Shown: positions 1 through 64,000 of the stretch, in pieces
Position numbering within the stretch: the first letter of the stretch is position 1
Layout: each line of letters begins with the position of its first letter
Assembly: GCA_000004985.1 (NCBI GenBank)
Contig: GG738892.1
From: Naegleria gruberi
Taxonomy: Eukaryota
Reading direction: 5' to 3' (one strand)
Length of the DNA stretch: 64,000 nucleotides
Position numbers and translations under genes: made by a program
The notes under the pieces: generated by a model
Databases searched by the model: none
The model's input: only the letters and a program-made list of their open reading frames with translations
Told to the model about the DNA's origin: nothing

Positions 1-1250
1 CTTCAAATCCACAATTTACTCCTTGTCCATAGAATGGAATAATTGCATGAGCTGTTAATATTGACAATGAATCGAATCGAATAGAATCGAATATTATTAA
101 ATTAACATGAAAATATATTGTAAAATAACTTACAAGAATCACCTAACAAGATTAGTTTGTTATCATAATGATGTGGATTACATTGAACATAACTCAATGA
201 ACTCGTTGGATTTCCATTCCAATCTTCCATAATATAAGATTTGACCATTTCATAGGCATCTGGGAATTGTTCACTAAAGAATTTACGAACATTGGTTTCC
301 TTCATTTCAGGAGTCAATTCATCATAACTCTTACAATCTCCCAATTCAACACTTTCGAATGAAGGTTGATTGCTACTGGCAATAGATTCATCCTCACCAT
401 AATCTCTCTTCTTGTATTGTCTCATAAAGAGAGTAACTGTGAAATCTCTAGTTGGATTTGGTAAGGCAATCAACATGAAATCACCACGTGGCCAAATATG
501 CAAACAATCTGAACGCATCACATAATCACCAGTTTGTGCATTTGGTCTAATTGACAATTCCTTATAAGCATGTGAAATATAGGTCTGAGAACTTGAAAAA
601 CGACAATTTGGATTATTTTGCATTTGTTGACGAACGAATGAATTCAATCCATCAGCTCCAATGATAAATTTACCAGTAACACTCTTCAATTCTCCCTCCT
701 TATTCTTAAAATGCAAAATAGAGACACTCTCATTGTCCATTTTAGCATATTCAATCCTTGTTGGAGTGGCCTCAAATTCCACCTGTAAAACATTTGCAAA
801 TTTCTTCTCCAATTCTTCCAATAAAAAACAATTCAAGTGATGTCTGCCAACACTCACAATGTATTCATCAGGAGAAATGCCATACGGTTGAAATCCAACT
901 CGTGAGGTCTTTCCAAATTGATCCTCAAGAGAATCACTCTTCAAATCCTTCATGTGAATGCCACGACCTTTCATTTTCAATCCAACACTTTCGTCCTTGA
1001 AATGTTTAACAAATTCTTGATCAATTCCTCCCAAGGCTTTAAAAGCACGATGACTAATAGCCAAATTAATAGAACGTCCTTCATATTTATGGCTTCTATA
1101 ATCCTGTCTCTTGTCAATCAAGACAACTTTTTGTCCGTGATGTTGTGCCATATACAAAGCTGCCATACAGCCAACAAGACCTGCTCCATTGATGATGATT
1201 GGTAAATCTTGATAATTTGATGAAGAGGTATCAGTGAGTGGTGGTGCCAT
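1..1250 (-). CDS. Kynurenine 3-monooxygenase-like FAD-dependent monooxygenase. The gene is partial and its 3' end runs off the window start. Exons are 134..1250 and 1..51, with an 82-nt intron at 52..133.
   Basis: N-terminal Rossmann motif IINGAGLVGCMAALYMA. GRSINLAISHRAFKALGG matches the KMO GRSINLALSxRG motif. The large ORF ends at LLGDS at a GTAAGT donor, and after an AACAG acceptor the frame continues SHAIIPFYGQGVNCGFE, matching the KMO [20 protein letters not shown] region. The start ATG is preceded by an A-run. Confidence 0.75.
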
Positions 1251-1482
1251 TTTTTTTTAAATTATTTGTGTTTGGTTGACTTGATGGAATTTTTGTTTAT
1301 TTATGGTGTTATTTTGATTGAATGGAAAATTGATTGTAATTATCAGATCAGTTTGGATTTTGGGAAGAGAATGAGGAATGGATGATGATGAGAAGTAGCA
1401 GCAGAGAAGTAAATAGTTTAGAATAAAAAATTCACATTTCTCAGCTATTTATATGAAAAGAGAATATGATATAAAAAGGATT

Positions 1483-1554
1483 CTCCCATGCCGGGAATTG
1501 AACCCGGACCTCCTGGGTGAAAGCCAGGTATCCTAGCCATTGGACTACACGGGA
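1483..1554 (-). tRNA. tRNA-Glu (anticodon UUC), 72 nt.
   Basis: The reverse complement folds as a cloverleaf. The acceptor stem TCCCGTG/CATGGGA is 7 bp with one G-U pair. The D arm is GTCCAATGGCTAGGAT. The anticodon stem is CCTGG/CCAGG with loop CTTTCAC. The T arm is CCGGGTTCAATTCCCGG and the discriminator is G. It closely resembles eukaryotic cytosolic tRNA-Glu(TTC). Confidence 0.85.
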
Positions 1555-1813
1555 ATCTTGTTAACTTTTTCAATTGATTAATTATGAATTTTCTTCCACA
1601 CAGATTCTTTTTGGAAACGGATAAAGGAATTTTTGTAATGGACTATTTAAATATTGTAATCATTTTAACAAATGTCAAGGCTTACATGTAACATTTCGAG
1701 ATTTTTACTTTGGAAATCTTCCATCACAGATTCTTCACAAAATAAAATATCTTCAAAAAAAACAACTAAACCGCCACTTTCGAATAAAATCAATTATTTG
1801 AAAAAAGGACGAA

Positions 1814-2700
1814 ATGATGAGAACAGTGCAAAAACCAGTATTGTTCATTGTTATATTGATGGTTTGCATCATGACATGTTTAACGAAACAAGCCGAAAGT
1901 AAAGTTTCGTTAAAGATTGAAAAAGTTTCGTCTACTTTATCCGTAATTCCAAAGGACGATACCATTTCCCAGATCATGTGTGGTATGGTCGTTGGTATTG
2001 CTCAACAAGTAAGTACTTTTTCCTTTCCCACTAATTCGCTTATACGAAACTTGAATTTATTAGAAACTAGTCAAGGAAAAGAAATCAATGGACGAAACCG
2101 AACAAGATTTGATCAAATTCTGCTCACTTTCTTCATTCAGTAAGAATGTAACCATGATGAATATGTGTCATGACATGGCGCTGTCATTTGTCCCACACGT
2201 GATTAGTGAAATCTTGATTGCACATCAAGAACCACTTGCCATCTGTCAAAGACAAAAACGTGGTATTGAATATGCTCTTACTCGTGTTAGAGAACAAAAT
2301 CAGACAATTGTTTGTAATATTTGTCAATTACTGGTCTATGAAGTTGGTAAGTTGACCAAAAAATTGTAATTTTCATTGTAACCTTGATCCAAATGTAGAA
2401 CTTTTTATTGCACAAAACGAATCTCTGAATCAATTAGCATACAAATTAGATGAAGTTTGCTCAACAGTCCCAGAAACCTATCAAGGATTATGTGTCTACA
2501 CTGTCGAACAATATTTACCAAGTTTCATCAAAATGGTGGAATCTGAACTCTCTCCAATTTCTTCATGTAGAATGATTGGGTACTGCCCAACAACTGATAA
2601 TTTGAGTAAATTCAAACCAATTCTGAAAAATAATACAGTGCAGAAGAAGGAATATCATGGATGTGGAAAGAGAAGATTGGAAAAACAAATTCTTAATTGA
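1814..2700 (+). CDS. Secreted saposin-like (SapB domain) protein with 3 exons. Exons are 1814..2008, 2064..2346 and 2399..2700, with introns at 2009..2063 and 2347..2398.
   Basis: Hydrophobic signal peptide PVLFIVILMVCIMTCL. Cys spacing and the VCxxVPxxxxGLCxxxVxQYLP..I..C..IGYC pattern are typical of saposin B type domains. Donors are GTAAGT and acceptors TTATTAG and AATGTAG, and the frame is kept across both junctions. Confidence 0.6.
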
Positions 2701-2879
2701 TAGATATATCTTCTTTTGTATGAAATTGAAGCTAACTGAAATGATCATGGAATGTTACATTACTTGTATTTTTATATTTTAAATTGTTGTCGTGTGAAAA
2801 TAAACATTTAATATTGAAATGGGTTTACTGAACTAGTGTGTGAGAGTCTTTTGATATTTGTAATTTTTATCAGAAAAAA

Positions 2880-3479
2880 ATGAGTAAACAAGCAGAAGAG
2901 GAATTATCGACCGATCCAGCACAAGTCATTCTAGTTTATTCCGATAAAAGAAAGAAAGAAATTCGAATAATTAATCAAGAGGAAATTGAAACAGCCGAAA
3001 CTAAACCCTTTCTATATTTGGGCGATTCAGATGCTGCTTTAATTTCTCATCTCAACAAGAACAAACACATCACTCACATTCTAAATGTTACCAAGGAATT
3101 GAAACTTCCCAATCTAGCTCATTTGACAACTTTGCAAATTCCAATTCAGGACGAAGTTGGTTGCGATATTGGAAAGCATTTTCCATCCATTGTGGAGTTT
3201 ATTCGAAACTGTTTGAAAGAGAAAGGTTGCGTGTTGGTTCATTGCTATTCTGGAATTTCAAGATCTTCTTCGATGGTTGCTGCTTTTTTGATGAACTACT
3301 TTCGAATGGAAGTTGACGAAAGTTTGCTGTACATTAGATCTAGAAGGAAGGTTATTTGTCCAAATCCTGGTTTCGTGACTGCATTGAATGATTATGAAAA
3401 GTTATTGAAATCTGCTCCACAAGACGACAATCAAGACAATTCCAAACAAAACGAAACTAAAAACTGCACAGTTCAATAA
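2880..3479 (+). CDS. Dual-specificity protein phosphatase.
   Basis: Active-site signature VHCYSGISRSSSMVAAFLMNY (HCxxGxxRS) in a DSP-like fold, as a single 199-aa ORF. The ATG follows an A7 run. Confidence 0.8.
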   Translation: MSKQAEEELSTDPAQVILVYSDKRKKEIRIINQEEIETAETKPFLYLGDSDAALISHLNKNKHITHILNVTKELKLPNLAHLTTLQIPIQDEVGCDIGKHFPSIVEFIRNCLKEKGCVLVHCYSGISRSSSMVAAFLMNYFRMEVDESLLYIRSRRKVICPNPGFVTALNDYEKLLKSAPQDDNQDNSKQNETKNCTVQ

Positions 3480-3579
3480 CTAGTTAACTTGTTTGGGATA
3501 TTTTGAAAGTCATGTACTATTGTAATAATTTAATTAATAGGGTTTTTTACAAAATCTGATAGATATATGAGAATAGTTA

Positions 3580-6014
3580 TCAATTATAGAGTTTGGTTCC
3601 TCTATCATAACCTAATAAAAGGAACATGTTCATATTTTGAACTAATAATCTACCTTCCTCAATGGTTTCAATCTTTTTCAAAAAGGAAACACTCAAAAGT
3701 CTCATCATTTCAGATGAGTGCAATGTACAAATGGCAATAGGTTCGATGCCTCCTTCATTTTCAGGAAGGAAGGTCAAGAATTCCAGAATTTCTTCTCTTG
3801 TATTCACATGTTTGATAAAGGTTTGGAATATGGATATTAATTCCTCCTCTGGTAAGGTTTTCTTTCTCAATTTTTGGATGGCACTCTCAATGTTGAGTGT
3901 TTCAGTAGAGATGTGAACTTGTCTTCTTCCTGAACGATAGATTCTCTTATTCTCCTTGAAGGATAGTGTAGATCTCCATGCAAGGGCCTTCTTGATGTTA
4001 TCAGTTACAGCTTCTTGATTGCTTGGAACAGAGCCATGATATAATTGTTGTTGATAGAGAATTTGTTTTTCTTGATCAAATGCCAAATCAATGATAGACT
4101 TGGAGTAGGAATAGAATTTAGAACGAATCAAATCTTCCAACATTTCAAAATTGTTTGATTTTGGTGTTCTGAATTGAATAAGTTCAATAATTTCCTTGAT
4201 AAATTGCAAGTCATCGTTGGTGAGGAAACAAATATCATCAAATGTTTTTGGTTTGTTCACACCAACTGAAACGCCAATGGTATCGATAATGTCCATAGTA
4301 TCCATCAGCATGGATCCAAACAAGGACTTGTCCTGTTGATTGGAAATATTTTTCACATCCATGCTGTTAACTTTGGAACCTCTTCTCTTTCTCAATTCCT
4401 TCTTTTCCTTCTTTTCCTGCTTTTTAACTTCCTTTCTCACTTCATTGATGGTTTGGCTGACCTTAACTTCCATCTTGTCAATATCGACCAAGAGATCATA
4501 ATATTCCTCTCTCTGGGCAAACATTGGATTACAAACACCAACAATGTAACCTTCCACATCCAAAAATTCCAAATTTGAAAAACTAGCATATGGGAATGTT
4601 CTCTTCTTTAACAAATCATGTAAGAATGGGAACATTACCAATGAGGACAAGAGGGTGTTTACAACTTGTCCAGCCAATTGTTGACCACTGAAGAAAACAA
4701 TTCTCTTCTGATAGAGAATTGCATTGAAAATAAGCATGGTATTTTCCTTGAAATTAGTCACCAATCTACACAAGCTGGTTTGTGTAATACCGTTGAGTTG
4801 ATATTGTATCTCATTATCTGAGAGACAGATTGGTATTGAAGTTGGAAATTGTTCAACCTTATTTCCATACTGATATCTGATCATTAAATTATGTGTAGTG
4901 TGCTTCTTCTTGGCAATGGTATATCTCCAAAATAATTTTTCTTGGGCAGTGTATAATTTCATTGATGACAAGTCAATACTATTACAAGTTTCGAATATGT
5001 GTTCAACAAGTGTTTGAACAAGACCATCAATAAGATCCGTCTGTTGTAAATTATTTTCTGATAGTGAAGATGGTAAACTTTCATTTTCATCCTTTTTCCT
5101 TTCCTTGCTGTATGCAGTATGATCATAGGCATCAAAGATGTGATCCAATGCTTTACTCAATAAATCTCTAAGTGAAAAACAATATGGATGCTTTGATACA
5201 ATAGCAAGACTCTTGACACGAGCAGCTCTTCTCAAACCTTTCATCAATTTCCACATAAATAATAATAATTGAAATAAATAACATTTTGTAATTGTTATTC
5301 CTAATCAATCACACAGTGATACTCACCTTCATATTTCTTTTGTTTTTGTACATTTAATACATAGTAGAAAATTTCTTCCTTCTTTGATTGTTCAGTAATC
5401 ACTTGATCCGACGACAAAATTGTTGATTCTAAACTTGTATTCAAATCAACCTTCTCTACCACTTCCTGACTATTTCTTGGTGATGATTTAGCTTCCTCAC
5501 CACCATCATTACTACCATTACTCAATATACTAGAATTATTATTTCCACTATTACTATTATTTAACGATGATGCTGATGTATTATTTTCGTTATGGTGATT
5601 ATTATTAATTTCATTATTTCCTCTCAAGAAGAAAACGGTTGTATCTTCAATACAATTATGAGATCCATCCGGAAGCATTAGATTAGCAATGGAATATTCT
5701 GTAGCGTATGGATAGGGTGATGGATATTGTACTTTAACAATGGATCCTTTATCGATATCAAACTCTGCCAAGAAGATGTATTCAATGCCCATATTCTTAA
5801 TGATTTGAAGTGAAGAGTCGTTTGATGAGTTTTGTGGAGAAGTTATTGTTGTTGTTGTTGTATTATTGTTGATATTAGTTGAATCTTCCAGCGAGATCAG
5901 ACTATCGGAGGAGATACATGATGAGATGATGTTGGGAAGAGCAGAGGAAGGAGTTGATGGGATCATTTTTTGTAAATTGTTGTTTTCCAATTGCTCATTA
6001 GCATTTCCTTTCAT
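3580..6014 (-). CDS. uDENN/DENN-domain (AVL9/DENND-like) protein of at least 2 exons. Exon 1 is about 5327..6014 and exon 2 runs from 3580 to about 5237 or 5300. The exact junction is unresolved.
   Basis: The upstream ORF has uDENN-like IEYIFLAEFDIDKGSIVKVQYPSPYP..TTVFFL plus poly-N and poly-T tracts. The downstream ORF has a DENN-like core ILYQKRIVFFSGQQLAGQVVNTLLSSLVMFPF. The two ORFs abut in different frames at a GTGAGT donor (5321-5326). See the findings for the alternative junctions. Confidence 0.6.
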
Positions 6015-6284
6015 CTATCTTCATCATATTTGAAAAAGAATTAAAATTTTAATAAATAATTGAAAAAAATTAGAGCACGGAAAAAGCCGCACGTAAATTG
6101 TAAAATTGTGTTGTTGATGATGATTTGAAGTTGAAAATCCGCGGTAGCATTAATAGTTGCTACCTCTTCTTTTCGCACAAATTGAAAACAAATATATTTA
6201 GAGAATGAAACTCTTCATAAAAAAAATAGAACACACACTCTTAAATATTGCAAAATAGTATTCTATATTTAAATAATCAATTAA

Positions 6285-7310
6285 TTGGTAGGATTTAATA
6301 ATTTAGAAATGATTTCGGAATACTCACAAGAAGAAACCTCCCTCATTATTGATTCATGTTTTGAAATGATTAAAATAATGGGTGAGGCTCATAGGAACCT
6401 TACTAGTGTTGAAACTTCTTCCGATGGAAAAGAATCAATGATTTGCATCAAGCCTGAATATAAACAAGTGGACGATCCTGCACAATATTATGCTACGAGA
6501 GGAGAGGAACATCCACTTCAACTCATGGAATCAATAAGAAAACAAGCTGATTTGGCCTTTCTGTTATTGTTCCTTCCCGATACTAGATGTAAATCTTTAA
6601 AATTGGTGGACGGAAAATTGGAGAGTAATTTGGAGGAGATGAAACAACTTGGATTGGTCAATGAAGATGGCACCAAACTCACTAGATATGCATACCTTCA
6701 TGAAAAGTTGAATATTTCCTTCTCGTATCTTTACTATGCATTGATTTATCATTTGCATAAAGATAACACTCAATATTTAAATGATAAATTGGACAAGATG
6801 ACAAGAGAATTGAATTATAAGAGTGTTACACAACCTTTTAATTTGTTGAATTTTGGAAAAGTCTATTTTGGAAATGCAGATTTTGTTGTAAAGACAGTAG
6901 AAACTAAGGAGGAAATGGCAAAGATAATTGACTGTGTCCAAGATGGATTTGCATCAATGAGTGCTGGACCAATGAGTTCAGAAATTGTCATGAGTGGTCA
7001 ATATCCACTTCATGATGCCAATTATGATTGGGTATTTGTAATGGAATCGGATGGAAGCATTGTGTCAACAGGTCAAGTTTTCTATGGAGAGAAAACGCAC
7101 TATGTTAATAATGTTTGTACTCGGCCAAGAAGTAGAGGAAAGGGATATGCCTCTTTCGTCATGACAGCAATTATTGAGCTGTGTAAGGAAAAATCAAAGG
7201 ATAAACCACTCATTCTCCAAGCCTCTCCAAAAGGATTGAAAATGTATCATCAACTAGGTTTTGATTATCGTTTTGATTATGAAATTGGATTATTCATTCC
7301 ATATCAATAA
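6285..7310 (+). CDS. Protein with a C-terminal GNAT acetyltransferase domain and an uncharacterised N-terminal region.
   Basis: The C-terminus TRPRSRGKGYASFVMTAIIELCKE...QASPKGLKMYHQLGF matches GNAT motif A (R/Q-xxG-x-G/A) followed by the beta strand and Y. It is a single ORF and an alternative ATG exists at 6309. Confidence 0.55.
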   Translation: MVGFNNLEMISEYSQEETSLIIDSCFEMIKIMGEAHRNLTSVETSSDGKESMICIKPEYKQVDDPAQYYATRGEEHPLQLMESIRKQADLAFLLLFLPDTRCKSLKLVDGKLESNLEEMKQLGLVNEDGTKLTRYAYLHEKLNISFSYLYYALIYHLHKDNTQYLNDKLDKMTRELNYKSVTQPFNLLNFGKVYFGNADFVVKTVETKEEMAKIIDCVQDGFASMSAGPMSSEIVMSGQYPLHDANYDWVFVMESDGSIVSTGQVFYGEKTHYVNNVCTRPRSRGKGYASFVMTAIIELCKEKSKDKPLILQASPKGLKMYHQLGFDYRFDYEIGLFIPYQ

Positions 7311-7527
7311 TTCAAGCATAGTATCCTCATGATTTCAACAACAGAATAAAGTGTTAATTCCTTGAAACCACACGTTAATAGTGCAAGAATAAGTTAACAA
7401 CCAAGTTCTCAAATGCAGTGACAATGTGAACAAAAGGCAAGATTCACAATTGTAAACAAGTCAAGTGTCATTATGACGTTGATAGTACACTGACAATTTG
7501 ATTATTCTCATCATAATTATTAAAAAA

Positions 7528-8481
7528 ATGTCTCAACTCACACCACAACAACTCCAAGAAATTGAATCTGCCTTCAAAAAGTTCGACAAGGACAATTCCA
7601 AAACCATCGACAAACAAGAACTCAAGGATCTTTTGGAAACCACCTTGAAAACCAATCTCTCACAGAAAATGTTGGAAAAGGTTTGTTTTATTCGCTCTAT
7701 CATCCATTGTTGTTGACCACAATATGTGTAAACTGCTTTTATATTACTGGTGTGAATTTAAATTTTTATGATGATCAAAAACAATATTTGATTTCTGTTA
7801 TCCGTTGTGTTGAATCGGATTGATGATATTGGACAATACTGATAACATAATTCATCGTATTGTACTTTTTTTTATTGTTGTGACCATGTGTGTGAAAATG
7901 CAAATGAATCTAAAAAATAACAATGTTGTTGATGAATTTTAAATATGGGACAATTAATAATTGGATAGTACGTTGATGTGCAATTCCAAAAGAACGACAA
8001 GGATAAGAATCAAGTTATTGATTTCAATGAATTTGTCAAATTGTACACAACCTTGTACTTTTCACCTGAATTGCCAATTTCCATGAAAGTTCAATACAAT
8101 GTCAAGAAGAATTATGCTGAACCTCACACTAATTCACCATCAGGTTCTGGATTGGAATCCAAACTCTTACAAAAGAAACCACTCAGTGAACAAGAAAGAA
8201 TCAAAGCCAAGCAAACTTTTGATAAATTTGATTTGGACAAGTCAGGAACAATTGACAGAAGTGAAATGGCTAAATTATTGGAATCTGTTTACAATGAAAA
8301 TGGAAAAATGTCAAAGGTTTTGTTCAATCGTTTGGTGGAAATGCACATGCAAAAGGCAGGTGATGACAATGTCTTTTCATTCGATGAATTTTTGAGTATT
8401 TATAGAAACATTTTCGGAGAGGATGATCCAGCTAGTGAAGGAGGTGTTCCAAAGCAAGGTTTTGTTCTCCCTGGCATGTAA
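7528..8481 (+). CDS. EF-hand calcium-binding protein with 2 exons at 7528..7680 and 7969..8481. The putative 288-nt intron has a GTTTGT donor and ATAG acceptor.
   Basis: EF-hand loops DKDNSKTIDKQE (exon 1), DKDKNQVIDFNE and DLDKSGTIDRSE (exon 2). The frame is maintained across the proposed junction (KMLEK|YVDVQFQK). The intron is unusually long for this window and its donor is non-consensus. Confidence 0.5.
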
Positions 8482-8591
8482 TTCTCTTTCAATATTCCAT
8501 TGTAATACTATTAATAATATTTAACTATTTTAAATATTATTTAAAAATTTGTAATAAAGTGGAATCGATTTGGATTCCTTTTAGAAAAAAA

Positions 8592-11292
8592 ATGTCTCAA
8601 CACGAACGATTTAATTTCGATAATTCGGAGGAGGATGATTTAGAATTGATGGAAAATCTTCCTCGTGATGATGAAGATGAAGATGAAACTCTACAAACAA
8701 CAAGAAGAACAAGAATACAAAACGAAGTAAATTATAACTATAACAATAGAAAGAAGGGAATTTCTCAAACTCTAATTCAACCCGTGCTCGGATTATTGTA
8801 CAGAAAACTCATGCTCTTGAAACGCGATTGGAAAAATTCAATCATGATGATCATGTTTCCCTTGCTATTTATTGTATTAATTATATTGAGTCATATATCG
8901 TATAGACAATTATTTAAGAATTCAATGAATCCGTATGAGGCTGGAACGGAAGAGTATTACAAATGGATGGCTGATAATTCGCCTGTTTTCTTGTTGGGTC
9001 AGATGGGTAAACCAAGTAAGGCTGCTTTAATGAGTGATTTTTCGACAATACCAACTGAGAAGGAAAAAACATTTTGCATGGCTATGGTTGCGAATGGCCA
9101 ATTGTTGAAGGATAAGAATGGTAAAAAATTAATGCAAACCATTGAGAGAAGGTTGACTAATTTCATGTCTTTTTATGTGGATTTTAGAACTTTTTCAAGT
9201 ATGATGGAAATGGAAGAGGCAATGAAGAGTTCATCTGAAACTGACTATTATTTTGGAGGATATATTTTCCATCAATTGGATTTTGATTCTATGGATTTTA
9301 ATGTTACTGTCATGTATAAGAATTCAGATATGGCCACTTTGCCAACTCTTTCTCAATTGGTTCAACAAACTATTTTGGATATAGCCAGTGCTCCAAAGCA
9401 GTATAACGAAACAAGATTGGAATCTATTTTCCCATCAATTGGTATCCAATCGATTGCGTTTGGAGATCCAATATCATTGTTATTTTTGGAAAATACTATT
9501 TATTATTTGGTTATTCCAATGGTATTTATTCTTCCTCAAATAGTTTCAAATATTGTTGCTGAGGAGGAAAAGGAAACCAAGGTTCAACTCTTACTCAGCT
9601 CTGTATCAAAGAAAATGTACTGGTTCTCACATATTGTTTTTGATTCCACCCTACTGTTAATTATTTCTCTCATACAAATAATTGGAGGTACATTCATAGC
9701 ACAAGCGAAGGCATTCACAGATAATTCACCATTTGCTTATCTTTCTCTCTATTTATTTTATTCAATTTATTTCTTGACCTTTGCTTACATGTTCAGTTAC
9801 TTTTTCAAGAAGGTTGAAGATTCTCAAAGTGAGTTTTATTAACATTAATTTATTTACGATAATAATTTAAGAATGGTCTGGTTTTATTGTATCACTGACA
9901 GTAGTATTTACTTTCCTTGTATTCAAATTTTTATTTGGATACGAGACTAGTATGGCACTCAAGATTTTCTTGTGCTTTGTCATTCCTGGTTGGAATCTTT
10001 TTTACGGACTTTCAATTTTAGGACTTGCTGCTTATAATGGAACACCAATTTCATTCCTTGACATTATTTTATTTAGAAATCATGGATCTGAGATGTCTGT
10101 ATTATTGATTGTTATTATCATTTCGAGTCTTTTGAATGTTTTTGTAATGCTATCTCTTGAATACTTTGAATATTTGAAGAGAAAGCCAAATTCTTGGATT
10201 AACAGAATTATTCCTTCCTTTATTAGAAGAAAGGTACAAATGGACACTAACGAATTACCAGTTAGTGAAGTTGAACTCCAAGAAATGATTGAAAAATACT
10301 CTAATGCAGACGAAATCTTTGGTGAGAGTGAAGAGGAATCATTGGGAGGATATTCTCTCCTTGTGGAAAACGTTTTCAAATGGTATGGTGACTATTGCGC
10401 TCTTAAATCGGTCAATTTAGGGGTAAGGAAAGGAGAAATTTTTGGCTTGCTTGGTAAGAATGGTAGCTCAAAAACAACCCTATTGAAATGTATTTGTGGA
10501 TTGTCTGGAATTAGTAGAGGAAAAATATCAATTAATGGTACAAGCGTTTTTGAGAATTTCTCTGCAGAACATAGTTTGGGTGTCTGTCCTCAAAATAATA
10601 GATTGTATGAGAATTTAACAGTGTGGGAACATTTAAAGACCTATCATTTAATTCGTGGAACCTATTCCTTTGCAAATGTAACCCAATGCTTGAATACTTA
10701 CAAATTTGCTCCAGAAGATGCCAACAAAACTGTAAAGGAATTATCAGGAGGTATGAAACGTAAATTATCAGTTGCTTTGGCATTCATTGGTTCTGCTAAT
10801 TTGATTCTTCTCGACGAGCCTACATCATCTCTGGATGTTGCTACCAGAAGAGTTATTTGGTCAATTATCAAACAAATGCAAGAAAGTCACTCTATCATTC
10901 TAACTTCTCACTCTATGGAGGAAACAGAACATTTATGTAATAGAATTGGTATTATTGTTGAAGGTAAGATGGCAACAATTGGAACAAAGAATGCTCTCAA
11001 AGACAAGTATGGAAAATTCTACAAGGTCGTTATTACCAACTATGATGAAGACAATGTGGAAAGAACAAACGACTTTGTGAGAAATACTTTTGGAGAAGAG
11101 AATGTTCGCTTATTGAATCAAGTTGGAAGAACTCAAACTTTCGAAGTGTCTAACTCCATACCAATCTATGAAATCTTTGGAGAAATTAATTCACATTTGG
11201 ATGAGTATGGAATTGAAGATTATTCTGTCAGTAACACAACATTAGAGCAAGTATTTTTGAACTTTTCAAATGTTGGAGTTGTGAAAAACTAG
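8592..11292 (+). CDS. ABC transporter, ABCA-type half transporter (TMD-NBD). Exons are 8592..9828 and 9872..11292, with a 43-nt intron at 9829..9871.
   Basis: N-terminal TM, a large loop and then multiple TMs in the ABCA topology. Walker A GLLGKNGSSKTT. ABCA-type signature LSGGMKRKLSVA. Walker B ILLDEPTSSLD. The intron has a GTGAGT donor and TTTAAG acceptor and the phase-1 junction keeps the frame (DSQ-K-WSGF). Confidence 0.8.
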
Positions 11293-14200
11293 ATTAATTC
11301 CTGTTTTATTTCCATTAACGATTGCAAATTGTTGAATGACTGCATTTTAGAGTAGAGAATAGGACATTCGAGAGATAGGCATTTTTGCTCCATGGAAAAG
11401 CTAGAGTTTGGCAGTAAACCATTTGTCATATCCAGACTATGATTACAATATCTACAGAGTTCTTTTAGCTCGTTTAAACGCTTCTCTGTTGCTCTCCTTC
11501 TTAATAATAAAATAAGAGGATAACTATTGCAATCAGAACATAATAAATCTACGGTAACATCCTTCTTTGAGCTGTCAATAATCTTTCCACAACTTGAGCA
11601 AGGCCTACTCAAAGGTTGGAAGTATTGTTCAATAAAGTTTTTAGACTTTCTAAATACTTGCTTTCTCCAATCAGCCAACAAGTAAATATCCTTCTTTGGT
11701 AAATTAGTGTACCAAATATTACAATTTACAAAACTAAGCGAAAATAATCTGTCTATTGAGGGAAGTAACTGTCTTGTAATATAATAATTGTAATGAATTC
11801 GGTATTTTTGTTTGTAATTTTGAACTTGATTCATTCTGTCCTCGATGAAATATTTGGGGTGAATGACCATGTCTGAGAGTTTGGCTTTAGCTGGATTCAG
11901 TGAACTAAAAACAACTACATAGGGAACTCTTTCATTAAATCTTGGCTCTGCTCTTGGATCACGTTGCATTTCTCTGACTGCAATTCTTGCAGATGGTGGA
12001 AGATGTCTCTCCGACTTGTAATAACCCAATTTGACCTTTTTCCAGAATATGAAATCTTGCAACGAGCACTTTTCTGAAATTATTCTATAGAATTGCCTTG
12101 ATAAATATGCTTTCACTCTGGAAAAGTCCAATGATTCGAATAATATTTCCAAACTCTTTTCCATTAAAGATCTTACCATTAAACAATTATCTCTTCTGAC
12201 AGCCTCTATGCCTTTACAAAAGAGTGTTCCTTTAGTTTGTGCTGGGCTCTCATATGCCATCCCTACATATCTCTTCTTACTCACCAAATATGACGGATGG
12301 AATACTCTTTCCATTTGTAAAGTAATTGGTCTTGGATTTGCATTGGTAACGTGCTTGACAATTTCCTTTCCAAGTTTGAATGCTTCCTCTCGAGTTGAAT
12401 TTATACATTCCACAAATAAAGAGTCAGTATCTCCGTAAGCAATTCTACACTTGCCTGGAAATTTTTCATTTACAATATCAATGGCATTCTCGAGAGTAGC
12501 TCTAGCCAGTTGCACAATAGCATCTGCAAGATCAGAGAGTGGCATTCTACCAGAAAAATTTGCACTGGTATAACCATAGGTAACGTTGGCAATCAGTTTC
12601 AAACCAAGCTGTCTTGCATTTAAAATTCTTTGAGTTTCTTTATCATCCTTGCTAGTTTCCTTCATAGCTTGTTTAACCATAATTCTAGTATTCAAAATTT
12701 CAGAGCACATTCTTGGTAGAACACCTTGTCTTACGTTTGGCTTGACAAATAGGCATTGATTAGGCGTTATGAAAATGTCCTCTTCTATTGAATCCGATCC
12801 TGTTCTATCCTGGAGTAACTTCCTCAACTCGTTATTAGGTTCATAGTTTTCCAGAGTTCCTAGCTTTGTTTTCTTCCTATCCACAAATGCCAACTTTCCA
12901 AGACATGTACTGTAGCACAAATTATAGGCAATTATAATGGATGGATAAAGTGATTGAAAGTCCAAGACAATCATTGGATTGGTGTAGAGTTTGCTTTGGG
13001 GCTCCATAACCAGTGGCAAGCATTCAATGGCTGCTTGTTCCATAACTTGTTTTCTTGTTGGGGAAAGAGCAACATAATTCCTCAATCTGGCCAATCTCAA
13101 CATCATGCTCTCCACTCTGTACTGACTTCCTCTACTTATAACAGAAAAGAACTCAATTCCATAAACCTTTCCCAACTCTCCCGTTCTATTCAAAATATCC
13201 AAATGGTTTAGTACCTCGAGGGTCACACTCGTTTTAATCAGATAATATTGAAGAATAACCCTGTACTCAAAACTATCTTTTTCGTGTGAGCATGAGTGTG
13301 AAAGATCGGTGAGAGTTTGATGTGAATAGAATGGAATTCTCCTTCCCAAAACATTAAAAACCACATTGTGAAGGGTATACATGTCCAGTTTAAGCTCTCC
13401 ATTCATAATTCTCCATACATTCATAACGACTCTTCCTTTAATCATCACTCCAGACTGTTTGTTTCTTGCGTATTCCTGTGCCTTCTTTAAGGCCTTTTCT
13501 CTTTGGAAGTTATTGGAGGTGTTGGTGGCCTTTTTCTTATCAACTTTTGGTTTATCACTTTGAAAATTGGCAACTCTAGAAATTTCAAAGCAAACATTTC
13601 TTCCCATCACGAGAAATCCTCTTTCTATGAGATAACCCAATCCTTCAGTTTGAATTTCATAACCCAATAAAATATCTGGGTCGACCTTACAAAGTACATC
13701 AATAAATCCTTCATACAGGTCTTTTTCATTTTTAAATTCTATAACTCTATCAAAATGTGTTGGGAAAGCAAGAGGTCTCTGAGCAGCATCATCTGCTTCC
13801 ATTTCTCTATTGACAAGTAGCCAATGCTCCAAACTCTCAGCAATATTCGCACAATTCTGGTAAGTGATTACTATTGTTTGAACTGAGTCATAGAGTGGAT
13901 TAGGTAGAAACGTTGCTCTCGTTAAAACGTGACATTCAATACACATGACTGATAGGTTTTGCTTGGACACCAAATCTTTCTTTTTCTTATTATCTCTAGG
14001 TATTGCTGCCTCGTCGAAAGCAATCTTTTTTCTCTCACTCATAACAGATAATTCTGACAAGAGGGATTGATATTCTGGAGCTCTATTCCTGAGAGTATTA
14101 GGTGTGTTATTCAGGGAGAGTAATTTCCTAGCTGTGAGTGAGGAAGCAACATCCAATATTGGTTCGTCATACTGTGGAGATAGTGGTCTGTGTATTTCTT

Positions 14201-17200
14201 CGATATCGGCTATTACTGGCTTTTTCTCTTGAGATAACTCTTCATAAACCATCGATAATGAAGGTGGTTTGGGAGCAAAATCTAGAATAAGCTTTCCAAA
14301 CTTTTTGTGAACAGGTCTTTCAATAGGATTTAGTTTTGATTTGAAATTTAGAAACGGTAATTCCTTATAATCTTTGCTCTTGGGCATTTCTTCGTTCAAT
14401 TTTTTCTTTCCAAATATCGAAGAAAATCTAATTAGACTACTTCTTTTGCTTTCCAAATAATCGTCATGTGAACTAAAAAATGGATAATTTTCCATTTGCC
14501 TTATCAATCCTTTATAAGCAATAGCTGACTCATGCAGTTCATTCTCCAATGCTTCAATAGAGGGTGGTTCCTTAAAGTCCAAAATTAGGTTTCCGCTTCT
14601 TACCACCGAAGAAGAATCTGTTTCATTTAAAGTTACAACAATTGGAGATGTTTCGTTGGAGATTGTTGTAATTGCTGATGGTTCGAACTTTTCCGAAGGT
14701 GGTGAAATGTCAATCATTGGAGGTGTTAGTTCCACATTGAAAACCTTTTCCAAGAACTCTTCTTCCTCTTGTTGTACTTCAGGTTGTTCCTCTTCTGCAA
14801 TGGTAGGTATGATAATTGGTGATTGGAAGGGAGAATTAACTTGTTTAGCAATATTAGATGCCAAAGGAGGGCTAGTCTCAGTAGGCTCCTCTTGTATTAT
14901 TGGAGGAGTAGGTTGAATCGATGAAGAGGAACTCGAGTTTGCTGCAAAATTAAACCTATCTGGATCAAAGCTTTCCAAAGCTTGTTCCATCATGAGTGTT
15001 GAGACTGTAATATCTTCAGAAGGTTTATCTTGGGGCAGATGCTTTGCTTGACTAAAGAAATTGTCAAAAAAGAAATTATCATTGGTAGATTGAGGTGTGA
15101 CTTCTGTTTCACTTGGCTGCTCTTCGTCTGCGAAGGATATTTTTCGTTTCTTTGCTGGCAGTAGAACTTTCCTTTCATAGTTTTGCAAAATTTGTTTTGA
15201 TTCTGATGACAGAGGTTTGTATTCATCTTTCCTTACTGAATATTCAAATCTGCAAAAGAAGGTATCCTCATTGTGGTCAGTGAACTCCTCGGGAAGACTT
15301 GTCTGGTCATACAGGGAGCTTGGCATTTGCACATTTGGTGGCATATTCCTAAAGTAATCGTCTACCACCAAAACTTTGCATTTCCCAACAACAGTTTCGA
15401 AGGGATTGGTATCAGATTGTGAAATTAGGAAAATTTCACTTACTCCTGTCCAATCTCGAGCTCCAGTTTTAGTTTCTTCTGGTCTGTAGAACCACCTGAC
15501 TTGTATTGTCTTTTTTTCGTTATTCTTATCAAGAATACATGCAATATAAGGTTTAGAGTTTTTAGGAGCTCTCATATAGACAAAATCTCCAATATTTACA
15601 GATTCAATGGTGATACGCTTGTTTTGCTTTCTTGATTTAGTTTCAGGATGCGTACCATCAAACTGAGGAATAAATTCAACAACATCCTCACCCTCACTAT
15701 CAGATGATACATTCCACTCTTCATCTGAAACTTGTTCTTCCTCTTCATCGACGTGGAATATTTGTTCGTTACCAGAGAAAACTTCCTTCATTGAGTTGAG
15801 CATTTCTTGCTCGTCTTGAATCAGGGAATCTTCACTCTCCTCCTCTTCATTATCTTCTTCATCCTCTTGGTAATCTCCCAAATTATTATATTCATCCTCC
15901 TTCAATTCAAAATCCTTGTCTCTCATCCAATTCAATACATTTTCCAACTCTAAATCTCCCTGTGTTAGTTGAATATTAAAAAGTGCATTACCTTGCCCAA
16001 AGTATGAGTTGTCTCGAGAGGCTAGATAAATTTCTTTAATTTCTTCATAGGTCTGAAAGGCTGTTGGAAATTTTGAAAGGAAATCATTCAGCTCTTGTTG
16101 TGATTTTTTGAGATTTGAGTCTTGTTGCTGTGGAGTTGCCGATTTTTGACTGAAAGCTTTTGGTAGTTGACTTGTCAGAATTAGAGATTCATTTTCTTGC
16201 TCAACCTGATGTTTTGCATCATAGTTATCATCTCTATTCATATTTTCAACTATTTTCATCAAATTGTCATACATGTATCCTTCCAATTCATTTTGTGGTC
16301 TTTTTTCTTGCCTCTCAAAGGGTGAACATGGAATGAATGGTTGAGAAGCCTTCTCCAAAGATCGCCTTCTTCTCCTTTCTTCTTCCCAAATAACATTAAG
16401 AGATCGAATCAATTTTCTTTCCTTTCCAAAAGACTCTTCCTTTTCATCCTCTAACGAAAGTTGCAAATCCACAATATCTTTTCTATTCATTACATCCCTC
16501 GAAAAGGCGTCCATTTCAATTTCACATTTAGACAATCGTTTGACATTATCTGGAAGAATGGTACCGTATTGAATGGCATTCTGACTTGAAATTTTGTCAG
16601 CAGCCATATCATCCCGAAACGAATTGAATGGTAAACGAAAGTACAACTTTTCCACACTCAAATCACCCATACCATACAAATTATAGTCCATCATAAATTG
16701 AAGAGGGAATGGGATATGTGCTTCGTAGACTGAAAAACGATGACCCATCACAGTTCCATTCCCAAACATGGCTGCCATCTTTCCAACATGACTCGGATTG
16801 TACACATAAACCTTTAGAAATAACTTGTGATTGAACCAATAACCATAAAATGGTTTTCCAGAAACTAGTACAATATCATGAACAAATTGTCTCGGGTGAA
16901 TGTGAAATGAAGGCTGTTGTTGTGGATTATTCTTCAATGTCCTTTCGTATTGATTGAGAGTGTGTCCAAAAAGAGATTGATGAAAGGTATCTTCAATACT
17001 TGCTCCCAAAACTGAAATGAATTGATTAACTTTTTTCATGTCCATATTTTGATAAATGCTTGTTAAATCATCACTATCATCATTATTACTACTATTAATA
17101 TTACTATTATTTTGATTAGAATTTGATGAAAATAATTCATGAGGAAACGACAACATAAAGTACGGATACAATTGATGAACATGAAGACAAGCCTTTTGTT

Positions 17201-17348
17201 TTGTTTCCTGCACTGTGCCATACACGTGCATAATTGGCACTAAATCTATTTGTCTATTTGCAAAAAACCAACACTTCCTATCATCAAATAACGCCTGTGG
17301 AGTACACATCGAATACTCGAGCGATAGAATTTGAATATTGACGACCAT
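11289..17348 (-). CDS. REV3: DNA polymerase zeta catalytic subunit (REV3), 2019 aa. It has an embedded BAH domain.
   Basis: Rev3-type N-terminal domain (MxxxIQIL..CTP), a long low-complexity insert, and a B-family polymerase core with motifs SLYPSII, YGDTDSLFV and KKRY. The C-terminus has CysA (CSSCGK..CSDC) and CysB (CRYC..C..C) metal-binding modules. Residues around NIGDFVYMR...RWFYRPEET...EIFLISQSD...GKCKV look like a BAH domain. Confidence 0.9.
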   Translation of the reverse strand: MVVNIQILSLEYSMCTPQALFDDRKCWFFANRQIDLVPIMHVYGTVQETKQKACLHVHQLYPYFMLSFPHELFSSNSNQNNSNINSSNNDDSDDLTSIYQNMDMKKVNQFISVLGASIEDTFHQSLFGHTLNQYERTLKNNPQQQPSFHIHPRQFVHDIVLVSGKPFYGYWFNHKLFLKVYVYNPSHVGKMAAMFGNGTVMGHRFSVYEAHIPFPLQFMMDYNLYGMGDLSVEKLYFRLPFNSFRDDMAADKISSQNAIQYGTILPDNVKRLSKCEIEMDAFSRDVMNRKDIVDLQLSLEDEKEESFGKERKLIRSLNVIWEEERRRRRSLEKASQPFIPCSPFERQEKRPQNELEGYMYDNLMKIVENMNRDDNYDAKHQVEQENESLILTSQLPKAFSQKSATPQQQDSNLKKSQQELNDFLSKFPTAFQTYEEIKEIYLASRDNSYFGQGNALFNIQLTQGDLELENVLNWMRDKDFELKEDEYNNLGDYQEDEEDNEEEESEDSLIQDEQEMLNSMKEVFSGNEQIFHVDEEEEQVSDEEWNVSSDSEGEDVVEFIPQFDGTHPETKSRKQNKRITIESVNIGDFVYMRAPKNSKPYIACILDKNNEKKTIQVRWFYRPEETKTGARDWTGVSEIFLISQSDTNPFETVVGKCKVLVVDDYFRNMPPNVQMPSSLYDQTSLPEEFTDHNEDTFFCRFEYSVRKDEYKPLSSESKQILQNYERKVLLPAKKRKISFADEEQPSETEVTPQSTNDNFFFDNFFSQAKHLPQDKPSEDITVSTLMMEQALESFDPDRFNFAANSSSSSSIQPTPPIIQEEPTETSPPLASNIAKQVNSPFQSPIIIPTIAEEEQPEVQQEEEEFLEKVFNVELTPPMIDISPPSEKFEPSAITTISNETSPIVVTLNETDSSSVVRSGNLILDFKEPPSIEALENELHESAIAYKGLIRQMENYPFFSSHDDYLESKRSSLIRFSSIFGKKKLNEEMPKSKDYKELPFLNFKSKLNPIERPVHKKFGKLILDFAPKPPSLSMVYEELSQEKKPVIADIEEIHRPLSPQYDEPILDVASSLTARKLLSLNNTPNTLRNRAPEYQSLLSELSVMSERKKIAFDEAAIPRDNKKKKDLVSKQNLSVMCIECHVLTRATFLPNPLYDSVQTIVITYQNCANIAESLEHWLLVNREMEADDAAQRPLAFPTHFDRVIEFKNEKDLYEGFIDVLCKVDPDILLGYEIQTEGLGYLIERGFLVMGRNVCFEISRVANFQSDKPKVDKKKATNTSNNFQREKALKKAQEYARNKQSGVMIKGRVVMNVWRIMNGELKLDMYTLHNVVFNVLGRRIPFYSHQTLTDLSHSCSHEKDSFEYRVILQYYLIKTSVTLEVLNHLDILNRTGELGKVYGIEFFSVISRGSQYRVESMMLRLARLRNYVALSPTRKQVMEQAAIECLPLVMEPQSKLYTNPMIVLDFQSLYPSIIIAYNLCYSTCLGKLAFVDRKKTKLGTLENYEPNNELRKLLQDRTGSDSIEEDIFITPNQCLFVKPNVRQGVLPRMCSEILNTRIMVKQAMKETSKDDKETQRILNARQLGLKLIANVTYGYTSANFSGRMPLSDLADAIVQLARATLENAIDIVNEKFPGKCRIAYGDTDSLFVECINSTREEAFKLGKEIVKHVTNANPRPITLQMERVFHPSYLVSKKRYVGMAYESPAQTKGTLFCKGIEAVRRDNCLMVRSLMEKSLEILFESLDFSRVKAYLSRQFYRIISEKCSLQDFIFWKKVKLGYYKSERHLPPSARIAVREMQRDPRAEPRFNERVPYVVVFSSLNPAKAKLSDMVIHPKYFIEDRMNQVQNYKQKYRIHYNYYITRQLLPSIDRLFSLSFVNCNIWYTNLPKKDIYLLADWRKQVFRKSKNFIEQYFQPLSRPCSSCGKIIDSSKKDVTVDLLCSDCNSYPLILLLRRRATEKRLNELKELCRYCNHSLDMTNGLLPNSSFSMEQKCLSLECPILYSKMQSFNNLQSLMEIKQELI

Positions 17349-17618
17349 GATGAGAACGTTGCGCGTTTACATGAGGTTTTACAACATTTTTTTTATTTTG
17401 GTGTTGAATGAAAATTCATCCAATACACCAATGTATGATTCGAGTAAGTTTATTATGATGATTGTTGAAGTATCATGTCTTGTTCATGAATTCGAAAATC
17501 TTGCTTCATGAAACTCTATCGGAATGAAAATTATTTATTTGATGAAAAAATATGATGGCTGGAAAAATAAAAGTATTTTTAGAACGTTAATGTTGTATTA
17601 TTTAAATTAATCAAAAAA

Positions 17619-18831
17619 ATGAGCCAACAACATATCGATCCACACGCTGCTAAACTTGCTGCACAACGTTCCAGTGTTGATTACACGGATTTCCCAGCCT
17701 TTCCAACAAAGCTTGTAGTTCACCCTCTTGTATTATTAAGTGTTGTAGATCATTATAATAGAGTTGCCAAAGATACATCAAATAGAGTTGCTGGTGTCTT
17801 GTTGGGAGAAATTACAAAGGACGGAGTAGTTGATGTTACAAACAGTTTTGCTATTCCATTTGAGGAAGATAGCAAGGACCCAACAATTTGGTTCTTTGAT
17901 CACAGTTTCCTTGAATCCATGTTGGCAATGTTCAGAAAAGTAACTGGTATGTTTTTTGGAATTAAGCCAATTTTTACCAAATCTATTTTCATCTTTCTGT
18001 TGTGATTTTATTGTTGGATTTTCAAAATTAATGACGTCGAATAATTTCAATTTATTACAACAACAATAACAATTTTAAAATATCAAATAATTCAAATCTT
18101 GATTAAAATTGGATTAAAATTTACTAGCTAAGGAAAAGGTTGTTGGTTGGTATAGTACTGGACCAAAGATTAGAAAATCCGATATTGAAATTCATCAAAT
18201 CATCAAGGAAAAATACCTTCCTCATCCAACCTATTGTATTATTGATGTAAATCCAGAACAAGAAAATGTAATACCTACTGACGCCTATGTTGCTGTTGAA
18301 GAAAGAGAAGATCAACAATCTCAACCAAAACTCACCTTTACTCACTTGTCATCAGAAATCGGAGCTTTGGAAGCTGAAGAAATTGGTGTTGAACACTTGC
18401 TTCGTGATGTTAAGGATACCACAATTTCTGACCTTGCCTCAGCTGTTTCGAACAGAATGACAAGTTTGAAGGCTCTCAGAGGAAGATTATCTGAAGTTAA
18501 TACCTATCTTTCTCAAGTCAGTACCGGTAAAATGCCAGTCAATCACAACATTTTATATTTATTGCAAGATGTTTTCAATTTACTCCCTGGTTTGCACACT
18601 ACTGACACCAAGCAATCCCTCGTCAAGAAGACTAACGATACATATTTGGCAATGTACTTGGGTTCTGTCATTCGTTGCATTGTTTCTCTCCATGATTTGA
18701 TCAATAACAAGATTGAAATGAGAGAAATTGAAGCTAAACAATCTAAAAAGGAAGCTGAAAAGAAGGAAGAAGCTGAAAAAACATCAACAGAAACTAAGGA
18801 AGTTCAAAAAACTTCTCAAGACAAGAAATAA
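17619..18831 (+). CDS. RPN8: 26S proteasome regulatory subunit RPN8 (PSMD7, MPN domain). Exons are 17619..17946 and 18128..18831, with a 181-nt intron at 17947..18127.
   Basis: MPN core [16 protein letters not shown]...RVAGVLLG. After GTATGT...CTAG splicing the frame reads [32 protein letters not shown], which matches PSMD7. There is a charged, K/E-rich C-terminal tail. Confidence 0.85.
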
Positions 18832-18951
18832 ATCAATGTAAATTATAAAACAAAAGTTAGTTCACTAAGAGATTTCAGACTGTTTGATCATTGAATGGCG
18901 GAATTTCTTATTGCTTTTAAATAAGAAAGGAAACTTTGATAAATAATACAT

Positions 18952-20494
18952 TTACTTATTTACTTTACATAATTCTTTCCATTCCTTATAATTGACCATG
19001 TAAGGTTTCAAAATCCTTTCAAATTCTTCAAATGGTACTAAACCTGATTTAGCATCTTGAATAATTGAATCCTTTGCATCAAAATGCATAATCTTATCAT
19101 TGAACACAATCTTTACAAAGTGTTGACCACGTTTCAACTTGTTAACATACAATTCAAAAACCAATGTTGAAGCAAAAGGAGGCCAAACACCATCGTACAA
19201 GTTCAAAGTAACCAACAATGGAATGAGAGTAGTGTCGTGTCCTAAATAAATTTCCAATCTCCTACGATCAAGATCCTTACTTGTATCAATTGACTTTTTC
19301 ATTGAATCAACAAGTTCCTTCACCAACATTCCATTATTCATTCTCAACAAATCCATTCCACCAAAAAGTACAAATCCACTTGCTCCAACTCTTTTGTTGA
19401 TGTAATCATAATCAGCTTCAGTAATTCCCTTTGGTAATGAATGGCCATGGAACAACATTCCAGCAAATGCATTATTCAAAGATTCCCTTGATAATTAAAA
19501 TTAAATATAAGATAACTCTAATAATGGAACTTACCACTGTGGAAAATCTCTGACTTGTCTAATTTGCTTCGATTCCAACAAGCCCTTTTCGTGTGGAGGT
19601 TGACTCTGTGGTTGCTCTTCAACAATATTCTTCTCATTAGCATAGAACAAGTCCAACAATCTTGCCTTGATATCTTGGAGACCTGCATCATGTTCTCCAT
19701 CTTCATTCAATTTCTTAATTCTTTGCGAAATTATTCCACCCAACTTGGCACAAACCTTAAAGTGTCCATACAATGTTTCTCTTGCTATTGTTTTCCATAA
19801 ATTAAATTATTCGAAACACAAAGAAACTCACCTTCTTCATACATGTGAATAGTTGGATAGTATGCTTGATTCGATCCTAAAAATCCTTGCAACAAGTACA
19901 TGAGTGAGAATTCAGTTCTTCTACTTCTAATATCACTCGATCTCACATACATACTATTAATAATATCCTTATAATCCATCACCTTGTCACCATCAATAGC
20001 AAATAACTTTTTAAAATACACCTCTCTCAAATGTTCTCCAACTTTAAACATTTGAATAGCTCCTGCCTCAGTCAATTGTCCCTTCATACAATTTCCAAGC
20101 AAATCCAATCCATCCTTTTCAAAAATTGTATTAAATTTACCATAATCCAATCCAGAAATCGACTCAAAAGGTAGACACTTCCAAGGAGTACTATCAATGT
20201 AATTCGGAAGAGAATTTATGGGTGTTCTTGCTCCGTGTCGATTAATAATTTGAACCTTGATCAATTCTAAATCTTCACTTTCCGATCGGAAGGGAAAATA
20301 ATGTTCTTGAACGTCTTCTGCCTGAATCATGAACGAATGATTTACATTCATCATATTCCTCATTGAATTATTCTCTTCATTGTTATTATCATGTTCGCTA
20401 TTTTTAGCAAAATATCCCAAACTTCCTGCCAATAGAGTGGTCGTCGTGCCCAAGATTGTTTTAAAGTAGTGTCGATGCATTTTTTTTATAAGCT
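18952..20494 (-). CDS. Histidine acid phosphatase (lysosomal/prostatic acid phosphatase family) with 3 exons at 19832..20494, 19534..19784 and 18952..19486. Both introns are 47 nt (19785..19831 and 19487..19533).
   Basis: Signal peptide, RHGARTP catalytic motif in exon 1, and the GHDTT motif in exon 3. Both introns have canonical GTGAGT or GTAAGT donors and TAG or AAG acceptors, and the frame is preserved (HMYEEG|ARETLYG and PQW|ESLNNAF). Confidence 0.75.
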
Positions 20495-20924
20495 TAAAGT
20501 TTTCAGTGCGAAAAATCATCTCGGGAAAATATAACTTATTGTAATGAAAGAAGAACTTTGAAGGTTTGATTCGTTGGAGGACATTAAATTATTCCTCACT
20601 CCCGAGGATGTACATCGTGTACAGCTTAGCTAATTTTTGTAAAGTGTGAAAAATGTGTGAAAATTATTTATTGTAAATGTTTGGTACTGCCATTATCACT
20701 GCTTCGATGTGAAAGAGAACCTGATGATTTGGGAGTTGGACCTTCAACAAGTGGAACGATTCGATTCTTCTTTGTATTGCCTGCTGTATTTGAAAAGGTG
20801 TGAATTTCCATTTCTTGAACTTCTTCATCCTTTAATTCCTTCTTGTGAGTTGATTGATGTCCAGTTGGAGTTGGTAAAGATTGAGCTGAATCTTGTTTTT
20901 CAATTTCATCAAAATCTACATTTC

Positions 20925-23900
20925 TTAAAGCTCCATAAGTACGTTTTGTCTTCTCCACAATTCTCTAAACATATCCTCACTAATAAGAACTTGACCACCA
21001 TGAGCAGCTGCTTCAATTCTTGCAGAAGTATTAATGGTTGTTCCATAATAATCTGGTCTTCTCATAGTCTTGTCAAATATTTGTTCTGCTTGCCCAAAAT
21101 GAAGACCAATCCTAACTCGCAATCCATTCCAAATTAATTCCTTTGTCTTTTCATTCCATTGAGTTCTACAATCCCATTGTTGAAGTAATTCAGGAGGCCA
21201 ATTACATGCCATCAAATCATGTTGACAGGCAATACTCCAATCCAAAGCATCGACAGCACTCTTGAATACCACATAAAAACTATCACCATTTGTCTTGACC
21301 TCAAATCCTCTGAAGGCTTCCAAATTCTTTCTGAGAACTTCATTGTGTAATTTCAAAGCTTCTCTCATGGCCTTGGCATCAGCTTCCCAAAGAACAGTGC
21401 TATTTTGAACATCTGTGAATGCACAAGCAATATTACCAGTCTTTGGAGCATATGTTGTGTTTCCTTGTCTTGTCTTGAGATATCTCCAATATATGATACC
21501 AATACATCCTAGAATTGAGAAGAATATTACAAGAGATAGAACAATCATTGCAATTTGAAGCTTAGTGACTGCTGGTGGAACAATGGCAACTCCACATGTA
21601 CTAAATGAAAAATCAAAGGAAATATCAGTGAATGAAGTTGTACCATTCTCAACATTGAGAGAAGAGAGCAAAACAGATCGAGGTCCTTGATTGCAATCAC
21701 AAGAGCTACTTGCTGATGAATAACTAGTTGCACAATCACCTGTTGCAACAGTGATATTGGCTACATTATTAGTTGAGGAACATTCCAAACCAAATGGGCC
21801 CATAGTTGTTAGTCCAGCAATATCGTAAACATAATTTGAAAAGATTGTACTGAAGAAATCAGGTAAGGTAACAGTGGAGGTAAATTTTTCTTGATAAATT
21901 CTGGTAAAAACAGTTTCCAAAAAGAAACCAAACAGGTAACCTTCCAATGTTTCATGAGTTGCTGGTTCAGAATATTGGTAATTGGCTAAAAATTGATTGA
22001 TAAATGTCTTTTTCTTTTCAGATTGAATGGTTTCAACACTGCTACAGACAGATTCCTGTTTGACAACTGGAGCAATATTGATTCTAGGCACAATGAGGAA
22101 ATTTGTGGACATGTCAGGATGTTTGGTATATAAATTATTCAATCCCTTTTCAAACAGTAAACTATAGGTCTCTGAAGGAATAGCAATCTTGATGGTCGGA
22201 TTAAAACTGAGAATAGCCTCAATCCAAGATATTGATTCTGTTTCATGAGCAAGAATAATGACTGCCTCAATATTTTGATTGGAAAGTTGGATTGCAGTTG
22301 AGGTTGGATTACTCACAACATCAAAAACTTCCAATCCAACATCATAATTCTCAATATATTCCTTAATGGATGGTATTGTTTTTGTTGTATAATATCCAAT
22401 TGGTGAATAGAGAATTGAAGCTTGTCCGTAGGTTTGCTTAAAATATTTCATTTGGGCAATTACTTCATCAAATACTGATGGTCTCCAATTAATAAAGTAT
22501 TTAGAGTATGGTTTTCTATATTCTAGCGAACCAGCCAAGACAAACATTGGAATTTGATACTTTTTCAAAATATCCGTCACATTTCCATATTGATCAACAC
22601 TCAATCTCAAATTACTTCCAAAAAAGCCAAATACACCCTGTTTTGTGGAAAGGGATTGTAACTTGTATTCGAGACCATATTTCTCAACTTCTCCAGAAAA
22701 ATATTCTGTGTGAATTTCAATTTTTTGAGATGCTTTGGAATTGTAAACAGTGAGATAGGTTTGAAGACCTCTTGAATAGGCATCATATGAATGAGGTGCC
22801 TCAGATATCAAATCCAATTTTCCTGCCTTTGTGGAACTGTCATCATCATAGGGAATAAGACGACCGAATATAATTGGTTTTGAAATTACACTAGAAATGG
22901 AATCTGCCAATCCACTTCTTCTATAGGTTCCCTTATAATCTTGGAATGCACAAGAAGCTGTATCATATTGTTTGGTAAATGTCTCAGTAAAAACAGATCC
23001 GGAATAGGAGTATAAAAACCCAGTTCTCAATCCCAAATTACATGGATTGGTGGCAGATTTAGAAAACGCTCCAAAAGTTATACCAGTTTCAGATTCCTTA
23101 ATTACAGATTGAGTATAGACATAATCCATAAACGATTTTTTGGTAATTTGATTTCCCACTGTATCCACTATTGTGGTAATAAATTTTCCAATATAATAAC
23201 CTTCCAAAGTTCTTTTGTGTGCCCAAACTGATGAATCCGAAGGATAGTAATCCTTGATTACCTTGTTAAACTCTGTAACAAATGAATTTGAGCTTGATGA
23301 AAATGATGGGATGTGAGAAACATAGAAAACTTGGAATGGAGAGGATGGATTCACGTTAGCTGCTAAGAATGATTTCATCTTGGTTTCTACATGATCAGAA
23401 AAATAAGAATTAATCAGATAAATACTCAATCCCTTTCTGAAAACTGGATTGGTTGTGTAGGTGAGCTGAATCTTTGAAAGTATAGATACAATGCTATCAT
23501 AACTATCAAAGAGAGTAATGAGTAAAACTTGTGGATTGGCATTACTAGTCAATTCATCAATGATTGTATCCAATGATTTAAGGCCTGAATCTGAATTGAT
23601 GATAGAAGATTGACTGTCAATATTCAAATTAATAATATTCATCATGGTGGAAAATGTTTGGAAAGCTTCACTTGAATACGGGCAATCAGGTTTGTAAATA
23701 ACACTCATTCTAGATTGAGCTTGTTTCATACTATAAGTAATTAAAGTTCCCAATTGTTCTGTCAATGTCAAGTGTAAATTCATAACAGGAGAATAGAACG
23801 AGCTCCTAAGAGTTCTCAAATTTGTAGCAGCAATCACACTAGCAATATCTGAATACTCACTGTTTTGTTTGATATCAAGAGTTTGTGCATTATTAATTCC

Positions 23901-26202
23901 ATCCAAATTGAGTACACCCTCTGTGAAACCAACCAATGCAACAGATTCATGCAAATTCTTTAATTCTCTTGTGTTGAAGAGAAGTGAACTAGAATCGTTG
24001 TGATAAAGAGTTTTCAATTCGATTTGCAATTTGTCAGAGGAAACTTTGGAATTTCTTCTCTTGAAAGCAGCTTGAATTCCCTTTCTTAACATTTCATCTT
24101 GAAGATTTTCTTTTTCAATGGATTGACCAAATATTATTGGTTTCTTGAGAATGGATGTATCTGAAATGCAAGATCCATATTCGTACCATGAAAGTTGTTT
24201 AAAAACTGAGAATGAAACATTGGAAACGTATGGTGTTTTTCCAATATTAACAGAACTCAAATAAACAATCTTGAGTCCTTGATTGCAATTTGAAGCACAA
24301 CTAACAGATGTTGCATTGGCAGAGAATGGTAAATATTGATCATAGACATTGGCACTTTCACACCATTTGAAATTGACCTTGGTTCCATCAAAAACAAATG
24401 AACCACCATTATTAGTCTCAGAATTACCTGCAGTATAATCAATGTAAGATGTTGCAATAAAATTTGATCTTGTTAAATCACCTATAATAGTTTTGAGCAT
24501 TGAATAGGCAAGCTTTCCAGTCAAATAACCCTCGAGTTCAATAAATGTTGGTTGAAAGGTAGAAACGTCCTTTCCAGTTGCTTTCAGATAAGCCTTTCTA
24601 GCTCTGTGATAAGACCTCACAACTGGTACTGTCAAATCCATTGGACTCGGCACGACTTGTGAAATGATAACATTATCCGTATAATATGTCGATGCAAATT
24701 TTAAAGAAGGCAAAGGGGATTGATTCAAATCATCAGTCAGGGCAGCACTTCCAACAAAACTAACTGTCAAGAATATCATTTCACTTGCCTTTTCATATCC
24801 GTAATTTGTTCCGTTAGCAGAGAAGGCCACATTCTTTACCATTTTGATATATTTTGAAAGTGGAGCATACGTTCCAACAAGTACAATTGCCTCAGGATTA
24901 CACTTTCCAATCGTATAGAAGGCATCTTCAACTGCCAATGTATTTCTAGTGTACAGACCTGTAGAGCAGAGTGAAATGTTCATTCGTGAGACGAGGGATC
25001 TGTTAATTCCGTTAAAACCAGCAATACCAAAGGCATCATTCTGATACATGATACTAATTCTTCTGATGAGTTTGGTATTTACAAGCCAATCAACCATGGC
25101 AGCAGTTTCATCATCATACGAAGCTCTCAAATTAATAACATTTGGATAGAAAGGTGTTCTAAGCCAACCAACTCCAGTGAATGAACCAAGAAGTGGAATG
25201 GAAGTTTTAGTAACATCTGGAAAGACTGCACTAACAGTTGGTGTTCCTATTATATCAATATTCAATTCATTAATAACATGTATATGGAGGAATAAATAGG
25301 TGATGATGGTAGTTTAGATTAAATAAGAACAGAGGAACTGTTACTACTTACCAACATATCCAATTAATCCAAATATTTTACTAACATCTACACTTGTAAT
25401 AAATTGAGGAGATGATGAGTTAAGGTAAGGCTGATAAATAAGCGAGCTGGTAGGGGGTGTTGTATTATAGAGAAAGAAGTCGGTATTAATCTTTGTATTG
25501 GTAGGCTCATAGGCATCATCTAATTGTACAATTTTATCACATGTTTACATTATTTTCATCGTTCATGTATTCAATGTATTCAATACCCAAAACATAATAA
25601 TATAAATTAAATACCGACCGAACAACAATATTACATACCCAAAGTTAAGAGTTTCAGCTTTTTGTTATTCCAAACTCCTCCCATAGAATTAACTTCTTCA
25701 AAAGCCGCTAAAATTCCATCTCTCATTTCAGTTCCCAATCTAAAGTAACAATATCATGAAGAAAGAAAGTATATTAAGGGAATTTCAAAAATAATTACAT
25801 GTTCTTTCCAATGCATAGAACTTACTTTTTAGAAAGGCCAGTGAGTGGAGCTGACTGTGCAAACCATATTTCCTGTTCGTTATTCCACAGCACAGTGTCT
25901 TCCCAAGGTCGTTTCGGCGATATTGCTGTTGTTGACGACGAGCCGTTCAGTTCGACCATTATTAAAAGTGTTACTAGGAGGAGGATTGATATTGTTGTGA
26001 TGAAGGAAGAGTAGAATGCTCTGAAATGTTGCTGTTGTGGTCTTCCTCTTGCTGCCTGATGATGAGAATGAGGTAGGCTGTTAGAGAGGCACTTGGCCTT
26101 ATTTAACCTCAATATGTCCACTCGTTGTAGCATGTTGAGAGGTGGTTGCAGTGTATGTTTTTTGTTGGGTTTCTTTTTGCGTGTATCGAAAAGGATATTC
26201 AC
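20925..26202 (-). CDS. Receptor-type class III nucleotidyl (adenylyl/guanylyl) cyclase. It has a very large periplasmic-binding-protein type I (ANF-receptor-like) ectodomain, a single TM and a C-terminal cyclase domain. Proposed exons are about 25826..26100-26202, 25639..25739, 25352..25519 and 20925..25246.
   Basis: C-terminal catalytic motifs FTDVQNSTVLWE, FEVKTNGDSFYVVF and GTTINTSARIE. TM helix IAMIVLSLVIFFSILGCIGIIYW lies about 25 aa before the catalytic domain, with no kinase-homology domain. Upstream exons encode a signal anchor (FITTISILLLVTLLIMV) and the PBP N-terminal signature LGTEMRDGILAAFEEVNSMGGVWNNKKLKLLTL-DDAYEP. All junctions are GT..AG with consistent phase. The 5' start is uncertain. 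Confidence 0.75.
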
Positions 26203-28048
26203 ACCATTTGATGTTCACAGCATACCTCACGACCTCCGCTCTATTGAGGATAATTTCTCTTTAGAGATTCTAAATATTGGCCAAAAAGCCAAAACCAGCA
26301 ATCTACAAAATTGGTGTTTTCTCTCCAACAAAGCACGAACATATTGTGGAAATTGAAAAGTAAAAGAGATTCTCTTAAGTGAATGAATTCTTAGCCCTTT
26401 ACATATGTAAATTTTCGTGTCCAAAGTATATTAATACACTGCCAGATTCTCTAGAGATGCAATTTGAATTGATTGCCACTGCATTAAGGCTAACCTCTTT
26501 GGGAAGTTAGAATGTTGCGAGGATGATTCATTGTTATGCACTGAAAAGAAACTTATTTGTGTGAAATGACCTAAAACTTCAAAGGCTTGGGTGGGTGTCC
26601 TTAGTGAATTTGTGATTTACGCGAAATGGTTGCAATTCTTGAAAACTTGTTTGACTCTTATTGTAGTCCAAATGGGGAAGGATCCATTTGAGAGATGATT
26701 TGAATTATTCCTCCTCCTCATCATTAACCTTATTTCTTGTCAGGAATAAAAAAACGCCATCTAATAAAACACAATTTTGGTTCATTGTACACAACCTAAA
26801 AGGCCAATCCACGAGCACGAACAGTGTGCCTCTTCTCGTTGCTTAAGCCTCAATATAGTGGTGTATTCCTACAAGTTTCTCCTGCCATATTAACCAATAA
26901 CCATTTCCTTCAACGCTGTATTCATTCAAGGCTCCAAATAGAGTAGGGAACTTGTGTCACAACTTCCAATGTACCCGCAAGTTGGAGATCACTTTTTTGG
27001 GGACAGGTCAATTACTGTAATCTAAACAGAGACCAATAAATTGGAACAAAAGGCGACAATTCAACTCTAACATAAATCCCTTAATCTAGATATAAATGAT
27101 GATCCACCAAATAACAGGAATTAAATTTCATACAACTCTTTGAAAATCCAATAGAATGTTCTTCTTTGAAACTGTTGACAAATCCAATCCGAATTGTTCA
27201 ACAACCAAATCTTAAGAAATGAAGACAATTTTGTTCCGATTTTTGGAAATAATCAAACTCAAATTTCTCTTGTTAATTTTGAACGGTTATGAATATTTCG
27301 GAATTCATTATTATCACTTGATTTTCCTCTTCATCAATATTATTTAAAAATCCAATATTTGATGATGAATTTTCAAAGTTTCATCTAAATTACATTCATG
27401 ATCAACTTCGGAATGTACAAATTCCTCACTGACTACTATAAATCCCATTAGTGTTACAAAAGTGTTTAACAGGCTTTCTTTCCACTGATAAACATTTGGA
27501 TTTCTATCGACGGTAACACCACTAAAAAATGAGTTCTCTGTACTTTTGTTTATTTTGTTTGGTTATTTTCTCTTCAAGTCTCTTGTAAGTGATTTGTTAT
27601 CTATTGTTGGATTGTATTCTTTTGTTGTTGACTAAGCGTATTAATTTCAGCTGATAAGGGGCAAACACCAACCACAAGGCAATAGTTTAAGGTTGTAATT
27701 GGTGTACTGAAAAGTTCCAACTTGACTCTTCAACTTAAAATTGTGTTTGACAGTTCAATAAAGGTGCCAAAAAGCAGTATTGTCATCTCATTCGTCCTTA
27801 TTCCCTAATTGCCAATCATCAATCAACATGCTTTTCACATATTGACAGCCATCAACAATTTGTTCTTTTTTAAAAATTTTAATTAAAAAAAATCTAGATT
27901 TCAACCCCTTGTGTTGTTCTTCCATCAAAACGACAAGAACAATTTCTAACGTTTTTATCTGTGGTAGTAATTACTCTTTCTACACATTAAACAACAAGCC
28001 TGTTGTTTCCACTACATTCTAATAACAAGAAGAAAGAAACTAAACAAA

Positions 28049-31000
28049 ATGTCCAATCAAACCAAGATGGATCTTTCCATCGCTGAGAGAAGAGCCTACG
28101 AATTTCTTCTCCGTTCTGAAGAAGCCAAACGTTGGATTGAAGAAATGATTCAGGAAAAATTCGGTCAAGGCTCATCCATTGCCTACTTTGGTGAAATGAT
28201 GAGAGATGGTGTGGCCCTTGCAAAGCTCGCCAAAATTTTCGCGCCAACCCACGTAAAAAAAATCAACAAGCCTAGTCAGAATGCGATCAAGTTGGAATTT
28301 TCCTTGGTTGATAATATTACTCAATTTTTGAATGCTTGTAAATCAACTGGTTTTAGAGAGATTTATCTTTTTGGTATGTTTTGTTTTTTTGAAGTGATTT
28401 TTATTCATATTTGTATTGTTTACTTGTTGTGTGTATTGATAATTTTTGTGATGATGACTACTTGTTATGATTCATATGAATGATGGTTGTGTGATATGAT
28501 GATGATTGATGATAATATAATACTACAATATAGAGGTTACCGATTTGTGGGAATTGAAGAATGTTTACAAAGTGGTGCATTGTCTCCATTCACTTTCTGT
28601 TTACTTATACACAAATGGTTTGTCAATCAAGATGGAAAGACTCAAGTCACTCAATATTTCTAGGGAAGATTTGGAACGTACAAAGAAAATGCTTGATGAT
28701 TTGGAAAATTCTGGTATCAAATTTGATGATTCCATGATTGAAGGTGATGAAGGTGAAAGTAGCGAAGATTGTGACACTGATGTTAGATCAGACAAAATTA
28801 GAGAATACGTCACTAGTTTGGCCGATCCAGATCATTGTAAAGTAGATGGAGATAAGTTAAATTCAGCCATTTGTGGTGTGGAATCAAAATTCACAATCAC
28901 AGCTTTTGATTCAGATGGTAATTTATTAAAGGGTTGCCAAGACAAATTTGAAGTTCAATTGCAATCAGGATCAACAACATTCAATGCAAACGTCAAAAAT
29001 AATAGAGATGGTACTTTTGAAGTGAGCTACACTCCTCAAGTTGCTGGTGACTATGTCATGACCATTTCTCTCTTTGATGATGAATTGGGTGATGTTGTAG
29101 GTAACATTACAAATAAGAATGCATCAGATGGTGCTTGGAAAGTCAAGATTACAGCAAACCCTGTTTCTGATCTATCAAAATGTGTACTCAAACAACAAAG
29201 AGATAATGCCAAGAGAGTATATAGAGCTGGTCAAGTTATTGATGATCTCATCTTGGAAAGTAGAGACTCATGCGGAAATATTGGTCTTGGAGGTGAAAAA
29301 TTCGCTGCCAAGCTCATTTCCACTGTTGACAAGTCTGTTGTTTTCAATTCTAATGTTTTGGACAATAAGAATGGTCTCTATCAATTCATCTTCCAAATTG
29401 AAAGATCTGGTTCTTATGAATTGGAAGTTACTCGTGGTGATGAATACCTCTCCTCAACTCGTATTCCAGTCTCAATTCATGATTCTGGTAAGACTGATCC
29501 AAACAATTGTCTCTTCATTGGATTGGAAAGCAATTTGCTTCACTTGCTTGAAGATAATGGCAGCGAGTCCAACAAGGTCTTATCTTTGAGAAAGAAGGAA
29601 AATATTGTTAAATTGGAAAGAAAGGCAGGCGATGTCATTAGATTCTTGGTTCAAGCTCGTGACCAATATGGTAACAATCGTGAAGTTGATGGAACTAATG
29701 AATCCACTCTTCCACAACTCGTCTCTGAACAATTGACTGTTATTGCTTGTTTGGAAAGCTCTGATTCACCAACTATTGAAAATATTGACTCTGTTTTGAT
29801 GACTCCAAGAACTGCCATGGTTGCCAAGAAACTTGGTGAATCAGGTACTCAATCCGATGGTGTTGCTGTTGATTCTACAATTGTCAAGATTCCACACATG
29901 AAGAACGACTCTGAATTGAGTGTATTGTTGGGTCTTGAACAATATGCCCAAAAGTTCAATGGTTCTCAAGAAATGGAAAAGAAACTCTTTGAAACCATGT
30001 CCAAGTTTGTTTCTGAAAATGGTCATCACGGTTTGTACCTTGTTGAAACTAAATTGGTCGAAAGTGGAGACTATTCTTTGCAATGTAACTTGTTACAAGG
30101 AGATTGTACTTCCACATCAACTGCCGAAACTGACTCTGAATCCAAATCAAAGCCAACTCTCTACGCTGTTGGTCCAGCTCACACTGTTCACATTACTGAT
30201 AATGGTCTCACTGATGCTAGTCAATGTGCAATTGTTCAAAGTTTCTCCAAGGGTGAAAGTGTTTCCAATACTGTTGTTGTTCCAAACAGCTCACTCAAGT
30301 TGGATCTCCAGAAGGATGATTATGAAAATCCAGACAATTTTTCCGATACTTTCAAAAAGTTCCATGCTGGTCGTGAAATGCACATTATTGTTCAAGCTCG
30401 TGACAAGTTTGGAAATGCTCGTAACATTGTAGAAAGTGATGAATTCTTATTGAAACTCACTCCAAAACAAAAATCAGAACAATCTACTGAAGTTATTCCA
30501 GTGTCTGCCTCCTCACAAAAATTCGTTCAAGGAAAGGGTCTCTTTGAAATTGTCTACACTGCCAAGATTGCTCAATCATACTATATGGAATTGGCATATG
30601 TTGACAAGTCTAAACTTGCTCCAGAAGTCACTGAACAAGAAAAGGCAGCTGCTGCTCAATTGATCAAATCATTCCCACAAGAAATTACTGTCACTGATGC
30701 TGCAATTACTGATCCACACAATCTTTTATTCTCTGGTACTGGTATTACTAATGCTGTTCAAGGAAAGGAAAGTTTCTTTGTTTTGAGAATGAGAGATGAA
30801 TTTGGTAACTTGAGACACCAAGGAGGAGATGATGTTAAGGCTACTCTCATTTCTGATGCTCGTAAGCTCGAATCTGCTGCCGAAGTTATTGACAATAAGG
30901 ATGGTTCATACACTGTCAAGTATGTTGCTAAGGCCTCCGGTAAGAATCGTTTCGAAATTGTTATCAATGGTCAACTTGTCAAGAATAATGACATTTTGGA

Positions 31001-33383
31001 TGCTGGTGTTTTCGTTTCACCACCAAATATTGAAGATGCAAGCAATGTTGAAACTATTCTTGATCACGATTTACTCTCTGCCCTCATGAATGCTTTCCGT
31101 GTTGAACAAAAGACTGATAACTTGGTTGAACAAATCCAAGCTCTCAGACAAGAATTGGTTAAACAACTTCGTGAAAACACCAAGATTAGTACTGATGTCA
31201 GAGATAAGGAAAGAAAGATTGCTCTCCTTGCTGAAAACAAGTATCGTGCTGAAGAAATCATGAATCAAGGAAAGAGTGGTATTATTGGTTACTTCCAACG
31301 TCGTAAGACTATGCAATTCGGTGGACCTCTTGGAATTACCTCTGCTGCTGATGCCATGATTAAGGAAAATATCAGTCTCTATGGTAACTTGTTCTACTTG
31401 CTTCAAACTAATCCAAAGTATCTTGCCAAGTGTATTTTCCTCGTTCCTGCATCAGATGTTGATCAATTCCTCAATACTGTCACTTTGACCTTGTACGGTT
31501 ATGCTTTCAATCCTCGTGAAGAATATTTGATTTTGAACTTGTTCAATGAAACTCTCCAACTCGAAGTTAAGAGTTCCACATTGGAAAGTTTCTTGTCTGG
31601 TAACCCAATTCTCATCAAATTGTTGATTACTTATTGTCACGAAAGAATTTCAGGAAAGACCTTCTTGCAAAAGGTTTTGTACGACAAGATTTTGGATCCT
31701 ATCCTCGAAGAAAAGGATCTCAACTTGGATCTTAACCCAATCAGTCTTCTCCGTGATATTGTCTCTCAAAAGGAAGTTGAAACTGGTATCAAGAGCAATA
31801 TTGACTTTAAGGAAATGACCTATGAAAAGGCTATGGAAGCTGATGAAAATGTTCGTAATGCCATCAATTCTAGAAAGAACAGCTTGATCAAGATTTGTGA
31901 ACAAATTCTCAATTGTATCTATGATAACATTCCTGAATTGCCATATGGTTTACGTTTCGTTTGTCGTCAATTGAGAACTTTGCTCATGCAAAAGTATCCA
32001 AATCACGATGATGAAAAGAAGATTAACCAAGTCATTTCATACGTTCTCTTCTTCCGTTATTTGAACGCTCCACTTTGTACTCCTGATGGTTACAATTTGA
32101 CAAAGAAGAAGATTTCTCCACTCATGAGAAACAATCTTGCCCTCATTTCAAAGGTCTTGTTGAGAATTTCTACCTTCAGAGAATTTGAAGCCGTGGATAC
32201 TCACATGTTAATGATGAACGAATGGATTCGTGACAATATTCCATTGTTTAGCCAAAAGTTCTTGACTCCAAGTTTGGAAATCGTTGAACCAGAAGAATAT
32301 CTCGGTGTCAATCAATATGCTGAACTTACTCAAAAGAAGAATCCAAGCATTACCATTACTATTAATGAAATTGCCCTTACTCACTCTCTCCTTGTCAAGT
32401 TCAGCGGAAGAATCATCCCAACTGGTGAAGCTGCCGATCCACTTTCTGACCTCCTCACTCGTTTCAAGGATAAGATTCCAGAACAAGTTGAAACTGCCAA
32501 GAATGAAGAAATTACATTGTCTCTTGTCCCATTCAGTGTCAATGGAAAGGCTGAAGCCACTGATGACTGGCTCACACTTTCACCAGAACAATTGTACGAA
32601 GTTACAAAGGAAAATGTTAGAACTATTCTTCGTTACATTACTCCACTTCAATTGGGAGAAACCGTTGAGGATACCTTGTCAAAGTCTGACTCTTATGCTG
32701 ACGAAGTATTGAAGAATACTGAAAATATTGACAATGAAGTTGCTGGTTTGACAATCAAGAGAAAGGTCGAAGAAATTCGTAAGGCCCTTCCAAAATTGGA
32801 TGAAGCTCAAATCATTACCAAGGAAAATCACTACCGTAAATTGTTGATCGATATCACTAAGGAAATTCAAAATCGTGAAGAACTCCAAAAGAAGCAACAA
32901 AAGGAAGTGGAAAGATTGAAGGAAAGTTTGAACAGTTTGAGATCATATCACTCATTCTTGAAGGACAAGGATGTCAGCTTGGATGAATACGTTCAACAAA
33001 CTCTCAGAAACTATTTCAAGAAGCAAGAAAAGAAGAAGCAAGAATCTTCATCCAAGAGCAACAAGGTAAAGAGCTACAAGTTCAGCTATAAGGATTTGTC
33101 TGAAAAGTACAAGATTATCCACGACATTCAAGAAGGTTCATTTGGTACTCTCCAAAAGAAGGTTATCAAGTTTACAATTTCAATGAACGAAGGAGAACCA
33201 GGTGTCTTCTCAGTTTGTCCAACACTTGCTGGTAATGTCATTACTACTCTCCAACTCAGATTGGAAGATTTGCTCGATAAGCGTGAAAAGGGTCAAGAAC
33301 ATCTCAAGATTGAAGGTGTTGTGCTCAATGTCAACATGACCATTCACTTGCTCAATAAGAAATTCTTATCAAAGAATTAATTT
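28049..33383 (+). CDS. Large cytoskeletal/RasGAP protein with an N-terminal calponin-homology domain, several filamin-type Ig repeats, and an IQGAP-type RasGAP (GRD) plus RasGAP_C region. Exons are 28049..28373 and 28534..33383, with a 160-nt intron at 28374..28533.
   Basis: CH domain AYEFLLRSEEAKRWIEE...DGVALAKLAKIFAP...LFEVTDLWELKNVYKVVHCLHSLS spans the GTATGT..ATAG intron. Repeats carry filamin hallmarks such as DGTFEVSYTPQVAGDYVMTISL and GSYTVKYVAKASGKNRFEIVING. The GRD region reads YLLQTNPKYLAKCIFLVPASDVDQFLNTVTLTLYGYAFNPREEYLILNL. The C-terminus is coiled-coil and K/E-rich. Confidence 0.75.
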
Positions 33384-33624
33384 ATAAAACCTATTATTAA
33401 TGTATCCATCTTTGACCATCTTCACTCTTAATTGTGATGGGCTTTTTACTTTCTGAACAACTATTCAAAGAGCTTCTTCCAACCCAATGAAGGTGCACAA
33501 TGTAGTAAGGCTGATAATCTGAGCGCTTAAATTTTTTTTGGGGCAGAGACCTATCGCTAGCAGTATCGAAAGGGCCAACAAGCGCCCTCAGCCTTAAAAA
33601 AAATTATACAAAAAAAAATTCACG

Positions 33625-35169
33625 ATGAAAGCCTCATCATCACGCCTCCTCGTCTTGTGTTGTGGTCTATTGTTGATTCTCGGCCACTTGATTGAGGCAC
33701 AAAAGGTAAAGATTGATTCTACCTTTGGTACAAAGAATATGGTGGTGAATGATTTTGTTCAATATAATTTTCCTATTGTGATTCAACAAACACAATGTGC
33801 TTTACAAGTCTCGTTTGATTATAATATTAATGTTGGTATGAATGCCTCTCGATTTGCTTTCACTGCTGAGACTTTATCACCCAATCCATTCGGAACACTT
33901 CATACTCCAGCTACTACTAATTTGAAGATTTATGGATTGTACAAGATTACTTTTGAAGATTTTGATCCAAACACTGGAAGTTTAGATATTACAGTTGTTT
34001 TGAGTAATCCTAGTGGTTTCTTGAATGTTAATCCATTCTCGATGATATTTTACAAGAAGGCTGATGCTACATTGATGGGAGAATTTGTTGATGCTGAATC
34101 TCATGCATTTTCTGATTCTGTCATGATTGCAACTAATTATAACAACTTGTTGACACAAAATTTATTGGTTGCTGGTTTGTATGGTGATTTAGCTCAATCA
34201 GTTCAATCTAGAATTGACAAGTCAAATACTGTTCCAGGTCCAACAACTTTCCTCTTTGACATTCTTCCAAGTATGAGTCAATCCCTTATTATTGCATTCC
34301 CAAATCAAAAGCCAGCCAAGACTCCTCCAACCTTTACTTTGTCTGAATATAATGATTTTGAACCGACTGCTGTTCCAAAGGGTTATGTTTCTCTCCACTC
34401 TTATCAACTCTCCACTTCTGTTGATCCTCCAACATTTTCTGGTTCTACTTGGAGTTTAAGTTTTGATGCCACTGTTGGATTTTTTTTAAATGACGAGAAG
34501 ACTCCTGTTGAAATTCAACCATCAAGTCTTACATGTGCCTGTACTGCAAACTCTGATGAAATTTATCAAAAAGTGGAAAGCAGAGTTAGTACCGATAAGT
34601 TGACTTGTAAGATTGAAGATCCAACAACATGTGTCTATCCAATGATCATTGCTAGATTGGCCCCAAAGGAATCCGTTCCTGTTCAAGTTACTGACATGAC
34701 CTTTGGTCAAACCTTTAGAGAAAAGGTTGAATATGGTAATAAGAAGATGTTCAAGGTTGTTGTTCCTTCTAGTGTCAAGTTTACCATTTCTGCCAAGTCA
34801 CTCTATCAAGGAGAAACTGCAACATTGTTTGTTAATAGTAGAGGCTTCCCTACTGAAACTGTCAATATCGCCAGAAAGTCCATTGATAATAAGGAAACTA
34901 CTGTTACAATTGAAAATAAGGAAGTTGGTCCACTCGATTATTACATTTCCATTGCTCCAGTTTTTGCTGAAGGTGCTGTTATTATATTGAATGTTGATTA
35001 TAGCTCATCTCTGGATGATAACGCAATTATCATTTTATCTGTAACCATTCCAATGTTCTTTTTGGTTCTAATTGTTTGTATGATTTTGGTTGTCGTTCTC
35101 TGTAGAAAGAAGAAGCCAGTTATTGAAAGTGATCCTTCAATGTTCCACAAGCTTCAAGACAATCAATAA
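33625..35169 (+). CDS. Novel type I membrane glycoprotein (signal peptide, about 440-aa ectodomain, single TM, short tail). It is a paralog of the adjacent minus-strand gene.
   Basis: Signal peptide MKASSSRLLVLCCGLLLILGHLIEAQ. Conserved Cys cluster SSLTCACTANS..TCKIEDPTTC. TM AIIILSVTIPMFFLVLIVCMILVVVLC followed by RKKKP. I recognise no known domain. Confidence 0.6.
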   Translation: MKASSSRLLVLCCGLLLILGHLIEAQKVKIDSTFGTKNMVVNDFVQYNFPIVIQQTQCALQVSFDYNINVGMNASRFAFTAETLSPNPFGTLHTPATTNLKIYGLYKITFEDFDPNTGSLDITVVLSNPSGFLNVNPFSMIFYKKADATLMGEFVDAESHAFSDSVMIATNYNNLLTQNLLVAGLYGDLAQSVQSRIDKSNTVPGPTTFLFDILPSMSQSLIIAFPNQKPAKTPPTFTLSEYNDFEPTAVPKGYVSLHSYQLSTSVDPPTFSGSTWSLSFDATVGFFLNDEKTPVEIQPSSLTCACTANSDEIYQKVESRVSTDKLTCKIEDPTTCVYPMIIARLAPKESVPVQVTDMTFGQTFREKVEYGNKKMFKVVVPSSVKFTISAKSLYQGETATLFVNSRGFPTETVNIARKSIDNKETTVTIENKEVGPLDYYISIAPVFAEGAVIILNVDYSSSLDDNAIIILSVTIPMFFLVLIVCMILVVVLCRKKKPVIESDPSMFHKLQDNQ

Positions 35170-35185
35170 ATCACAATTTGATTGC

Positions 35186-36559
35186 TTAATTTATTTGTTC
35201 GTGCATTAGTAAATCGGATTTTCTATTTCTATACACAATAAAACCCAATACACAAACTATAAAAAGTAAAACCCAGTTCAATAGTACTGATAATCCAAGA
35301 CCGCTTGAAACTGCAATTAATTGAGTTTGTTGCAATAACGTTTCATTCAACATAGTTTCATAGTCACTTTGTGGTAATATTTGAATTGGATGAGACAGAG
35401 ATACTCTCTTGTTCCACACTCCTCTCATTTGGATTGTCAAGAAATAACTAGTTATCCTTGTCAAAACAACATTAGAAAGCGGAATCTGTAATTGATATAT
35501 GGAAGAACCAATTCTGTCCATTGCATTAATGGACACTTTCGCGTCATATCCTTTAAAATCCAATGAATAAGGAGCTGTCGGGTGAACATTTTCAAATTTG
35601 ATGAAAATGAAAGGGAATTGAGACGAATATCTAATATCATCACTTGCAAATGTATTCCCAGGTGATATTTTGAATGGCATTGGGGAGGATAGTGAGATAC
35701 GAGAGCATTTACTAACATCACCAGAACAGGAATAAACCTTCGAACGATAGCTCTCCAATTCCAACAGCTTGAAATAATACTTAGATGAACATGAGCAAAA
35801 GAGAGATGGTATTTCAGTCGAGTTAGTAATGTCTTCATCAAAACTAAATCTAAAGTCAAGTGTTGAGATGGTGAAATTCTCAATTGTAAAATTGAATGAC
35901 AGGATTGGTTTCAAATTGATTGGAAAATCCTTTTCAATATTTTTAACATTTTCCTGATTGAAAGTGATAAAACCTGGATTTTGAAGTGGTTTCTGTGGAA
36001 TGGACAGCTCAAGTTTTCCTTCTGTTGTCTGTGTTTCGATAAATCTTGGACCACATATTTCAATTTTTTCCCCAAATCTTAATTCAGATGGCAAGAGATC
36101 AGCATAGACACCCAAAATGAATTTGTTGTGAACTGCAGTAAAGGTTGACATTGGCATTTCATAACTGACGCTGGTCAAAGTTGCTTCCCTCTTTCCATGA
36201 ATTGAATGCCAACCATAATCTGAACACATAAAATCCACAGAATTTGACACTACATTATTCAGTCCGTCTGGATATCTAAATGTAATCTTTACAGAATCAA
36301 TTGAATTCTTTACAATTTCACCCTCAAATATAAAATCAAATCTGCTAATTCCCTTTCTATTCCCCTCATCCTTAAGATAGTTGTTTGAAACTTGCAAATC
36401 AAACGTAACCTTTCCCACAAGCCTAAACTCAACCATCAAAGTTGAGTATTGATTTGTGGAAAATTGACCTGCAAAATTCTTAGGATTAACCTTAATCTGT
36501 GTTTCAAACAACCACATTGTTATTGTCGTATCATCACTCAATGCGCAACAAACATTCAA
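35186..36559 (-). CDS. Novel type I membrane glycoprotein, paralog of 33625..35169. The 5' end is unresolved: the signal-peptide region reads through without an in-frame ATG into the gap-flanking duplicated block.
   Basis: Same architecture and homologous motifs (SFDEDITNSTEIPSLFCSCSSKY..SCSGDVSKCS aligns with SFDATVGF..SLTCACTANS..TCKIEDPTTC, and IPQKPLQNP with FPNQKPAKTP). C-terminal TM LGLSVLLNWVLLFIVCVLGFIVY. Signal-peptide-like LIFLFVILTLLNVCCALS sits immediately upstream of the first ATG. Confidence 0.55.
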   Translation of the reverse strand: MNVCCALSDDTTITMWLFETQIKVNPKNFAGQFSTNQYSTLMVEFRLVGKVTFDLQVSNNYLKDEGNRKGISRFDFIFEGEIVKNSIDSVKITFRYPDGLNNVVSNSVDFMCSDYGWHSIHGKREATLTSVSYEMPMSTFTAVHNKFILGVYADLLPSELRFGEKIEICGPRFIETQTTEGKLELSIPQKPLQNPGFITFNQENVKNIEKDFPINLKPILSFNFTIENFTISTLDFRFSFDEDITNSTEIPSLFCSCSSKYYFKLLELESYRSKVYSCSGDVSKCSRISLSSPMPFKISPGNTFASDDIRYSSQFPFIFIKFENVHPTAPYSLDFKGYDAKVSINAMDRIGSSIYQLQIPLSNVVLTRITSYFLTIQMRGVWNKRVSLSHPIQILPQSDYETMLNETLLQQTQLIAVSSGLGLSVLLNWVLLFIVCVLGFIVYRNRKSDLLMHEQIN

Positions 36560-36585
36560 AAGTGTTAAAATAACAAAGAGAAAAA

Positions 36586-36748
36586 TTAAATTTATTGTAA
36601 TGAGTTGTGGGTTGGTTTCGAAACAGTGGAGGAATGTTGTTGTGGAGTATTCGAAACTAGATGTAACATTTGTTGGTAAAATTGTACCAAATGATGTTTT
36701 TTATCAAGTTGCTGGCTTGATGAAACATTTGACGAAACTTGATGTTAG
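36586..36748 (+). repeat. Near-identical partial copy of 37063..37290 (the 5' part of the F-box/LRR gene), with a 72-nt internal deletion. It directly abuts the assembly gap.
   Basis: The translation MSCGLVSKQWRNVVVEYSKLDVT...GKIVPNDVFYQVAGLMKHLTKLDV duplicates residues of the 36922 gene and the nucleotide sequence is nearly identical. It runs straight into the N run. Confidence 0.8.
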
Positions 36749-36798
36749 NNNNNNNNNNNNNNNNNNNNNNNNNNNNNNNNNNNNNNNNNNNNNNNNNN
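36749..36798. other. Assembly gap (50 N).
   Basis: A run of n characters in the sequence. Confidence 1.
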
Positions 36799-36921
36799 GA
36801 TTTTTGCTAATTGGGCAGAGCCTTAAAAATCATTGGAGTTTTGAGATTCGAAGCTTATTGGAAGTTAAATAGTAGCTCTTTACAATTCCTGAACAATTAG
36901 GAAAGTTTCTTTTTAAAAAAA

Positions 36922-38188
36922 ATGTTCAAAATGGATGATACGGAGAGGGATATAGGAGAACCTTCTTGTAAAAAGAAAAAATTAGAATTTTTGAGTGCTT
37001 ATCATGTATTTAATAGTGATGAAATTTTGGAAATATTATCGTTCATTCCGAAGGATAATGTTAAATTTATTGTAATGAGTTGTGGGTTGGTTTCGAAACA
37101 GTGGAGGAATGTTGTTGTGGAGTATTCGAAACTAGATGTAACAATTGTAGATTACAAATTGTTGGAAGATTTGAAGGCTAGTCATCATTTAAACAATATT
37201 GAAACCTTACGAGTTGGTAAAATTGTACCAAATGATGTTTTTTATCAAGTTGCTGGCTTGATAAAACATTTGACGAAACTTGATGTTTGTAATTGCCAAA
37301 TTGGAGCCGAAGGAGCTAAATGGGTTAAAAATTTTGAACAATTAACTGATCTCGACATTTATGGTAATCTAATTGGTGATGAAGGAGCTGTATTCATTAG
37401 TGAAATCAGTTGACTATTTTAAATATTGCAAAAAATTCAATAAGTGCCACTGGAGCCAAATTCATTACTCGACTGAACCAATTGACTAGCCTTAATATCG
37501 CCTGGAACTTTGAATTACAATTTGAAGGGATAAAACCAATTTGTCAAATAATGAAACAGTTGACCACTTTCGGTATTGGAAGAATTGCTGTGTTCGATGA
37601 GGGAGCAAAATTTATCAGTGAAGAAATGAAACAATTGACTAACTTGGATATCAACAGCAATATGCTAGGTTCAGAGGGAGCAAAGTACTTGAGTGGAATG
37701 GAAACTTTAAGAGTACTCAATATTGCTGCCAATGATATATTTGATGAAGGGCTAAATATATTAGTGGAATGAGTCAATTGACTGATTTGAGAGTACAGGG
37801 AAGTGAGTTAGGTTTCGAAGGTGTAAAACATATTAGTGGAATGAAACAGTTGACAAAACTTAATATTGGCTGGAATAAGATTGGATATGAGGGGTTACAC
37901 TTTCTTAGTGAAATGAATCAATTAACCAGTATTTCCTTCGAAGTTGGCAAGGACGAAAGTTTGAAAATTGGTATTAAAGAGGCTAAATCATTAAGTGAAA
38001 TGACCCAATTGACCTTCCTTAATATTTGTGGCCATAAATTAGACTTTGAACAAGCCAAACTCATTTCCTGCATGAAACCACTGAAAATCCTTCACATCAC
38101 AAGCAACGACATTTCCACTGAAGAAGAAAAAACACTGCACGATATGAAACAGTGGGAATGTTTAAAAATTTACAAACGTTCCAAATAA
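36922..38188 (+). pseudogene. F-box-like and RNI-type leucine-rich-repeat protein gene interrupted by two frameshifts. It is either a pseudogene or carries sequencing errors.
   Basis: Three consecutive ORFs in frames +1, +3 and +2 (36922..37413, 37410..37772, 37769..38188) all encode the same roughly 28-aa repeat (MKQLTxLxIxxNxIGxEGAKxIS). At about 37415 the repeat AGTGAAATGAAACAGTTGAC lacks 4 nt (agtgaaat-cagttgac). At about 37750 GAAGGGGCTAAA has lost one G (gaagggctaaa). The N-terminus has an F-box-like LEILSFIP...CGLVSKQWRNVV. Confidence 0.6.
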
Positions 38189-38338
38189 ATTAACAATGTC
38201 TCCCATTCATCATTCCTTACTGTTTCATCAAAATCCCTTCTTAACAATATCTTTAGATTTTTCAGAAATGAGACATTGAATGTTGATGATTTACTTCCTC
38301 CGATATTTTCAAACGTTTTTTTTGATTTTTTAAAAAAA

Positions 38339-40287
38339 ATGAAAAGAAACTTTCCCGCCAATTCTCTCGTAGTTTTTATATTGTTGGTGGCTCTTGCTTC
38401 ATCATCATTCCAACAACAAGAAACCTCTTCGGTAACAGTCTATAGTAAGAATAATTATATTCTCAATTCGGAGGACTATTTGAAAGGAGCTGCTGTTGCT
38501 AGACTTGTCGATTCTGTTCAATTGAATGGCTGGTCTCAACTCAATATTTCAACCAATGCTAATTTATTTAATGATGAAGAACAAATGTATGCTGCTGGTA
38601 TGGCTGAAGGATTAGTTTCCTCCTATCAAACCTGGCAACTTCTTCAAAATCAAATTTATGATTGGAATTTCACGGAAAGTACTGGAAGTGTGAAGAGAAC
38701 TCCATCATCAAATTATGTTTATCCAAAGGGAATTATTAATTTCCTTACACAAAATAATGCTTGGATGAGAAAGGAAGCTATTCAAAGAAAGGATCATTGC
38801 AAGTTTTGGTATCATGTCAATTTGATGATGACTCAATTTGATGGTCTTGTGGATGGTTTTTTGATTGGACAACAACGTGATTCTCGTATTCCTGCAAATA
38901 AGTATTTGGATTGGTTTGATTTGTTGGTTTTGCAAGGTATGTTTTTTAGTATTATTGTTAATGTTTAATAATTATTTCAATGCATTTCGCATGATAATTT
39001 TGTTATTGGATTCGGAATATTACATTGGAATATTGATGATTTTAAATTGAAATTACATGAAAATGGTTGAAATATATGGAATAGCTGCTGGTGATATGTA
39101 CACACTTGTGGATGCTTTTGGAAGCTCATTGATGAAGTCTTCTCTCAAGACTCGTGCTGAAGCTTTTGCATCTGGTATTCCTTTGGAAGTTTTCCAATCT
39201 AATGCCTTCACTAGAAAGTATAAAGAAGAGCCACCATACACTGAATGTAGTGCTCTCATTAAGGTTACACCAGATTGTAAAAACATCTTTGTAGGTCACA
39301 CAACCTGGAGAAGATATAACATTATTAACAAGTTCTTCAAGACTCTCACAATGCCACTCAAGTTTGTTGCTGCCAAGACTGTCAGTATGAGTTCTTCTGC
39401 CAGTTTCTTCTCCTCTAAGGAAGATTATTTGGCTATGGACTCTGGTTTGGTTGCTTTGGAAACCTCTCTCAGTACCTACAATACTTCATTGTATAAATTG
39501 CTCAAGCCAGAATCATTACTTTCATGGGTTAGAAGTGTTGTTGCCAGTAGATTGGCTTATACTTCAAAGGAATGGATTGATACCTTTGCTAAATTCTCCA
39601 GTGGTACCTAGTAAGTTTTCTCAATTCATTCACAAAAATATTTAAATGAATAGCAACAATCAATGGATGAGTTTGGATATGAAGAAATTCAAGCCAGGTA
39701 CTTGTCAATTGGAAAAGGATACCTTATGGATTATTGAAGAACTTCCAGGAGGTGCCAATCAAAATGCTGACGTTTCATCAATTGTAAATTCCAATCAAGG
39801 TTATTGGCCAAGTTACAATATTCCATACTTCCCAGAAATTTACAACATGCTTGGTTATGCTGAAGCAAAGAAAAAGTTCGGAAATGAAATGGATTATAAA
39901 TTGTGTCCAAGAGCTAAGATTTTCGCTAGAGAACAATCCAAGATTATCAATGATTGGAAATCATTTGGAAGAGTTTTGCAATTCAATGAATGGCAAATTG
40001 ATGAATTCAGTGAAGGAGATCCAGCTAAATCAATTGCTGCTCGTTACGATTTGAGACCTACCAATGGTCAACTCAAACCAGCTGCATTTGGTGGTGCTGA
40101 TACTAAATTGACCAGTTACAGACACGTCATGAATAGTGCTACTGGTAAACCTGTTACTTTCGGTATGGCTGGTCCAACTCACCAAGAACAAGCTCCATTC
40201 ACATGGAATGATAATCGTTGGAATTCAATTCCACATTTGGGTCAACCAGACACTTACGATTTTGACTGGGTTCAATTCAACAATTAA
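38339..40287 (+). CDS. Phospholipase B-like (PLBD/LAMA family, Ntn-hydrolase) protein. Exons are 38339..38937, 39086..39610 and 39654..40287, with introns at 38938..39085 and 39611..39653.
   Basis: Signal peptide NSLVVFILLVALASS. PLB-like N-domain, then the conserved autoproteolysis/nucleophile context YTECSALIKV and GHTTW. The frame is preserved at both GTATGT/GTAAGT..ATAG junctions (LVLQ|AAGDMYTL and SSGT|YNNQWMSLD). The C-terminal domain has PAAFGGADTK..TFGMAGPTH. Confidence 0.75.
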
Positions 40288-40385
40288 AAATTGCACTCTC
40301 ATACTTAGTTTAGAATTATTAAATTCTTGTTTAAATGGTTGAATTAATATTGACCTACTCAGATTCATAAAATAACCTAGTGTCC

Positions 40386-41393
40386 TTACAGCACAGTACA
40401 ATTCCAAGAATTATTTTCAGTTTTCTGTGGTGATGGTTCTTGAATTAGTGTCCAATCTTTCAATTGTTGGAAATAGGTAAATTGCAATTGAACGAACCAA
40501 AATGGAGTAAACACATTCTTCATATCCTTTGAATTAGCCTGTACGAAGATTGATTGCCGGAATCCAAATGCCTTTTTCACAGCCTCCTTTGGGTTGACCA
40601 TCTCAGTAACTTGAACATTTGAGTACAAGCCAAGAATAATGCCCAGATGTGGTTGTTTTAGAACCTCTTTAACTGCCTCAAACCATTTATCCAAATCATC
40701 AAGTGTTTCCTTTCGATTCATTGCAAAACAGATAAGAAAATTCAACCATGAAAGCCTTCCCAATTGCTTTACAACTCCAGTCGAAAGGTATCTTTCCTGT
40801 CGAGCAGTATCCCATATTTGATGTTTAAACGCTTCCTCACCTCTAAGAGGAGCAAACGCCTTGACAATAAAATCAACCATTGAGTGAGAATAATTGTCAA
40901 AGTGTCCATTGTTCATTGTCTTTGAAAAGGTTTTCTTTCCAACAAAAGCATCACCTACAAGCATGTACTTGATGGTGTTGTTGTTGGAATTTATGAGCTT
41001 GGGTTTCTCATAAGAAGGACGAAATCTAGATCGATAAAAATCCAATAAATTAAATTGACTTTCTAATACGTGCTCAACGTTTTTTGAATCTTTTTGTTCT
41101 GATGGATTAATATTACCCAATCTAAATGCCAATTGTAATAAATACATTCGAATGAAATACTTTGAATTTCCAATCAACGAAATTTTGTCCGATTCATCTT
41201 CAATATTTCCATTGGAAGAAGAAATTGAAATTTTACATCCCAACAAATTTTCATCACACCTTAAAATTTCATCCACATAAACCCAACATTTTCCCACCAC
41301 TTGATAAATTGCTTGGTTAGTTCCCACTAGTGAAGCAAGCACATCAATAGGATGCAAAAATTGAATAACTGTGGTCCAAACATCTTGATTCAT
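40386..41393 (-). CDS. F-box-like domain fused to an atypical Ras-superfamily (Rab-like) small GTPase domain.
   Basis: N-terminal DVWTTVIQFLHPIDVLASLVGTNQAIYQVVGKCW resembles an F-box (LPxEIL..I...L....DL.....VCK.W). The GTPase has P-loop LVGDAFVGKKTF, switch II WDTARQERY (Arg in place of the usual DTAGQE Gly), a degenerate NKxD (AMNRKE) and ANSKD. The ATG at 41393 follows an A9 run. Confidence 0.6.
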   Translation of the reverse strand: MNQDVWTTVIQFLHPIDVLASLVGTNQAIYQVVGKCWVYVDEILRCDENLLGCKISISSSNGNIEDESDKISLIGNSKYFIRMYLLQLAFRLGNINPSEQKDSKNVEHVLESQFNLLDFYRSRFRPSYEKPKLINSNNNTIKYMLVGDAFVGKKTFSKTMNNGHFDNYSHSMVDFIVKAFAPLRGEEAFKHQIWDTARQERYLSTGVVKQLGRLSWLNFLICFAMNRKETLDDLDKWFEAVKEVLKQPHLGIILGLYSNVQVTEMVNPKEAVKKAFGFRQSIFVQANSKDMKNVFTPFWFVQLQFTYFQQLKDWTLIQEPSPQKTENNSWNCTVL

Positions 41394-41957
41394 TTTTTTT
41401 TGATTGTAAAAATAAAAATTTACAGTAATAAGCAACAAGATTTTTATTTTGTCATGAATCATCTTGTATTAAGATGTTGATGTGATCTGGGAGAAAATAA
41501 ATTGTGCAATGTGCTCATTGGGACAAATTTTAAAAGTTGTAACTAGTTAAGGAACATTGAGGGGAATGGATTAAAAACTTGTGAAGCAAGTTTTGACACT
41601 TTCTACCAACCAAGTGGGTGTTGTCCTTTAATATTAAGGACATAATTCAACTTGTCCTTTTTCTATCTAAAAAAATACAGTGGATACAATTTCTTTAGAA
41701 TCATCATCCTCACCAACCCAATAAAACAAAACAACATTCCAAACTTTGGAAGTTGATCCTTCCCAAATTCAAAATGACAAAGAGAAATACTTCCCAGAAC
41801 TATTTGTTGAAGATGAACAAGATGTAATCATACAAATTAGTCAAAAGTCAGATTGAAGAATTGTCTATTTTTATGTAGAATTGGACTGCTATAACATTTA
41901 TATTCCATATTTGACAATTTTCCATTAAAACAATTTTTTGTAAATTCAATCAAAAAA

Positions 41958-42440
41958 ATGCTTCGTTCCAAAATCACTTCCGTTTGCTCATCACGACAAT
42001 TTATTAATTCCTTCGGCAAATCCTCATTATTTCCATCATTAAACACAAAATTACATAATTTCCATTCCTTACAAAGTAACCGAAAATCAAACTCATCCGA
42101 TATTGATGCAAAATCCATCATTAAATCTATTAAAGTCCCAGAAATGGGTAATGGTATTAGATCCGCAACCATTTCCCGATGGAAGAAACATCCAGGTGAT
42201 GAATGTGATGGTTCTGATGTGTTGGCTGAATTGGAGATGAAGAATTCTGATATGAAATTATTGCTCGAGTTGAGACCACCTGTTAAGGGACAAGTGAGGG
42301 AACATTTGAAGAATGTTGGAGATGAGGTGATGGTTGGAGAGAAGATTGCAACCATGGAAACGTTGGATATTGATGAGGAAAGTAGATTGAGACATGTTGT
42401 GGAGGATGCTATCATTGATGTTCATGTTTTACCTAAATAG
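41958..42440 (+). CDS. Small mitochondrial-presequence protein with a lipoyl/biotinyl-attachment-like (hybrid barrel) domain.
   Basis: The presequence MLRSKITSVCSSRQFINSFGKSSLF is rich in R, S and hydrophobics. The domain IKVPEMGNGIRSATISRWKKHPGDECDGSDVLAELEMKNSDM...VGDEVMVGEKIATMETLD follows the lipoyl-domain pattern (IxMPxLxxxxEGTIxxWxKKxGDxV..GDxLxEIETDKA....EGDxVxVGxxIAxIE), but the modified-lysine context is altered (EMKNS rather than ETDKA). The ATG follows an A7 run. Confidence 0.45.
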   Translation: MLRSKITSVCSSRQFINSFGKSSLFPSLNTKLHNFHSLQSNRKSNSSDIDAKSIIKSIKVPEMGNGIRSATISRWKKHPGDECDGSDVLAELEMKNSDMKLLLELRPPVKGQVREHLKNVGDEVMVGEKIATMETLDIDEESRLRHVVEDAIIDVHVLPK

Positions 42441-42526
42441 AGATGTGGATAGAATAAATTAATGGAAAATATAGTTTAATATTAAACTATTTAATATTTA
42501 CAGGTTTTAGGTTGACTATTAAAAAC

Positions 42527-43827
42527 TTAAGGAAGTGAAATTGTTGAAATTGGAGTGTTTGGTTCACTATCGATGGATATTGAAGAATTGGAAAGATTAT
42601 GGAAATTATCTTGATTGGAGGCAGTTAGGAATGTTCCAAATTGTTGGTGATTACTAGTATTGGTAGTGTTTGGTGACATTTCAATTCCTTTTGAGTTTTC
42701 CAAAGCTCTATTTGTTTTGTGTTCAAAGTTGACTGCCTTAATGGCATTCTTGACCATCCTTTTCATTTCACTGATAGGTCCAAAGAGGATACACAAACCA
42801 ACAATGAAAATCCATGTAGCAATTGCCTTTCCAATTAACGAAACCACTTGAAAGTAAACTGAAACATTCGAAACTTCTCCTATAAACGAAATCAATTCCA
42901 TCAAACACAAGAAAACAGCAATCAAAGCAACTAAACTCACAATGATAACAATTCTAATAATTGCCTTCTTACTAGTTTCCTTCAAATAATGTCCAGAATT
43001 TTCACTACTTTGTTTCAAATGTCTGATTAGCTGAACGGTTGTCCAAATTACATAACCCAATGAAGAAAGAACACATAGAATGAAGATAGTTGTTGTCAAT
43101 GAATAGAAAAATATAAGAGCTGGTTTGATGGTTGTGTCATTGGTTGCTTGTTGAACTTTTGTTATTTGGTCAACTAGCACAGTAATGATATAACCTATAA
43201 TCACCACTGAAAGAATGATAGGAATGGTAATTATCGATCCAAGAAGAATCTTGAATACCTTTTCTGAAATGTATTTCAACTTCCTGCTCGTTTGCAAACT
43301 ATTTCACATTTAAAACAATTCTAATCTTAAACTAAAACTTACAATATATAACAAACAAACAAGAACTGCACCACCAACCACCAATCATTCACAGCCCATC
43401 CACAATAAATCAATGCATTAATCACTCTCACATGGAGTGGTTTCTCAGAACTGACAAAAGTCGCCACAGGAAAAGCCAACATGTTTAAGATTCGTAAAGC
43501 AAATAAAATGATCAAGATTACAACACTAGGTAACATGATAGAGAAGAGGATGATCTTGTTTTTGGAGAAGGGCCTTTTGGGTTTGATAGGAGTTGAAGAA
43601 GGATTGTTTTCGTCTGGTTTCGTTTTTTGGCTTGCTTTTGATTTGTGTTTAAAGCAGATTAGGAGGGTAAGAATGAATGGAAGGAGAATAATGAAGGATA
43701 GCATTTGAATGAAGGTTACCGAAACCTCGCCAATGATTTGCGCAGTGGACACTGTTTCGTTTAAAGAAGAAGAATTAGATGAAACAGCTTGTATTATGAA
43801 CAAATCAACTAATGACGACATTTTCAA
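42527..43827 (-). CDS. Seven-transmembrane receptor-like protein. Exons are 43344..43827 and 42527..43297, with a 46-nt intron at 43298..43343.
   Basis: Three hydrophobic helices in exon 1 and four in exon 2, seven in total, with loops of GPCR-like length and a Ser/Asn-rich C-terminal tail. The GTAAGT..AATAG junction keeps the frame (VCYI-F-LQTSRKLKY). I cannot assign a family. Confidence 0.5.
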
Positions 43828-44330
43828 GCTTAAAGATAAAATCTAGTGGTATAGTGGAAGGACTCTGTTTTTTTTGAATGTTTCTTGCATGTTTTGGAGA
43901 ATAATCTTGTTTCTGATAGAAATTGTTGGCGGATAAACAAACTCTGCGCAAATGAATGACGATTGGAAATATCCCATCTAACATCTCTCATTGTTTTGGA
44001 GAGTGAGCTACAGAATTGATGGTTTCGGTACAGATTTGTTTCGAAGGAATGTTCACGTGTGGAATATAGAAACCTATAAACGTAGCCAGTTGGAAAATGT
44101 ATTCTTTTGGTGGATTAGTTTGTTTAATTGGAGTAAAACAGTGCCTTTGTTTCGACTAATACCCTTTCTATATTTACATTGTATTACATTGACAATAAAA
44201 TCTGCTTGATATTAATAGTAGTGGTACTAAAAATCTTAGAAATTGAAACCATAGTAAATACATTTGCCTTACATTGCGAAATTAAACTGTTTCATTCAAT
44301 CTTCGAGAAAATAGATAGAATGTTTCTTTT

Positions 44331-46055
44331 TCATGAAGATTTATCCAACTCTCCCAATCTTGCACTTTCTTCTACTAATTCTCGTGTGAGTTGAGTCCAA
44401 TCTGCTTCAAAATGATATTCTTGAATACTTGTTGCTTCTTGAATGGTTAGGAAGAGAATTTCTTCATAAGAAATTGAGACATCCAGCTTAAACTCTCTCA
44501 AAACAGTTTTATCACTGGTTTCATTCAAATTAGGAATACAAAATTCTCCCAATAATAAATTATTCCTCGGTATGTATCTTTCACCCATGTACAATTTGAA
44601 ATGGAATTGGTTTGTGGATGGGTTGACATTCTTTTGTACAGTGAACGATTTCTTGTAAGGCAGGTAAGTATTCCTATGGGCCAGAATCATCATTTTCCTA
44701 TTATGTTCAATTCCAATGCTAAGTGGCAACACAACGTGTGCCCAAAAAGTATTTCTAACTCTGAACTGTTCACAAAATACGGTAGCTCCTCTTGCCTTAA
44801 TGGTTTTTGGAGGAATGTTGTCGTATAAAACGAATTGATTATTTCCTTTGAAGAATTCTCGGATTGTAGATGAAAATTTTGAGATTTGACAACAAGCACC
44901 ACATAAAATCAAATCACTGACAGAATGAATTGATTTTGAATTCCTTTCCAATAGAGAGTTCAGTAGGGATGTAATTTTTGAGACTACTGGTGTTACTAAT
45001 TGTTCAAATTTTGGTTTGCTGAGGACTAAAGAGAAATCAACTCCATCCATCAAGGAATCTACCTGAATCAAAACATTGAGTAGATTTCTTTCGCCGTATA
45101 ATTCTTCTTTGGCAAGTTTACATACCTCATAAAGTCTGGCTCTTGCCTTTGGATTTGTAAGCTGCTTTTTTGTTTTCTTTTTAAATTCTTGCACACAATA
45201 GTTAACCAATAGCTCATCAATAGAATTTCCTGAAATGGTACTATCTGAAGTGTATTCAATCAACTCGAAAATACCTTCTTCCAAATTGTATAGTGTTGCT
45301 ATTGTACATGTAGATCCACAATTCAAAATTAACAAATCTCTGTCCGTCTTGTTATTGATGCTATATGCCAATCCAGCAGCTATCACATCTTTAATTGCTC
45401 GTTCCACTTTAAATCCTGCCATTTCAAAAGCACTTTTTAAAAACGTTAATTGTAAATCATTGTAAAATACTGGAACTGTAATAATATTTCGTTCGAAAAG
45501 ATCTTTTCCCATATCCTTTCCCAATATTTCCACTCTCAATTTATCAAATAATTTCACCATTAGGGTAAATAGTGGAATCTCAATTGAATAATTAGTTTTC
45601 GTATCAGTAATCTTAATCTGAATCAACTTGTTTAAATTCTCTACATCGTCTTTCGATTTGATATGTACATTCTCAGTAAATATTTGACTTATTAATCTCT
45701 TCTCTCCCTCAATTTCATCATTTTCCAAAATCTTGATTTCATTCAATTGATCTTGATCCGATCCCAAACAATCAATTAATCTCTTAATATTTACAATTGT
45801 AAAATCAATATATTCCTCATCACTCTCTTCAAAACCAAACAATTCAAATCGTTTAATTTTACTCTCCATCATACAAACAATAACCGTATCAACATTAGAA
45901 CCCAATCTAATAACATTCTCTCCCAAACAACCCGAGCAAATATCACTCGAAACCTTGATGAAGGAATTTCCGAAATCAATTCCGAACCAGTACCGATCCT
46001 CTCGTACAAGATTTGGCAAATAATCAGTTGCTATTATCATTTTTTTCAATTTCAA
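44331..46055 (-). CDS. Divergent Hsp70/actin-fold ATPase family protein (atypical Hsp70-like).
   Basis: Phosphate-1-like GIDFGNSFIKV (compare IDLGTTNS), LNCGSTCTIATL in place of DLGGGTFD, connect and adenosine motifs, and a KLAKEEL motif like ERAKRTLS. Key catalytic positions are substituted, suggesting a non-canonical chaperone. Confidence 0.55.
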   Translation of the reverse strand: MKLKKMIIATDYLPNLVREDRYWFGIDFGNSFIKVSSDICSGCLGENVIRLGSNVDTVIVCMMESKIKRFELFGFEESDEEYIDFTIVNIKRLIDCLGSDQDQLNEIKILENDEIEGEKRLISQIFTENVHIKSKDDVENLNKLIQIKITDTKTNYSIEIPLFTLMVKLFDKLRVEILGKDMGKDLFERNIITVPVFYNDLQLTFLKSAFEMAGFKVERAIKDVIAAGLAYSINNKTDRDLLILNCGSTCTIATLYNLEEGIFELIEYTSDSTISGNSIDELLVNYCVQEFKKKTKKQLTNPKARARLYEVCKLAKEELYGERNLLNVLIQVDSLMDGVDFSLVLSKPKFEQLVTPVVSKITSLLNSLLERNSKSIHSVSDLILCGACCQISKFSSTIREFFKGNNQFVLYDNIPPKTIKARGATVFCEQFRVRNTFWAHVVLPLSIGIEHNRKMMILAHRNTYLPYKKSFTVQKNVNPSTNQFHFKLYMGERYIPRNNLLLGEFCIPNLNETSDKTVLREFKLDVSISYEEILFLTIQEATSIQEYHFEADWTQLTRELVEESARLGELDKSS

Positions 46056-46465
46056 TTAAAATTTAGATATTTAAAAATTAATTTAAATAATAATAATTTT
46101 AGATGAGATTTTTGAAAACAAAAAAGGAGAATAGACACTTTTTGGACAAATCAAAGATAACGATCAATTAGTTCTGCAGAAATATAGATATTCATCAAAG
46201 ATATTGTTGTACCCACGAACGATATAATGAAGAACAAGAAGAATAACAACACTCAAAGATATTATATGGTACAATTTACGGAATATGTATTCAAGTAGTT
46301 CATACTACTAAAAATTACTAGACTATAGAGAGAGCGAAGTGAGAGAGTTGTTTGTTGTTTTGTTGTTGGAGAGAGAGTTTCATATGTGTATTATATAAAA
46401 TTAGTGAGTCCTCTTCTTCATATGATCAACAATGAATTCATTGGCGGGAAGTATAATAAAAAAAT

Positions 46466-47240
46466 TTACAAGAGATTGCAACCCTTCTTCTTTCCACTCT
46501 TGGTATCCTTTCCGACTGGAGTTGAAGGCTTTGACTTTCTAACTTCACGAACGAGGGCCATGAAAGCTTCATCAACGTTCAATCTTTGCTTGGCTGAGGT
46601 TTCCAAACTTGGGATGCTCAATTGCTTGGCAAATTGTTTACCTTCATCAGCACTGATGACTCTTTCAGATTCCAAATCACACTTGTTACCAACAAGAACC
46701 ATTGGGACTTTATCAGCATCCTTGACTCTCAAGATTTGTTCATAGAAATCATTGATTTCTTCAAAGGTCTTTCTGTCAATGACAGAGTAAACCAACAAGA
46801 AACCATCACCAGTTCTCATGTATTGATCTCTCAAAGCCTTGTATTCTATATAATAATTTATGTATCATCATCATAATAATATTGTTGTTGCCGGTTAATA
46901 ACAAAAAGTAAATATTTTCAAAAACAAACCTTCTTGACCGGCAGTATCCAAGATTTCCAAGAAACATGGCTTGTCATCAACTTTAGCGTGCTTTCTATAA
47001 GAATCTTCAATAGTTGGATCGTATTCTTCAACGAAGATGTTTTGAATGAATTGGACAGTCAAGGCACTTTTACCGACACCACCACCACCGACTAGAGAGT
47101 TGTATTAAATAATTATTCAAAGAAAGTTAGAAGAAAGCATATACGAAAGGTTGAAAGTTAACGTTAGAGAAGGTGAATATTTTGTTTTACATACCAACGG
47201 CGAGCTTGTATTCTTCCATACCAGAATTGTTTGAAGCCAT
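46466..47240 (-). CDS. Ras-family small GTPase, R-Ras/Rap-like, with CAAX box CNLL. Exons are 47195..47240, 46930..47091 and 46466..46855, with introns at 47092..47194 and 46856..46929.
   Basis: The spliced product reads [49 protein letters not shown]...[32 protein letters not shown]...[10 protein letters not shown]...[23 protein letters not shown]...KKKGCNLL. G1-G5 are all canonical. Junctions are GTATGT..CTAG and GTTTGT..TATAG with consistent phase. Confidence 0.85.
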
Positions 47241-47791
47241 TTTGTGAATATTTTTTTTAATTTGTGTTGGGTAACAAGTGACAGGCTGAATTACAGTTTT
47301 AAATGTCAAGCCATTAATCATAGTTCTCTGTTCACATTAAGATGCTCAACAAAGACAATTCTCTCAAACAAAAAGCATCAACATATGGCCATAGAACTCA
47401 TGGAATCGAGTACTATCTTCCACGAACACGCATGGAAAAGAGTTCTCAATACCTTTGGAGATTTGATACTGTTGGATATGTTTTACTAATTGGGTTCTTT
47501 ATGATAAATAGTACGTTATCGCTATGGTATTGAATAGTGATGGTTGTAGATGATGTCTTTACATCGATGAGGTGGGTAGTAAAAAAGATAGAATATTGGA
47601 TAATGGCATGTAGATGTTGAAATTGAATATTTTTGCGAATATTGAAGTGATAACTTCAACTAGAGTTGAAGAAAAATTTACAGTGTTGAAATTTGTAGAA
47701 AATTTAAAAAAATATTTCAGCATGGAAATTTCATTTGGTTGAATGTTTCTGGTCGGAATGTTTGGCTTCATCATGATAATGTTTTAATAAA

Positions 47792-49777
47792 TTATTTTGT
47801 TACTGAGGATGATTGTTGTAGGTAAACCCTAACTTCTCTCTTGAGTACTTTAGCTAATTGAGAGCGAGGTAAATCACCATCAAATATGTGAATAGAATTT
47901 GGTAAATCTTCCTGTGGGACCTTCTTCTCTGTGAGGAATAACATTAATTCTTCACATAGGGCCTTCTTCTTTTCCTCATCATTAACAATATCAGCCTTTC
48001 TTCCATGACGCAACGATATGGCCATAACAGCCTTCTCTTCACTCACTTGAACGTAGGCTGTTTCCTTGATGGCTGGATGATCATGAATAATTTCCTCGAC
48101 AAGTCTTGGGTAGGTAGTATGAGTAGTGGAAGATGTTGTCTTGGTAGTATCATCATTATCATCATGATTGTTATTTGTAGAGATTGAAGATGCAGAACTA
48201 TTAATCCTTCTCTCAATAACATCAGCCCTTCTTCCCAAGACGTACAATCGACCCTCTCTCAAGTAGCCAACATCTCCAATGTGAAGCCATCCTCCTTTGA
48301 GTGTCTTTTCCGTCATTTCCTGATTCTTAATGTATCCCTTGAATTGTGTAGGACTCTTGACGAGAATGTTACCTATTGGAGGAGGTTTGCTCTTGTCTGT
48401 CCACTCCAAAACCTTATCATCATCATCAGCAATAACAACTTGAACCTGAGGAACAACAATACCAACAGAACTCAACACTGAGCGAGGAGCCCATCTGTAT
48501 TTTCCATTCTCGTCTATAGTATTGCTCTCTAAAAGGTGATTTGTTGTGGAAAGCATGGAAACTGGTGGAAGAACTTCAGCAGAGCCATATCCTTGTTGAA
48601 GAATTGGACCAAAACGAGCAAGGGCCTCTTCTAATTTTCCTACCGGCATTAATTCAGTTCCATAAATAATATTGGTGAGGGAAGAAAGATCGACCTTGTC
48701 AATATTTGGTGAATCCAACAAATCTATCAACAAGCTAGGAGTTGTGAATAGTCTAGTAACTTTGTACTTGGGAATCAACTTTAAAAATTCTTCAGCTGTA
48801 AATTCAGATGGAATAAGGAGAGCTCCTCCCGATATCAGAGTAGGGATAACCATGCCACTTCCAGCACCATTAGTAGGAATACCAACAAGAGAAACTTCAT
48901 TAATTTTCTCAGGATCAATGCTTGGATCTAATTTTGACTTGTCAATTGGAGGAGAGGAAAAACTCACTGGTCCAAGCTCTACATTTCTAATAGTAAGTGT
49001 AAGACTGAGGATGAATAGACCATGATTAGCACTAAGACATTTAGGAACTGAAGTAGTACCACTAGTAAAGCCCAAACTGTACCAATCATCAGGATTGATC
49101 ACATTGGATGAATATTGATAAAAGTCAGATTTTGATTTTTTGGAATTTGTAACAATATTGTTAAACTCTTCATCAATAACATCAAATGATAACAAACTAA
49201 TCTGTGGAACTATTTCTTTGAGTAGTTGAGAAGATTCTTCACCAGCACGTCTATCATATAGGAAACAATAATTCCTGTCCTCTCTAATTTCAACCTTATC
49301 CATCACATGCAAGAGTAATTCCTTGCCTGCATTTCTAGGAATATTCACTAGAATAATTCCACTCTCAAAGCATGCTAACATGGCCAGGATGTACTCTGAA
49401 CCTTCTGGCAGCAAGGTAAATAGATAATCACCCTTTCTCAATGATGCTTTATTTGTGAGAACTGTCAATAAGGTCAACATTCTTTCCTTCAGTTCCGAAT
49501 AGGTGAGTGGTTTTATCGAAGGAGAAATGAGAGCATACTTATCGTTGGCATATCGTTTGTATGCAAATCGAAACACATCCCTCGGTATTGAAAACCTACT
49601 CATCAGCAACAAGAGGAACTGTTTTCTGAACCATGTTAAAATCGACATTTTTTTGTACTGGATCTGGATGCAAACGTATTCGACCATTCGCTTAATTGAT
49701 TGATTGGAAACAAATCTCATGTTCCAGTACATGAGCAAGAATTCGATTTGGTATGCATTTTCAATACATTTTAACAT
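47792..49777 (-). CDS. AMP-dependent synthetase/ligase (acyl-CoA synthetase family).
   Basis: AMP-binding motif LGFTSGTTSVPKCL (compare SGTTGxPKG), GYGSAEV (compare GYGxTE), and the hinge WLHIGDVGYLREGRLYVLGRRADVIER. There is a low-complexity N/D/T-rich insert near the C-terminus. The true start may be an internal Met (MSILTWF). Confidence 0.75.
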   Translation of the reverse strand: MLKCIENAYQIEFLLMYWNMRFVSNQSIKRMVEYVCIQIQYKKMSILTWFRKQFLLLLMSRFSIPRDVFRFAYKRYANDKYALISPSIKPLTYSELKERMLTLLTVLTNKASLRKGDYLFTLLPEGSEYILAMLACFESGIILVNIPRNAGKELLLHVMDKVEIREDRNYCFLYDRRAGEESSQLLKEIVPQISLLSFDVIDEEFNNIVTNSKKSKSDFYQYSSNVINPDDWYSLGFTSGTTSVPKCLSANHGLFILSLTLTIRNVELGPVSFSSPPIDKSKLDPSIDPEKINEVSLVGIPTNGAGSGMVIPTLISGGALLIPSEFTAEEFLKLIPKYKVTRLFTTPSLLIDLLDSPNIDKVDLSSLTNIIYGTELMPVGKLEEALARFGPILQQGYGSAEVLPPVSMLSTTNHLLESNTIDENGKYRWAPRSVLSSVGIVVPQVQVVIADDDDKVLEWTDKSKPPPIGNILVKSPTQFKGYIKNQEMTEKTLKGGWLHIGDVGYLREGRLYVLGRRADVIERRINSSASSISTNNNHDDNDDTTKTTSSTTHTTYPRLVEEIIHDHPAIKETAYVQVSEEKAVMAISLRHGRKADIVNDEEKKKALCEELMLFLTEKKVPQEDLPNSIHIFDGDLPRSQLAKVLKREVRVYLQQSSSVTK

Positions 49778-50041
49778 TCTTTGCTGATTTGGAAAGGTTT
49801 AGATCATCATCTTAATATTGTAAACACATTGAATTCATCCATTAGAACCTTTTTTATTGTTTACAATTACTGCCAACCAATGAAAACCCATCCAAACTCT
49901 ACCTTTTACCTTCCACTGCACATAATATGGAACATTGAATAATAGCGATTCAGGTTCTTCTTCATTTTCTTTTAAAATCTCCTTCCATTTCCAGAACTTT
50001 ATCAGTACCAAATCATCACGAATTTAATTTCCAAAAACAAA

Positions 50042-53000
50042 ATGACAACCTCTACTCAACCGTTCACACATGGTTCATCATCACCCTCTACATCATCAAC
50101 AACTGTTTTACCCATAACAGATGTAGGAGGAGGAGGAGTTGATTCATCATCTAGGGTTGAATTGATGAAGGATGAGCATTATCAAAGAATGGAAAAGAAG
50201 GAACATGATGAAGATGGTTATAGAGTGTTCTTTGGTGATAGACAGTTGAATATGAAGCAGGTTAGGAGGGGATGGTTCGGGATGAAGAGGAAAAGATTTT
50301 CCGATAATAGTGTTTCAACTACAAAGGTATGTTCAACTCAGATGAACTATTTAATATTTATTAATAATATTTAATATTTAATATTTTTTGTAATCAATAA
50401 CATGCTGTTGATTGATGGAATGGCAAATTTTGTGTGAAATTAGTACACGTGGTGGAATTTCATTGTGTTGAATTTATTTCACCAATTGAAACATTTGAGT
50501 AATTTGTACTTTCTCCTAGCTCTGATTTTTGCATTCATTCCTGGAGTGAGTCCAACAACGCCCATTACACAATTACAAATAATTTTCATTATTTTGGTGA
50601 ATATGTTGAGAGAGGGAGGTGAAGATATATTGAGATATCTCAATGATAGAAAGGTCAATAGAAAGATGACGAATGTTTTGGTGGAGGATAAAGTGGTGCC
50701 AATTCACACGAGTAAGGTGAGAGTGGGGGATATTGTGAGAGTGGAATGTGATGAGACTATACCTGCTGATATGATTTTGTTGGGATCGTGTCATTGTGAG
50801 GAGGAATCAGATGGAAGAGTTTCACTTTCGTCCAATTGCAAAATTGAAACTGCCAATTTGGATGGTGAGACAAATTTAAAGACAAGATTTGGAATTTTGA
50901 ATGAAACAGTTCAAATGCCATCAAATCAAACAAAAGAGAATGTAATAATCAATACCTTGTTACAAATTAAGGGAAGTGTCGATTGTGAACTTCCAAGTGA
51001 AAATTTACACAGTTTCAAAGCTAGTGCTCTACTGAAATATTCACAGAATGAATCACAATCGAGATTAATTCCCATCAATCAACAACACTTACTTTTGAAA
51101 GGAACAATCCTCAAAGCAACTGAATATGTCTATGGATTGGTGATTTATTGTGGAAAGGACACCAAAATGATGAGAAACATGCAGAAAGGAAGAGTTAAAT
51201 TCACCTCTGTGAATTTTACAATGAATATCATGATTGGTATCTTGTTTGTGATCATGTGCTGTTTGTGTATTGCCTTTGCAGGAGTTTCGTCCTATTTTGA
51301 ATTCACACTTGCCAAAATTTCAAGCTACACTGGTAAATCTACATTGAATGTCAGCAATGCTGCCAGTGTTGTGCTCTCCATGATGACATTCTTTATTCTT
51401 TTCAATTCGTTGATTCCAATTTCTCTATTTGTGACTTTGGAATTTGTTAGAATGTTTCAGGCATGGCTTGTGAATATGGATAATGAAATGGCAGTTTACG
51501 ATGCTGATCCACATGATCCAGTATCGAGAAAGACACTCATTTCTGCATCTTCACTCTCTTCTGAGCTTTTACCTGATTTGGCAACAGTTGACATTATATT
51601 CTCAGATAAGACTGGTACTCTGACAGAAAATTCCATGATTTTCAACAAGATTTGTTTTGGAACAAACTATGTTCATGATGATAAGGTCAATAATGGTCAA
51701 CTAAACACTTTGATTCAACAATCTCTTAAAGAAACAACTGATCAAGCTCAAACAAATGATTCAAAGAATGAAAATACGTTTGGAGAGGATGAATTATTCC
51801 AATCTCTGAATACCATGCTACTTCTCTCACTGTGCCACAATGTAGATGTGAGAGCTTCTGACGATTCTCAATCTTCCTCAGTGGAATTATTGGAAAATGT
51901 CGAAGAAACTCGTCCATACTATGAAGGAGCTAGTGTTGATGAAGTTGCTCTTGTGAATGGTGCTTTCAATAATGGGTTCAAGTTGAAATTTTACTCTGAA
52001 AAGAAAACCATCGTCTCCATATTTGGAATTGATTATACCTTTGAAAGATTGTGTGAAATACCCTTCACACCAGAGAGAAAGAGAATGTCAACCATTTTCA
52101 AAATTCCTAAAGAATTTCTTCAAGCTTTCCCAATTTACAGAAGGAAGACAGGACTTGAAAATGAAGAATCACTTGTCGTCTGTTTCACAAAAGGAGCAGA
52201 CAGTTTTTTATTCCCATACATTGAGGAAAATCAATCGAATTCAGCACTGAAAGGTAAACTTGAACAGCATATTTTGGAGTTTGCCAAAGATGGACTCAGA
52301 ACACTGTTACTGGCCTACAAGTTTATTCCAAATCAGAATATAGTTGATGAGTTTGTTATCAAGTATAATGAATTGAAATCAAAGCAAGAAGTTCAACAAG
52401 AGTTGTTAGATACATTGGAAAATGAAATGGAGAGAAATTTACAAATTTCTGGAGCTACTGGAATTGAAGATTCACTTCAGGAGAAAGTTCCAGAGACTGT
52501 CAAATTCTTCCTTGATGCTGGTCTTCAATTGTGGATGCTGACTGGAGATAAGACTGAAACGGCGATCAACATTGCAGGAATGTCTAATTTTATTGGAAAG
52601 GAAACTAGACTAATCTATCTTAATGGAGAAGAATTTAAATCAGATCAATGCATGGAACAATTACAAATCAAACAAAAAGAAATTGGAGAAGAGACGGATG
52701 TAGCTCTTGTCATTGATGGATTGGCCCTTTCCTATTGTGTCGAAAACAATGAGAAACAAGATTTATTCTTTGAAATTGTGAAAAAATGCAAGACTGTCAT
52801 TTGTTGTAGAGCTACCCCAAAGCAAAAATCACTTCTTGTTGGTATTGCACAAAGGAAATTGAAAAAGAAAGGATTAGCTATAGGAGATGGTGCCAATGAT
52901 GGTAAGTTTATGGTTAGAATTTGAATTTTTACAATTAATAGTTCCAATGATTCAAAAGGCAAAGATTGGTGTAGGGATTATTGGAAAGGAAGGATCTCAA

Positions 53001-53828
53001 GCAAAGCTCAATTCTGATTTTGCCATTCCAAGATTCCACATGTTGAGAAAATTATTGGCTGTTCATGGAAGATACTCATTTAAGAGATGTGCCAAACACA
53101 TCTTTTATAGTTTCTACAAGAATATCAGCGTCACTTGTTTGCAGATCTATTTCACCTTCTATACCATGTATTCAGGTCAGACACTTGTGGATGCCAATAA
53201 CCTTTCGTGGTGGAATTTATTCTTTACCATTCTCAATACGTTCATTTATGGTTGGTTCGATAAGGATATTCGTGAATCAAAATTATTGGATGAAAAACTT
53301 GGACCTAAACTGTATGCCAGTTTAAAGAAGGAGAATATCTTTAATCTCTACATGTTTACAAGATGGATTGGATCTGGTATTGTTCACTCATTGATAATTT
53401 TCATGGTGGTGATTTATGGAACTGAGGGTTCCATTTTCGGCAATGGACAAGATTCAGATAGTTTGTGGCTTAAATCTGTGTTGGCAACTTCATGCATGAT
53501 TTGTGTTGTGAATTTTAAGTGTTATTTGGAGATGGAAGACTTTACAATTATTAATCATGTATGCATGTTCCTTTCGTTTGTGATTTTCTATGGATACAAT
53601 ATTTTGCTAACAGCTTATCCAAAAACTATTGGAGTAGTAATGACTGACACTTATTTATTTGGAGCTTGGGATGGTGGAATACGATCTGCTATCTTCTGGT
53701 TTGTCCACATCTTTGGTATTGTTGTTCCATTGAGTTTGGATCTTGCTGGTCATGGTTTTAAAGTGCTTTTTTGGCCTGATGAATATCAGAAAGTGAAATT
53801 GATGAAACTTCCAGAACCAAAAGTGTAA
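50042..53828 (+). CDS. P4-type ATPase (phospholipid flippase). Exons are 50042..50326, 50444..52901 and 52942..53828, with introns at 50327..50443 and 52902..52941.
   Basis: The exon 1/2 junction gives NSVSTTKYTWWNFIVLNLFHQL...LYFLLALIF, the P4 N-terminal NxIxTxKY motif. Phosphorylation site DKTGTLTEN. P4 hinge TGDKTETAINIA. GDGANDG|VPMIQKAKIGVGIIGKEGSQA spans the 40-nt GTAAGT..ATAG intron. Ten TM segments are predicted. Confidence 0.85.
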
Positions 53829-56498
53829 TTACATCAATAAACATGATTGGTTATCCTCATTTGTTGCTGTAACAATATCTGATTTTCCAAATCCCGTATT
53901 ATTTTCCATAATTGTTGAAGATGTTTCCTCTTCTACATCAGTTTGTTCCAACAATTCTTTTTGAAGAACAGCTGTTGAATATAGGCCACCAACAACCGAC
54001 TTGTATAGTTCGGTATTCTTCCTTGATTTTGATAATGTCCTATCAAATGCACTCCAAAATGTTACATCCTGCCCTTCATGGTGTGAAAACTTGATAGAGC
54101 CAACCATAATTTGATTTGATTTGTAAAATCTAAATGTGTAGATGAGTGAAAGAACATCCTTCGTCTTGAACATGTGATCGATAGTAAGAGTTCCAACAAT
54201 AACTTCACCATGATTCGGTAACCTATTGAAAAACCCTTGTCTGTATGCCATATCCATAAAATCAGCCTTCTCCCTCAAATATTCCAATATCTTGTCAGAT
54301 ATTATTTTGAAATCCAATCCAAATAATAGATATTTCTTGTTGGAAATTTCAGGGACATATTTGGTTTTTTGATTGTTTTGGAAAATACTAGTTAATGCAG
54401 AATCATTAATTTTGTAATTGTCCATTTCAATTGGATGTGAGATGAGACTTTTGATTTCAATCCATAATTTGTGCATTTGTTTAGCCCAGCTTGGATGAAT
54501 GCTGAAATTCTGTGTAATAATAGGAACATTATCCATATTTAAAAACTCTAACTTTTTCAGATTGGAAATATCCAGAGAAGACAATTCACAGGTCTCTCTT
54601 GTGGTACTATTCTGATTAAAGACGAATCTATTACACCCTGCTAAATCTAAAAGGATGAGATTTTCCAAATCTTCTATACACTGTACGTTCAAAACTCTTT
54701 GTTGTGGAACAGATTTTAAAACGAATACTTCCAACTTTTTCAAGTCAACAATAGATAGACAATCAAAATTTCCATCAATGTTTGGGAATTTCAAATATTT
54801 CAAATTTTTAAAGCTCTCAAACTTGGGATAGGAGTTAAAAGTGCTATCTTCACATATGATAGACTCTGCATTGTTGCCAAGATTTTTGAAAAATTGTTCT
54901 GTGCTGTGAATGGCAGATTGAGAGATATGGATTTGTTTCACTTTGGAGCAACATGCCCACACATTAGGTTCAAATGGTATAGATGGTATAACTATTCCGC
55001 AAAGAGTCAAACTTTGGAGAGAAGGAGCTACAAGTTTTGAGATAATTGACATGTTATGGGTTGAAGTCATTTTAAAGCTTTCAAGTTTTGAAAATATGTT
55101 AGGAATGATGAACAAGTTAGACTCTTGGCGCTCTTCAATAATGGTAAGGTTTCTGCATGATTCTATGTTAAAATGAATATTTTCAGATGGGAGTTTCACT
55201 CGGGCACTCTTGTTAAAAATACATGTTAGAGAAAGGTTGATTAATGTATCGTTCAGCTTGCAAAGCCACTCCAATTGGCTCCACATGCTCATATTAATTA
55301 TTGTAAAATTCAATCGTGTAATTTTCGTAAAATTAACAAGATACTCCAACATTTGAATCAGAGTGTTGACAGATGTTTCAATATTAGGAGAATACGTAGA
55401 ATCGGTAATGTTCGAAATGTCAAAGCATAGAGACAATTCTTGGAGATTGCATCGAGGTTGGAATGTTGTTGAGGTTAGCATGTTTGGATTTATGCTCTGA
55501 AATCCTGTAAATAGTGAATTGAGAAGAAATACATCTTGTGGAGTCTTGATGGCCAAGCTACATCTGAAAGATTCGAGAAGCAGGTTCTCTCTTATTTCAT
55601 TTCTTGAACAAAGAATATTCTTACAATAACTCAGTACATCCCCAATTGTTATACTATTACAATGAGTTCCCAAGTCAAGATCGAGATGTTTCAAGGTCCA
55701 CTGTCCAGCATGATGATCGTTGGAAGAAAACTTCTTGATCATATCCAAAAACAATTTAGCAATTTCAGTGTTTGATGTTAGTTTCAATTTTAATCCTTCC
55801 AATATGTTGAAAAGTCCAATTCCATAATTTTCCAAAGTGAATAATTTTGAAATAGTTGAAAATATTGGAGAGTCCGCTTCAATGTCCTTATAAATCGTGA
55901 GTGAGGATTCAAATTCCATGTATTTTACATTTTTTGTGTTTGCCTGCAAGAAGATTGTCAACATTTTACAAATACAATTATCGAATACTTGTTTGAAATT
56001 TTCATCCCCAATCACATCGCACAGCACATGAATAAATTCAACTCTCTGGTCATAATGTTTCATGTTACTTGAAATGATTTTTCTAGTTGATGTTAAACCT
56101 TGCACTTCAGGAGTGAGATTCCACGTATTTCTCCAAGATTTGAATGCACCTTGCTTTGATTTAAAATAGGGTTCAAAAACACTCAATGTTGATAAATTTG
56201 ATGACTTTTTCTCCTCCGATATTGGTAAGAATTGTTCAATAATTTCCTTACTATTTGGAGCAATTAAAAGACCTTCATGAACAGTCCTATAAAACTCTCT
56301 ATTCGTCAATGCTGCTCTCTTGATCAATGTCCAACTATCGAGAAAGGAAAAGATCATTCTGAGAACATAATTATGTTGTTGTTCATTCGATAAATCTCTT
56401 CTATCGCAACCCATTAATAATTTACCAAATGGTTGTTCTTGTCTCTTCATCGATGATGAATATTTACATTCTTTGTATGATGATGGAAGACTTTTCAT
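53829..56498 (-). CDS. F-box-like/LRR-type large protein (889 aa).
   Basis: N-terminal F-box-like NYVLRMIFSFLDSWTLIKRAALTNREFYRTV. The rest is leucine/isoleucine-rich and repeat-like with no enzymatic motif. The stop codon abuts the stop of the convergent P4-ATPase gene with zero spacing. Confidence 0.55.
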   Translation of the reverse strand: MKSLPSSYKECKYSSSMKRQEQPFGKLLMGCDRRDLSNEQQHNYVLRMIFSFLDSWTLIKRAALTNREFYRTVHEGLLIAPNSKEIIEQFLPISEEKKSSNLSTLSVFEPYFKSKQGAFKSWRNTWNLTPEVQGLTSTRKIISSNMKHYDQRVEFIHVLCDVIGDENFKQVFDNCICKMLTIFLQANTKNVKYMEFESSLTIYKDIEADSPIFSTISKLFTLENYGIGLFNILEGLKLKLTSNTEIAKLFLDMIKKFSSNDHHAGQWTLKHLDLDLGTHCNSITIGDVLSYCKNILCSRNEIRENLLLESFRCSLAIKTPQDVFLLNSLFTGFQSINPNMLTSTTFQPRCNLQELSLCFDISNITDSTYSPNIETSVNTLIQMLEYLVNFTKITRLNFTIINMSMWSQLEWLCKLNDTLINLSLTCIFNKSARVKLPSENIHFNIESCRNLTIIEERQESNLFIIPNIFSKLESFKMTSTHNMSIISKLVAPSLQSLTLCGIVIPSIPFEPNVWACCSKVKQIHISQSAIHSTEQFFKNLGNNAESIICEDSTFNSYPKFESFKNLKYLKFPNIDGNFDCLSIVDLKKLEVFVLKSVPQQRVLNVQCIEDLENLILLDLAGCNRFVFNQNSTTRETCELSSLDISNLKKLEFLNMDNVPIITQNFSIHPSWAKQMHKLWIEIKSLISHPIEMDNYKINDSALTSIFQNNQKTKYVPEISNKKYLLFGLDFKIISDKILEYLREKADFMDMAYRQGFFNRLPNHGEVIVGTLTIDHMFKTKDVLSLIYTFRFYKSNQIMVGSIKFSHHEGQDVTFWSAFDRTLSKSRKNTELYKSVVGGLYSTAVLQKELLEQTDVEEETSSTIMENNTGFGKSDIVTATNEDNQSCLLM

Positions 56499-56786
56499 CT
56501 TGTTTTTTTCCGTTAGTTATTCGTTAATAATAATATCAGCTATCGGATGAATATTGTTGTATTCCATAGACTTCACTATCCAATTTACCAAAATCATGAT
56601 ATGAAACTCTATGCAACGGTGGCAATGATGTAATCATGACGTCATTGATTTGTCTCTAATTTTTTCTAAAATAAAAAAAATAAAACAACAAAGCCTTATG
56701 ATGATAAAATGTTAAAAGATATGATGATTTGATTGAGAAAAACGATCCGAATGTTGTGCGATTACATACATTTGATCTGTATTAAT

Positions 56787-58803
56787 TTAAGGGTTTATTT
56801 TGTCATTGTCAATAGTATCCTCCTCTTGATTTTCTGCTTGTTGAGATTCATCATTTCCAAGCATTTGCTTTAGAGCTAAATTCTTGTAAATACCATTCTC
56901 AATATTAAGTAATTGTTGATGAGTTCCCATTTCTCTAATAACTCCTTTTGTCAAAACACAAATAACATCAGAATTGATGACAGTTGTCAAACGGTGAGCT
57001 ATGCAAATGGTTGTTCTGTTTTTCATCAAATTTTCTAAAGCTTGTTGGACTAATCTTTCAGATTCAGTATCTAGAGCAGATGTTGCTTCATCCAATAGCA
57101 AAATCTTTGGATTTTGTAACAAAGCTCTCGCAATTGCAACTAATTAACAAGATTACAAAAAATTTGAAAACTAAATTCAACTTACTTCTTTGTTTTTGAC
57201 CTCCTGAAAGAGAAACTCCCTTCTCACCCAACATGGTATCATAACCATCATGTAAATCCATAATAAATTGATGTGCATTGGCCAACTTGGCAGCTTGTTC
57301 AATTTCTTCTTGTGAAACATTCTCAACTCCAATAGCATAGGCTATATTGTATCTGATTGACTTGGAAAAGAGAACTGGTTCCTGTTCGACAATTCCAATT
57401 TGTTTGTGAAGGAAAATAGGATCCAAATCAGTCAAATCTTCACCGTCCAAGAAAATTCTTCCTTGTTGAGGAGAATAGAAGCGTTCCAATAGACCAACCA
57501 CAGTTGACTTACCAGAACCTGATGGTCCTACTAAAGCAACTGTTTGTCCTTGTTTGATTTTCAATGAGAAATCTGTCAAAACTTGTTGTTGAGGACGAGA
57601 AGGATAAGTGAAACAAACTTTCTCAAAATCAATATTTCCTCTTATTTGGTCAACTGGAATTTGCTTTCCTCCGCTGATAGGAATTGCAGGTTTTCTCAAT
57701 ATAACCTTCAAAAGATGTGTTTCACTAACGTATGACTTCATTAATTGAGGAAAGAAAGTAGCCGATCTAATCAATGAAATGCAACCAATAAGCATCATTC
57801 CAAAAACTTGAAACAATGAAGCCAAACTAGTCAATCCTAAAACAGCTTGATGTCCCGAATACCAAAATGTCAAAGCAACAGTTCCCCAAACAACAACTGC
57901 AGCAAATCCAAAGGCAACTCCATGAACTGTGCTTCTAATAAAACCAACCTTATTCAACTCTTTCAATTCAATGCCATATCTAGTCAACTCTGTCTTTTCA
58001 CCTGCCATTGAGCGAATAGTTCTGAGACAAGTTGTAATTTCATTGGCAACTCCAGCACTTGTTCTTGTTAACAAGGTCATCTTCTTAATGAGATGGGTGG
58101 AAATAATGGACATGGTTGTGTGTGATATTAATGTGAGTGGAATGGTTGATATGAATAATAATGTCATTTTCCAATCACAAACAAGTGATAAAATTAAACC
58201 AACAATGAATTGCATGATTTCTTGCATGAAAATGTTGAATTCATTGGTAAAGACATCTTGAATTTTGGGAATATCTTCAGTGAGACAACTCATAAGGGAA
58301 CCAATCTTTCTGATTTCGAAAAAGTGTACTTCTTGTTGAATGAGTGCTGACATGTATGCTTCTCTCAAACTAATCATATTCGAAACATGTATATTAGAAA
58401 GAGTTTTTTCATACTATGATACTTACCTTGTGCCAATTCTAACATTAGCCCAATTTTGAAAAAGTTGTTGAATTAAAAAACCAACTCCACCACAAAAAGC
58501 AATAATGGTCAACTTGACACAAACTTGATCTACACTTTCGCCTAACATTTCTTGATTACTATTGGCATTAGTAAATGTCTTGATTAAATCTCCAAGAACA
58601 TAATTCACAATAACTGGAATCACACCATAGCCAGTTGATCCAACAGTTCCAATCAATAGAATAATCCAATTGAAACCAATAATTTGAAATATTTTCAAAT
58701 GAGAAAACAAATTAATCTTTGGTTCTCTTTGGTCTTGAATTTCAGTTTTGTTTTTGTCAACAGCAATACTTTTAACCATTTTTTTTTTCTTTAATCTTCT
58801 CAT
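56787..58803 (-). CDS. ABC transporter, ABCB-type half transporter (TMD-NBD). Exons are 58427..58803, 57186..58369 and 56787..57139, with introns at 58370..58426 and 57140..57185.
   Basis: ABCB TMD with [23 protein letters not shown] spanning intron 1. Walker [11 protein letters not shown]-loop, and the signature with Walker B spliced as [32 protein letters not shown] across the 46-nt GTAAGT..ATTAG intron. H-loop AHRL. Confidence 0.85.
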
Positions 58804-59257
58804 TTTCGAATAAGTTTATCTTGTTTAAATAGAAATATTACAAGAGCTGCATCTTAATTGACTTAGTGCGTTCACACGGACACGATATAAATGGTAAAAT
58901 TTTGGTAATGTATGGGGTCCGTGCAGAGTTTCTTCAAATTTGATAGATTAGTCCGTCATTATCCAATGAAACTCACTTGTTTCTTTCTTGAGGAGAATTA
59001 CAGAGTTCACCATCGTTGATAAACAAAAGTCTTGTAATGTTTCGTCTACAGTTCATTTACAAACAATTGCACCGTTTGAAAAGTCCGTTGCTCTCCCGTC
59101 ATGATTTGATGGAATTCCAAAGGAAGTTTTCAAAGTATGTGCATGAAAATATATTTGGACAATTTATTTTTTTAGCTTTACAAATGACAAATCTTTTTTG
59201 AACTTTAAAACCAAATCATTGCTCTGGTTCAGTTTCAATATCAAAATCAAAAAAATG

Positions 59258-61141
59258 AATCGGTTCATTTCGTATTTGTTTCTTCTGGCTATTCTATTTG
59301 TTTTTTATAAGCCAGTTCAATGTCAAACTATTGCAGTGATCAACAATTCATTGCAAGTTTATAATGGCGACAATGTTACCATTACAACAACCAATTTACA
59401 GTCAACTGTCAATGGAATTGTTGAACCACGTGTCATTTACACAGTTACTTCAGTTACCAATGCTCGTTTCCTCCGTTATAACACTACCTTTGGTTTCTAT
59501 CTCGATACCAACACTTTCTCTGTTGCCGATGTCACTAACGGACTTATTTTATTCTCCCATTTTGGTAATCAAGAACTCCCAACTTTTACCTTAAATGTCT
59601 ATGATCCATTTTACAATATTAGTACAACTGCTATTGGAAATATTGAATTCACAGCCTTCAGAAGAGGAACCATTGGTGCTCCACGTCCAGGTTTCTTTGC
59701 CAGTGTCGATCCAACTACCTTAATTGTCACACTCCGTATCAGAATGTATTTAAGAGTTTTCTCACCACCAGAAGTCAAATTCAACATTGGACTTTCTGCA
59801 TTGACAGCTTGTCAACAAACTGATTTAATTAGAGATGGATTTGTTTACAATGCAGGAACTTCCACTTACTGGTATAGTGATTATGTCCTTTCATTGCCAT
59901 TGTCAAGTTACTTGTCAAATCCAAATGTTCAACAAATTTCAACTGGAGGTGTCATTGATTTGGTTGCATTGATGTATGCTGAATACATGATTACTACTTA
60001 CACACCATTGCCATCTACTTCAACTGGTGGTGATGTTTATGTTGCTCCACCAATTTCTGGAACTTGTTACAAAGTCATTTATCAACAACGTTATATTTTG
60101 ACATTGGTTCTTCAAGTGACACGTGTCAGTTTTAATACTACTGGTGGAATTACCACTGGAGGTAATAACTGTACTGCTTATATACAACCAAAGAGAATTT
60201 TCGTTAATGATTTGGGTAAATTGGAAATTAGAATGATTGTTTGGACACTTTTGGCACCACCTGTCACATCATGGACAGTTACTGGACCATATTTCTTTAA
60301 TGTTACTGATGCCATATTCACTGGTACTGCAAATGGTTATTATCAATATACAATTGTAATGCAGTCAAATGTCATTAATGGACCAATCGACTTTTATGGT
60401 GATTATGTACTGACCTACTTATCCCCTGATGGATCTGGTTGTACAATTTCATATTCTTTACAATATGTGGTTCCTTACCCTGTCATTACTCAAGTTTTAC
60501 AATATAATACCACAGCTCAAACTTATGGAAATGCTGCCTTGACAATTGCTCAAACTCAATTCGCGGCAACTGACACTATCTATGTCAGAGTTGATGTTCC
60601 AGGTGCTCCTAGCGTTCCTTACATGACCATTTCCCCATACAATGTCATTATGTGTTGTTTCCTCGATTTCACAACCATTCCTGTCAATGTCGACTGTCGT
60701 AACGCTTCCAACTCTGATTTCAGTACTCAAATCTATATCAATGGAGTTCCTCAAAGCACTGGTGGTTTAAATGCTGCTACCCTTCCTCCTCCATCCACTT
60801 CCAGTTATGGTTTCCAATTCGATCTCCCATTTGCAATCAGAGATGGTCTCGATAGAAGATGTTTCCTAACCATCGAGTCTGCCTATTTACCTACAAATAC
60901 TACCACTGTTAGAAGTCTATTCAAGGAAGAAAATGTAGAAACTAGAAGTTTGGCAGCTAATCCTGTGGCTAATACCGTTGTTTCACTTACTTATCGTTTG
61001 TTTGATATCGTTCCAAAGTCAACTAAGGGAGGTGCTGGAGCAGGTGGTGTTGTCAGTGGAGCATTCTCAATTGTCAGAGGAGGTGGAAATATGTGGATTC
61101 TTTCCTTGACTCTAGTATTGATCAAGTTATTCATCTTGTAA
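59258..61141 (+). CDS. Secreted Thr/Ser/Tyr-rich surface protein with a C-terminal hydrophobic tail (GPI-anchor-like). No recognisable domain.
   Basis: Signal peptide MNRFISYLFLLAILFVFYKPVQC. A 600-aa region rich in T, S, Y, N and V with many N-x-T/S sites. The C-terminus GGAGAGGVVSGAFSIVRGGGNMWILSLTLVLIKLFIL looks like an omega-site followed by a hydrophobic GPI signal. The ATG follows an A7 run. Confidence 0.55.
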   Translation, partial: NRFISYLFLLAILFVFYKPVQCQTIAVINNSLQVYNGDNVTITTTNLQSTVNGIVEPRVIYTVTSVTNARFLRYNTTFGFYLDTNTFSVADVTNGLILFSHFGNQELPTFTLNVYDPFYNISTTAIGNIEFTAFRRGTIGAPRPGFFASVDPTTLIVTLRIRMYLRVFSPPEVKFNIGLSALTACQQTDLIRDGFVYNAGTSTYWYSDYVLSLPLSSYLSNPNVQQISTGGVIDLVALMYAEYMITTYTPLPSTSTGGDVYVAPPISGTCYKVIYQQRYILTLVLQVTRVSFNTTGGITTGGNNCTAYIQPKRIFVNDLGKLEIRMIVWTLLAPPVTSWTVTGPYFFNVTDAIFTGTANGYYQYTIVMQSNVINGPIDFYGDYVLTYLSPDGSGCTISYSLQYVVPYPVITQVLQYNTTAQTYGNAALTIAQTQFAATDTIYVRVDVPGAPSVPYMTISPYNVIMCCFLDFTTIPVNVDCRNASNSDFSTQIYINGVPQSTGGLNAATLPPPSTSSYGFQFDLPFAIRDGLDRRCFLTIESAYLPTNTTTVRSLFKEENVETRSLAANPVANTVVSLTYRLFDIVPKSTKGGAGAGGVVSGAFSIVRGGGNMWILSLTLVLIKLFIL

Positions 61142-61916
61142 TCAATTTACACATAATTTTCCTTTCACACAAATCACAAATTTAAATAAACGCATCATTT
61201 TCAATTTGTAATTTTTATGGTTGTGGAGATTCTCCCGTGTCTTACTACAGAACGGGAGAAGAGTATCCGCTTAATACTGCTGACAAACCAAAATAGAAAA
61301 TATTCAACACCGATACTTTTAATAAAATTGAATTTTCCAATTATATTTTCTTGTGTTATTTGGCTGATGAAGTTATTGATTCACTCCTTCAAGAGTAATT
61401 CAAAAATTATCAAACTCATTGTGAATATTTAAATAATAAAATTCTTGTTTTTTCTTTTAATTTCATTTCTTTCACCTTAAATCGAACAATTAACCTTATT
61501 TCCTTAAACATCATTAAGATCAAATTGAATTTCAAAGATAACTAACTTTTTCAACATCCACACATTATAGTGATCACACTCATATCAATTAATCCGTATT
61601 TTTAATAAACAATCAATTGAAGAAACCTAAGATCGTGAAAATCTTTCTTACGATTTATTTGAAGAGAGAGAAGAAAGAGAAATATGGAAAATGAAATCAT
61701 GATCCATTACATAGTTGTTTGTTACTCCAAGATTACAAAAGATTATCAAGAGTTTGGTTGAAGTTTCTAGACAACAATTTAAATATGCTATAAGAGAACC
61801 TTGCTCATCTCCTGCTACTGGTCTTCAATTTGTTCATCAAAAGGAAGTTAAGGATGTTATGAATGTTGCGCCTTTAATTATGATAAATTTGTTTATTCTT
61901 ATTGAATTACTGCATT

Positions 61917-63977
61917 TTACCAATTATCACCACAAGAACATTTTCCGTTTTCAAAATGATGAAAACGTGAAGCATCTCTTACAATAATTTTGCAGTTTCT
62001 GACTTTTGAGATATACTTTGTAGCATTATGGCAATCTCCACAAACTCTCAAATTGTTAGCAATTCTAATAGTGGAACCTTTTGGTTGGTGAATAAAAGCA
62101 TAGGCCATGGCCAATTTTTCTGAATGGCGACACAATAAATTCTTTTTCTCGTCGTCTGTAAATGTTCCGTGTTTAGTAACCCACCTTAAATCAGGCTCAT
62201 AGCCAGCATCAATCATTTCCTGAGTTAGTTTCATTAACTCTTCTTCTATTTGTTTAATTTCAGGGTGGTTTTTGTCGTTACTAACAAAACTATATGTTTT
62301 TCCATTGATTTCAATAGTTGTTACTCCCGGAATCTTCTTTGCATTTTCTGATTTCATTTCTTTTTTGAGAAGTTCTACCTCAAGGTCCTCACCAAAGTAC
62401 GAATAAATATTCGCTAGCAGGATATAATTGGACGAATCAGTTTTGTCTATTTCCTTTAAAATAGCAAAAGCCTTCCTTGCTCTCTCCAAATCATTATACT
62501 TTCTACATCCTCCTAAATAAGTACTCCACAATATTAATTCTTTGCTGTCACCAATTATTTTTTCTGCTTCTTCAAATAATCCAGAACGAACTAAACCATC
62601 CACCAAACAAGCTGTGTGCTTTATGGTTGGTTCGATATGATACTTGCTTGGCAGTTCTCTATAGAGATTAATGGATTTCTCAGGCATCATGTTGTGGCTG
62701 TATGCAGAAAGCATGTGAAGAAGAGTTTCTTCATTCGGTTCGAAGCCTTGCTCTATCATCTTGTCGAATATTACTTCTGCCTGTTTGGCTCTCCCATTTT
62801 GAGCACATGTTGCGAGTACTACGTTCCATGTAATGATTGAAATTGGGTATTCTCTTCGCAATAAATCTACAAATAACTCAAAGGTTTTCTCTATTTCTCC
62901 CATTTTACCATAAAAGTTTAGGATAGTATTGTGTAGTTCAATTTCCTGAAAATGATATTTTTCAGCAATTTGATGTATTTCAATACCTTGCTTCAAAGAT
63001 ATACCATCAGAATATAAAGAAAGCATTGATATCAGTGAAATATAATCAAAATTTTTCAATCTTAACATTTCTTCAAAAGTTTCTTTTGCCCTATCATAGA
63101 TTTTGAAAACAGAGTAGAATTTAAGTATAGAATTACGCAATTCCAAACCACATTCAAAAAGTGGTGGCAGTAGTGCAATAATTTCTTCTCCTTCTTTTTT
63201 CAGCAATTTGTTTGTACACTCATTTAGCATTACAATAAATGAAACTTCGGAAGTCTGTTTAGTTGACATCATGTTGTAAAAGAGAGAGAAGGCTTCTGAT
63301 ATTCTCTCATCTTTGAAGAGGATTTTTAGTATCGTATTACACATTGGAGTATCGGGATTCTTGAAAGAGTAGAAGGTCTCAATAGATCTCTCAACCTCCC
63401 CTAAGTTTGCGTAAAATGAAATTACAGAGTTCATAACAATAGGATCTTTGCATTGGTTTTGTTCTATTAAACCACATATTTCCTTTCCTCTCTCAAATAG
63501 GTTGTTAGAAATACAAGCATTCAGCATAATAACGAATGTGCTATTTGATGGCTCGGCAAGTCTACGAAAATTTTCAAAAGCAAGATCAATTTTACCGCTT
63601 GAAAGAAGAGCTTGTAAGTAACAATTCCAAGTTATTATATTCTTTTGAGGAGAATTAGTAAACAACTCAATAGCTGTTTCATATTGCCCACATGTGGAAT
63701 AAAAACTAATTAAACAAGTAATTAAAGTGATATCGTTAAGCAAATGTGGAAACAGTTCAACAATAATTCGGTGAATAGATTTTCCTCCTTCTAAATATTT
63801 GATTTTAGAGCAAGATTTGATGAGCGTTGTAAACAAAATAGCATCAGGAGAAACACTCATTTCCAACAAGATGTTCTTCACATCTTGCAAGCGATAATTC
63901 TCTATCAATTTTTCGGTTACTTTTGTTATATCTATTATTGTTGGTGCTTCCATTTGGTTGAATAGTCTAATTACCAT
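61917..63977 (-). CDS. Pentatricopeptide-repeat (PPR) protein with a C-terminal E/DYW-type cytidine-deaminase-like domain.
   Basis: Tandem roughly 35-aa helical repeats, for example ITWNCYLQALLSSGKIDLAFENFRRL and VSFIVMLNECTNKLLKKEGEEI. The C-terminus carries the DYW-domain signatures HSEKLAMAYAF (HxE) and CGDCHNATKYIS (CxxCH) and ends in a ...CSCGDNW tail. It is a single 686-aa ORF. Confidence 0.8.
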   Translation of the reverse strand: MVIRLFNQMEAPTIIDITKVTEKLIENYRLQDVKNILLEMSVSPDAILFTTLIKSCSKIKYLEGGKSIHRIIVELFPHLLNDITLITCLISFYSTCGQYETAIELFTNSPQKNIITWNCYLQALLSSGKIDLAFENFRRLAEPSNSTFVIMLNACISNNLFERGKEICGLIEQNQCKDPIVMNSVISFYANLGEVERSIETFYSFKNPDTPMCNTILKILFKDERISEAFSLFYNMMSTKQTSEVSFIVMLNECTNKLLKKEGEEIIALLPPLFECGLELRNSILKFYSVFKIYDRAKETFEEMLRLKNFDYISLISMLSLYSDGISLKQGIEIHQIAEKYHFQEIELHNTILNFYGKMGEIEKTFELFVDLLRREYPISIITWNVVLATCAQNGRAKQAEVIFDKMIEQGFEPNEETLLHMLSAYSHNMMPEKSINLYRELPSKYHIEPTIKHTACLVDGLVRSGLFEEAEKIIGDSKELILWSTYLGGCRKYNDLERARKAFAILKEIDKTDSSNYILLANIYSYFGEDLEVELLKKEMKSENAKKIPGVTTIEINGKTYSFVSNDKNHPEIKQIEEELMKLTQEMIDAGYEPDLRWVTKHGTFTDDEKKNLLCRHSEKLAMAYAFIHQPKGSTIRIANNLRVCGDCHNATKYISKVRNCKIIVRDASRFHHFENGKCSCGDNW

Positions 63978-64000
63978 TTCTAGATTTCCAGAAGTACAAT

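Follow-up and report, generated by a model that had tools for sequence, protein, structure and literature searches.

A BAH domain, possibly a histone methyl-lysine reader, embedded in the REV3 protein of Naegleria gruberi and its relatives

Architecture of the REV3 gene

The REV3 protein of N. gruberi, the catalytic subunit of an error-prone repair polymerase, Pol zeta, carries a real, conserved BAH domain within its inter-domain insert. Judging from the residues conserved in its predicted binding pocket, this domain probably ties Pol zeta directly to marked (silent) chromatin. The gene is a single uninterrupted ORF without internal stops (Table 1), located in the window, a 64,000-nucleotide stretch of contig GG738892.1. 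The best homologues of its product are all REV3 proteins, and over the full 1980 amino acids of P0001, an N. gruberi protein, the product shows 100% identity to it. The 5' end of the public N. gruberi REV3 gene model is imperfect.

The protein shares with the canonical REV3 and REV3L proteins of yeast, plants and animals the N-terminal domain, the inactive exonuclease-like domain, the polymerase motifs and the C-terminal zinc finger, and likewise the IPQxDG motif; it also has two candidate REV7-binding motifs. Its N-terminal domain is of the REV3 type in that it contains both REV3_N and POL3_N, and the REV3_N segment can be aligned across all the BAH-bearing REV3s described below, that of N. 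lovaniensis included. The polymerase motifs A, B and C are intact (DFQSLYPS, KLIANVTYGY and YGDTDS), and the C-terminal Cys-rich domain, of the type that binds Pol31/Pol32-type subunits, scored above the Pfam cutoff of 28.9 bits. The exonuclease-like domain of REV3 is expected to have lost its catalytic aspartate, and the ExoI position in N. gruberi reads CIE instead of DIE. Two PP-containing motifs, located about 100 residues apart in the insert, match by eye the yeast RBM consensus, Phi-psi-y-x-x-pP-n-y-x-x-Phi (PMC9926120), and counterparts of these candidate REV7-binding motifs are readable in the other four BAH-bearing REV3s.

The Q, D and G of the IPQFDG motif are invariant across the five BAH-bearing REV3s in the alignment. 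The motif is also present, as IPQ[LFV]DG, in REV3s from plants, chytrids, mucoromycetes, fish and insects, where it is followed by low-complexity sequence. The basic, NLS-like patch directly past the BAH domain, KKRKISF, is conserved: N. lovaniensis has KKRKVSF and Willaertia has KKKKVSF at this place, and the patch may serve as an NLS.

Table 1. Features of the REV3 gene of N. gruberi, in positions of the window
Feature	Residues	Position	Strand	Basis or remark
REV3 (Pol zeta catalytic subunit) ORF, complete, intronless	2019 aa + stop	11289..17348	-	
REV3_N, beginning of REV3 N-terminal domain	4-58	17175..17339	-	Pfam PF24065, 32.7 bits
POL3_N	107-188	16785..17030	-	Pfam PF24055, 47.4 bits
IPQFDG motif	560-565	15654..15671	-	REV3 landmark; 17 residues upstream of BAH
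BAH domain	583-713	15210..15602	-	Pfam PF01426, AlphaFold2 and Foldseek
Predicted cage residue Tyr601 (SHL Tyr41), codon TAT	601	15546..15548	-	Alignments; invariant in five BAH-bearing REV3s
Trp619-Phe620-Tyr621; W619 and Y621 predicted cage residues (SHL Trp63, Tyr65)	619-621	15486..15494	-	Alignments
Gln644-Ser645-Asp646 (position of SHL His88-Tyr89-Asp90), codons CAA, TCT, GAT	644-646	15411..15419	-	Alignment
KKRKISF, basic NLS-like patch	733-739	15132..15152	-	Conserved; directly past BAH
LILDFKEPPS, candidate REV7-binding motif 1	921-930	14559..14588	-	Fits yeast RBM consensus
LILDFAPKPPS, candidate REV7-binding motif 2	1020-1030	14259..14291	-	Fits yeast RBM consensus
Exonuclease-like domain	1122-1329	13362..13985	-	Pfam PF03104
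B-family polymerase domain	1400-1870	11739..13151	-	Pfam PF00136, 308 bits
C-terminal C4 zinc-finger / Fe-S domain	1917-2001	11346..11600	-	Pfam PF14260, 31.3 bits

Profile and fold of the BAH domain

The Pfam BAH profile (PF01426) matched the protein with an E-value of 1.3e-17 and a score of 64.2 bits, the gathering cutoff being 30.8 bits, and the match takes in positions 2-120 of the 121 in the profile. The excised segment of 177 residues yielded 66.7 bits by itself. Such a match lies far outside what chance would produce. With REV3_N and POL3_N on one side and the polymerase domains on the other, the full-length match bears out a preliminary description of this DNA, in which a BAH domain had been proposed to lie past the Rev3 N-terminal domain and ahead of the polymerase core. 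The peptide quoted there, NIGDFVY...VVDDYF, had been correctly placed at roughly 15350-15650 and corresponds to residues 585-666 (15351-15596 in the window).

Comparison with PDB sequences using phmmer gave the best matches to SHL (3.7e-13) and PBRM1 (6.7e-13), followed by EBS (2e-11), BAHCC1 (1.6e-09) and AIPP3 (7.7e-07), with the ORC1 type at 0.008. The AlphaFold2 model of the domain is a distorted beta-barrel with seven strands of at least 3 residues, and was predicted with a pLDDT of 87.8 (mostly above 90 along the domain) and a pTM of 0.80; a loop at about residues 667-695 is of lower confidence. The top PDB matches to the model in Foldseek were all BAH domains (best E 9e-12), with EBS and SHL ranked best, followed by PBRM1 BAH1, BAHCC1 and AIPP3, and with the ORC1 structures 4dov and 4dow also among them.

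Distribution and origin

The BAH insertion was found at the equivalent site, just past IPQxDG, in N. gruberi and N. lovaniensis, in Willaertia magna and on two contigs (L002 and L003) from environmental eukaryotes. N. gruberi REV3 differs here from the other REV3s listed: among the best 120 REV3 homologues, PF01426 was present only in N. gruberi and N. lovaniensis and absent from the 118 others, which speaks against the segment being a regular component of the insert of Rev3. Nor did any of the 41 REV3 loci recovered in a metagenome scan contain the domain, 8 of which span the region from the N-terminal domain to the polymerase, insert included; the scan is useful as a negative control. Word-index homologue searches were uninformative owing to a limit of the tool: the BAH segment returned no matches, its own protein included, and an alignment of the N-terminal and BAH domains recovered nothing beyond REV3 fragments without BAH and a single unrelated protein with a BAH domain.

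The five BAH-bearing REV3s formed one clade (bootstrap 0.84) in a neighbor-joining tree of the polymerase core, a crude tree that includes no BAH-less discobid REV3 and is the sole basis for placing both environmental sequences. Their BAH domains are reciprocal best matches among themselves. Most likely, a single insertion took place in the ancestor of Naegleria, Willaertia and the two environmental relatives. Synteny was uninformative: REV3 has different neighboring genes in N. lovaniensis than in the N. gruberi window.

Predicted ligand-binding residues

The three positions of the methyl-lysine cage, Y601, W619 and Y621, are occupied by aromatic residues throughout the five BAH-bearing REV3s, the only substitution noted being Phe at the Y621 position of P0141; at the W619 position, Trp is invariant in an alignment of 80 BAH sequences. 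Met592 and Arg593 align with SHL Met31 and Arg32, and the aspartate that corresponds to SHL Asp90, D646, is invariant across the five proteins. As far as the alignments can tell, the methyl-lysine pocket of the N. gruberi domain is thus predicted to be intact.

In SHL, the His88-Tyr89-Asp90 motif contacts H3S28 and H3P30, and the histidine (His88 in SHL, His198 in AIPP3) forms a hydrogen bond to H3S28 and stacks on H3P30 (PMC6013494, PMC7718874). Mutations of the cage or of the aspartate abolish the binding of H3K27me3 in both SHL and AIPP3 (PMC6013494, PMC7718874), as does the H88A substitution in SHL (PMC6013494), and the published definition of an H3K27me3-reading BAH domain includes the cage, the histidine and the aspartate (PMC7718874). 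The N. gruberi domain has Gln644 at the position of the histidine, while among the other BAH-bearing REV3s this residue is His in N. lovaniensis and Willaertia, Thr in P0141 and Cys in P0138. The H-x-D motif is also present in TNRC18, a reader of H3K9me3, and the motif therefore does not fix the mark. With glutamine at the diagnostic position and H-x-D shared by TNRC18, we considered but did not adopt a classification of the domain among the genuine readers of H3K27me3.

Proposed function and alternatives

The reading that we favor, by a little over an even chance, is that the REV3 BAH domain is a histone methyl-lysine reader of the EBS/SHL/BAHCC1 class that tethers Pol zeta to heterochromatin. 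The domain sits just past IPQxDG, in the disordered stretch that links the REV3 N-terminal domain to the part with the polymerase and the candidate REV7-binding motifs. Its cage of Tyr601, Trp619 and Tyr621 would accommodate a trimethyl-lysine within an ARKS context, that is H3K27me3 or possibly H3K9me3, while Asp646 and neighboring residues would hold the backbone of the histone peptide. Such a reader would enrich Pol zeta at the nucleosomes of heterochromatin and keep it at hand for stalled forks or gap filling in silent, repeat-rich chromatin. The domain and its fold, the conservation of the domain and of its cage, and its restricted distribution are observed; histone binding, the mark and the role in recruitment we infer from the conserved cage residues. 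Both candidate marks occur in the organism, as N. gruberi heterochromatin bears H3K27me3 and H3K9me3 (PMC12344493), and an E(z) orthologue is present (PMC9018016). More tentatively, and with rather less than an even chance in our estimate, Pol zeta of Naegleria and its relatives may be recruited directly to H3K27me3/H3K9me3 heterochromatin via this domain, convergent with the HP1 route of vertebrates.

BAH domains such as those of PBRM1 (BAH1) and Rsc2 associate with chromatin via unmodified tails or the nucleosome surface. By analogy, the REV3 domain might bind chromatin without reading methylation, through unmodified H3/H4 tails or the nucleosome surface, and provide a general affinity for nucleosomes rather than a targeting to heterochromatin. 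We consider this unlikely, yet the strongest of the alternatives. In the comparison with PDB sequences PBRM1 BAH1 ranks second, it is also among the top Foldseek matches, and the specificity histidine varies across the five REV3 domains. In addition, PBRM1 BAH1 has a comparable cage (H976/W997/Y999) and favors unmodified H3 and H4 tails while avoiding H3K27me3 (PMC10425938). However, the Tyr/Trp/Tyr(Phe) cage of proven methyl-lysine readers is complete in the REV3 domains, which also keep the aspartate, whereas PBRM1 has His at the first cage position and Asn at the position of the aspartate, and the best matches in both sequence and structure are EBS and SHL.

BAH domains have also been reported to bind proteins besides histones (review, PMC13068663). 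In the manner of the contact of the Orc1 BAH domain with Sir1, the REV3 domain could be a module for a non-histone partner, either a factor of replication, translesion synthesis or silencing or a methylated non-histone protein, and regulate the assembly or activity of Pol zeta rather than its location. Its proximity to the candidate REV7-binding motifs and to the conserved SSLIRFSSIFGKK motif is compatible with such a role. We nevertheless regard it as improbable, since the residues kept in the five REV3 domains are exactly the set with which SHL contacts the histone peptide (the cage, Met/Arg, Asp and Asn), and since ORC1-type BAH domains are far more distant in sequence.

Constraint on the domain

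To quantify constraint we relied on pN and gap patterns rather than dN/dS, since synonymous sites were saturated between N. gruberi and N. lovaniensis (pS 0.71-0.87, about 0.8). The BAH domains of the two species aligned without gaps at 47-62% identity per 40-residue window (57% by tblastn), as compared to 20-40% per 40-residue window in the linker downstream of the domain. The pN value was 0.25 for the BAH domain (0.20 for its core), versus 0.31-0.46 for the linkers and 0.20-0.21 for the N-terminal and exonuclease domains. These patterns indicate that the domain is translated and constrained, and that it changes at about the pace of the REV3 N-terminal and exonuclease domains. That it is an artefact of two fused genes or an unspliced intron, or else a decaying relic without function, is highly improbable despite the flawed 5' end of the public gene model, given a frame open across 2019 codons, the same in-frame arrangement of BAH and REV3 in four further genomes or contigs, each assembled independently, the strong synonymous-over-nonsynonymous excess with zero gaps and the cage positions conserved in all five proteins; gene fusion and a retained intron were rejected on the continuous ORF, the four further assemblies and the pN/pS pattern.

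Comparison with known systems

The closest known counterparts in sequence and structure are the H3K27me3 readers EBS, SHL and AIPP3 of plants and BAHCC1 and BAHD1 of animals. The REV3 domain has in common with the EBS/SHL class the Tyr/Trp/Tyr cage, the aspartate, the Met/Arg pair that contacts H3A25 and the peptide backbone, and the C-terminal FFCRFEY strand. It differs in having Gln for the H3P30-stacking His and an additional loop, some 30 residues long (residues 667-695). The hosts differ as well, being small BAH-PHD or BAH-only chromatin repressors in the EBS/SHL class and a DNA-synthesis enzyme in N. gruberi. PBRM1 BAH1 and the BAH domains of yeast Rsc1/Rsc2 are also close in sequence and fold and share the WFYRP.ET core; PBRM1 BAH1 is unlike the REV3 domain in its first cage residue, in the Asn for Asp, in its preference for unmodified tails and in being part of a remodeller. 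Among replication factors, the nearest conceptual analogue is ORC1, a DNA-replication protein that engages methylated nucleosomes by the cage of its BAH domain, a reader of H4K20me2. The ORC1 domain is, however, N-terminal rather than embedded, only marginally similar in sequence, and different in cage composition and mark.

In vertebrates, a PxVxL motif of REV3L (residues 800-804) binds an HP1 dimer and targets the protein to heterochromatin, a contact that is reported to be vertebrate-specific and is the only direct chromatin link reported for Pol zeta (PMC8561639). The two systems involve the same protein family, the same inter-domain insert and the same proposed outcome, namely Pol zeta at repressively methylated heterochromatin. 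The vertebrate link is indirect, from a linear motif via HP1 to H3K9me3, whereas N. gruberi REV3 has a folded, predicted reader built in. No conserved PxVxL motif emerged when the N. gruberi, N. lovaniensis and Willaertia inserts were scanned by regex for P.V.[LMV]. The vertebrate PxVxL-HP1 link and the Naegleria REV3 BAH domain are independent inventions.

Implications

How translesion polymerases reach particular kinds of chromatin is little understood. The preliminary description had presented a chromatin-reader module on the translesion polymerase as a novel way of recruiting it. What is new is the built-in reader domain, whereas the targeting of Pol zeta to chromatin was already known as a concept from REV3L and HP1 in vertebrates (PMC8561639). 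Our literature search yielded no description of a BAH-bearing REV3 in any studied organism, although databases annotate the domain automatically.

Naegleria represents a deep-branching lineage with PRC2, H3K27me3, H3K9me3 and 5mC heterochromatin (PMC12344493, PMC9018016). If the proposed tethering to heterochromatin is correct, the coupling of Pol zeta to repressive chromatin would have evolved at least twice, and the replication or repair of silent chromatin would be among the core tasks of this polymerase, a recurrent and possibly ancient one. Mutagenic synthesis in these amoebae could then fall preferentially on silenced DNA that derives from transposable elements or viruses. The system would also be compact and testable, with a single domain, a cage of three residues, and ChIP maps already published for the same strain. 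A DNA polymerase is a new type of host protein for the EBS/SHL/BAHCC1 class of BAH domains, and the natural His/Gln difference between the sister species could inform the determinants of mark specificity.

REV3 gene and domain organization

The minus-strand ORF of 2019 codons was uninterrupted and contained the full REV3 domain set, with a BAH domain (PF01426) located between POL3_N and the exonuclease domain. The inferred protein was 100% identical to a public N. gruberi model of 1980 aa (P0001, "ATREV3; DNA binding protein-like protein"), and its top remaining homologues were without exception Pol zeta catalytic subunits. Of the polymerase motifs, A reads DFQSLYPS, B KLIANVTYGY and C YGDTDS, all of them undamaged, and the ExoI position read CIE rather than DIE, as expected for the inactive exonuclease of REV3. 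The first residue of the public model is Met40 of the ORF. Since the 39 in-frame codons upstream (MVVNIQILSLEYSMCTPQALFDDRKCWFFANRQIDLVPI) fit the Pfam REV3_N profile as well as the N-terminus of the N. lovaniensis protein, the longer ORF is to be preferred, and P0001 appears to be N-terminally truncated. A sub-threshold match to an Egalitarian winged-helix profile in the linker (19.9 bits, cutoff 27) is probably due to chance. The stop codon of REV3 overlaps that of a convergent ORF with ABC-transporter ATPase-like sequence motifs in the palindrome CTAG, and the 3' UTRs of the two ORFs are therefore expected to overlap completely.

Positions of features in and around the N. gruberi REV3 gene
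Feature	Residues	Window	Remarks
REV3 ORF	1-2019	11289-17348	minus strand
Part missing from P0001		17229-17348	
REV3_N	4-58		Pfam
POL3_N	107-188		Pfam
Egalitarian winged-helix match	387-432	16054-16188	Pfam, sub-threshold
Acidic tract	480-560	15669-15911	
IPQFDG		15654-15671	
BAH (PF01426)	583-713	15210-15602	Pfam, minus strand
Peptide of the preliminary description	585-666	15351-15596	
LILDFKEPPS	921-930	14559-14588	candidate REV7-binding motif
SSLIRFSSIFGKK	970-982	14403-14441	
LILDFAPKPPS	1020-1030	14259-14291	candidate REV7-binding motif
DNA_pol_B_exo1	1122-1329		Pfam
DNA_pol_B	1400-1870		Pfam, 308 bits
zf-C4pol	1917-2001		Pfam
Stop codon overlap		11289-11292	CTAG
Convergent ORF		9952-11292	plus strand

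Fold and ligand-contact residues of the BAH domain

The preliminary description had proposed a BAH domain between the N-terminal domain and the polymerase, at roughly 15350-15650, and both the assignment and the position of its quoted peptide were borne out. PF01426 matched over its full length (profile positions 2-120 of 121, E 1.3e-17, 64.2 bits, curated cutoff 30.8), and the excised segment by itself scored 66.7 bits. The structure predicted by AlphaFold2 for residues 566-735, using an alignment of 80 BAH sequences (A1), agreed with this (mean pLDDT 87.8, pTM 0.80): the model was mainly beta, with seven strands of at least 3 residues and a lower-confidence loop at about residues 667-695 preceding the last strands. 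The top PDB matches in Foldseek were exclusively BAH domains, namely EBS (5z8n and 5z8l, E about 1e-11) and SHL (5znp and 5znr, the H3K27me3 complex aligning with an rmsd of 2.3 Å across 130 columns), next PBRM1 BAH1, BAHCC1 and AIPP3, and further down MET1/DNMT1, ORC1, TNRC18, Rsc2 and ASH1L. When PDB chains were searched by sequence, the order was the same as in Foldseek (SHL 3.7e-13, PBRM1 6.7e-13, EBS 2e-11, BAHCC1 1.6e-09), followed by ASI1 and AIPP3, with ORC1 at a mere 0.008.

The equivalents of the SHL contact residues were read from alignments and codons for the five BAH-bearing REV3 proteins, from N. gruberi, N. lovaniensis, Willaertia magna and two environmental sequences (P0138 and P0141, the latter read at the His88 position once an in-frame 48-nt intron was removed).

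Contact residues of SHL (PMC6013494) and their equivalents in BAH-bearing REV3 proteins
SHL	Role in SHL	N. gruberi	Other REV3 proteins
Tyr41	cage for H3K27me3 side chain	Tyr601	invariant
Trp63	cage for H3K27me3 side chain	Trp619	invariant
Tyr65	cage for H3K27me3 side chain	Tyr621	Phe in P0141
Met31	helps secure H3A25	Met592	Leu
Arg32	backbone binding	Arg593	invariant
His88	grips H3S28, stacks on H3P30	Gln644	His in N. lovaniensis and Willaertia, Thr in P0141, Cys in P0138
Asp90	grips H3S28	Asp646	invariant
Gln92	backbone binding	Asn648	invariant
Asp95	backbone binding		

Each of the substitutions Y41A, W63A, Y65A, H88A and D90A abolishes binding by SHL (PMC6013494). AIPP3 and BAHCC1 bind in an SHL-like mode, and a cage plus a His plus an Asp is the proposed signature of H3K27me3-reading BAH domains (PMC7718874; review PMC13068663). 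N. gruberi itself departs from one published criterion for H3K27me3 specificity, with Gln644 in place of His88, and the H3K9me3 reader TNRC18 has an H-x-D motif too. There is thus good support for an EBS/SHL/BAHCC1-type cage that binds methyl-lysine, but not for any particular mark. A rival reading is PBRM1-like binding to histones or nucleosomes independently of methylation. PBRM1 BAH1 favours unmodified tails and discriminates against H3K27me3 (PMC10425938), and differs in having a His at the first cage Tyr and an Asn at the Asp position. Alternatively, the partner of the domain may be a non-histone protein.

Constraint on the domain

The REV3 protein of N. lovaniensis (P0002, 2002 aa) is encoded by a single ORF with a BAH domain at the equivalent place. 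Over the BAH domain the two proteins showed no gaps and an identity of 47-62% in windows of 40 residues (57% by tblastn), whereas the linker downstream was gapped and 20-40% identical. The dN/dS ratio was not calculable because synonymous sites were saturated (pS about 0.75-0.87), and pN was compared by region. The values were 0.25 for the BAH domain and 0.20 for its core, compared with 0.20 for the REV3 N-terminal domain, 0.21 for the exonuclease domain, 0.10 for the polymerase domain and 0.31-0.46 for the linkers. That the domain is an artefact is contradicted by the single 2019-codon ORF, the gap-free alignment and the low pN relative to the linkers. Because of this conservation and the regional pN, an intron, a fused neighbouring gene and a decaying relic are excluded at the sequence level; the BAH domain is, as judged from the same comparison, an integral and constrained part of REV3.

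Distribution and origin

As the preliminary description had suspected, a BAH domain is unusual among REV3 proteins: only 2 of the 120 best homologues contained PF01426, both from Naegleria. In an exhaustive phmmer search of 1.84 billion representative proteins the BAH segment had 198 hits (E <= 1e-3); as the library is clustered at 50% identity, near relatives, N. fowleri among them, do not show up in this search. Among the 150 hits listed, the only REV3-domain proteins were those of N. gruberi, W. magna (P0121 and P0270, BAH at 567-702, 44% identical, E 6e-27), P0138 (Logan run SRR32315890, locus L003) and P0141 (JGI metagenome 3300062347, locus L002), the remainder being EBS/SHL-like BAH-PHD, polybromo-like or BAHCC1/TNRC18-like proteins. 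The Willaertia proteins (2075 and 2134 aa), encoded on different contigs and near-identical apart from several indels, appear to be alleles, recent duplicates or alternative gene models.

In all five BAH-bearing proteins the domain follows an IPQxDG motif at a distance of about 20 to 100 residues. They formed a clade with a bootstrap value of 0.84 in a crude tree built by neighbour joining from 718 columns of the exonuclease-plus-polymerase core (32 taxa, none of them a BAH-less discobid REV3), in which Naegleria and Willaertia grouped with a support of 1.0. Reciprocal phmmer searches were run within a set itself preselected for resemblance to the N. gruberi domain; apart from themselves, the BAH domains of P0138 and P0141 matched those of Naegleria REV3 best. 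The domain is also distinct from the ordinary REV3 insert of orthologues: a metagenome scan with an N-terminal-domain-plus-BAH alignment gave no BAH match in 41 further REV3 loci, including 8 that cover the N-terminal domain through the polymerase. The simplest reading is one insertion in a common ancestor of the five.

The P0141 gene has two introns, both with a strong TACTAAC-like branch point. The 48-nt intron inside the BAH domain (L002:7958-8005, GTATGT...TACTAAT...AG) was read through by the gene caller, yielding 16 spurious residues, and a 51-nt intron (L002:10286-10336, GTAATT...TACTAAC...CAG) divides the polymerase into two gene calls.

Possible recruitment to chromatin

An E(z) orthologue is present in N. 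gruberi (PMC9018016). The candidate marks, H3K27me3 and H3K9me3, occur in this organism (PMC12344493), alongside a folded, conserved BAH domain in the flexible REV3 insert and a conserved cage. We propose that the domain would bind a trimethylated lysine of a histone tail in heterochromatic nucleosomes and so raise the local concentration of Pol zeta or retain it there. Assembly of Pol zeta would presumably proceed as usual through the two candidate REV7-binding motifs downstream and the C-terminal zinc-finger domain, and in compact DNA rich in repeats the result might be bypass of lesions or filling of gaps.

In mouse and human cells, a PxVxL motif within the large insert of REV3L (aa 800-804) binds the HP1 dimer and brings the protein to pericentromeric heterochromatin; REV3L is found close to H3K9me3, H3K27me3 and H4K20me3 in these cells and is needed for normal heterochromatin replication, and the PxVxL region is well conserved in vertebrates and, according to the authors, absent from invertebrate and fungal genomes (PMC8561639). 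No conserved PxVxL motif was found in the Naegleria and Willaertia REV3 proteins.

PF01426 has already been assigned automatically to the N. gruberi and N. lovaniensis database entries. Full-text searches turned up no account of a BAH domain in either REV3 or Pol zeta, and a dedicated paper on the evolution of the Rev3-Rev7 interaction mentions neither BAH nor Naegleria. What is new is a canonical Pol zeta catalytic subunit with an acquired, predicted chromatin-reader domain in a single protist lineage.

Neighbouring motifs in the linker

The IPQFDG motif is located just upstream of the BAH domain. In REV3 of plants, chytrids, mucoromycetes, fish and insects, IPQ[LFV]DG is a landmark that precedes low-complexity sequence, and it looks like a widespread short linear motif. 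The acidic tract directly upstream (42% Asp plus Glu, 2% Lys plus Arg) has acidic counterparts at the equivalent place in the other four BAH-bearing proteins, and that it might contact histones is pure conjecture. LILDFKEPPS and LILDFAPKPPS, about 100 aa apart and with counterparts readable in all five proteins, fit, by eye, the yeast consensus for the Rev7-binding motif (PMC9926120) and are probably the two REV7 docking sites. The segment between them, SSLIRFSSIFGKK, is strongly conserved: N. lovaniensis and Willaertia have an almost identical stretch, and it can still be recognised (RFRGL...) in both environmental homologues.

Follow-up and report, generated by a model that had tools for sequence, protein, structure and literature searches.

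A Naegleria gruberi receptor adenylate cyclase of the trypanosomatid type, with three LivJ-like modules and a probable lesion at its 3' end

A minus-strand gene of four exons (26133-20925), lying in a 64,000-nucleotide stretch of Naegleria gruberi DNA analysed at its full length (the window), encodes a type I membrane protein of 1,632 aa and belongs to the trypanosomatid-type receptor adenylate cyclases. Its product runs from a signal/anchor segment through three tandem LivJ-like modules on the extracellular side, one TM helix and an 11-residue linker to an intracellular class III cyclase domain. The 3' end of the gene probably carries a lesion, left by a single frame-shifting deletion or else by an assembly fault. 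A preliminary description of this DNA had implied that the architecture was new; the protein is instead of a known kind, since VFT modules, a single TM helix and a cyclase domain without a kinase-homology domain make up the standard, textbook layout of the trypanosomatid receptor adenylate cyclases (PMC6027212), Pfam families for it exist, and the gene and its paralogs are public. The design, known from trypanosomes, is common among the relatives of Naegleria.

The gene model joins an ORF of 1,446 codons on the minus strand (20925-25265) to three exons upstream of it:

25826..26133, minus strand: exon 1, which runs from the first in-frame ATG (26133) through a 38-aa N-region and a hydrophobic segment into the start of module 1 (IWFAQSAPLTG...)
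25740..25825, minus strand: intron 1, 86 nt, GTAAGT...TTTAG, 25.6% GC; its excision gives colinearity with P0002-P0004
25639..25739, minus strand: exon 2, LGTEMRDGILAAFEEVNSMGGVWNNKKLKLLTL; helix 1 and strand 2 in the model of module 1
25520..25638, minus strand: intron 2, 119 nt, GTATGT...ATTAG, 24.4% GC
25352..25519, minus strand: exon 3, DDAYEPTNTK...IFGLIGYV
25247..25351, minus strand: intron 3, 105 nt, GTAAGT...AATAG, 26.7% GC
20925..25246, minus strand: exon 4, which codes for the remainder of module 1 and for all that follows it (modules 2 and 3, TM helix, cyclase domain) up to the frame-A stop TAA (20925-20927)

The three introns (86-119 nt, 24-27% GC) are of the GT..AG type with GTA(A/T)GT donors and TAG acceptors, and the spliced product is colinear with the paralogs at every exon junction, where it also equals the public model P0001 ('predicted protein [Naegleria gruberi]', 100% identical to the window protein); the 5' exons first resolved by hand are therefore correct. 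P0001 starts later (MVELNG), so that the hydrophobic segment is left out of the public model; the paralogs P0002 and P0003 have signal peptides at the N-terminus. In an AlphaFold2 model the part encoded by exons 1-3 forms β1-α1-β2-α2-β3 of a PBP lobe (pLDDT 79-97).

Exactly two long hydrophobic segments, residues 39-60 (signal/anchor) and 1424-1446, bound an ectodomain of about 1,360 aa (residues 61-1423), bearing out the proposed succession of more than 1,300 aa of PBP sequence and one TM helix. The domains are placed as follows:

24159..25884, minus strand: PBP/VFT module 1, residues 84-555 (spliced), membrane-distal and best conserved
22878..24158, minus strand: PBP/VFT module 2, residues 556-982, divergent, with 38-40% identity to homologs
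21579..22877, minus strand: PBP/VFT module 3, residues 983-1415, membrane-proximal, with a C-terminal Cys-rich motif CDCNQG...C
21486..21554, minus strand: single TM helix, residues 1424-1446, IAMIVLSLVIFFSILGCIGIIYW
20955..21452, minus strand: class III cyclase homology domain, residues 1458-1623; PF00211 (Guanylate_cyc) E 7e-20

Module 1 is 64-65% identical to its counterparts in P0002-P0004, and its similarity to the PBPs is significant in profile searches (Peripla_BP_6, E 2.7e-19; score 70.5 bits, cut-off 31.7), while the ANF_receptor profile scores 20.1 bits, under its cut-off of 25.4. The AlphaFold2 model of this module (pLDDT 80, pTM 0.85) has as its top Foldseek match the LIV-binding protein 4kv7 (E 2e-27, TM 0.84, 28% identity). 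Module 2 has no Pfam match of its own; in hhalign it pairs with module 3 (probability 98.4%, E 8e-15) and with module 1 (E 3.5e-6), and its AlphaFold2 model shows two lobes of alternating β/α fold whose Foldseek matches are LivJ/LivK-type PBPs. Module 3, also modelled with AlphaFold2, aligns with module 1 (hhalign probability 97.7%, E 1.7e-12); taken by itself it matches Peripla_BP_6 weakly (E 0.0078), but the equivalent module of P0002 scores well. The several binding modules suspected earlier can thus be counted as three of PBP type I.

The cyclase match, which spans just positions 2-156 of the 183-position Pfam profile, begins 11 residues past the TM helix, so that the short linker of the preliminary description stands and its length of about 25 aa does not. 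Pfam searches of the window protein found no kinase-like family, in agreement with the proposed absence of a kinase-homology domain. Examination of the catalytic residues showed that the metal aspartates (D1471, D1514), the adenine pair (K1510, D1591) and the transition-state pair (N1598, R1602) are all kept. Under the residue rules for class III cyclases, in which a Lys/Asp pair denotes ATP (PMC4886424), Lys1510/Asp1591 indicate ATP as the predicted substrate; because the metal aspartates, this pair and the Asn/Arg pair are all retained, the enzyme is predicted to be an adenylate rather than a guanylate cyclase. The top PDB matches are the Trypanosoma brucei receptor-type adenylate cyclases GRESAG4.3 (1fx4, E 8e-26) and GRESAG4.1 (1fx2, E 3e-24), and an alignment with trypanosome and Euglena sequences shows no variation in FTD, EVKTxGD, RVRxG, DYYG and N..AR.E. 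The alternative of a cGMP-producing receptor guanylyl cyclase of metazoan style, which would have shed its kinase-homology domain, could draw on the match to the ANP receptor cyclase domain, the sub-threshold ANF_receptor score and the presence of NPR-C among the fold matches. We give this reading almost no credence: the ANP receptor match is weak (E 8.5e-4) and the trypanosome adenylate cyclases score 20 orders of magnitude better, which places the enzyme, as earlier suggested, closer to protist receptor cyclases; moreover the substrate residues are Lys/Asp and not Glu/Cys (PMC4886424), the ectodomain is nearest to bacterial LivJ-type proteins (28% identity to 4kv7), and the close relatives are all heterolobosean.

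Paralogs and orthologs are 46-48% identical over 93-97% of the length (46-49% when heterolobosean members are compared over the full length), and the catalytic domain is 66-68% identical to those of heterolobosean relatives. All nine of the nearest single-domain relatives tested, from Naegleria, Willaertia, Acrasis and metagenomes, combine Peripla_BP_6 (six of them clear the Pfam cut-off and three fall short of it) with Guanylate_cyc, with or without PF25493. At least 15 homologs, drawn from four genera, show the same fusion, and here one stop-free frame of 1,446 codons carries the larger part of module 1 together with modules 2 and 3, the TM helix and the cyclase. Both observations tell against the PBP-like and cyclase parts being separate adjacent genes, an arrangement for which we found no evidence and which is practically excluded; the original assignment of both parts to one gene holds. 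Two Pfam families, PF25493 and PF25495, are named for the PBP/VFT, TM and cyclase architecture. The window protein falls under the thresholds of both; PF25493 does match several homologs, for the most part with scores at its cut-off or slightly under it, and P0007 alone clears both.

At the 3' end the long frame (frame A) closes with ...ELWRRQNVLMEL and TAA at 20925-20927, and the +1 frame (frame B) is open to 20668:

20944..20947, minus strand: A4 run where the two frames meet; homology to relatives lies in frame A up to ...ELWRR and in frame B from KRTY on
20668..20964, minus strand: frame-B (+1) open frame, with motifs KRTYGALRNVD (20946) and NRIVPLV (20766); stop TAA 20668-20670

The oddity described here, the ORF stop together with a 96-codon ORF in the +1 frame (20668-20958), is therefore real. 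Frame-A homology to the relatives ends at 20949-20952. Against the three nearest relatives in which the distance could be taken, 109-150 codons are absent between ...ELW(R/K)(R/K) and KR.(F/Y)..LRN, the two landmarks lying 150 residues apart in P0003, 115 in P0004 and 109 in P0067. The point of loss coincides with the frame break, in the A4 run or beside it. In relatives this stretch holds a low-complexity insert and the last cyclase β-hairpin, G.(F/H).LKGL....L(F/Y)E(V/I), with a conserved basic residue. The hairpin is present in P0002, P0003, P0004, P0007, P0008, GRESAG4.3, one Euglena sequence and 15 more heterolobosean or metagenome relatives; tblastn and HMM searches across the whole window did not find it. 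Of the causes initially put forward, a frame break stands and an extra exon was rejected, the frame break sitting on an apparent deletion of the cyclase hairpin. The hairpin is likewise missing from the end of a second N. gruberi paralog model, P0006; hairpin-less forms could be a tolerated variant or could reflect a shared annotation trouble.

Frame B appears to be a remnant of the family's C-terminal tail, an identity that rests on two short motifs and codon usage. Both motifs occur in family order, each once in the six frames of the window, one of them matching after Leu was added to a position class once the window had been seen; whole-tail homology was not statistically significant by pairwise alignment or HMM. 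Codon usage in frame B is coding-like, at 0.385 log-odds per codon against 0.32 +/- 0.06 in the in-frame cyclase ORF and below -0.2 in off-frames and introns.

A single deletion of a length not divisible by three would produce both the missing hairpin and the frame break, and we prefer it because one event then accounts for both anomalies. Coding constraint still seems to act on the out-of-frame tail as well as on the 4.3-kb ORF and the catalytic residues, and the retained catalytic domain is as well conserved relative to N. fowleri (67% identity) as that of an intact paralog (60%). We infer that the change at the 3' end happened recently, is an allelic difference or stems from faulty assembly. 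As assembled, the catalytic domain of the 1,632-aa receptor ends 9 residues beyond ELW, and the truncated copy would therefore probably be unable to build a complete active site by itself. Activity is predicted to be lost since the hairpin is conserved and its lysine has a role in mammalian cyclase structures.

Three other accounts of the junction have to be weighed against the single deletion. In the first, only the frame break is an artefact of base calling or assembly, one A having dropped out of the A4 run (20944-20947), and an older in-frame deletion had removed the hairpin; the real protein, of about 1,716 aa (...ELWRRQKRTYGALRNVDF...NRIVPLVEG...HLQ), would be expressed and selected, e.g. 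as a non-catalytic or partner subunit. One added A does join the two frames into a single continuous ORF, homopolymer runs are the usual sites of indel errors, and the rest of the gene is without decay (the 1,446-codon ORF and catalytic residues intact, conservation normal). Frame B, furthermore, has in-frame-like codon usage over its full length, including 20843-20922, and carries the conserved tail motifs, as expected if the tail is still translated. Even so, this account needs two independent events on the same few bases where one frame-shifting deletion covers both, and P0001 needs a 38-nt intron at the same spot, so that the public assembly must have the same sequence; we regard it as unlikely. 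The second takes that 38-nt intron (20953-20990, GTTCTT...GGAG) as correct, linking ...HGGQ to KTKRTYGAL... with no frameshift. P0001 is built in this way, the ends are GT..AG, and the length class fits a passage from frame A to frame B, but the intron would delete VLISEDMFRELW, which is conserved in every homolog, and frame-A similarity (67-70% identity to P0002, P0003 and P0004) reaches 20949-20952. It starts with GTTCTT and ends with GAG, unlike the three verified introns of 86-119 nt (GTA(A/T)GT...TAG, 24-27% GC), the N. lovaniensis homolog is intron-free in this region, and neither a core strand nor the hairpin would be left in the product; this account is very improbable. The third, also improbable, invokes an intron of normal size (101-113 nt) with donor GTACTT at 20942 and acceptor at 20842, 20839 or 20830, joining ...ELWRRQN to (K)ELKDEEVQ..., the sole GT..AG combinations of typical length that connect the frames while sparing conserved residues. 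Its interior (20843-20922), however, is coding-like in frame B (0.53 per codon) at 32.5% GC, where genuine introns score below -0.2 at about 25% GC, and it would contain the family motif KRTYGALRNVD; the acceptors are AAG rather than TAG, and the hairpin would be absent even so.

The working of the receptor is inferred from its family, with ligand, dimerisation and direction of signalling taken by analogy. In trypanosome enzymes, with their topology of two VFT modules, TM and CHD, activation depends on dimerisation, and no ligand is known (PMC6027212). The window receptor may likewise work as a dimer, in which a small ligand would bind one flytrap module, the best candidate being the distal module 1 with its high conservation; the much more divergent modules 2 and 3 may act as a stalk or dimer scaffold. 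Binding would alter the geometry of the ectodomain dimer, and through the very short linker the two catalytic domains would pair head-to-tail and create two active sites for cAMP synthesis.

Comparison with known systems places the protein as follows: 1) With the trypanosomatid receptor adenylate cyclases (T. brucei ESAG4/GRESAG4; PDB 1FX2, 1FX4) it shares a large VFT/PBP ectodomain, one TM, a short linker, a class III domain, a variable C-terminal tail and the absence of a kinase-homology domain (PMC6027212), as well as the motifs FTDxxxST.LW, EVKT.GDSF, WNGLRVR.G.H.G, DYYG and N.AAR.E.GGQVL. It has extra sequence where the trypanosome Delta-subdomain sits, about 15-35 residues shorter than in the aligned trypanosome sequences, and three flytrap modules against two; the low-complexity insert of 60-150 aa ahead of the last hairpin belongs to the heterolobosean family and not to the trypanosome enzymes, and the window copy lacks the hairpin that they have. 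2) The heterolobosean PBP-cyclases of N. gruberi (P0002, P0006), N. fowleri (P0003) and N. lovaniensis (P0004, P0067, P0085) are of the same family and layout, and Willaertia magna P0081 and Acrasis kona P0105, P0106, P0110 and P0115 are further members. These relatives share the Cys-rich module ends and tail motifs and have one to three PBP modules, judged by lengths of 863-1,918 aa; among those inspected downstream of GGQ all but P0006 retain the hairpin, whereas the window gene is without it and has the frame break. 3) Metazoan NPR-A/GC-A is likewise a type I receptor whose ectodomain is of PBP type I (ANF-receptor) and whose C-terminal class III cyclase works as a dimer, and NPR-C and ANP-receptor chains occur among the fold and sequence matches of the window protein. 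The latter, however, has neither a kinase-homology domain nor a coiled-coil dimerisation segment, the 11-residue linker standing alone, and differs in its Lys/Asp (ATP) rather than Glu/Cys (GTP) residues and in three ectodomain modules rather than one. 4) Bacterial LivJ/LivK-type proteins (cluster B, Peripla_BP_6; 4kv7, 3lop, 4m88, 3td9) have the same two-lobe α/β flytrap fold per module, but serve an ABC transporter, whereas the window modules stand in tandem triplicate with extra Cys-rich C-terminal ends, are anchored through a membrane helix and have a signalling enzyme as their fusion partner. 5) Protist class C GPCR-like proteins (P0009-P0012, P0016, P0017; Pfam 7tm_3) have ectodomain modules 28-32% identical to those of the window protein, with the same Peripla_BP_6, ANF_receptor and PF25493 signatures, and their output is a seven-TM domain in place of one TM helix and a cyclase.

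The window has about 34% G+C, its GT..AG introns are short and the neighbors of the gene are ordinary eukaryotic genes. Both open reading frames of the preliminary description were recovered on the minus strand, a long one at 20925-25265 (henceforth frame A) and a +1-frame one at 20668-20958 (frame B). Splicing of frame A to upstream exons gives a product of 1,632 residues from the following exons:

26133-25826, minus strand, exon 1
25739-25639, minus strand, exon 2
25519-25352, minus strand, exon 3
25246-20925, minus strand, exon 4

The three intervening introns on this strand, of 86, 119 and 105 nt, have the form GTAAGT/GTATGT...TAG and 24-27% GC. Every splice junction is colinear with the paralogs (...SKK|LGTEMRDG..., ...LLTL|DDAYEP... 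and ...GYV|GTPTV...), and in the AlphaFold2 model exons 1-3 make up the initial strands and helices of a binding-protein lobe (pLDDT 79-97). A database search returned the public model of this gene (P0001, "predicted protein [Naegleria gruberi]") with 100% identity to the spliced model. Its start, MVELNG, lies after an in-frame hydrophobic segment (residues 39-60), which is hence left out, so that the public protein has no signal sequence. Judged by the signal peptides of an N. gruberi paralog (P0002) and an N. fowleri homolog (P0003), this segment probably serves as a signal or anchor. The N-terminus itself (26020-26133, minus strand) is uncertain, as the first ATG entails an unusually long N-region of 38 residues ahead of the hydrophobic segment. 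An extra 5' intron that would shorten this region (GTTAAA...TTTCAG, approximately 87 nt) was rejected, having a poor donor and a GC content that, by eye, looks clearly higher than in the verified introns.

The neighboring features are:

1482-1555, minus strand, tRNA-Glu(TTC), the sole tRNA found in the window
8559-9842 and 9952-11292, plus strand, adjacent ORFs for an ABC-2-type membrane domain and an ABC ATPase
11289-17348, minus strand, 2,019-residue ORF for a REV3/DNA-polymerase-zeta-like family B polymerase (REV3_N, POL3_N, exonuclease, DNA_pol_B and zf-C4pol)
18952-20519, minus strand, histidine acid phosphatase gene (His_Phos_2, RHGARTP motif), immediately 3' of the cyclase gene
28545-33380, plus strand, 1,611-residue IQGAP-like ORF with filamin/Ig-like repeats followed by RasGAP and RasGAP_C

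The two ABC ORFs are probably a single half-transporter gene with an intervening intron, and the phosphatase gene is likewise in two ORFs (19785-20519 and 18952-19479), presumably split by an intron; its ATG lies 149 nt from the stop of frame B and 406 nt from that of frame A. The REV3-like ORF has, in addition, a BAH domain (PF01426, E 1.3e-17) spanning residues 583-713, to our knowledge an unusual combination.

The spliced product has only two long hydrophobic segments, at 39-60 and 1424-1446, with about 1,360 residues in between. In Pfam scans the membrane-distal part of this region (module 1, residues 84-555) matched Peripla_BP_6 (PF13458) with 70.5 bits against a cut-off of 31.7 (E 2.7e-19), with ANF_receptor below threshold; module 2 (556-982) gave no Pfam match and module 3 (983-1415) a weak one to Peripla_BP_6 (E 0.0078). 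Comparison of Naegleria-family profiles with hhalign aligned module 1 with module 3 at E 1.7e-12 over 346 columns, module 2 with module 3 at E 8e-15 and module 1 with module 2 at E 3.5e-6, and at the profile level these scores show the three stretches to be mutually homologous. Confident AlphaFold2 models (pLDDT 80 and pTM 0.78 for modules 2 and 3 together; pLDDT 80.2 and pTM 0.85 for module 1) present alternating beta/alpha two-lobe units in all modules. In Foldseek searches the best matches were periplasmic binding proteins of the LivJ/LivK type, followed by NPR-C and by class C GPCR flytrap domains, and module 1 matched a Rhodopirellula LIV-binding protein (4kv7) with 28% identity, E 2e-27 and a TM-score of 0.84. 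Modules 2 and 3 are counted as LivJ-type modules only through the profile-profile and fold comparisons. Further, each module is closed by a cysteine-rich stretch (C.NCNQG...C), two cysteines of which are invariant in 18 sequences. Conservation is uneven along the protein: identity to P0002, P0003 and the N. lovaniensis homolog P0004 is 64-65% in module 1, 37-40% in modules 2 and 3, and 66-68% in the catalytic domain.

A single predicted transmembrane helix (1424-1446) joins the ectodomain to the catalytic domain, the Pfam match of which starts 11 residues later, and a Pfam scan of the whole product found no kinase-like family. On this region the preliminary description is borne out in three respects: 1) the binding-protein similarity reaches profile significance, module 1 lying well above its cut-off; 2) the ectodomain holds several such modules, which structure prediction, Foldseek and the profiles together put at three; and 3) the 11 residues between the helix and the cyclase domain leave no kinase-homology domain.

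The catalytic domain matched PF00211 (Guanylate_cyc) with 71.8 bits against a cut-off of 21.9 (E 7e-20), over profile positions 2-156 of 183. Among solved structures its best matches were the T. brucei receptor-type adenylate cyclases GRESAG4.3 (E 8e-26) and GRESAG4.1 (E 3e-24), with bacterial cyclases weaker at about 1e-9 and the ANP receptor at 8.5e-4. We aligned it with GRESAG4.3, sequences from T. rangeli and T. cruzi, a Euglena transcript and the paralog P0002. The window protein keeps all the invariant columns of this alignment, namely FTD, E.KT.GD, R.R.G, D..G, N..AR.E and GGQ: 1) the metal aspartates are D1471 (in FTD) and D1514 (in GDSF), both in invariant columns. 2) The substrate pair is K1510 (in EVKT) and D1591 (in DYYG), the adenine-specifying combination and not Glu/Cys. 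3) The transition-state residues N1598 and R1602, in TINTSAR, again occupy invariant columns. Class III cyclases employ two metal aspartates and use Lys/Asp for ATP or Glu/Cys for GTP (PMC4886424). By these residue rules the domain is predicted to be of the adenylate and not the guanylate cyclase type, which answers in favor of ATP the choice between cAMP and cGMP that the preliminary description had posed. At the position of the Delta-subdomain it has extra residues relative to a bacterial cyclase, yet approximately 15-35 fewer than the aligned trypanosome sequences.

The class III fold is incomplete at its C-terminus, as the last beta-hairpin is missing, and with it the conserved basic residue of L[KR]G. 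Frame-A similarity to six homologs stops at 20949-20952 (...ELWRR). A hairpin of the form G.(F/H).LKGL....L(F/Y)(E/D)(V/I) completes the domain in P0002, P0003, P0004, P0007, P0008 and the Euglena sequence, and its equivalent in GRESAG4.3 is LG...LRG...MYQL; it was found in 15 further relatives by pattern or by eye. In the window, tblastn with the C-termini of six homologs located it neither in frame A, nor in frame B, nor anywhere in the six frames of the 64 kb, and a hairpin HMM matched none of the six-frame segments. In the heterolobosean homologs inspected (P0002-P0008, P0067, P0081, P0085 and P0095-P0115) a low-complexity insert of 60-150 residues stands between GGQVLISE... and the hairpin in every PBP-cyclase except the N. 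gruberi paralog P0006, and because of it the Pfam cyclase match in all these proteins ends near position 156 of 183. P0006, a public model of 1,444 residues, ends approximately 60 residues past GGQVLISE and is without the hairpin; this may be another truncated copy, or else the gene model is at fault.

Past the stop codon of frame A, the +1 frame looks coding-like. Its codon-usage log-odds are 0.385 per codon against 0.32 +/- 0.06 for the cyclase ORF in frame, with off-frames, introns and the intergenic spacer below -0.2. Frame B also contains KRTYGALRNVD (20946) and NRIVPLV (20766), matching the post-hairpin motifs KR.[FY]..LRNLE and FNN[RK][IV][VI]P[VI]V of the Naegleria and Willaertia members. 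Each pattern, one residue class having been widened once the window sequence was known, occurs only once in the six frames of the window, both in frame B and in the expected order. Over the whole tail, homology was not significant either by pairwise Smith-Waterman alignment with shuffles (z 0.4-2.9) or with two tail HMMs (E 0.48 and 1.9, ranks 2 and 4 of 1,008), and the case for a homologous tail would draw its weight only from the two short motifs and codon usage.

We considered several ways in which the two frames might be joined. The public model bridges them with a 38-nt intron (GTTCTT...GGAG) that would delete the conserved VLISEDMFRELW; the public annotation is probably wrong at both ends, having dropped the signal or anchor segment and covered the frame break with an invented intron that removes conserved catalytic-domain residues. 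Introns of 101-113 nt starting from 20942 have coding-like interiors and would swallow the KRTY motif. Enumeration of all GT/GC..AG introns linking the frames yielded none that combined a consensus donor and acceptor with intron-like composition and spared the conserved residues, and the N. lovaniensis homolog is intronless in this region. Programmed -1 frameshifting was rejected, inspection of the junction having found no X XXY YYZ slippery heptamer. One A added to the A4 run at 20944-20947 creates a single ORF, ...ELWRRQKRTYGAL...HLQ(stop).

The landmarks ELW(K/R)(K/R) and KR.[FY], which are separated by 150, 115 and 109 residues in P0003, P0004 and the N. lovaniensis homolog P0067, directly adjoin at the frame break in the window. 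We propose that a single deletion, of a length not a multiple of three, took the insert together with the hairpin and shifted the frame, as this one event would account for the two defects together. The main rival invokes two, an older in-frame deletion and, at the very same place, an assembly error of one base, and we regard it as unlikely. Under either account the encoded catalytic domain is predicted to lack the two final strands as well as the conserved basic residue. In mammalian cyclase structures the equivalent lysine contacts the triphosphate. Given these losses, we would expect no activity from the window copy by itself. The 4.3-kb ORF remains intact, the catalytic residues are all kept, and the retained catalytic domain is no more diverged than that of an intact paralog (67% identity to N. 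fowleri, as against 60%); hence, on the sequence evidence, the lesion must be recent, allelic or artefactual.

As inferred from the family, a ligand would bind a flytrap module, probably the conserved distal one, whereupon the ectodomain dimer would rearrange, the short linker would pass on the change, and the catalytic domains would pair head-to-tail and produce cAMP. A hairpin-less receptor, with its domain ending at ...VLMEL or reading through into the tail, might still offer its two metal-binding aspartates to intact paralogs. We think it improbable that it is expressed as a non-catalytic, "C1-like" partner tuning or silencing their cAMP output; if true, this would place a built-in dominant-negative or heterodimer partner inside a gene family of about 100 cyclases. 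The damaged copy is mainly a caution, and could also illustrate decay, or loss of catalysis, within the family.

When the cytosolic part was used in an exhaustive HMMER search, 595 cluster representatives were recovered at E <= 1e-30. All nine of the nearest single-domain relatives scanned, six of them belonging to Naegleria lovaniensis, Willaertia magna or Acrasis kona and three being metagenome proteins, combine Peripla_BP_6 (below the Pfam cut-off in three) with Guanylate_cyc; PF25493, "Adenylate cyclase, periplasmic binding protein-like domain", is matched as well in several, and some already carry the annotation "adenylate cyclase". PF25493 is above cut-off in P0006, P0007, P0085, P0102 and P0115 and just below it in P0067 and P0097, and PF25495 is matched by P0007; precomputed annotations place PF25493 on P0004 and P0005 and both families on P0008. 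For the window protein PF25495 stayed at 14.9 bits (cut-off 27), and no match to PF25493 was reported. The N. lovaniensis locus L001 showed no synteny with the window, and a literature search on Naegleria with PBP or flytrap cyclases found nothing specific. Modules 28-32% identical to those studied here (P0009-P0012 and P0016-P0018) in other protists stand on 7TM domains of the class C GPCR type and, in a bacterial protein, on a HAMP/MCP signaling domain, pointing to a sensor shuffled among different outputs.

Trypanosomes and Naegleria both belong to the wider group Discoba. The receptor cyclase design with a GRESAG4-like catalytic domain is common to free-living Naegleria, Willaertia and Acrasis and is not confined to trypanosomatids; in Naegleria and its relatives it has up to three flytrap modules. 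On a more speculative and less likely reading, this "trypanosomatid hallmark" would have arisen in the ancestor of Discoba. The strong conservation of the distal module and its 28% identity to a bacterial protein that binds branched-chain amino acids make the intact heterolobosean paralogs a reasonable choice of non-parasite model in the long search for the ligands of such receptors.

In trypanosomatid receptor adenylate cyclases, two flytrap domains are followed by one transmembrane helix, a catalytic domain that includes a Delta-subdomain, and a tail that varies; activation occurs when the catalytic domains dimerize, and no ligand is known (PMC6027212). Forced dimerization has been applied to GRESAG4.4B (cited in PMC6027212). 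This description, together with the layout shared by the relatives, identifies the architecture of the window protein as that of a known family. The preliminary description hence overestimated its novelty, while its interpretation as a whole is supported, the best catalytic matches being the T. brucei receptor cyclases and not the ANP receptor. Thus, the window gene, catalogued but uncharacterized, belongs to the trypanosomatid-type receptor adenylate cyclase family and is lesioned at the 3' end. It resembles the trypanosomatid enzymes in its flytrap ectodomain, single transmembrane helix and lack of a kinase-homology domain, and differs in having three flytrap modules against their two (PMC6027212). 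Heterolobosean members in general are set apart by up to three such modules and by the 60-150-residue low-complexity insert ahead of the hairpin, which is absent from the trypanosome GRESAG4 and Euglena sequences. In contrast, metazoan guanylyl cyclases of the NPR-A type are characterized by a kinase-homology domain and a Glu/Cys pair, neither of which is present in the window protein.

Follow-up and report, generated by a model that had tools for sequence, protein, structure and literature searches.

Near-identical copies of a sequence that differ at variant sites and stand on one scaffold on either side of a gap have been described as heterotype false duplications (Ko et al. 2022, PMC9516828). 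Among the hallmarks listed for false duplications is a gap that separates the copies on a single scaffold, and false gene gain has been documented at duplications that flank a gap (PMC9516828). The genomes of Naegleria are heterozygous and at least diploid (PMC9928731).

The leucine-rich repeat (LRR) proteins to which the gene described below can be compared fall into several groups. In the FBXL receptors of SCF ligases (Skp2, FBXL17, FBXL3, TIR1) an N-terminal helical motif is followed by an LRR solenoid, and the FBXL-type LRRs are 26 residues long and contain cysteine. The ribonuclease inhibitor (RNI) proteins have alternating units of 28 and 29 residues. A family of Naegleria gruberi sequences that carry the name "predicted protein" (P0001, 328 aa; P0002, P0003 and P0007) combines an F-box-like N-terminus with LRR_6 repeats. 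The locus described here lies in a 64 kb stretch of DNA, which we refer to as the window, and joins the two subjects: a gene with the architecture of the N. gruberi family is broken into three frames, and a second, altered version of part of it ends at a scaffold gap just upstream. Probably the locus is an ordinary contig join, in which an allelic or paralogous variant was placed in series with the gene.

The window and its features

The window is AT-rich (~34% GC) and gene-dense, with ~44 kb in ORFs of at least 200 aa, and the introns identified in it are 40–60 nt long with GTAAGT/GTGAGT..AG boundaries. The best named relatives of its P4-ATPase ORF are from Willaertia magna (50% identity), N. 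gruberi (50%) and N. fowleri (49%); all other matches, that of Acrasis kona among them, drop to ~33%. Two further genes, for a receptor-type cyclase and for a PPR protein of the DYW type, agree with this clade, and the DNA therefore comes from a heterolobosean that has Naegleria and Willaertia as relatives. Protein searches found no proteins closer than 45–51% identity, and exact-protein look-ups, made for three ORFs of the window and for the best homologue from N. gruberi, found no independent assembly or syntenic locus on record. The features of the locus are collected in Table 1.

Table 1. Coordinates of the features at the locus, as positions in the window
Feature	Position	Strand	Remarks
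Neighbour orphan gene, apparently a type-I membrane protein	35186..36585	-	ORF 35186-36559 plus in-frame upstream stretch; hydropathy
Copy A	36586..36748	+	163 nt that close the left contig; second version of LRR-gene codons 47-123
Scaffold gap, 50 N	36749..36798	.	Only gap in the window
Start of the right contig	36799..36921	+	123 nt 5' of the LRR-gene ATG
F-box-like/LRR gene in three frames	36922..38188	+	Stop 38186-38188
Divergent F-box-like N-terminal motif	37009..37119	+	Residues about 30-66: FNSDEILEILSFIPKDNVKFIVMSCGLVSKQWRNVVV
Copy B	37061..37289	+	Portion of the LRR gene duplicated as copy A
Twelve RI-type LRR units	37270..38185	+	Mostly 24 residues (72 nt); Pfam LRR_6 E=1e-25
Frameshift site 1	37406..37407	+	4 nt missing: ATTAGTGAAAT^CAGTTGAC
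Frameshift site 2	37749..37751	+	GGG where GGGG expected; 1 nt missing

A duplicated block at the scaffold gap

The initial annotation reported that 36586..36748 is a near-identical copy of 37063..37290 that lacks an internal 72 nt and ends exactly at the run of N. The duplication itself holds, with three mismatches, and copy A does end at 36748, directly adjoining the N run, which is the sole gap in the window; the downstream partner is better delimited as in Table 1, and the missing piece measures 66 nt. The segment 36586–36673 matches 37061–37148 over 88 nt with one mismatch, and 36672–36746 matches 37213–37287 over 75 nt with one mismatch. The piece that copy A lacks corresponds to copy-B positions 37149–37214 (with a placement ambiguous by 2 nt) and amounts to 22 codons in frame. 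All three substitutions between the copies (36669 T/A, 36722 G/A and 36747 A/T) are non-synonymous and put the divergence at ~2%, and the last of them lies 1–2 nt before the end of the left contig. Copy B begins 262 nt 3' of the gap. A tblastn search of the window with the repaired LRR protein matched copy A at 36570–36746.

The copy A/copy B pair is the only near-identical repeat of at least 40 nt in the 64 kb. One 48-mer of the block is present in the window exactly two times, compared with no occurrences in 100 shuffles, and a metagenome scan with a 26-mer of the block gave 0 matches. Both copies contain copy-specific sequence (single-copy k-mers), and the three substitutions and the 66-nt indel show that they derive from different molecules and are not a single sequence that was read two times. 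Judged by its sequence, copy A rather than copy B is the derived, defective form, because it begins midway through the conserved F-box-like motif, the first half of which it lacks, and because the 22 residues deleted from it form a linker (FLxNIxxLxV) that is kept in those N. gruberi homologues that span the region.

The two copies have different left flanks. To the left of copy B is the 5' region of the LRR gene itself (36799–37060), which is dissimilar to the left contig; the 123 nt between the gap and the ATG show no similarity to that contig and hold no start for the minus-strand gene. To the left of copy A is the 5' coding sequence of the minus-strand neighbour. This neighbour has a hydrophobic, signal-peptide-like N-terminus (..LIFLFVILTLLNVCCALS) in frame and a C-terminal transmembrane segment, with hydropathy peaks at residues 4–20 and 436–456, and upstream translation found no in-frame ATG 5' of the hydrophobic stretch: the frame continues directly into copy A, read in reverse complement. 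Copy A is thus fused to the first codons of the neighbour, with the start codon removed, a feature that had not been described for this locus before. The only similarity between the left flanks is one AT-rich 8-mer (TTAAATTT). As the flanks are not collinear, a plain unmerged overlap of contig ends is excluded.

The left contig is clean up to the junction (an ORF of 457 codons). A search among 5.8 billion proteins found no homologues of the minus-strand gene, and hence no route to a comparison by synteny. The ORFs 35186–36559 and 33625–35169 were considered as a pair of paralogues; this was dropped with a BLASTP E-value of only 0.1. Capture of a gene fragment by a transposon was also rejected, as the 64 kb window contains neither terminal repeats nor further copies of the block, and the other end would lie inside the gap.

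A leucine-rich repeat gene in three frames

The downstream gene had been described as broken into three frames by a 4-nt and a 1-nt deletion relative to its own repeat consensus, and the ORFs, the tblastn alignment and the lengths of the repeat units all agree with that description. The ORFs run from 36922 to 37413, from 37410 to 37772 and from 37769 to 38188, each in a different frame. With 4 nt added behind position 37406 and a G added to the run 37749–37751, the repaired gene has 423 codons, and its protein aligns by tblastn in frame 1 (36922–37406), then frame 3 (37407–37751) and then frame 2 (37752–38188). The LRR units are mostly 72 nt long, with unit 2 at 68 nt (4 short) and unit 7 at 71 nt (1 short, in a G run). 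The ancestral sequence at site 1 may be reconstructed as GAAATGAAACAG or GAAATGAATCAG (SEMKQ/SEMNQ). An intact form would read GAAATGAA[A/T]CAG at site 1 and GGGG at site 2, the latter within GAT GAA GGG GCT (DEGA). The N. gruberi protein P0001 aligns ungapped at both repair sites, with ISEMKQLT at site 1 and GAKYIS at site 2.

Introns were considered as the source of the frame changes and rejected. No canonical intron was found across either site; there is no canonical donor, and the sole short candidate that keeps the frame, at 37400–37455 (GTGAAATC...GGAG), would delete a well-formed LRR unit. At the other junctions where one gene passes between ORFs in adjacent frames, short GT..AG introns can close the break, and several of these introns have the canonical form (40–60-nt GTAAGT/GTGAGT..AG).

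The repaired 423-codon frame contains no other stops, for which the chance in random sequence is ~2e-14, and a pseudogene at this place is therefore either very recent or not real. The other ORFs of at least 200 aa in the window cover 44,343 nt and 719 homopolymer runs of at least 4 nt (43 of at least 6) with 0 frame breaks. At a uniform indel error rate, the probability of two or more errors in the 1267 nt of the gene is at most 0.0035 when the 95% upper bound on the rate is used; because an ORF is by its definition free of breaks, this bound is in part circular. The absence of frame breaks elsewhere therefore disfavours uniform sequencing error and favours a real, recent pseudogene.

The F-box-like label and the gene family

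By sequence similarity, the LRR gene is a previously undescribed member, broken in frame, of an F-box-like/LRR family known from heteroloboseans. A BLASTP search aligned the repaired protein with P0001 at 45% identity (E=7e-66), collinearly over residues 29–318. Its LRR domain, C-terminal to the F-box-like motif, scores 88.1 bits against a cut-off of 23.4 bits for LRR_6 (PF13516) and is also matched by LRR_8 (E=7e-18); the unit lengths as tabulated are 24, 24, 24, 26, 25, 24, 24, 24, 24, 29 and 24 residues.

The F-box/LRR label given to this gene in the initial annotation is well founded for the repeats; the F-box falls below the Pfam thresholds. The N-terminus scores 16.6–17.8 bits (E=0.003–0.008) with PF00646, for which the cut-off is 20.5 bits, and 15.7–16.9 bits with PF12937, for which it is 24.3 bits; a Pfam search of the full protein at E ≤ 0.01 gave no F-box match. 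The N-terminal motif (FNSDEILEILSF...CGLVSKQWRNVV) is common to the N. gruberi homologues, and the family N-termini matched a Pfam F-box or F-box-like model in 7 of 7 cases tested at E ≤ 1, with a best E-value of 2.2e-5. An AlphaFold2 model, which covers only the first 163 residues (the first ORF; pLDDT 81), has helices at residues 17–25, 33–39 and 44–68 (pLDDT 75–82), followed by alternating strand/helix units. A Foldseek search with this model lists FBXL17, TIR1 and FBXL3 at E-values of 0.06–0.35, every match in that search having E > 0.01, and a PDB profile search with the N-terminal motif returned no F-box protein, only a spurious short match. "F-box-like/LRR" is a reasonable and fair description on these grounds, with membership in the FBXL group putative, and by analogy with that group the intact protein would be a putative substrate adaptor of an SCF ubiquitin ligase; the window contains no Skp1 gene.

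The window had further been described as rich in F-box/LRR proteins, which was taken as a sign of a lineage-specific expansion. For the ORF 53829–56498 (889 aa) this agrees in part: it has no significant Pfam match (F-box-like E=0.086), and its N-terminus resembles the family motif moderately in an hhalign comparison (E=6e-5, probability 65%), which would make it a weak member. The N-terminal extension of the Ras/Roc GTPase at 40386–41462, also listed as carrying an F-box, gave no F-box signal, and tblastn with the repaired protein found no other LRR_6-type genes in the window. With one clear member and one weak one, enrichment in the window is weakly supported. An expansion in the clade, by contrast with one read from the content of the window, is supported by the at least 13 members of the same architecture in N. 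gruberi, where the family is clearly expanded.

Origin of the duplicate and of the frameshifts

The explanation we prefer, and to which we would give somewhat less than an even chance, is that copy A belongs to the contig of a variant allele or paralogue that was placed in series with the gene, beside a very young pseudogene. The right contig starts at 36799 and carries one LRR gene, which the two deletions would have turned into a very young pseudogene. The final 163 nt of the left contig would come from the other allele, or from a near-identical paralogous copy, rather than from a tandem duplicate on the chromosome. In this variant a deletion of a few hundred bp would join the first codons of the minus-strand neighbour to codon 47 of the LRR gene, and the variant would additionally bear the 66-nt in-frame deletion and the three substitutions. 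The left contig would then follow the variant and halt where the variant rejoins sequence already in the right contig; a contig stop just past the last difference is what is expected at the point where a variant path rejoins shared sequence. Unable to merge the two, the assembler would have left them to the scaffolder, which would have set them in series with a 50-N placeholder. A single deletion also explains the lost start codon more simply than the insertion of a gene fragment. What speaks against an allelic origin is that it requires this extra deletion, which would inactivate two genes on that haplotype. As to the frameshifts, we think it fairly probable that they are real mutations and that the LRR gene has been pseudogenised; both fall in sequence prone to slippage, which is in keeping with a young pseudogene. 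The initial annotation had proposed either a collapsed or chimeric assembly or a pseudogene: a contig-join problem does fit the duplicate, and the pseudogene is statistically favoured. A collapse inside the LRR array was rejected, as the units are too divergent in their DNA, with no more than 86% identity over 29 nt, and as the gene once repaired is collinear with an N. gruberi homologue.

The same assembly artefact could account for copy A if both frameshifts were consensus errors in a thinly covered stretch near the start of the contig, in a gene that is intact and functional. We regard this serious rival as somewhat unlikely, although several observations agree with it. The frame is clean over 423 codons barring the two indels, and conservation is good both in the LRRs and in the N-terminal motif; a clean frame with a kept LRR consensus therefore fits consensus errors equally well. 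The sites themselves, a short repeat (AATG AAT/GAAA T GAAA) at site 1 and a G homopolymer at site 2, are contexts prone to polymerase or base-calling slippage, and their distances from the contig end, where coverage is often low, are 608 and 953 nt, next to an unresolved region. On the other hand, no indel occurs elsewhere in the 44 kb of coding sequence with its 719 homopolymer runs, the left contig is clean to the junction, and a deletion of 4 nt is unusual as a sequencing error. Reading the three frames as one protein through programmed ribosomal frameshifting, RNA editing or unusual splicing has nothing in its favour except that the three segments look intact, and is in our view scarcely credible. 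DYW-type editing factors are known in the clade, and they act on C-to-U sites in organelles. Neither frameshift site is bridged by a canonical donor and acceptor of the kind seen in the introns of the window, the stretch between the sites consists of regular LRR units and so is not an intron, and the net deficits of 4 nt and 1 nt would require two mechanisms.

Other readings concern the duplicate rather than the frameshifts. Copy A could be one end of a real duplication in cis, a 5'-truncated partial or whole LRR copy with the rest in the gap, so that the locus would be a decaying tandem family whose repeats broke the contig. True repeats also break assemblies, so a repeat beside a gap is expected; the substitutions and the in-frame indel are such as are found between diverged paralogues, and the family is expanded in Naegleria. 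A tandem copy should, however, share the left flank of copy B, whereas copy A joins the neighbour and deletes its start codon. The divergence of ~2%, the non-synonymous nature of every substitution and the end of the contig right after the last difference suit an allele-like variant better, and the window has no other LRR_6-type gene or fragment; we therefore consider a duplication in cis unlikely. It is decidedly improbable that the end of the left contig is a purely technical product, to which over-eager gap filling, an artefact of amplification or a chimera in a clone or read appended sequence from 300–500 nt downstream. The junction does fall in the AT-rich 8-mer present at both sites (TTAAATTT), with a gene broken there, and single aberrant reads survive at contig ends, but one such event accounts neither for the internal substitution at 36722 nor for the additional in-frame deletion of 66 nt. 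Whether on one haplotype or in cis, a real rearrangement at 36585/36586, which would put a fragment of a fast-evolving F-box-like/LRR gene head-to-head on the signal-peptide end of the orphan membrane-protein gene, seems to us rather unlikely. If true, it would show birth-and-death turnover of the expanded heterolobosean family in progress, with a fragment and a full-length copy both decaying.

The locus matters chiefly for annotation: from the scaffold in its present form, a gene caller is likely to produce a spurious extra LRR fragment, an LRR gene that is split or dropped and a mis-started minus-strand membrane-protein gene. Counting such fragments would inflate the apparent F-box/LRR expansion. 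If the frameshifts are real, the gene would be another instance of a lineage-specific LRR family that turns over rapidly, which would be no surprise.

Relation to known systems

The LRR gene is closest to the N. gruberi family, with which it has in common the architecture, the N-terminal motif F-S-D-D-x-x-x-E-I-L-S-F...C-x-L-V-S-K-Q-W and 24-residue units with the consensus LTxLxIxxNxIGxEGAKxISxMxQ. It differs in being frame-broken and in having 12 repeats compared with 8–16 in the homologues, and none of the family members exceeds 45% identity to it. The order of an N-terminal helical motif and an LRR solenoid is that of the FBXL receptors, but the conserved L-P is replaced by F-S/N in the LRR gene, and its repeats are 24-residue RI-type LRR_6 units. 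Repeats of the LRR_6 type are found in the RNI LRRs and in the LRR domains of NLR proteins, and the best structural matches to the 163-residue model are the NLRP1 LRR and ribonuclease inhibitor (TM ~0.46, rmsd 2.8 Å over 107 columns). The 24-residue units differ from the 28/29-residue alternation of the RNI proteins, and the LRR gene differs from the NLR proteins in having no NACHT or other NLR domain.

The duplicate in turn resembles the heterotype false duplications of Ko et al. (2022, PMC9516828) in that near-identical copies with variant sites are separated by a gap on one scaffold. It differs from them in its left flanks, which are not collinear, so that an extra deletion allele has to be assumed for this locus.

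Genes at the duplicate junction and a candidate F-box/LRR protein

Judging from their sequences, the products of the two orphan genes listed in the table look like type-I membrane proteins. Their mutual similarity is weak (E=0.1), and no homologue of the minus-strand gene's protein was detectable among 5.8 billion proteins searched. The minus-strand gene adjoins the second version of part of the LRR gene at 36585/36586, and this duplicate junction removes the gene's start codon. The two orphan genes are neighbours of each other in the window.

The 889-aa ORF contains no Pfam domain at significance. By hhalign, the N-terminal sequence YVLRMIFSFLDSWTLIKRAALTNREFY is similar (E=6e-5) to the F-box-like motif shared by members of the F-box-like/LRR_6 family, and irregular LxxLxL stretches occur in the body of the product. 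The ORF may represent a very divergent F-box/LRR protein.

Features of the window
Feature	Coordinates	Strand	Details
Short intron	2009-2063		GTAAGT/GTGAGT-type donor, (A/T)AG acceptor
Short intron	39613-39657		same types
Short intron	43299-43342		same types
Short intron	52902-52941		same types
Short intron	57140-57185		same types
Family-B DNA polymerase	11289-17348	-	2019 aa; REV3 (Pol zeta) N-terminus
ORF, 1446 aa	20925-25265	-	periplasmic-binding-protein-like and adenylate/guanylate cyclase catalytic domains
IQGAP-like protein	28545-33380	+	1611 aa; filamin repeats, RasGAP, RasGAP_C
Orphan gene, type-I membrane protein-like	33625-35169	+	N-terminal hydrophobic signal, C-terminal transmembrane segment
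Orphan gene, type-I membrane protein-like	35186-36585	-	N-terminal hydrophobic signal, C-terminal transmembrane segment
ORF with Ras/Roc-family small GTPase domain	40386-41462	-	residues 165-321 of ORF
ORF, 889 aa	53829-56498	-	F-box-like N-terminus by hhalign
PPR protein, complete	61917-63977	-	DYW deaminase domain (E=7e-46) together with E and E+ domains

Introns and multidomain proteins

Introns of the window are very short (40-60 nt), with GTAAGT or GTGAGT donors and (A/T)AG acceptors; in the phospholipase-B-like gene, for example, splicing of ..GGTACCTA/GTAAGT..AATAG/CAACAATCAATGG yields SGTYNNQW.

The domain combination of the 1446-aa ORF identifies a receptor-type cyclase. The 160-residue extension ahead of the small GTPase domain contains no recognisable domain. 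DYW-type PPR proteins are organellar C-to-U editing factors, a type known from Naegleria; the presence of one here agrees with the placement of the source among heteroloboseans related to Naegleria and Willaertia. The REV3-type polymerase includes a BAH domain (residues 583-713, E=1.3e-17), a combination that is unusual for Pol zeta.

Follow-up and report, generated by a model that had tools for sequence, protein, structure and literature searches.

A CaaX-ending member of the Naegleria F-box/Rab-like family with degenerate guanine-nucleotide motifs

The gene, its paralogs and their published status

The gene at 40386-41393 lies on the minus strand of the window (the whole 64,000-nucleotide stretch of Naegleria gruberi contig GG738892.1 that was analysed). 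The ORF is real: its product is identical in 335 of 335 residues (100%) to N. gruberi XP_002673286.1/EFC40542.1 (P0151), which is annotated as 'rab family small GTPase', and 335 stop-free codons would arise by chance with P~1e-11 at the local base composition. A longer version, beginning at an in-frame upstream ATG at 41462 or supplied by an upstream exon, was considered and rejected because the 23 additional residues are not conserved and occur in no paralog, while every paralog starts with M-x-Q-D-x-W and the RefSeq model likewise begins at MxQD. No upstream exon is needed, and the earlier note's concern that one might place the N-terminal region in a different domain falls away. The features of the gene are as follows.

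40386-41393, minus strand: complete single-exon coding sequence from the ORF listing, 335 amino acids plus stop (40386-40388)
41289-41393, minus strand: F-box-like N-terminal domain, residues 1-35 (MNQDVWTTVIQFLHPIDVLASLVGTNQAIYQVVGK), with family-level profile support
41184-41288, minus strand: variable spacer, residues 36-70, with 24% mean paralog identity; contains the site of a 2-bp deletion in an environmental allele
41019-41183, minus strand: conserved helical linker, residues 71-125, with 46% paralog identity; family-specific
40470-40979, minus strand: Rab-like G domain, residues 139-308 (Pfam Ras; alignment to Rab11 3bfk, as for the five motifs below)
40932-40955, minus strand: G1, GDAFVGKK, residues 147-154
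40869-40892, minus strand: G2 region, YSHSMVDF, residues 168-175, lacking Thr
40794-40811, minus strand: G3, DTARQE, residues 195-200
40617-40631, minus strand: G4, GLYSN, residues 255-259
40527-40541, minus strand: G5, QANSK, residues 285-289
40389-40400, minus strand: CaaX box, CTVL, residues 332-335, from the sequence

The family to which this protein belongs comprises nine loci in N. gruberi and at least one in N. lovaniensis. Full-length homologs (25-42% identity, E 1e-54 to 5e-15) were confined to Naegleria in an exhaustive HMMER search of 1.84 billion representatives, which returned no pan-eukaryotic Rab-subfamily ortholog. Word-indexed searches added almost nothing to the HMMER set and did not recover a N. 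fowleri ortholog; 142 pattern matches in JGI metagenome contigs contained no confirmed relative. Family members share an N-terminus of the form M-x-Q-D-x-W...FLEPIDVLASL, linker helices marked by KYFIRLYLLKL and LLNFYR, a divergent G domain, the motif PFWFIQLQ.TYF and a CaaX box. In full-length alignment the query fits this layout of the Naegleria CaaX subgroup of F-box/Rab-like proteins, and the fusion of F-box-like and Rab-like parts proposed in the earlier note is thus an architecture conserved across the paralogs. Conservation is not evenly spread. The F-box-like region is the most conserved part of the protein (56% mean paralog identity, compared with 46% in the linker and 29% in the G domain), and 14 of the 17 invariant family columns fall in F-box and linker (six of them in the linker), the G domain holding the other three. 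This gradient would fit a constrained adaptor end joined to a recognition end that is free to evolve.

The family and its architecture have already been published, and the present gene is an unexceptional member. Additional files 4 and 10 of Herman et al. 2021 (BMC Biol 19:142) describe divergent Naegleria-specific Rab-like genes with a conserved N-terminal extension in some of which an F-box is identifiable; Table S8 includes XP_002673286.1 and, beside it, the paralogs XP_002670760, XP_002681067, XP_002672868, XP_002672932, XP_002669889, XP_002670133, XP_002673455 and ACER01000495. In the same account these genes are 'lacking discernible close relatives outside Naegleria', one subgroup has a conserved CaaX, and evolution is of the birth-and-death type, some genes of the clades being disrupted. 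The authors see the family as likely to act 'at the organism-environment interface' and suggest a link to ubiquitin ligases ('GTPase-dependent ubiquitination' in Naegleria generally is offered as speculation). The F-box is also reported as the commonest extra domain on Naegleria Ras-superfamily GTPases (Rab, Rho, Ran, G-alpha). With the family listed in 2021, the arrangement is not unusual in Naegleria, contrary to what the sequence had suggested, and fusions of an F-box with a GTPase have been described from Euglenozoa and Legionella too. In Table S8 the query's subgroup is without the label 'F-box', and its degenerate G motifs go unmentioned in the cited passages. What is added here is statistical support for an F-box-like N-terminus in the CaaX subgroup, the loss of its guanine-nucleotide motifs and a possible natural frameshifted allele. 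A literature search found no paper in which 'pseudoGTPase' and 'F-box' appear together.

The allele comes from a metagenome contig (L001) that is N. gruberi-like and 98.3% identical to the window over 4.6 kb. Around 41256-41259 it has a 2-bp deletion (AAGGTGTGATG becoming AAGGTGATG) that shifts the frame and cuts the protein after residue 45; given such an allele, the gene may be dispensable. The frameshift is present in a single metagenome contig and might be an assembly error. The remaining differences between the alleles are four synonymous and two non-synonymous, similar to those in neighbouring genes (at least four of six being synonymous has a probability of ~0.03 under neutrality).

The F-box-like region and the linker

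F-box similarity is significant at the level of the paralog family and not for the query sequence alone. Pfam F-box models match neither the query nor its N-terminal 52 residues, even at E<=10, nor four of its seven homologs, and an HMM made from eight true F-boxes finds no match among all ORFs of the window. On the other hand, the N. lovaniensis homolog (a 'F-box domain-containing protein' by its UniProt name) scores 23.0 bits against Pfam PF00646 (cut-off 20.5; E=7e-5). Two further homologs, P0004 and P0005, match the same model with E-values of 0.02 and 0.18, the paralog-family consensus scores 19.7 bits on Pfam F-box (E=8e-4), and F-box families are the sole Pfam matches to this region of the homologs. 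Profile-profile alignment (hhalign) of the family N-termini with eight verified F-boxes gives a score of 23.3 (P=1.1e-4) in the correct register; none of 300 column shuffles reaches it (mean 8.4, sd 1.8, maximum 14.9). The F-box-like motif that the earlier note saw at the N-terminus thus has its statistical support in the family, not in this sequence taken by itself.

Binding to Skp1 commonly needs the Leu-Pro dipeptide of the F-box. Leu-Pro is invariant in the eight reference F-boxes and missing throughout the family: the aligned positions are Met1 and Asn2 (or Tyr/Ala/His), and no member has Pro. In sister subgroups of Naegleria Rab-like proteins the corresponding position is occupied by a canonical F-box with LP, and the linker that follows is weakly similar. 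The query itself departs from family-conserved F-box residues at three places (E8T, E14H and L23V) and at nine sites elsewhere; a total of 12 is mid-range for the paralogs (5-40).

Structure prediction is of too low confidence here to speak for or against the three-helix fold of an F-box. The full-length AF2 model, made with an eight-sequence family alignment, has a mean pLDDT of 52, falling below 40 in the N-terminus, and a model of residues 1-135 has a mean pLDDT of 54 and a pTM of 0.38. In both runs residues 1-40 lie at about 35-55 (the N-terminal part below 55), and the helices proposed near the N-terminus differ (4-12, 19-22 and 29-32 in one run; 3-23 and 27-34 in the other). Foldseek with the N-terminal model returned nothing below E=5. 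The family N-terminal profile, searched against all PDB sequences, met no F-box protein; chance matches to viral fusion peptides appeared at E~1.

Beyond the spacer, the linker (residues 71-125) is characterised by the motifs GNSKYFIRMYLLQLAFRLGN (75-94) and FNLLDFYRSRF (114-124) and is without a Pfam match. Helices at 74-93 and 103-124 are predicted by both AF2 models, with low confidence. In hhalign the N-terminal 135 residues are weakly similar, across the linker, to a sister subgroup whose F-box is canonical (score 18.7, P=0.028, reached by 2 of 200 shuffles). When full-length profiles were compared with two sister F-box/Rab-like subgroups in the Herman et al. 2021 table, the G domain alone aligned.

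The G domain and the C-terminus

That a small GTPase domain follows the linker is borne out by Pfam Ras PF00071 (57 bits against a cut-off of 21.6, E=2.2e-15; Roc at E=6e-9), by PDB sequence matches led by Rab11, RabA1a, Ypt6 and Rab12, and by Foldseek comparison with Ras/Rab structures (target-normalised TM-score ~0.74). Among Rabs, those of the Rab11/Ypt31 type come nearest to it.

Aligned with Rab11, the query departs from consensus in each of the five G motifs. The P-loop had been taken as intact; in fact the consensus GxxxxGK[S/T] ends here in Lys154 (GDAFVGKK), at the position of the Mg2+-coordinating Ser/Thr. The switch-I Thr is missing from G2. The Gly to Arg change noticed in DTARQE is present, and it falls on the DxxG Gly (Ras G60) rather than on a '+1' residue. 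Degeneracy of NKxD, also noticed before, extends to loss of N, K and D alike (GLYSN), and in G5 SAK has become ANS. Retained are the GxxxxGK backbone, the Asp of DxxG and Gln199. Thus intact G1, G2, G3, G4 and G5, the set expected of a functional GTPase, are not found in the query. Because every element for canonical GTP/Mg2+ binding and hydrolysis is lost, the domain is read as a pseudoGTPase: it is very probably GTPase-dead, in agreement with the earlier view of an impaired G domain, and the motif losses predict, short of proof, that nucleotide binding is lost as well.

The paralogs share much of this pattern. G2, G4 and G5 are missing in every one, and G1 and G3 vary freely, P0002 being the only paralog in which both are intact (GDTGIGKT, DTAGQE). 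The suggestion that the protein is a nucleotide-state-dependent adaptor is therefore unlikely: with five motifs broken in the query and G2, G4 and G5 gone from the whole family, a GTP/GDP switch is improbable. Architecture and pseudoGTPase assignment, taken jointly, are regarded as highly probable.

The protein ends in a single-cysteine CaaX box, CTVL, preceded by a conserved NSW(N)C, in place of the double-cysteine motif (CC/CXC; REP/RabGGTase) of Rabs, which is absent. Paralogs have CaaX-type endings as well (CSLL, CIIQ, CSLM, CSLQ and CSIY). By the established CaaX rule, Leu at X predicts geranylgeranylation by GGTase-I, and it is because of this rule that CTVL is predicted to be so modified.

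Comparable systems and the proposed role

TbFRP, a FYVE-F-box-Ras-like GTPase of Euglenozoa (Adung'a and Field 2013, PMC3593210), has its F-box upstream of a Rab-like G domain, as in the query. It is a protein of ~64 kDa with a G domain closest to Rab18, it is targeted to membranes through an N-terminal FYVE domain that binds PI3P where the Naegleria protein has a CaaX box, and no ortholog in N. gruberi turned up in the original study (PMC3593210). Euglenozoa and Naegleria are both placed in the supergroup Discoba. The likeness is one of shared domains by description.

Canonical G motifs are kept in Rab40. This metazoan Rab, fused to a cullin-adaptor box, is the substrate receptor of a membrane cullin-RING ligase (PMC8129794, PMC10509765) and parallels the role proposed below; its SOCS box is C-terminal and works with Elongin B/C-Cul5, whereas the F-box-like part of the Naegleria protein is N-terminal and would work with Skp1-Cul1. 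By analogy of function, RhoBTB3 is the nearest counterpart of a 'pseudoGTPase as ligase receptor': it is a Rho-related ATPase that combines a degenerate Rho-family domain, no normal GTPase, with a BTB cullin adaptor, is associated with Golgi membranes and targets substrates, cyclin E among them, for ubiquitylation (PMC3812982). It differs in using BTB/Cul3, in its Rho origin and in binding ATP (PMC3812982), as against the proposed F-box/Cul1 pairing and the Rab origin in Naegleria.

The best overall explanation, to which we assign a probability of about 0.55, is an adaptor of the SCF type, anchored to a membrane by prenylation, in which the pseudo-Rab domain serves as a nucleotide-independent binding module. 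Its four parts (F-box-like domain, two linker helices, Rab-derived G domain and CaaX box) would be used as follows. Geranylgeranylation of the CTVL tail would anchor the protein to a membrane, and the F-box-like domain would dock on Skp1/Cul1. A rigid helical linker, as in other F-box proteins, would position the pseudo-Rab domain; locked in one state, this could recruit a partner that recognises Rab-like surfaces, and the partner would then be ubiquitylated locally, independently of nucleotide state. The SCF mechanism as such is put forward tentatively, at somewhat less than even odds. If it is true, Naegleria has a Cul1/F-box counterpart of Rab40-Cul5 and RhoBTB-Cul3 that is pseudoGTPase-based and has undergone lineage-specific expansion, and offers a natural system for the reuse of dead GTPase folds as ligase receptors.

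Within a birth-and-death family, the gene could instead be a copy that is decaying or can be dispensed with, its ORF looking intact, its function no longer maintained and its motif losses reflecting drift. Five broken G motifs out of five, departures from family consensus at E8T, E14H, L23V and nine other sites, the environmental allele truncated after 45 residues and disrupted members in these clades (Herman et al. 2021) all lend this some colour. We nevertheless consider it unlikely: all 335 codons are intact against chance odds of ~1e-11, the 12 departures are mid-range among the paralogs, and the 4:2 ratio of synonymous to non-synonymous differences resembles that of flanking genes and has a neutral probability of ~0.03. 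CaaX box, linker and the alpha5 motif 'PFWF.QLQ.TYF' are moreover kept, Table S8 as published shows no pseudogene flag for this entry (Herman et al. 2021), and the frameshift comes from one contig that may be misassembled. Doubt might equally be directed at the N-terminus, which could be a family-specific helical module with a partner other than Skp1, making the protein a prenylated pseudo-Rab scaffold unconnected to ubiquitylation. The homolog above the Pfam gathering threshold, the exclusivity of F-box families among matches to the region, the profile match in correct register that no shuffle equals, the UniProt name of the N. lovaniensis homolog and the LP-containing F-boxes of sister subgroups, at the same position and next to a weakly similar linker, make such a module doubtful, even when the silence of Pfam on the query and four of seven homologs, the family-wide lack of LP, the PDB profile search free of F-box proteins, the uninformative AF2 and Foldseek results and the unlabelled subgroup in Table S8 (Herman et al. 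2021) are set on the other side.

Two further explanations concern what the G domain and the F-box would do. Nucleotide might be bound non-canonically (Mg2+-independently with Lys154, for example, or as ATP), making SCF substrate recruitment nucleotide-dependent after all. The retained GxxxxGK backbone, DxxG Asp and Gln199, the P0002 motifs GDTGIGKT and DTAGQE, the ATP binding of the degenerate Rho domain of RhoBTB3 (PMC3812982) and the speculation on 'GTPase-dependent ubiquitination' in Naegleria (Herman et al. 2021) speak for this. It is judged highly improbable, given Lys in place of the Mg2+-ligand Ser/Thr, loss of the switch-I Thr, Arg for the gamma-phosphate-sensing Gly and complete loss of the guanine-specificity box NKxD (its N, K and D) and of SAK; the absence of G2, G4 and G5 from all paralogs, with G1 and G3 free to vary, is also unlike a conserved nucleotide switch. 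In yeast the F-box protein Rcy1 has as its partners Rabs of the Rab11/Ypt31 type, the type that the query's G domain most resembles. By analogy the F-box might act in a non-SCF Skp1 membrane complex devoted to recycling, or else in cis on the protein's own rapid turnover, the authors of TbFRP having tied its F-box to rapid proteolysis of TbFRP itself (PMC3593210). Both readings are given a low probability; against them stands the combination of a rigid conserved linker with a variable distal domain, which appears to be the usual layout of a substrate receptor.

Returning to the SCF-type adaptor, a more specific version of it can be framed, as a long shot: the CaaX subgroup would consist of SCF-receptor decoy Rabs displayed on membranes, capturing proteins that grab Rab surfaces and delivering them to ubiquitylation as an innate-immune 'bait'. 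Legionella infects amoebae, and its effectors target host Rabs. Effectors of such intracellular bacteria would be candidate targets. Were this true, it would account for the birth and death of genes in the family and for an adaptor end that is conserved next to a G-domain surface that is not constrained.

Fusions of an F-box, or of a peptide resembling one, to Rab-like domains have also arisen elsewhere. Legionella itself has Rab-like effectors with F-box or U-box (Gomez-Valero et al. preprint), and our own search found a Mortierella alpina protein (KAF9272495.1, P0013) in which a Rab11-like domain is preceded by an F-box-like peptide at the N-terminus, sub-threshold on Pfam F-box-like_2 at 18.9 bits (cut-off 21.6). 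Both are independent fusions without full-length relation to the query, with which they align in the G domain only. The Mortierella G domains keep the canonical motifs GDSGVGKS, DAAGQE and NKSD, unlike that of the Naegleria protein.

Gene, neighbours and paralog family

The gene occupies a stop-free minus-strand ORF (40386-41462) in a window that is AT-rich (~34% G+C), with few introns and long ORFs. Its 335-residue protein starts from the second ATG, at 41393, just after a run of A; the chance of 335 stop-free codons at the window's base composition is P~1e-11. It matches XP_002673286.1 of Naegleria gruberi NEG-M (EFC40542.1, D2VRY2), annotated in the database as "rab family small GTPase", at all 335 residues, so that the window is nuclear DNA of N. 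gruberi and the gene coordinates of the earlier note are those of the RefSeq model. Features of the window are:

Gene models and ORFs in the window
11289-17348, minus: very long uninterrupted ORF, 2019 aa (ORF listing)
20925-25265, minus: very long uninterrupted ORF, 1446 aa (ORF listing)
28545-33380, plus: very long uninterrupted ORF, 1611 aa (ORF listing)
38276-40287, plus: phospholipase-B-like gene (PF04916), a neighbour, in three ORF segments
~39611-39653, plus: a short intron of that gene, ~43 nt, canonical GT..AG (GTAAGT...TAG)
40386-41393, minus: the gene analyzed here
46466-47062, minus: canonical Ras-family gene, ~5 kb away, coding sequence split by at least one intron

Another neighbour, a lipoyl-domain gene, lies beyond the upstream intergenic region.

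Exhaustive HMMER searching of 1.84 billion representatives finds full-length relatives in Naegleria only: six in N. gruberi (matches P0002-P0006 and P0009; E 1e-54 to 5e-15, 25-42% identity) and one in N. lovaniensis (P0012). Every other match covers the G domain alone, and no relatives were found in JGI metagenome contigs. Full-length alignment of the paralogs shows a fixed layout:

Layout common to the paralogs
N-terminus: consensus M-x-Q-D-x-W-x-E-I-I-Q-F-L-E-P-I-D-V-L-A-S-L-L
Spacer: variable
Linker: two conserved helices, GN.KYFIRLYLLKLA.KLGN and L.LL.FYR
G domain: divergent
Helix after the G domain: conserved, PFWFIQLQ.TYF
C-terminal end: CaaX-type (CTVL, CSLL, CIIQ, CSLM, CSLQ, CSIY)

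The family, which is specific to Naegleria, has already been published together with its F-box/Rab-like architecture, and this gene is one of its ordinary members. In a re-annotation of Ras-superfamily genes from N. gruberi and N. fowleri, Herman et al. (2021, BMC Biol 19:142, PMC8296547) describe in supplementary text a conserved CaaX motif in one Rab-like subgroup, and disrupted members of the Rab-like clades that are read as "birth-and-death evolution". Table S8 places XP_002673286.1 beside the exact paralogs recovered here, adds XP_002681067 (corrected model) and ACER01000495, and in the rows of this subgroup carries neither an "F-box" label nor a pseudogene flag. The same text names the F-box as the domain most often added to GTPases in Naegleria (Rab, Rho, Ran, G-alpha), its frequency being taken to point to GTPase-dependent ubiquitination; the fusion, which the earlier note had called unusual, is common in this genus. 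(What the present analysis adds is confined to family-level F-box statistics for the CaaX subgroup, an explicit pseudoGTPase call and a frameshifted environmental allele.)

The Rab-like domain

Pfam assigns residues 142-298 to Ras (57 bits, cut-off 21.6; E=2.2e-15) and also to Roc. The top solved-structure matches are Rab11, RabA1a, Ypt6, Rab12 and Rab43 (E 9e-11 to 2e-8), and the AlphaFold model of the domain fits Ras/Rab structures (TM-score ~0.74, target-normalised). The state of each nucleotide-binding motif was read off a residue-level alignment to Rab11:

G motifs, canonical and in this protein
G1: GDSGVGKS; here GDAFVGKK, Lys154 replacing the Mg2+-ligand Ser/Thr
G2: switch-I Thr of TIGVEF; here without counterpart (YSHSMVDF)
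G3: DTAGQE; here DTARQE, with Arg at the Ras Gly60 position
G4: GNKSD; here GLYSN, with Asn, Lys and Asp all gone
G5: TSA; here ANS

The altered switch II and degenerate NKxD that had been read from the DNA are both there; the P-loop, which had been described as intact, is not. A Ras-superfamily domain that has lost all five motifs is not expected to bind guanine nucleotide and Mg2+, or to switch, in the canonical way. Because all five are lost, sequence predicts that this is a pseudoGTPase, and since the G domain looks dead the nucleotide-state-dependent action that had been proposed is unlikely for this copy. The canonical Ras-family gene 5 kb off contrasts with it: its exons encode LDTAGQE and ...LVGNKCDL...ETSAK...KKKGCNLL, with G3, G4, G5 and a CaaX box intact.

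G2, G4 and G5 are present in no paralog, and P0002 alone has both G1 and G3 intact. Conservation is graded along the protein: paralogs are on average 56% identical over the F-box-like part, 46% over the linker, 29% over the G domain and 24% over the spacer, and the 17 invariant columns of the family fall mainly in residues 1-21 (8) and the linker (6), with 3 in the G domain. The missing motifs together with this gradient argue that across the CaaX subgroup the nucleotide pocket is unconstrained and that constraint falls on the N-terminal module. We assign a probability of about 0.85 to the description of this protein by its four-part architecture and a pseudoGTPase domain.

The N-terminal module

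Taken alone, the N-terminus gives no Pfam F-box match, even at E<=10, nor is it matched by an HMM derived from eight genuine F-boxes. The N. lovaniensis homolog, named "F-box domain-containing protein" in UniProt, passes Pfam F-box (23.0 bits against 20.5, E=7e-5) and just misses F-box-like (21.6 against 24.3); P0004 and P0005 reach E=0.02 and 0.18, and the family consensus 19.7 bits (E=8e-4). Profile-profile alignment of eight family N-termini with eight F-boxes (Skp2, beta-TrCP, Fbw7, Cdc4, TIR1, cyclin F, Grr1 and FBXO7; each verified as F-box by Pfam at E 1e-8 to 1e-21) has the register expected of an F-box (W6->L, FL->CL, TNQAI->VCKRW) and scores 23.3 (P=1.1e-4), against a maximum of 14.9 in 300 column shuffles (mean 8.4, sd 1.8). 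A family-profile search of PDB sequences found no F-box. Both AlphaFold runs are too uncertain over this region (pLDDT ~35-55), and a fold search with the model of the N-terminal part found nothing. The F-box signal is thus modest but real at the level of the family, and the region is F-box-like and probably homologous to the F-box; the F-box similarity that the earlier note had seen holds for the family, and in this protein alone misses every profile threshold. The Leu-Pro that is invariant in the eight reference F-boxes aligns with Met1-Asn2 and is absent from every family member, and the module may not be a functional F-box.

A sister subgroup in N. gruberi (XP_002670359, XP_002674580, XP_002671737 and XP_002675157, from Table S8 of Herman et al.) carries an F-box of canonical type, LP included, and retains GKT, WDxxGxER and TKKD. 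A weak resemblance between its linker (KFIRYLLRKQVYEFACKLA ... ELxILKG.F) and the CaaX-subgroup linker (hhalign P=0.028) hints at one F-box/Rab-like ancestor behind the three Naegleria subgroups.

Other F-box/GTPase fusions include TbFRP of Euglenozoa (FYVE-F-box-GTPase), whose authors found no Naegleria ortholog, and some Legionella Rab-like effectors. The homologue search also returned Mortierella alpina KAF9272495.1 (P0013), in which a Rab11-like domain follows an F-box-like N-terminal peptide (Pfam support is weak, a sub-threshold F-box-like_2 match); the unit is tandemly repeated and its G motifs are intact. A Logan contig (P0106) likewise joins an F-box-like peptide, which has no Pfam F-box match, to a Rab-like domain with intact G motifs. 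Such proteins in unrelated organisms suggest independent fusions.

Possible function and an environmental allele

The likeliest mechanism is that the protein acts as an SCF receptor, though we give it somewhat less than an even chance. By the CaaX rule, CTVL would be geranylgeranylated and the protein anchored to membrane; the F-box-like domain would engage Skp1-Cul1, the two conserved helices would form a rigid linker of the kind typical of F-box receptors, and the pseudo-Rab domain would recruit its partner constitutively, not by nucleotide state. Rab40-SOCS-Cul5 demonstrates that a GTPase-derived domain can serve as a cullin-ligase receptor, and in RhoBTB3-Cul3 a non-GTPase Rho domain does so on Golgi membranes; in the library searched, no paper combines "pseudoGTPase" and "F-box". 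Competing with the SCF-receptor mechanism are a residual, non-canonical nucleotide control by the G domain, and a cis-degron or non-SCF Skp1 role of the F-box. The original observation is confirmed in part, and its interpretation partly supported.

The gene could also be a decaying or dispensable copy. Locus L001 of metagenome contig ENA ERZ929261, which is N. gruberi-like, aligns over 4.6 kb with window 38081-43017 at 98.3% identity. Its copy of the gene has a deletion of 2 bp (AAGGTGTGATG -> AAGGTGATG; window ~41256-41259, codons 45-46, L001 ~1418) that stops translation after residue 45 and cuts the F-box off from the G domain, which is why the L001 protein is called from Met83. The allele may be a true pseudogene, or the deletion may be an error of assembly. 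Against decay, substitutions between the two alleles are 4 synonymous and 2 non-synonymous, much as in the flanking genes, and the 12 private departures of this protein from the family consensus are mid-range among paralogs (5-40).

Relative to the same contig, the first segment of the phospholipase-B-like gene has a 1-base gap. At window 41483-41890, ~330 bp of upstream intergenic DNA have no counterpart in L001, which has 76 bp there; this stretch, presumably part of the promoter region, differs either by an indel or by strong divergence.

Follow-up and report, generated by a model that had tools for sequence, protein, structure and literature searches.

A reading frame at the end of a 64-kb window of the Naegleria gruberi genome (the window being the whole stretch of 64,000 nucleotides analyzed, to which all coordinates refer) encodes a pentatricopeptide repeat (PPR) protein with the C-terminal DYW domain of plant organellar RNA editing factors. 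This raises the questions of whether such a gene truly belongs to this non-plant genome, whether it is complete, and what its product would do in an organism without plastids. Our analysis established that the PPR-DYW gene is native to the N. gruberi nuclear genome and intact, and that it carries the full architecture of a plant editing factor together with all catalytic and zinc-ligand residues. It is one of the 10-11 nuclear DYW-type (PLS-E1-E2-DYW) PPR genes described for N. gruberi, from which it does not differ in kind. Both this gene family and mitochondrial C-to-U editing in N. gruberi were already published in 2010-2011, and the locus adds no new fact in that respect.

The reading frame and its genomic setting

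The open reading frame (ORF) delimited by the original prediction, 61917..63977 on the minus strand, is present as an intact, uninterrupted frame of 686 codons closed by a stop codon at 61917..61919 (-), but the start assigned to it did not hold. Translation shows the frame to be open through to base 64000, where the window ends. When it is read as far as base 63998, the product coincides with residues 168-860 of a deposited 860-aa protein (P0001) that bears the title 'predicted protein [Naegleria gruberi]'. The gene is therefore truncated by the window. Judged from this open frame, the ATG at 63977 is simply the first ATG seen, not the start codon, and the ORF start is an artefact. The 686-aa ORF itself corresponds to residues 175-860 of P0001 with 100% identity, in agreement with its predicted origin from a non-plant genome. 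The window thus contains the 3' part of the gene (residues 168-860 and the stop codon, 61917..64000 (-)), which has no intron, and we treat the whole as a single-exon gene of 860 codons. Its first 167 codons, including a presequence-like N terminus, lie beyond the window end, and the N terminus is known from the deposited protein alone.

A plant-type protein in a protist assembly might stem from contaminating plant DNA or from an assembly artefact, in which case the ORF would not be a Naegleria gene. Nothing besides the plant-like architecture speaks for this explanation, whereas several independent properties of the locus speak against it. The GC content is flat across the 64-kb window (0.32-0.38), and the DYW ORF, with a GC content of 0.334, a GC3 of 0.294, and a codon-usage correlation of 0.84 (r) with its pooled neighbors, lies inside the range of 20 other long ORFs in every one of these measures. 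On a contig of 342 kb, the gene is contiguous with ordinary nuclear genes typical of a protist, which encode a REV3/pol-zeta-like family B polymerase, an IQGAP-like RasGAP with filamin repeats, a cyclase, a P4 flippase, Hsp70-like and acyl-CoA-synthetase-like proteins, ABC transporters, and Ras GTPases. Furthermore, its nearest relatives are paralogs from N. gruberi and proteins of Willaertia magna, at 30-40% identity, with plant proteins lower, and it falls into a heterolobosean clade with 88% bootstrap support (see below). Base composition and codon usage, gene neighborhood, and nearest relatives together rule out plant contamination, and we regard the chance of it as next to nil; the flanks, which had been proposed as a check for this very case, and the codon usage are Naegleria-like, not plant-like.

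The same prediction had drawn attention to a Ras-like GTPase with the motif GGGGVGKS in this window. The motif is indeed present, at about 47089 (-), in a Ras-like exon; no link to the DYW gene was found in the window, however, where the two are 15 kb and several genes apart.

Domain architecture of the PPR-DYW protein

The domain matches of the ORF are far beyond chance. Pfam profiles place PPR repeats in its N-terminal part (PPR, 3e-29; PPR_2, 1.9e-32; also PPR_1 and PPR_3), followed by E_motif at ORF aa 494-556 (3.7e-30), Eplus_motif (E+) at aa 561-588 (1.6e-14), and DYW_deaminase (PF14432) at aa 592-686, the last covering profile positions 1-93 of 93 with an E value of 6.8e-46. These matches corroborate what had been read from the sequence at the outset, namely, HSEKLA, CGDCH, and a terminal GDNW within a C-terminal DYW domain, preceded by PPR repeats and an E-like linker. 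Among proteins of known structure, the ORF finds its best sequence match in the synthetic PPR-DYW protein 9kfx (3.9e-116). The alignment between the two begins at the last PLS triplet, reaches the C-terminal residue, contains no large gaps, and keeps HSEKLA, CGDCH, HHF, and CSCGD in register. The PLS9-PPR protein 5iww (2.6e-43) and the DYW domains of Arabidopsis OTP86 (7o4e, 2.2e-34) and DYW1 (7w86, 2.1e-30) are matched as well, the latter two with HSE and CGDCH in register. Hence, the two motifs for which a failure to align had been named as the point against the prediction, HSE and CxxCH, align to both the DYW profile and the solved DYW structures.

Using motif consensus sequences and boundaries taken from the 9kfx alignment, we delineated the individual motifs by hand. 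Pfam, the structure alignment, and the motif search together with this manual delineation define a PLS-type PPR tract at 62538..63938 (-) (aa 188-654 of P0001), consisting of 14 motifs in the order P-L-S-P-L-S-P-L-S-L-S-P2-L2-S2. Two additional weak PPR-like motifs toward the N terminus (aa 121-187 of P0001) are located partly or wholly beyond the window. The PLS rhythm is irregular, as one P motif is absent and several motifs are short, with 31-34 residues. The tract is followed by an E1 motif of 34 aa at 62436..62537 (-) (aa 655-688 of P0001), detected by phmmer with an E1 consensus (E value of 6.4e-07), and by an E2 motif of 33 aa at 62337..62435 (-) (aa 689-721), aligned to E2 of 9kfx. The segment that had been designated the E-like linker, EEELMKLTQEMIDAGYEPD, corresponds to ORF aa 578-596 and bridges two Pfam matches, taking in the end of E+ and the beginning of DYW_deaminase; under the motif scheme derived from 9kfx, it falls within the DYW domain.

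In this scheme, the DYW cytidine-deaminase domain (Pfam PF14432) comprises 139 aa at 61920..62336 (-) (aa 722-860 of P0001). It includes a PG box, PGVTTIE (62330-62310), as well as HSEKLA (62126-62109), CGDCH (62042-62028), RFHHF (61967-61953), and the terminal CSCGDNW (61940-61920), all on the minus strand. Conservation was assessed in an alignment of the last 206 residues with homologs from metagenomes, lycophytes, and Naegleria, in which H138 and E140 of HSE, C166, C169, and H170 of CGDCH, H193 (the first His of HHF), and C200 and C202 of CSC are invariant. Both zinc sites are complete: the catalytic site, made up of HxE and CxxCH, and a second metal site consisting of H170, H193, C200, and C202, which Iyer et al. 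2011 (PMC3239186) describe for the DYW clade of plants and Naegleria. In the PG box, P and G likewise do not vary across the alignment, while the plant SW dipeptide is TT in this protein, and a Tyr replaces the plant His in 'xxHxF' of the PG box, a change that the alignment shows to be common to other heterolobosean-like sequences. The terminal tripeptide is DNW instead of DYW, an ending that is rare (3 proteins) among the sequences gathered. Variants of the terminus are common among these sequences in general, with DFW, EYW, GYW, and others.

An AlphaFold2 model of the E1-E2-DYW region (mean pLDDT of 90.9) points in the same direction. Superimposed on the RNA-bound PPR-DYW crystal structure 9kfx, the model gives a TM score of 0.92 and an rmsd of 1.7 A over 205 columns (Foldseek, 9.3e-23); the next Foldseek matches are 7o4f, 7o4e (OTP86), and 7w86 (DYW1), at 1e-9 to 1e-11, followed at a greater distance by bacterial cytidine-deaminase toxins. 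The predicted structure has the cytidine-deaminase fold with the DYW-specific insertion. Pfam, the 9kfx alignment, and this model agree with the proposed identity of the protein as one with the PLS-E1-E2-DYW architecture of plant editing factors.

Compared with land-plant PLS-E1-E2-DYW factors such as Arabidopsis OTP86 and DYW1, moss PPR56 and PPR65, and the synthetic 9kfx, the N. gruberi protein has the same domain order, the same catalytic center (HxE and CxDCH), the same second zinc site (H, H, and CxC), and, as modeled, the same fold. It differs from these factors in several respects: its full-length identity to them is no higher than about 30%, and it has the PG box PGVTTIE without SW where the plant consensus is PGxSWIE, carries Tyr for the PG-box His, ends in DNW, and shows the irregular PLS rhythm. 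The hosts differ too: unlike land plants, N. gruberi lacks a plastid and has two known editing sites.

Relatives within and outside Naegleria

Searched exhaustively with HMMER, a set of 1.84 billion representative proteins yielded 16,730 relatives at an E value of 0.001 or less. The best match other than the protein itself is the hypothetical protein KAL9657062 (P0152) from Willaertia magna, with 40% identity and an E value of 8.6e-152, and the N. gruberi paralogs XP_002679496, XP_002682650, and XP_002674667 are 37-39% identical by HMMER and 30-34% identical over the full length by BLASTP. The other named top matches are a second Willaertia protein and proteins from the lycophytes Diphasiastrum and Selaginella, a liverwort, a conifer, and the amoebozoan Balamuthia. 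The named lycophyte proteins are about 30-36% identical over the matched stretches in the exhaustive search, and plant proteins are 22-28% identical over the full length in a word-based search. Neither the word-based search nor the exhaustive HMMER search returned a relative of more than 50% identity from any other species, other Naegleria included. When the C-terminal 206 aa served as the query in a word-indexed search, the matches were mostly short fragments, and the named Naegleria paralogs, which HMMER found, were not among them. The top metagenomic or unnamed matches, P0032 (JGI metagenome) and P0040 (GCA_041825655.1), are on contigs of 1-2 kb without informative context.

In a neighbor-joining tree built from the E1-E2-DYW region, one clade (88% bootstrap) unites the sequences of Naegleria and Willaertia with two metagenomic fragments, and Balamuthia lies outside it. 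Within this clade, the PPR-DYW protein pairs weakly with Willaertia P0152 (50% bootstrap). The two proteins have a near-identical DYW core and share the rare ending FENGKCSCGDNW, but their PPR-code residues differ at most motifs. One-to-one orthology was considered for this pair and rejected: P0152 is not a clean one-to-one ortholog because its own best match in N. gruberi is another paralog, P0153, so that the two are not reciprocal best matches, and because the code residues are not conserved. Judging from these residues, KAL9657062 probably has a different RNA target.

The sequence comparisons are consistent with what has been published, a lineage-specific expansion in which the nearest outside relatives are early-branching land plants. 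According to Fu et al. 2014 (PMC4202320), the DYW-PPR family of N. gruberi was described by Knoop and Rüdinger 2010 (FEBS Lett 584:4287); the expansion of DYW proteins in Naegleria was also described by Iyer et al. 2011 (PMC3239186), and Yang et al. 2017 (PMC5421314) and a 2026 MBE paper (PMC13386178) repeat these points. Published phylogenies suggest horizontal gene transfer from early land plants (PMC4202320, PMC13386178), so the attribution to horizontal transfer made for this locus is the view of the literature. DYW-PPR proteins of the same family are found in other non-plant organisms, namely, Acrasis kona, Physarum, Acanthamoeba, Balamuthia, rotifers, malawimonads, and diplonemids (PPRD1), with a patchy distribution and lineage-specific expansions (PMC4202320; bioRxiv preprint 10.64898/2026.09.04.749523). 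In published trees, the Acrasis proteins group with those of Physarum and the Naegleria proteins are placed elsewhere (PMC4202320). The same 2026 preprint describes the biochemical functions of protist PPR-DYW proteins as still uncharacterized.

A proposed role in RNA editing and its alternatives

By analogy with plant editing factors and with the 9kfx complex, we propose the following mechanism. The protein would be imported into the mitochondrion, where its PPR tract, with about 14-16 motifs, would bind a specific single-stranded RNA at one motif per nucleotide, with S2 facing position -4. A single C at position 0, just 3' of the bound stretch, would then be deaminated to U by the DYW domain. 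Zinc would be held there by one His and two Cys, from HSE and CGDC, respectively, and the Glu of HSE would act as a proton shuttle. The N terminus of P0001 is compatible with a mitochondrial presequence, as it has no acidic residue among its first 26 positions, which hold seven of the eight Lys and Arg of the first 40 residues; its amphipathic moment is modest, at most 0.46, and such composition-based indications are weak evidence.

In the PPR code, T or S at residue 5 with N at the last residue specifies A, T or S with D specifies G, N with D specifies U, N with S specifies C in preference to U, and N with N specifies a pyrimidine. The residues at these two positions in the P and S motifs of the N. 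gruberi protein are TD, TN, NS, ND, NS, ND, NS, and NN. Read with the code, they would predict an upstream element, 5' to 3' from -19 to -6, of Y ? G n A Y n U Y n U n Y Y; the five nucleotides that separate it from the edited C (-5 to -1) are left unspecified. This prediction is soft, given the short or irregular form of several PPR motifs and the lack of one P motif, and within it, the pyrimidine at -19 is a weaker call than the positions from -17 to -6. The target would be either one of the two verified mitochondrial sites of N. gruberi or a site not yet found. These two C-to-U sites were verified by Rüdinger et al. 2011 (RNA 17:2058), as reported in PMC4202320, and the mitochondrial editing that the original prediction expected of this organism had therefore been demonstrated before.

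The number of genes is the main difficulty in assigning a target. The 10-11 DYW-PPR genes of N. gruberi exceed the two known editing sites, an excess that is unexplained (PMC4202320). Most of the paralogs must therefore be orphans, the prior that any one of them serves a known site is modest, and the PPR-DYW protein analyzed here may itself be an orphan. One conceivable explanation, which we consider improbable though not markedly so, is that the DYW domain has been kept for a function other than site-specific C-to-U editing and that the protein, still binding organellar RNA by way of its PPR tract, takes part in RNA stabilization, cleavage, or splicing or else acts outside the mitochondrion. 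Besides the surplus of genes, this would be in line with the suggestion by Fu et al. of other roles, such as endonucleolytic cleavage, splicing, and cytoplasmic activities (PMC4202320), and with the lack of conservation of the PPR-code residues relative to the closest Willaertia protein, as well as with the outcome of our word-based and HMMER searches, which returned no ortholog of more than 50% identity from any other species of Naegleria. Yet all of the catalytic and zinc residues of the deaminase are intact and invariant, which argues for selection on deaminase chemistry, and the predicted structure fits an RNA-bound, active editing enzyme with an rmsd of 1.7 A.

The irregular PLS rhythm, the short motifs, the deviations in the PG box, and the DNW terminus could instead be taken as signs of decay, the gene being a recent duplicate that is losing its function and is tolerated given the tiny editing load. 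We think this very unlikely, as the frame of 860 codons is uninterrupted and the catalytic residues have all been kept. Moreover, the rare FENGKCSCGDNW ending also occurs in the Willaertia magna protein, which points to a C-terminal variant retained from before the divergence of Naegleria and Willaertia rather than to recent decay.

Our preferred reading, which we consider likely, remains that of an intact member of the described N. gruberi family with a predicted editing function. Another reading, which we put forward tentatively and with rather low expectations, counts this paralog among the orphan DYW-PPR proteins of Naegleria, of which there would be roughly eight or nine. On this reading, it may edit a site that has escaped detection or may have been repurposed for a different deamination or RNA-processing task, possibly outside the mitochondrion. 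Undetected sites could lie, for example, in unassigned ORFs of the mitochondrion, in tRNAs or rRNAs, or in transcripts of low abundance. If this holds true, the DNW variant common to N. gruberi and Willaertia would mark a functionally distinct subclass of these proteins.

The practical value of the locus lies in its providing an intact, single-exon editor candidate of 860 codons. DYW-PPR proteins from outside the plants bear on the possible use of compact natural PPR-DYW editors as programmable RNA base editors, and they also bear on the origin of organellar C-to-U editing, for which horizontal transfer stands against ancient inheritance with loss.

Genes and ORFs across the window

Several long ORFs in the window encode multidomain proteins. 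An intronless ORF of 2,019 amino acids (aa) (11289-17348, minus strand) encodes a REV3-like protein, a DNA polymerase zeta-like catalytic subunit. In addition to a REV3 N-terminal domain, the exonuclease and polymerase domains of a family B polymerase, and a C4 zinc finger, it contains a BAH domain, which is an unusual partner for REV3-like sequences. A 1,446-aa ORF (20925-25265, minus strand) encodes a receptor-type cyclase, in which a periplasmic-binding-protein-like domain at the N terminus is paired with an adenylate/guanylate cyclase catalytic domain at the C terminus. In an IQGAP-like ORF of 1,611 aa (28545-33380, plus strand), filamin/Ig-like repeats occur together with RasGAP and RasGAP_C domains. 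Two ORFs that overlap in different frames (50465-52924 and 52887-53828, plus strand) contain between them the three domains of a P4-ATPase phospholipid flippase (N-terminal, P-type ATPase, and C-terminal) and probably belong to a single gene that is divided by either a short intron or a frameshift. Three long ORFs, of 514 aa (33625-35169, plus strand), 457 aa (35186-36559, minus strand), and 889 aa (53829-56498, minus strand), had no Pfam match at an E value of ≤1e-4. ARAGORN and Rfam agree on a single tRNA gene, tRNA-Glu(UUC), at 1482-1555 on the minus strand.

Neighbors of the PPR-DYW gene

Convergent with the PPR-DYW gene lies an ORF of 647 aa (59198-61141, plus strand), which begins with a signal-peptide-like segment, matches a cadherin-like domain weakly, and ends in a hydrophobic C-terminal tail. 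Its composition is rich in Thr, Asn, and Tyr, and its product is probably a surface protein. No other ORF in the window has a lower codon-usage correlation (r = 0.71). The GTPase named in the original prediction is indeed present, as a Ras-family exon containing DTAGQE at about 46900-47130 on the minus strand. Since stops flank this exon on both sides, the gene has introns. It lies 15 kb from the PPR-DYW gene, and no link between the two is evident.

DYW relatives and the DNW terminus

A contig of assembly GCA_041825655.1 (JBBELT010015599.1, positions 927-1364) encodes a 145-aa DYW fragment with 58% identity to the DYW domain of the N. gruberi protein, and its LCRHSEKLA and GKCSCGNYW motifs are heterolobosean-like features. 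The N. gruberi protein itself has an unusual C terminus, ending in FENGKCSCGDNW (61920-61940, minus strand), and this ending is identical in its best non-self match, the Willaertia magna hypothetical protein KAL9657062. Among the sequences retrieved for comparison, only three proteins terminate in DNW. Together with the shared ending, this restricted occurrence suggests a conserved DNW subclass within heterolobosean DYW domains, despite differences between the N. gruberi and W. magna proteins in their PPR specificity residues.
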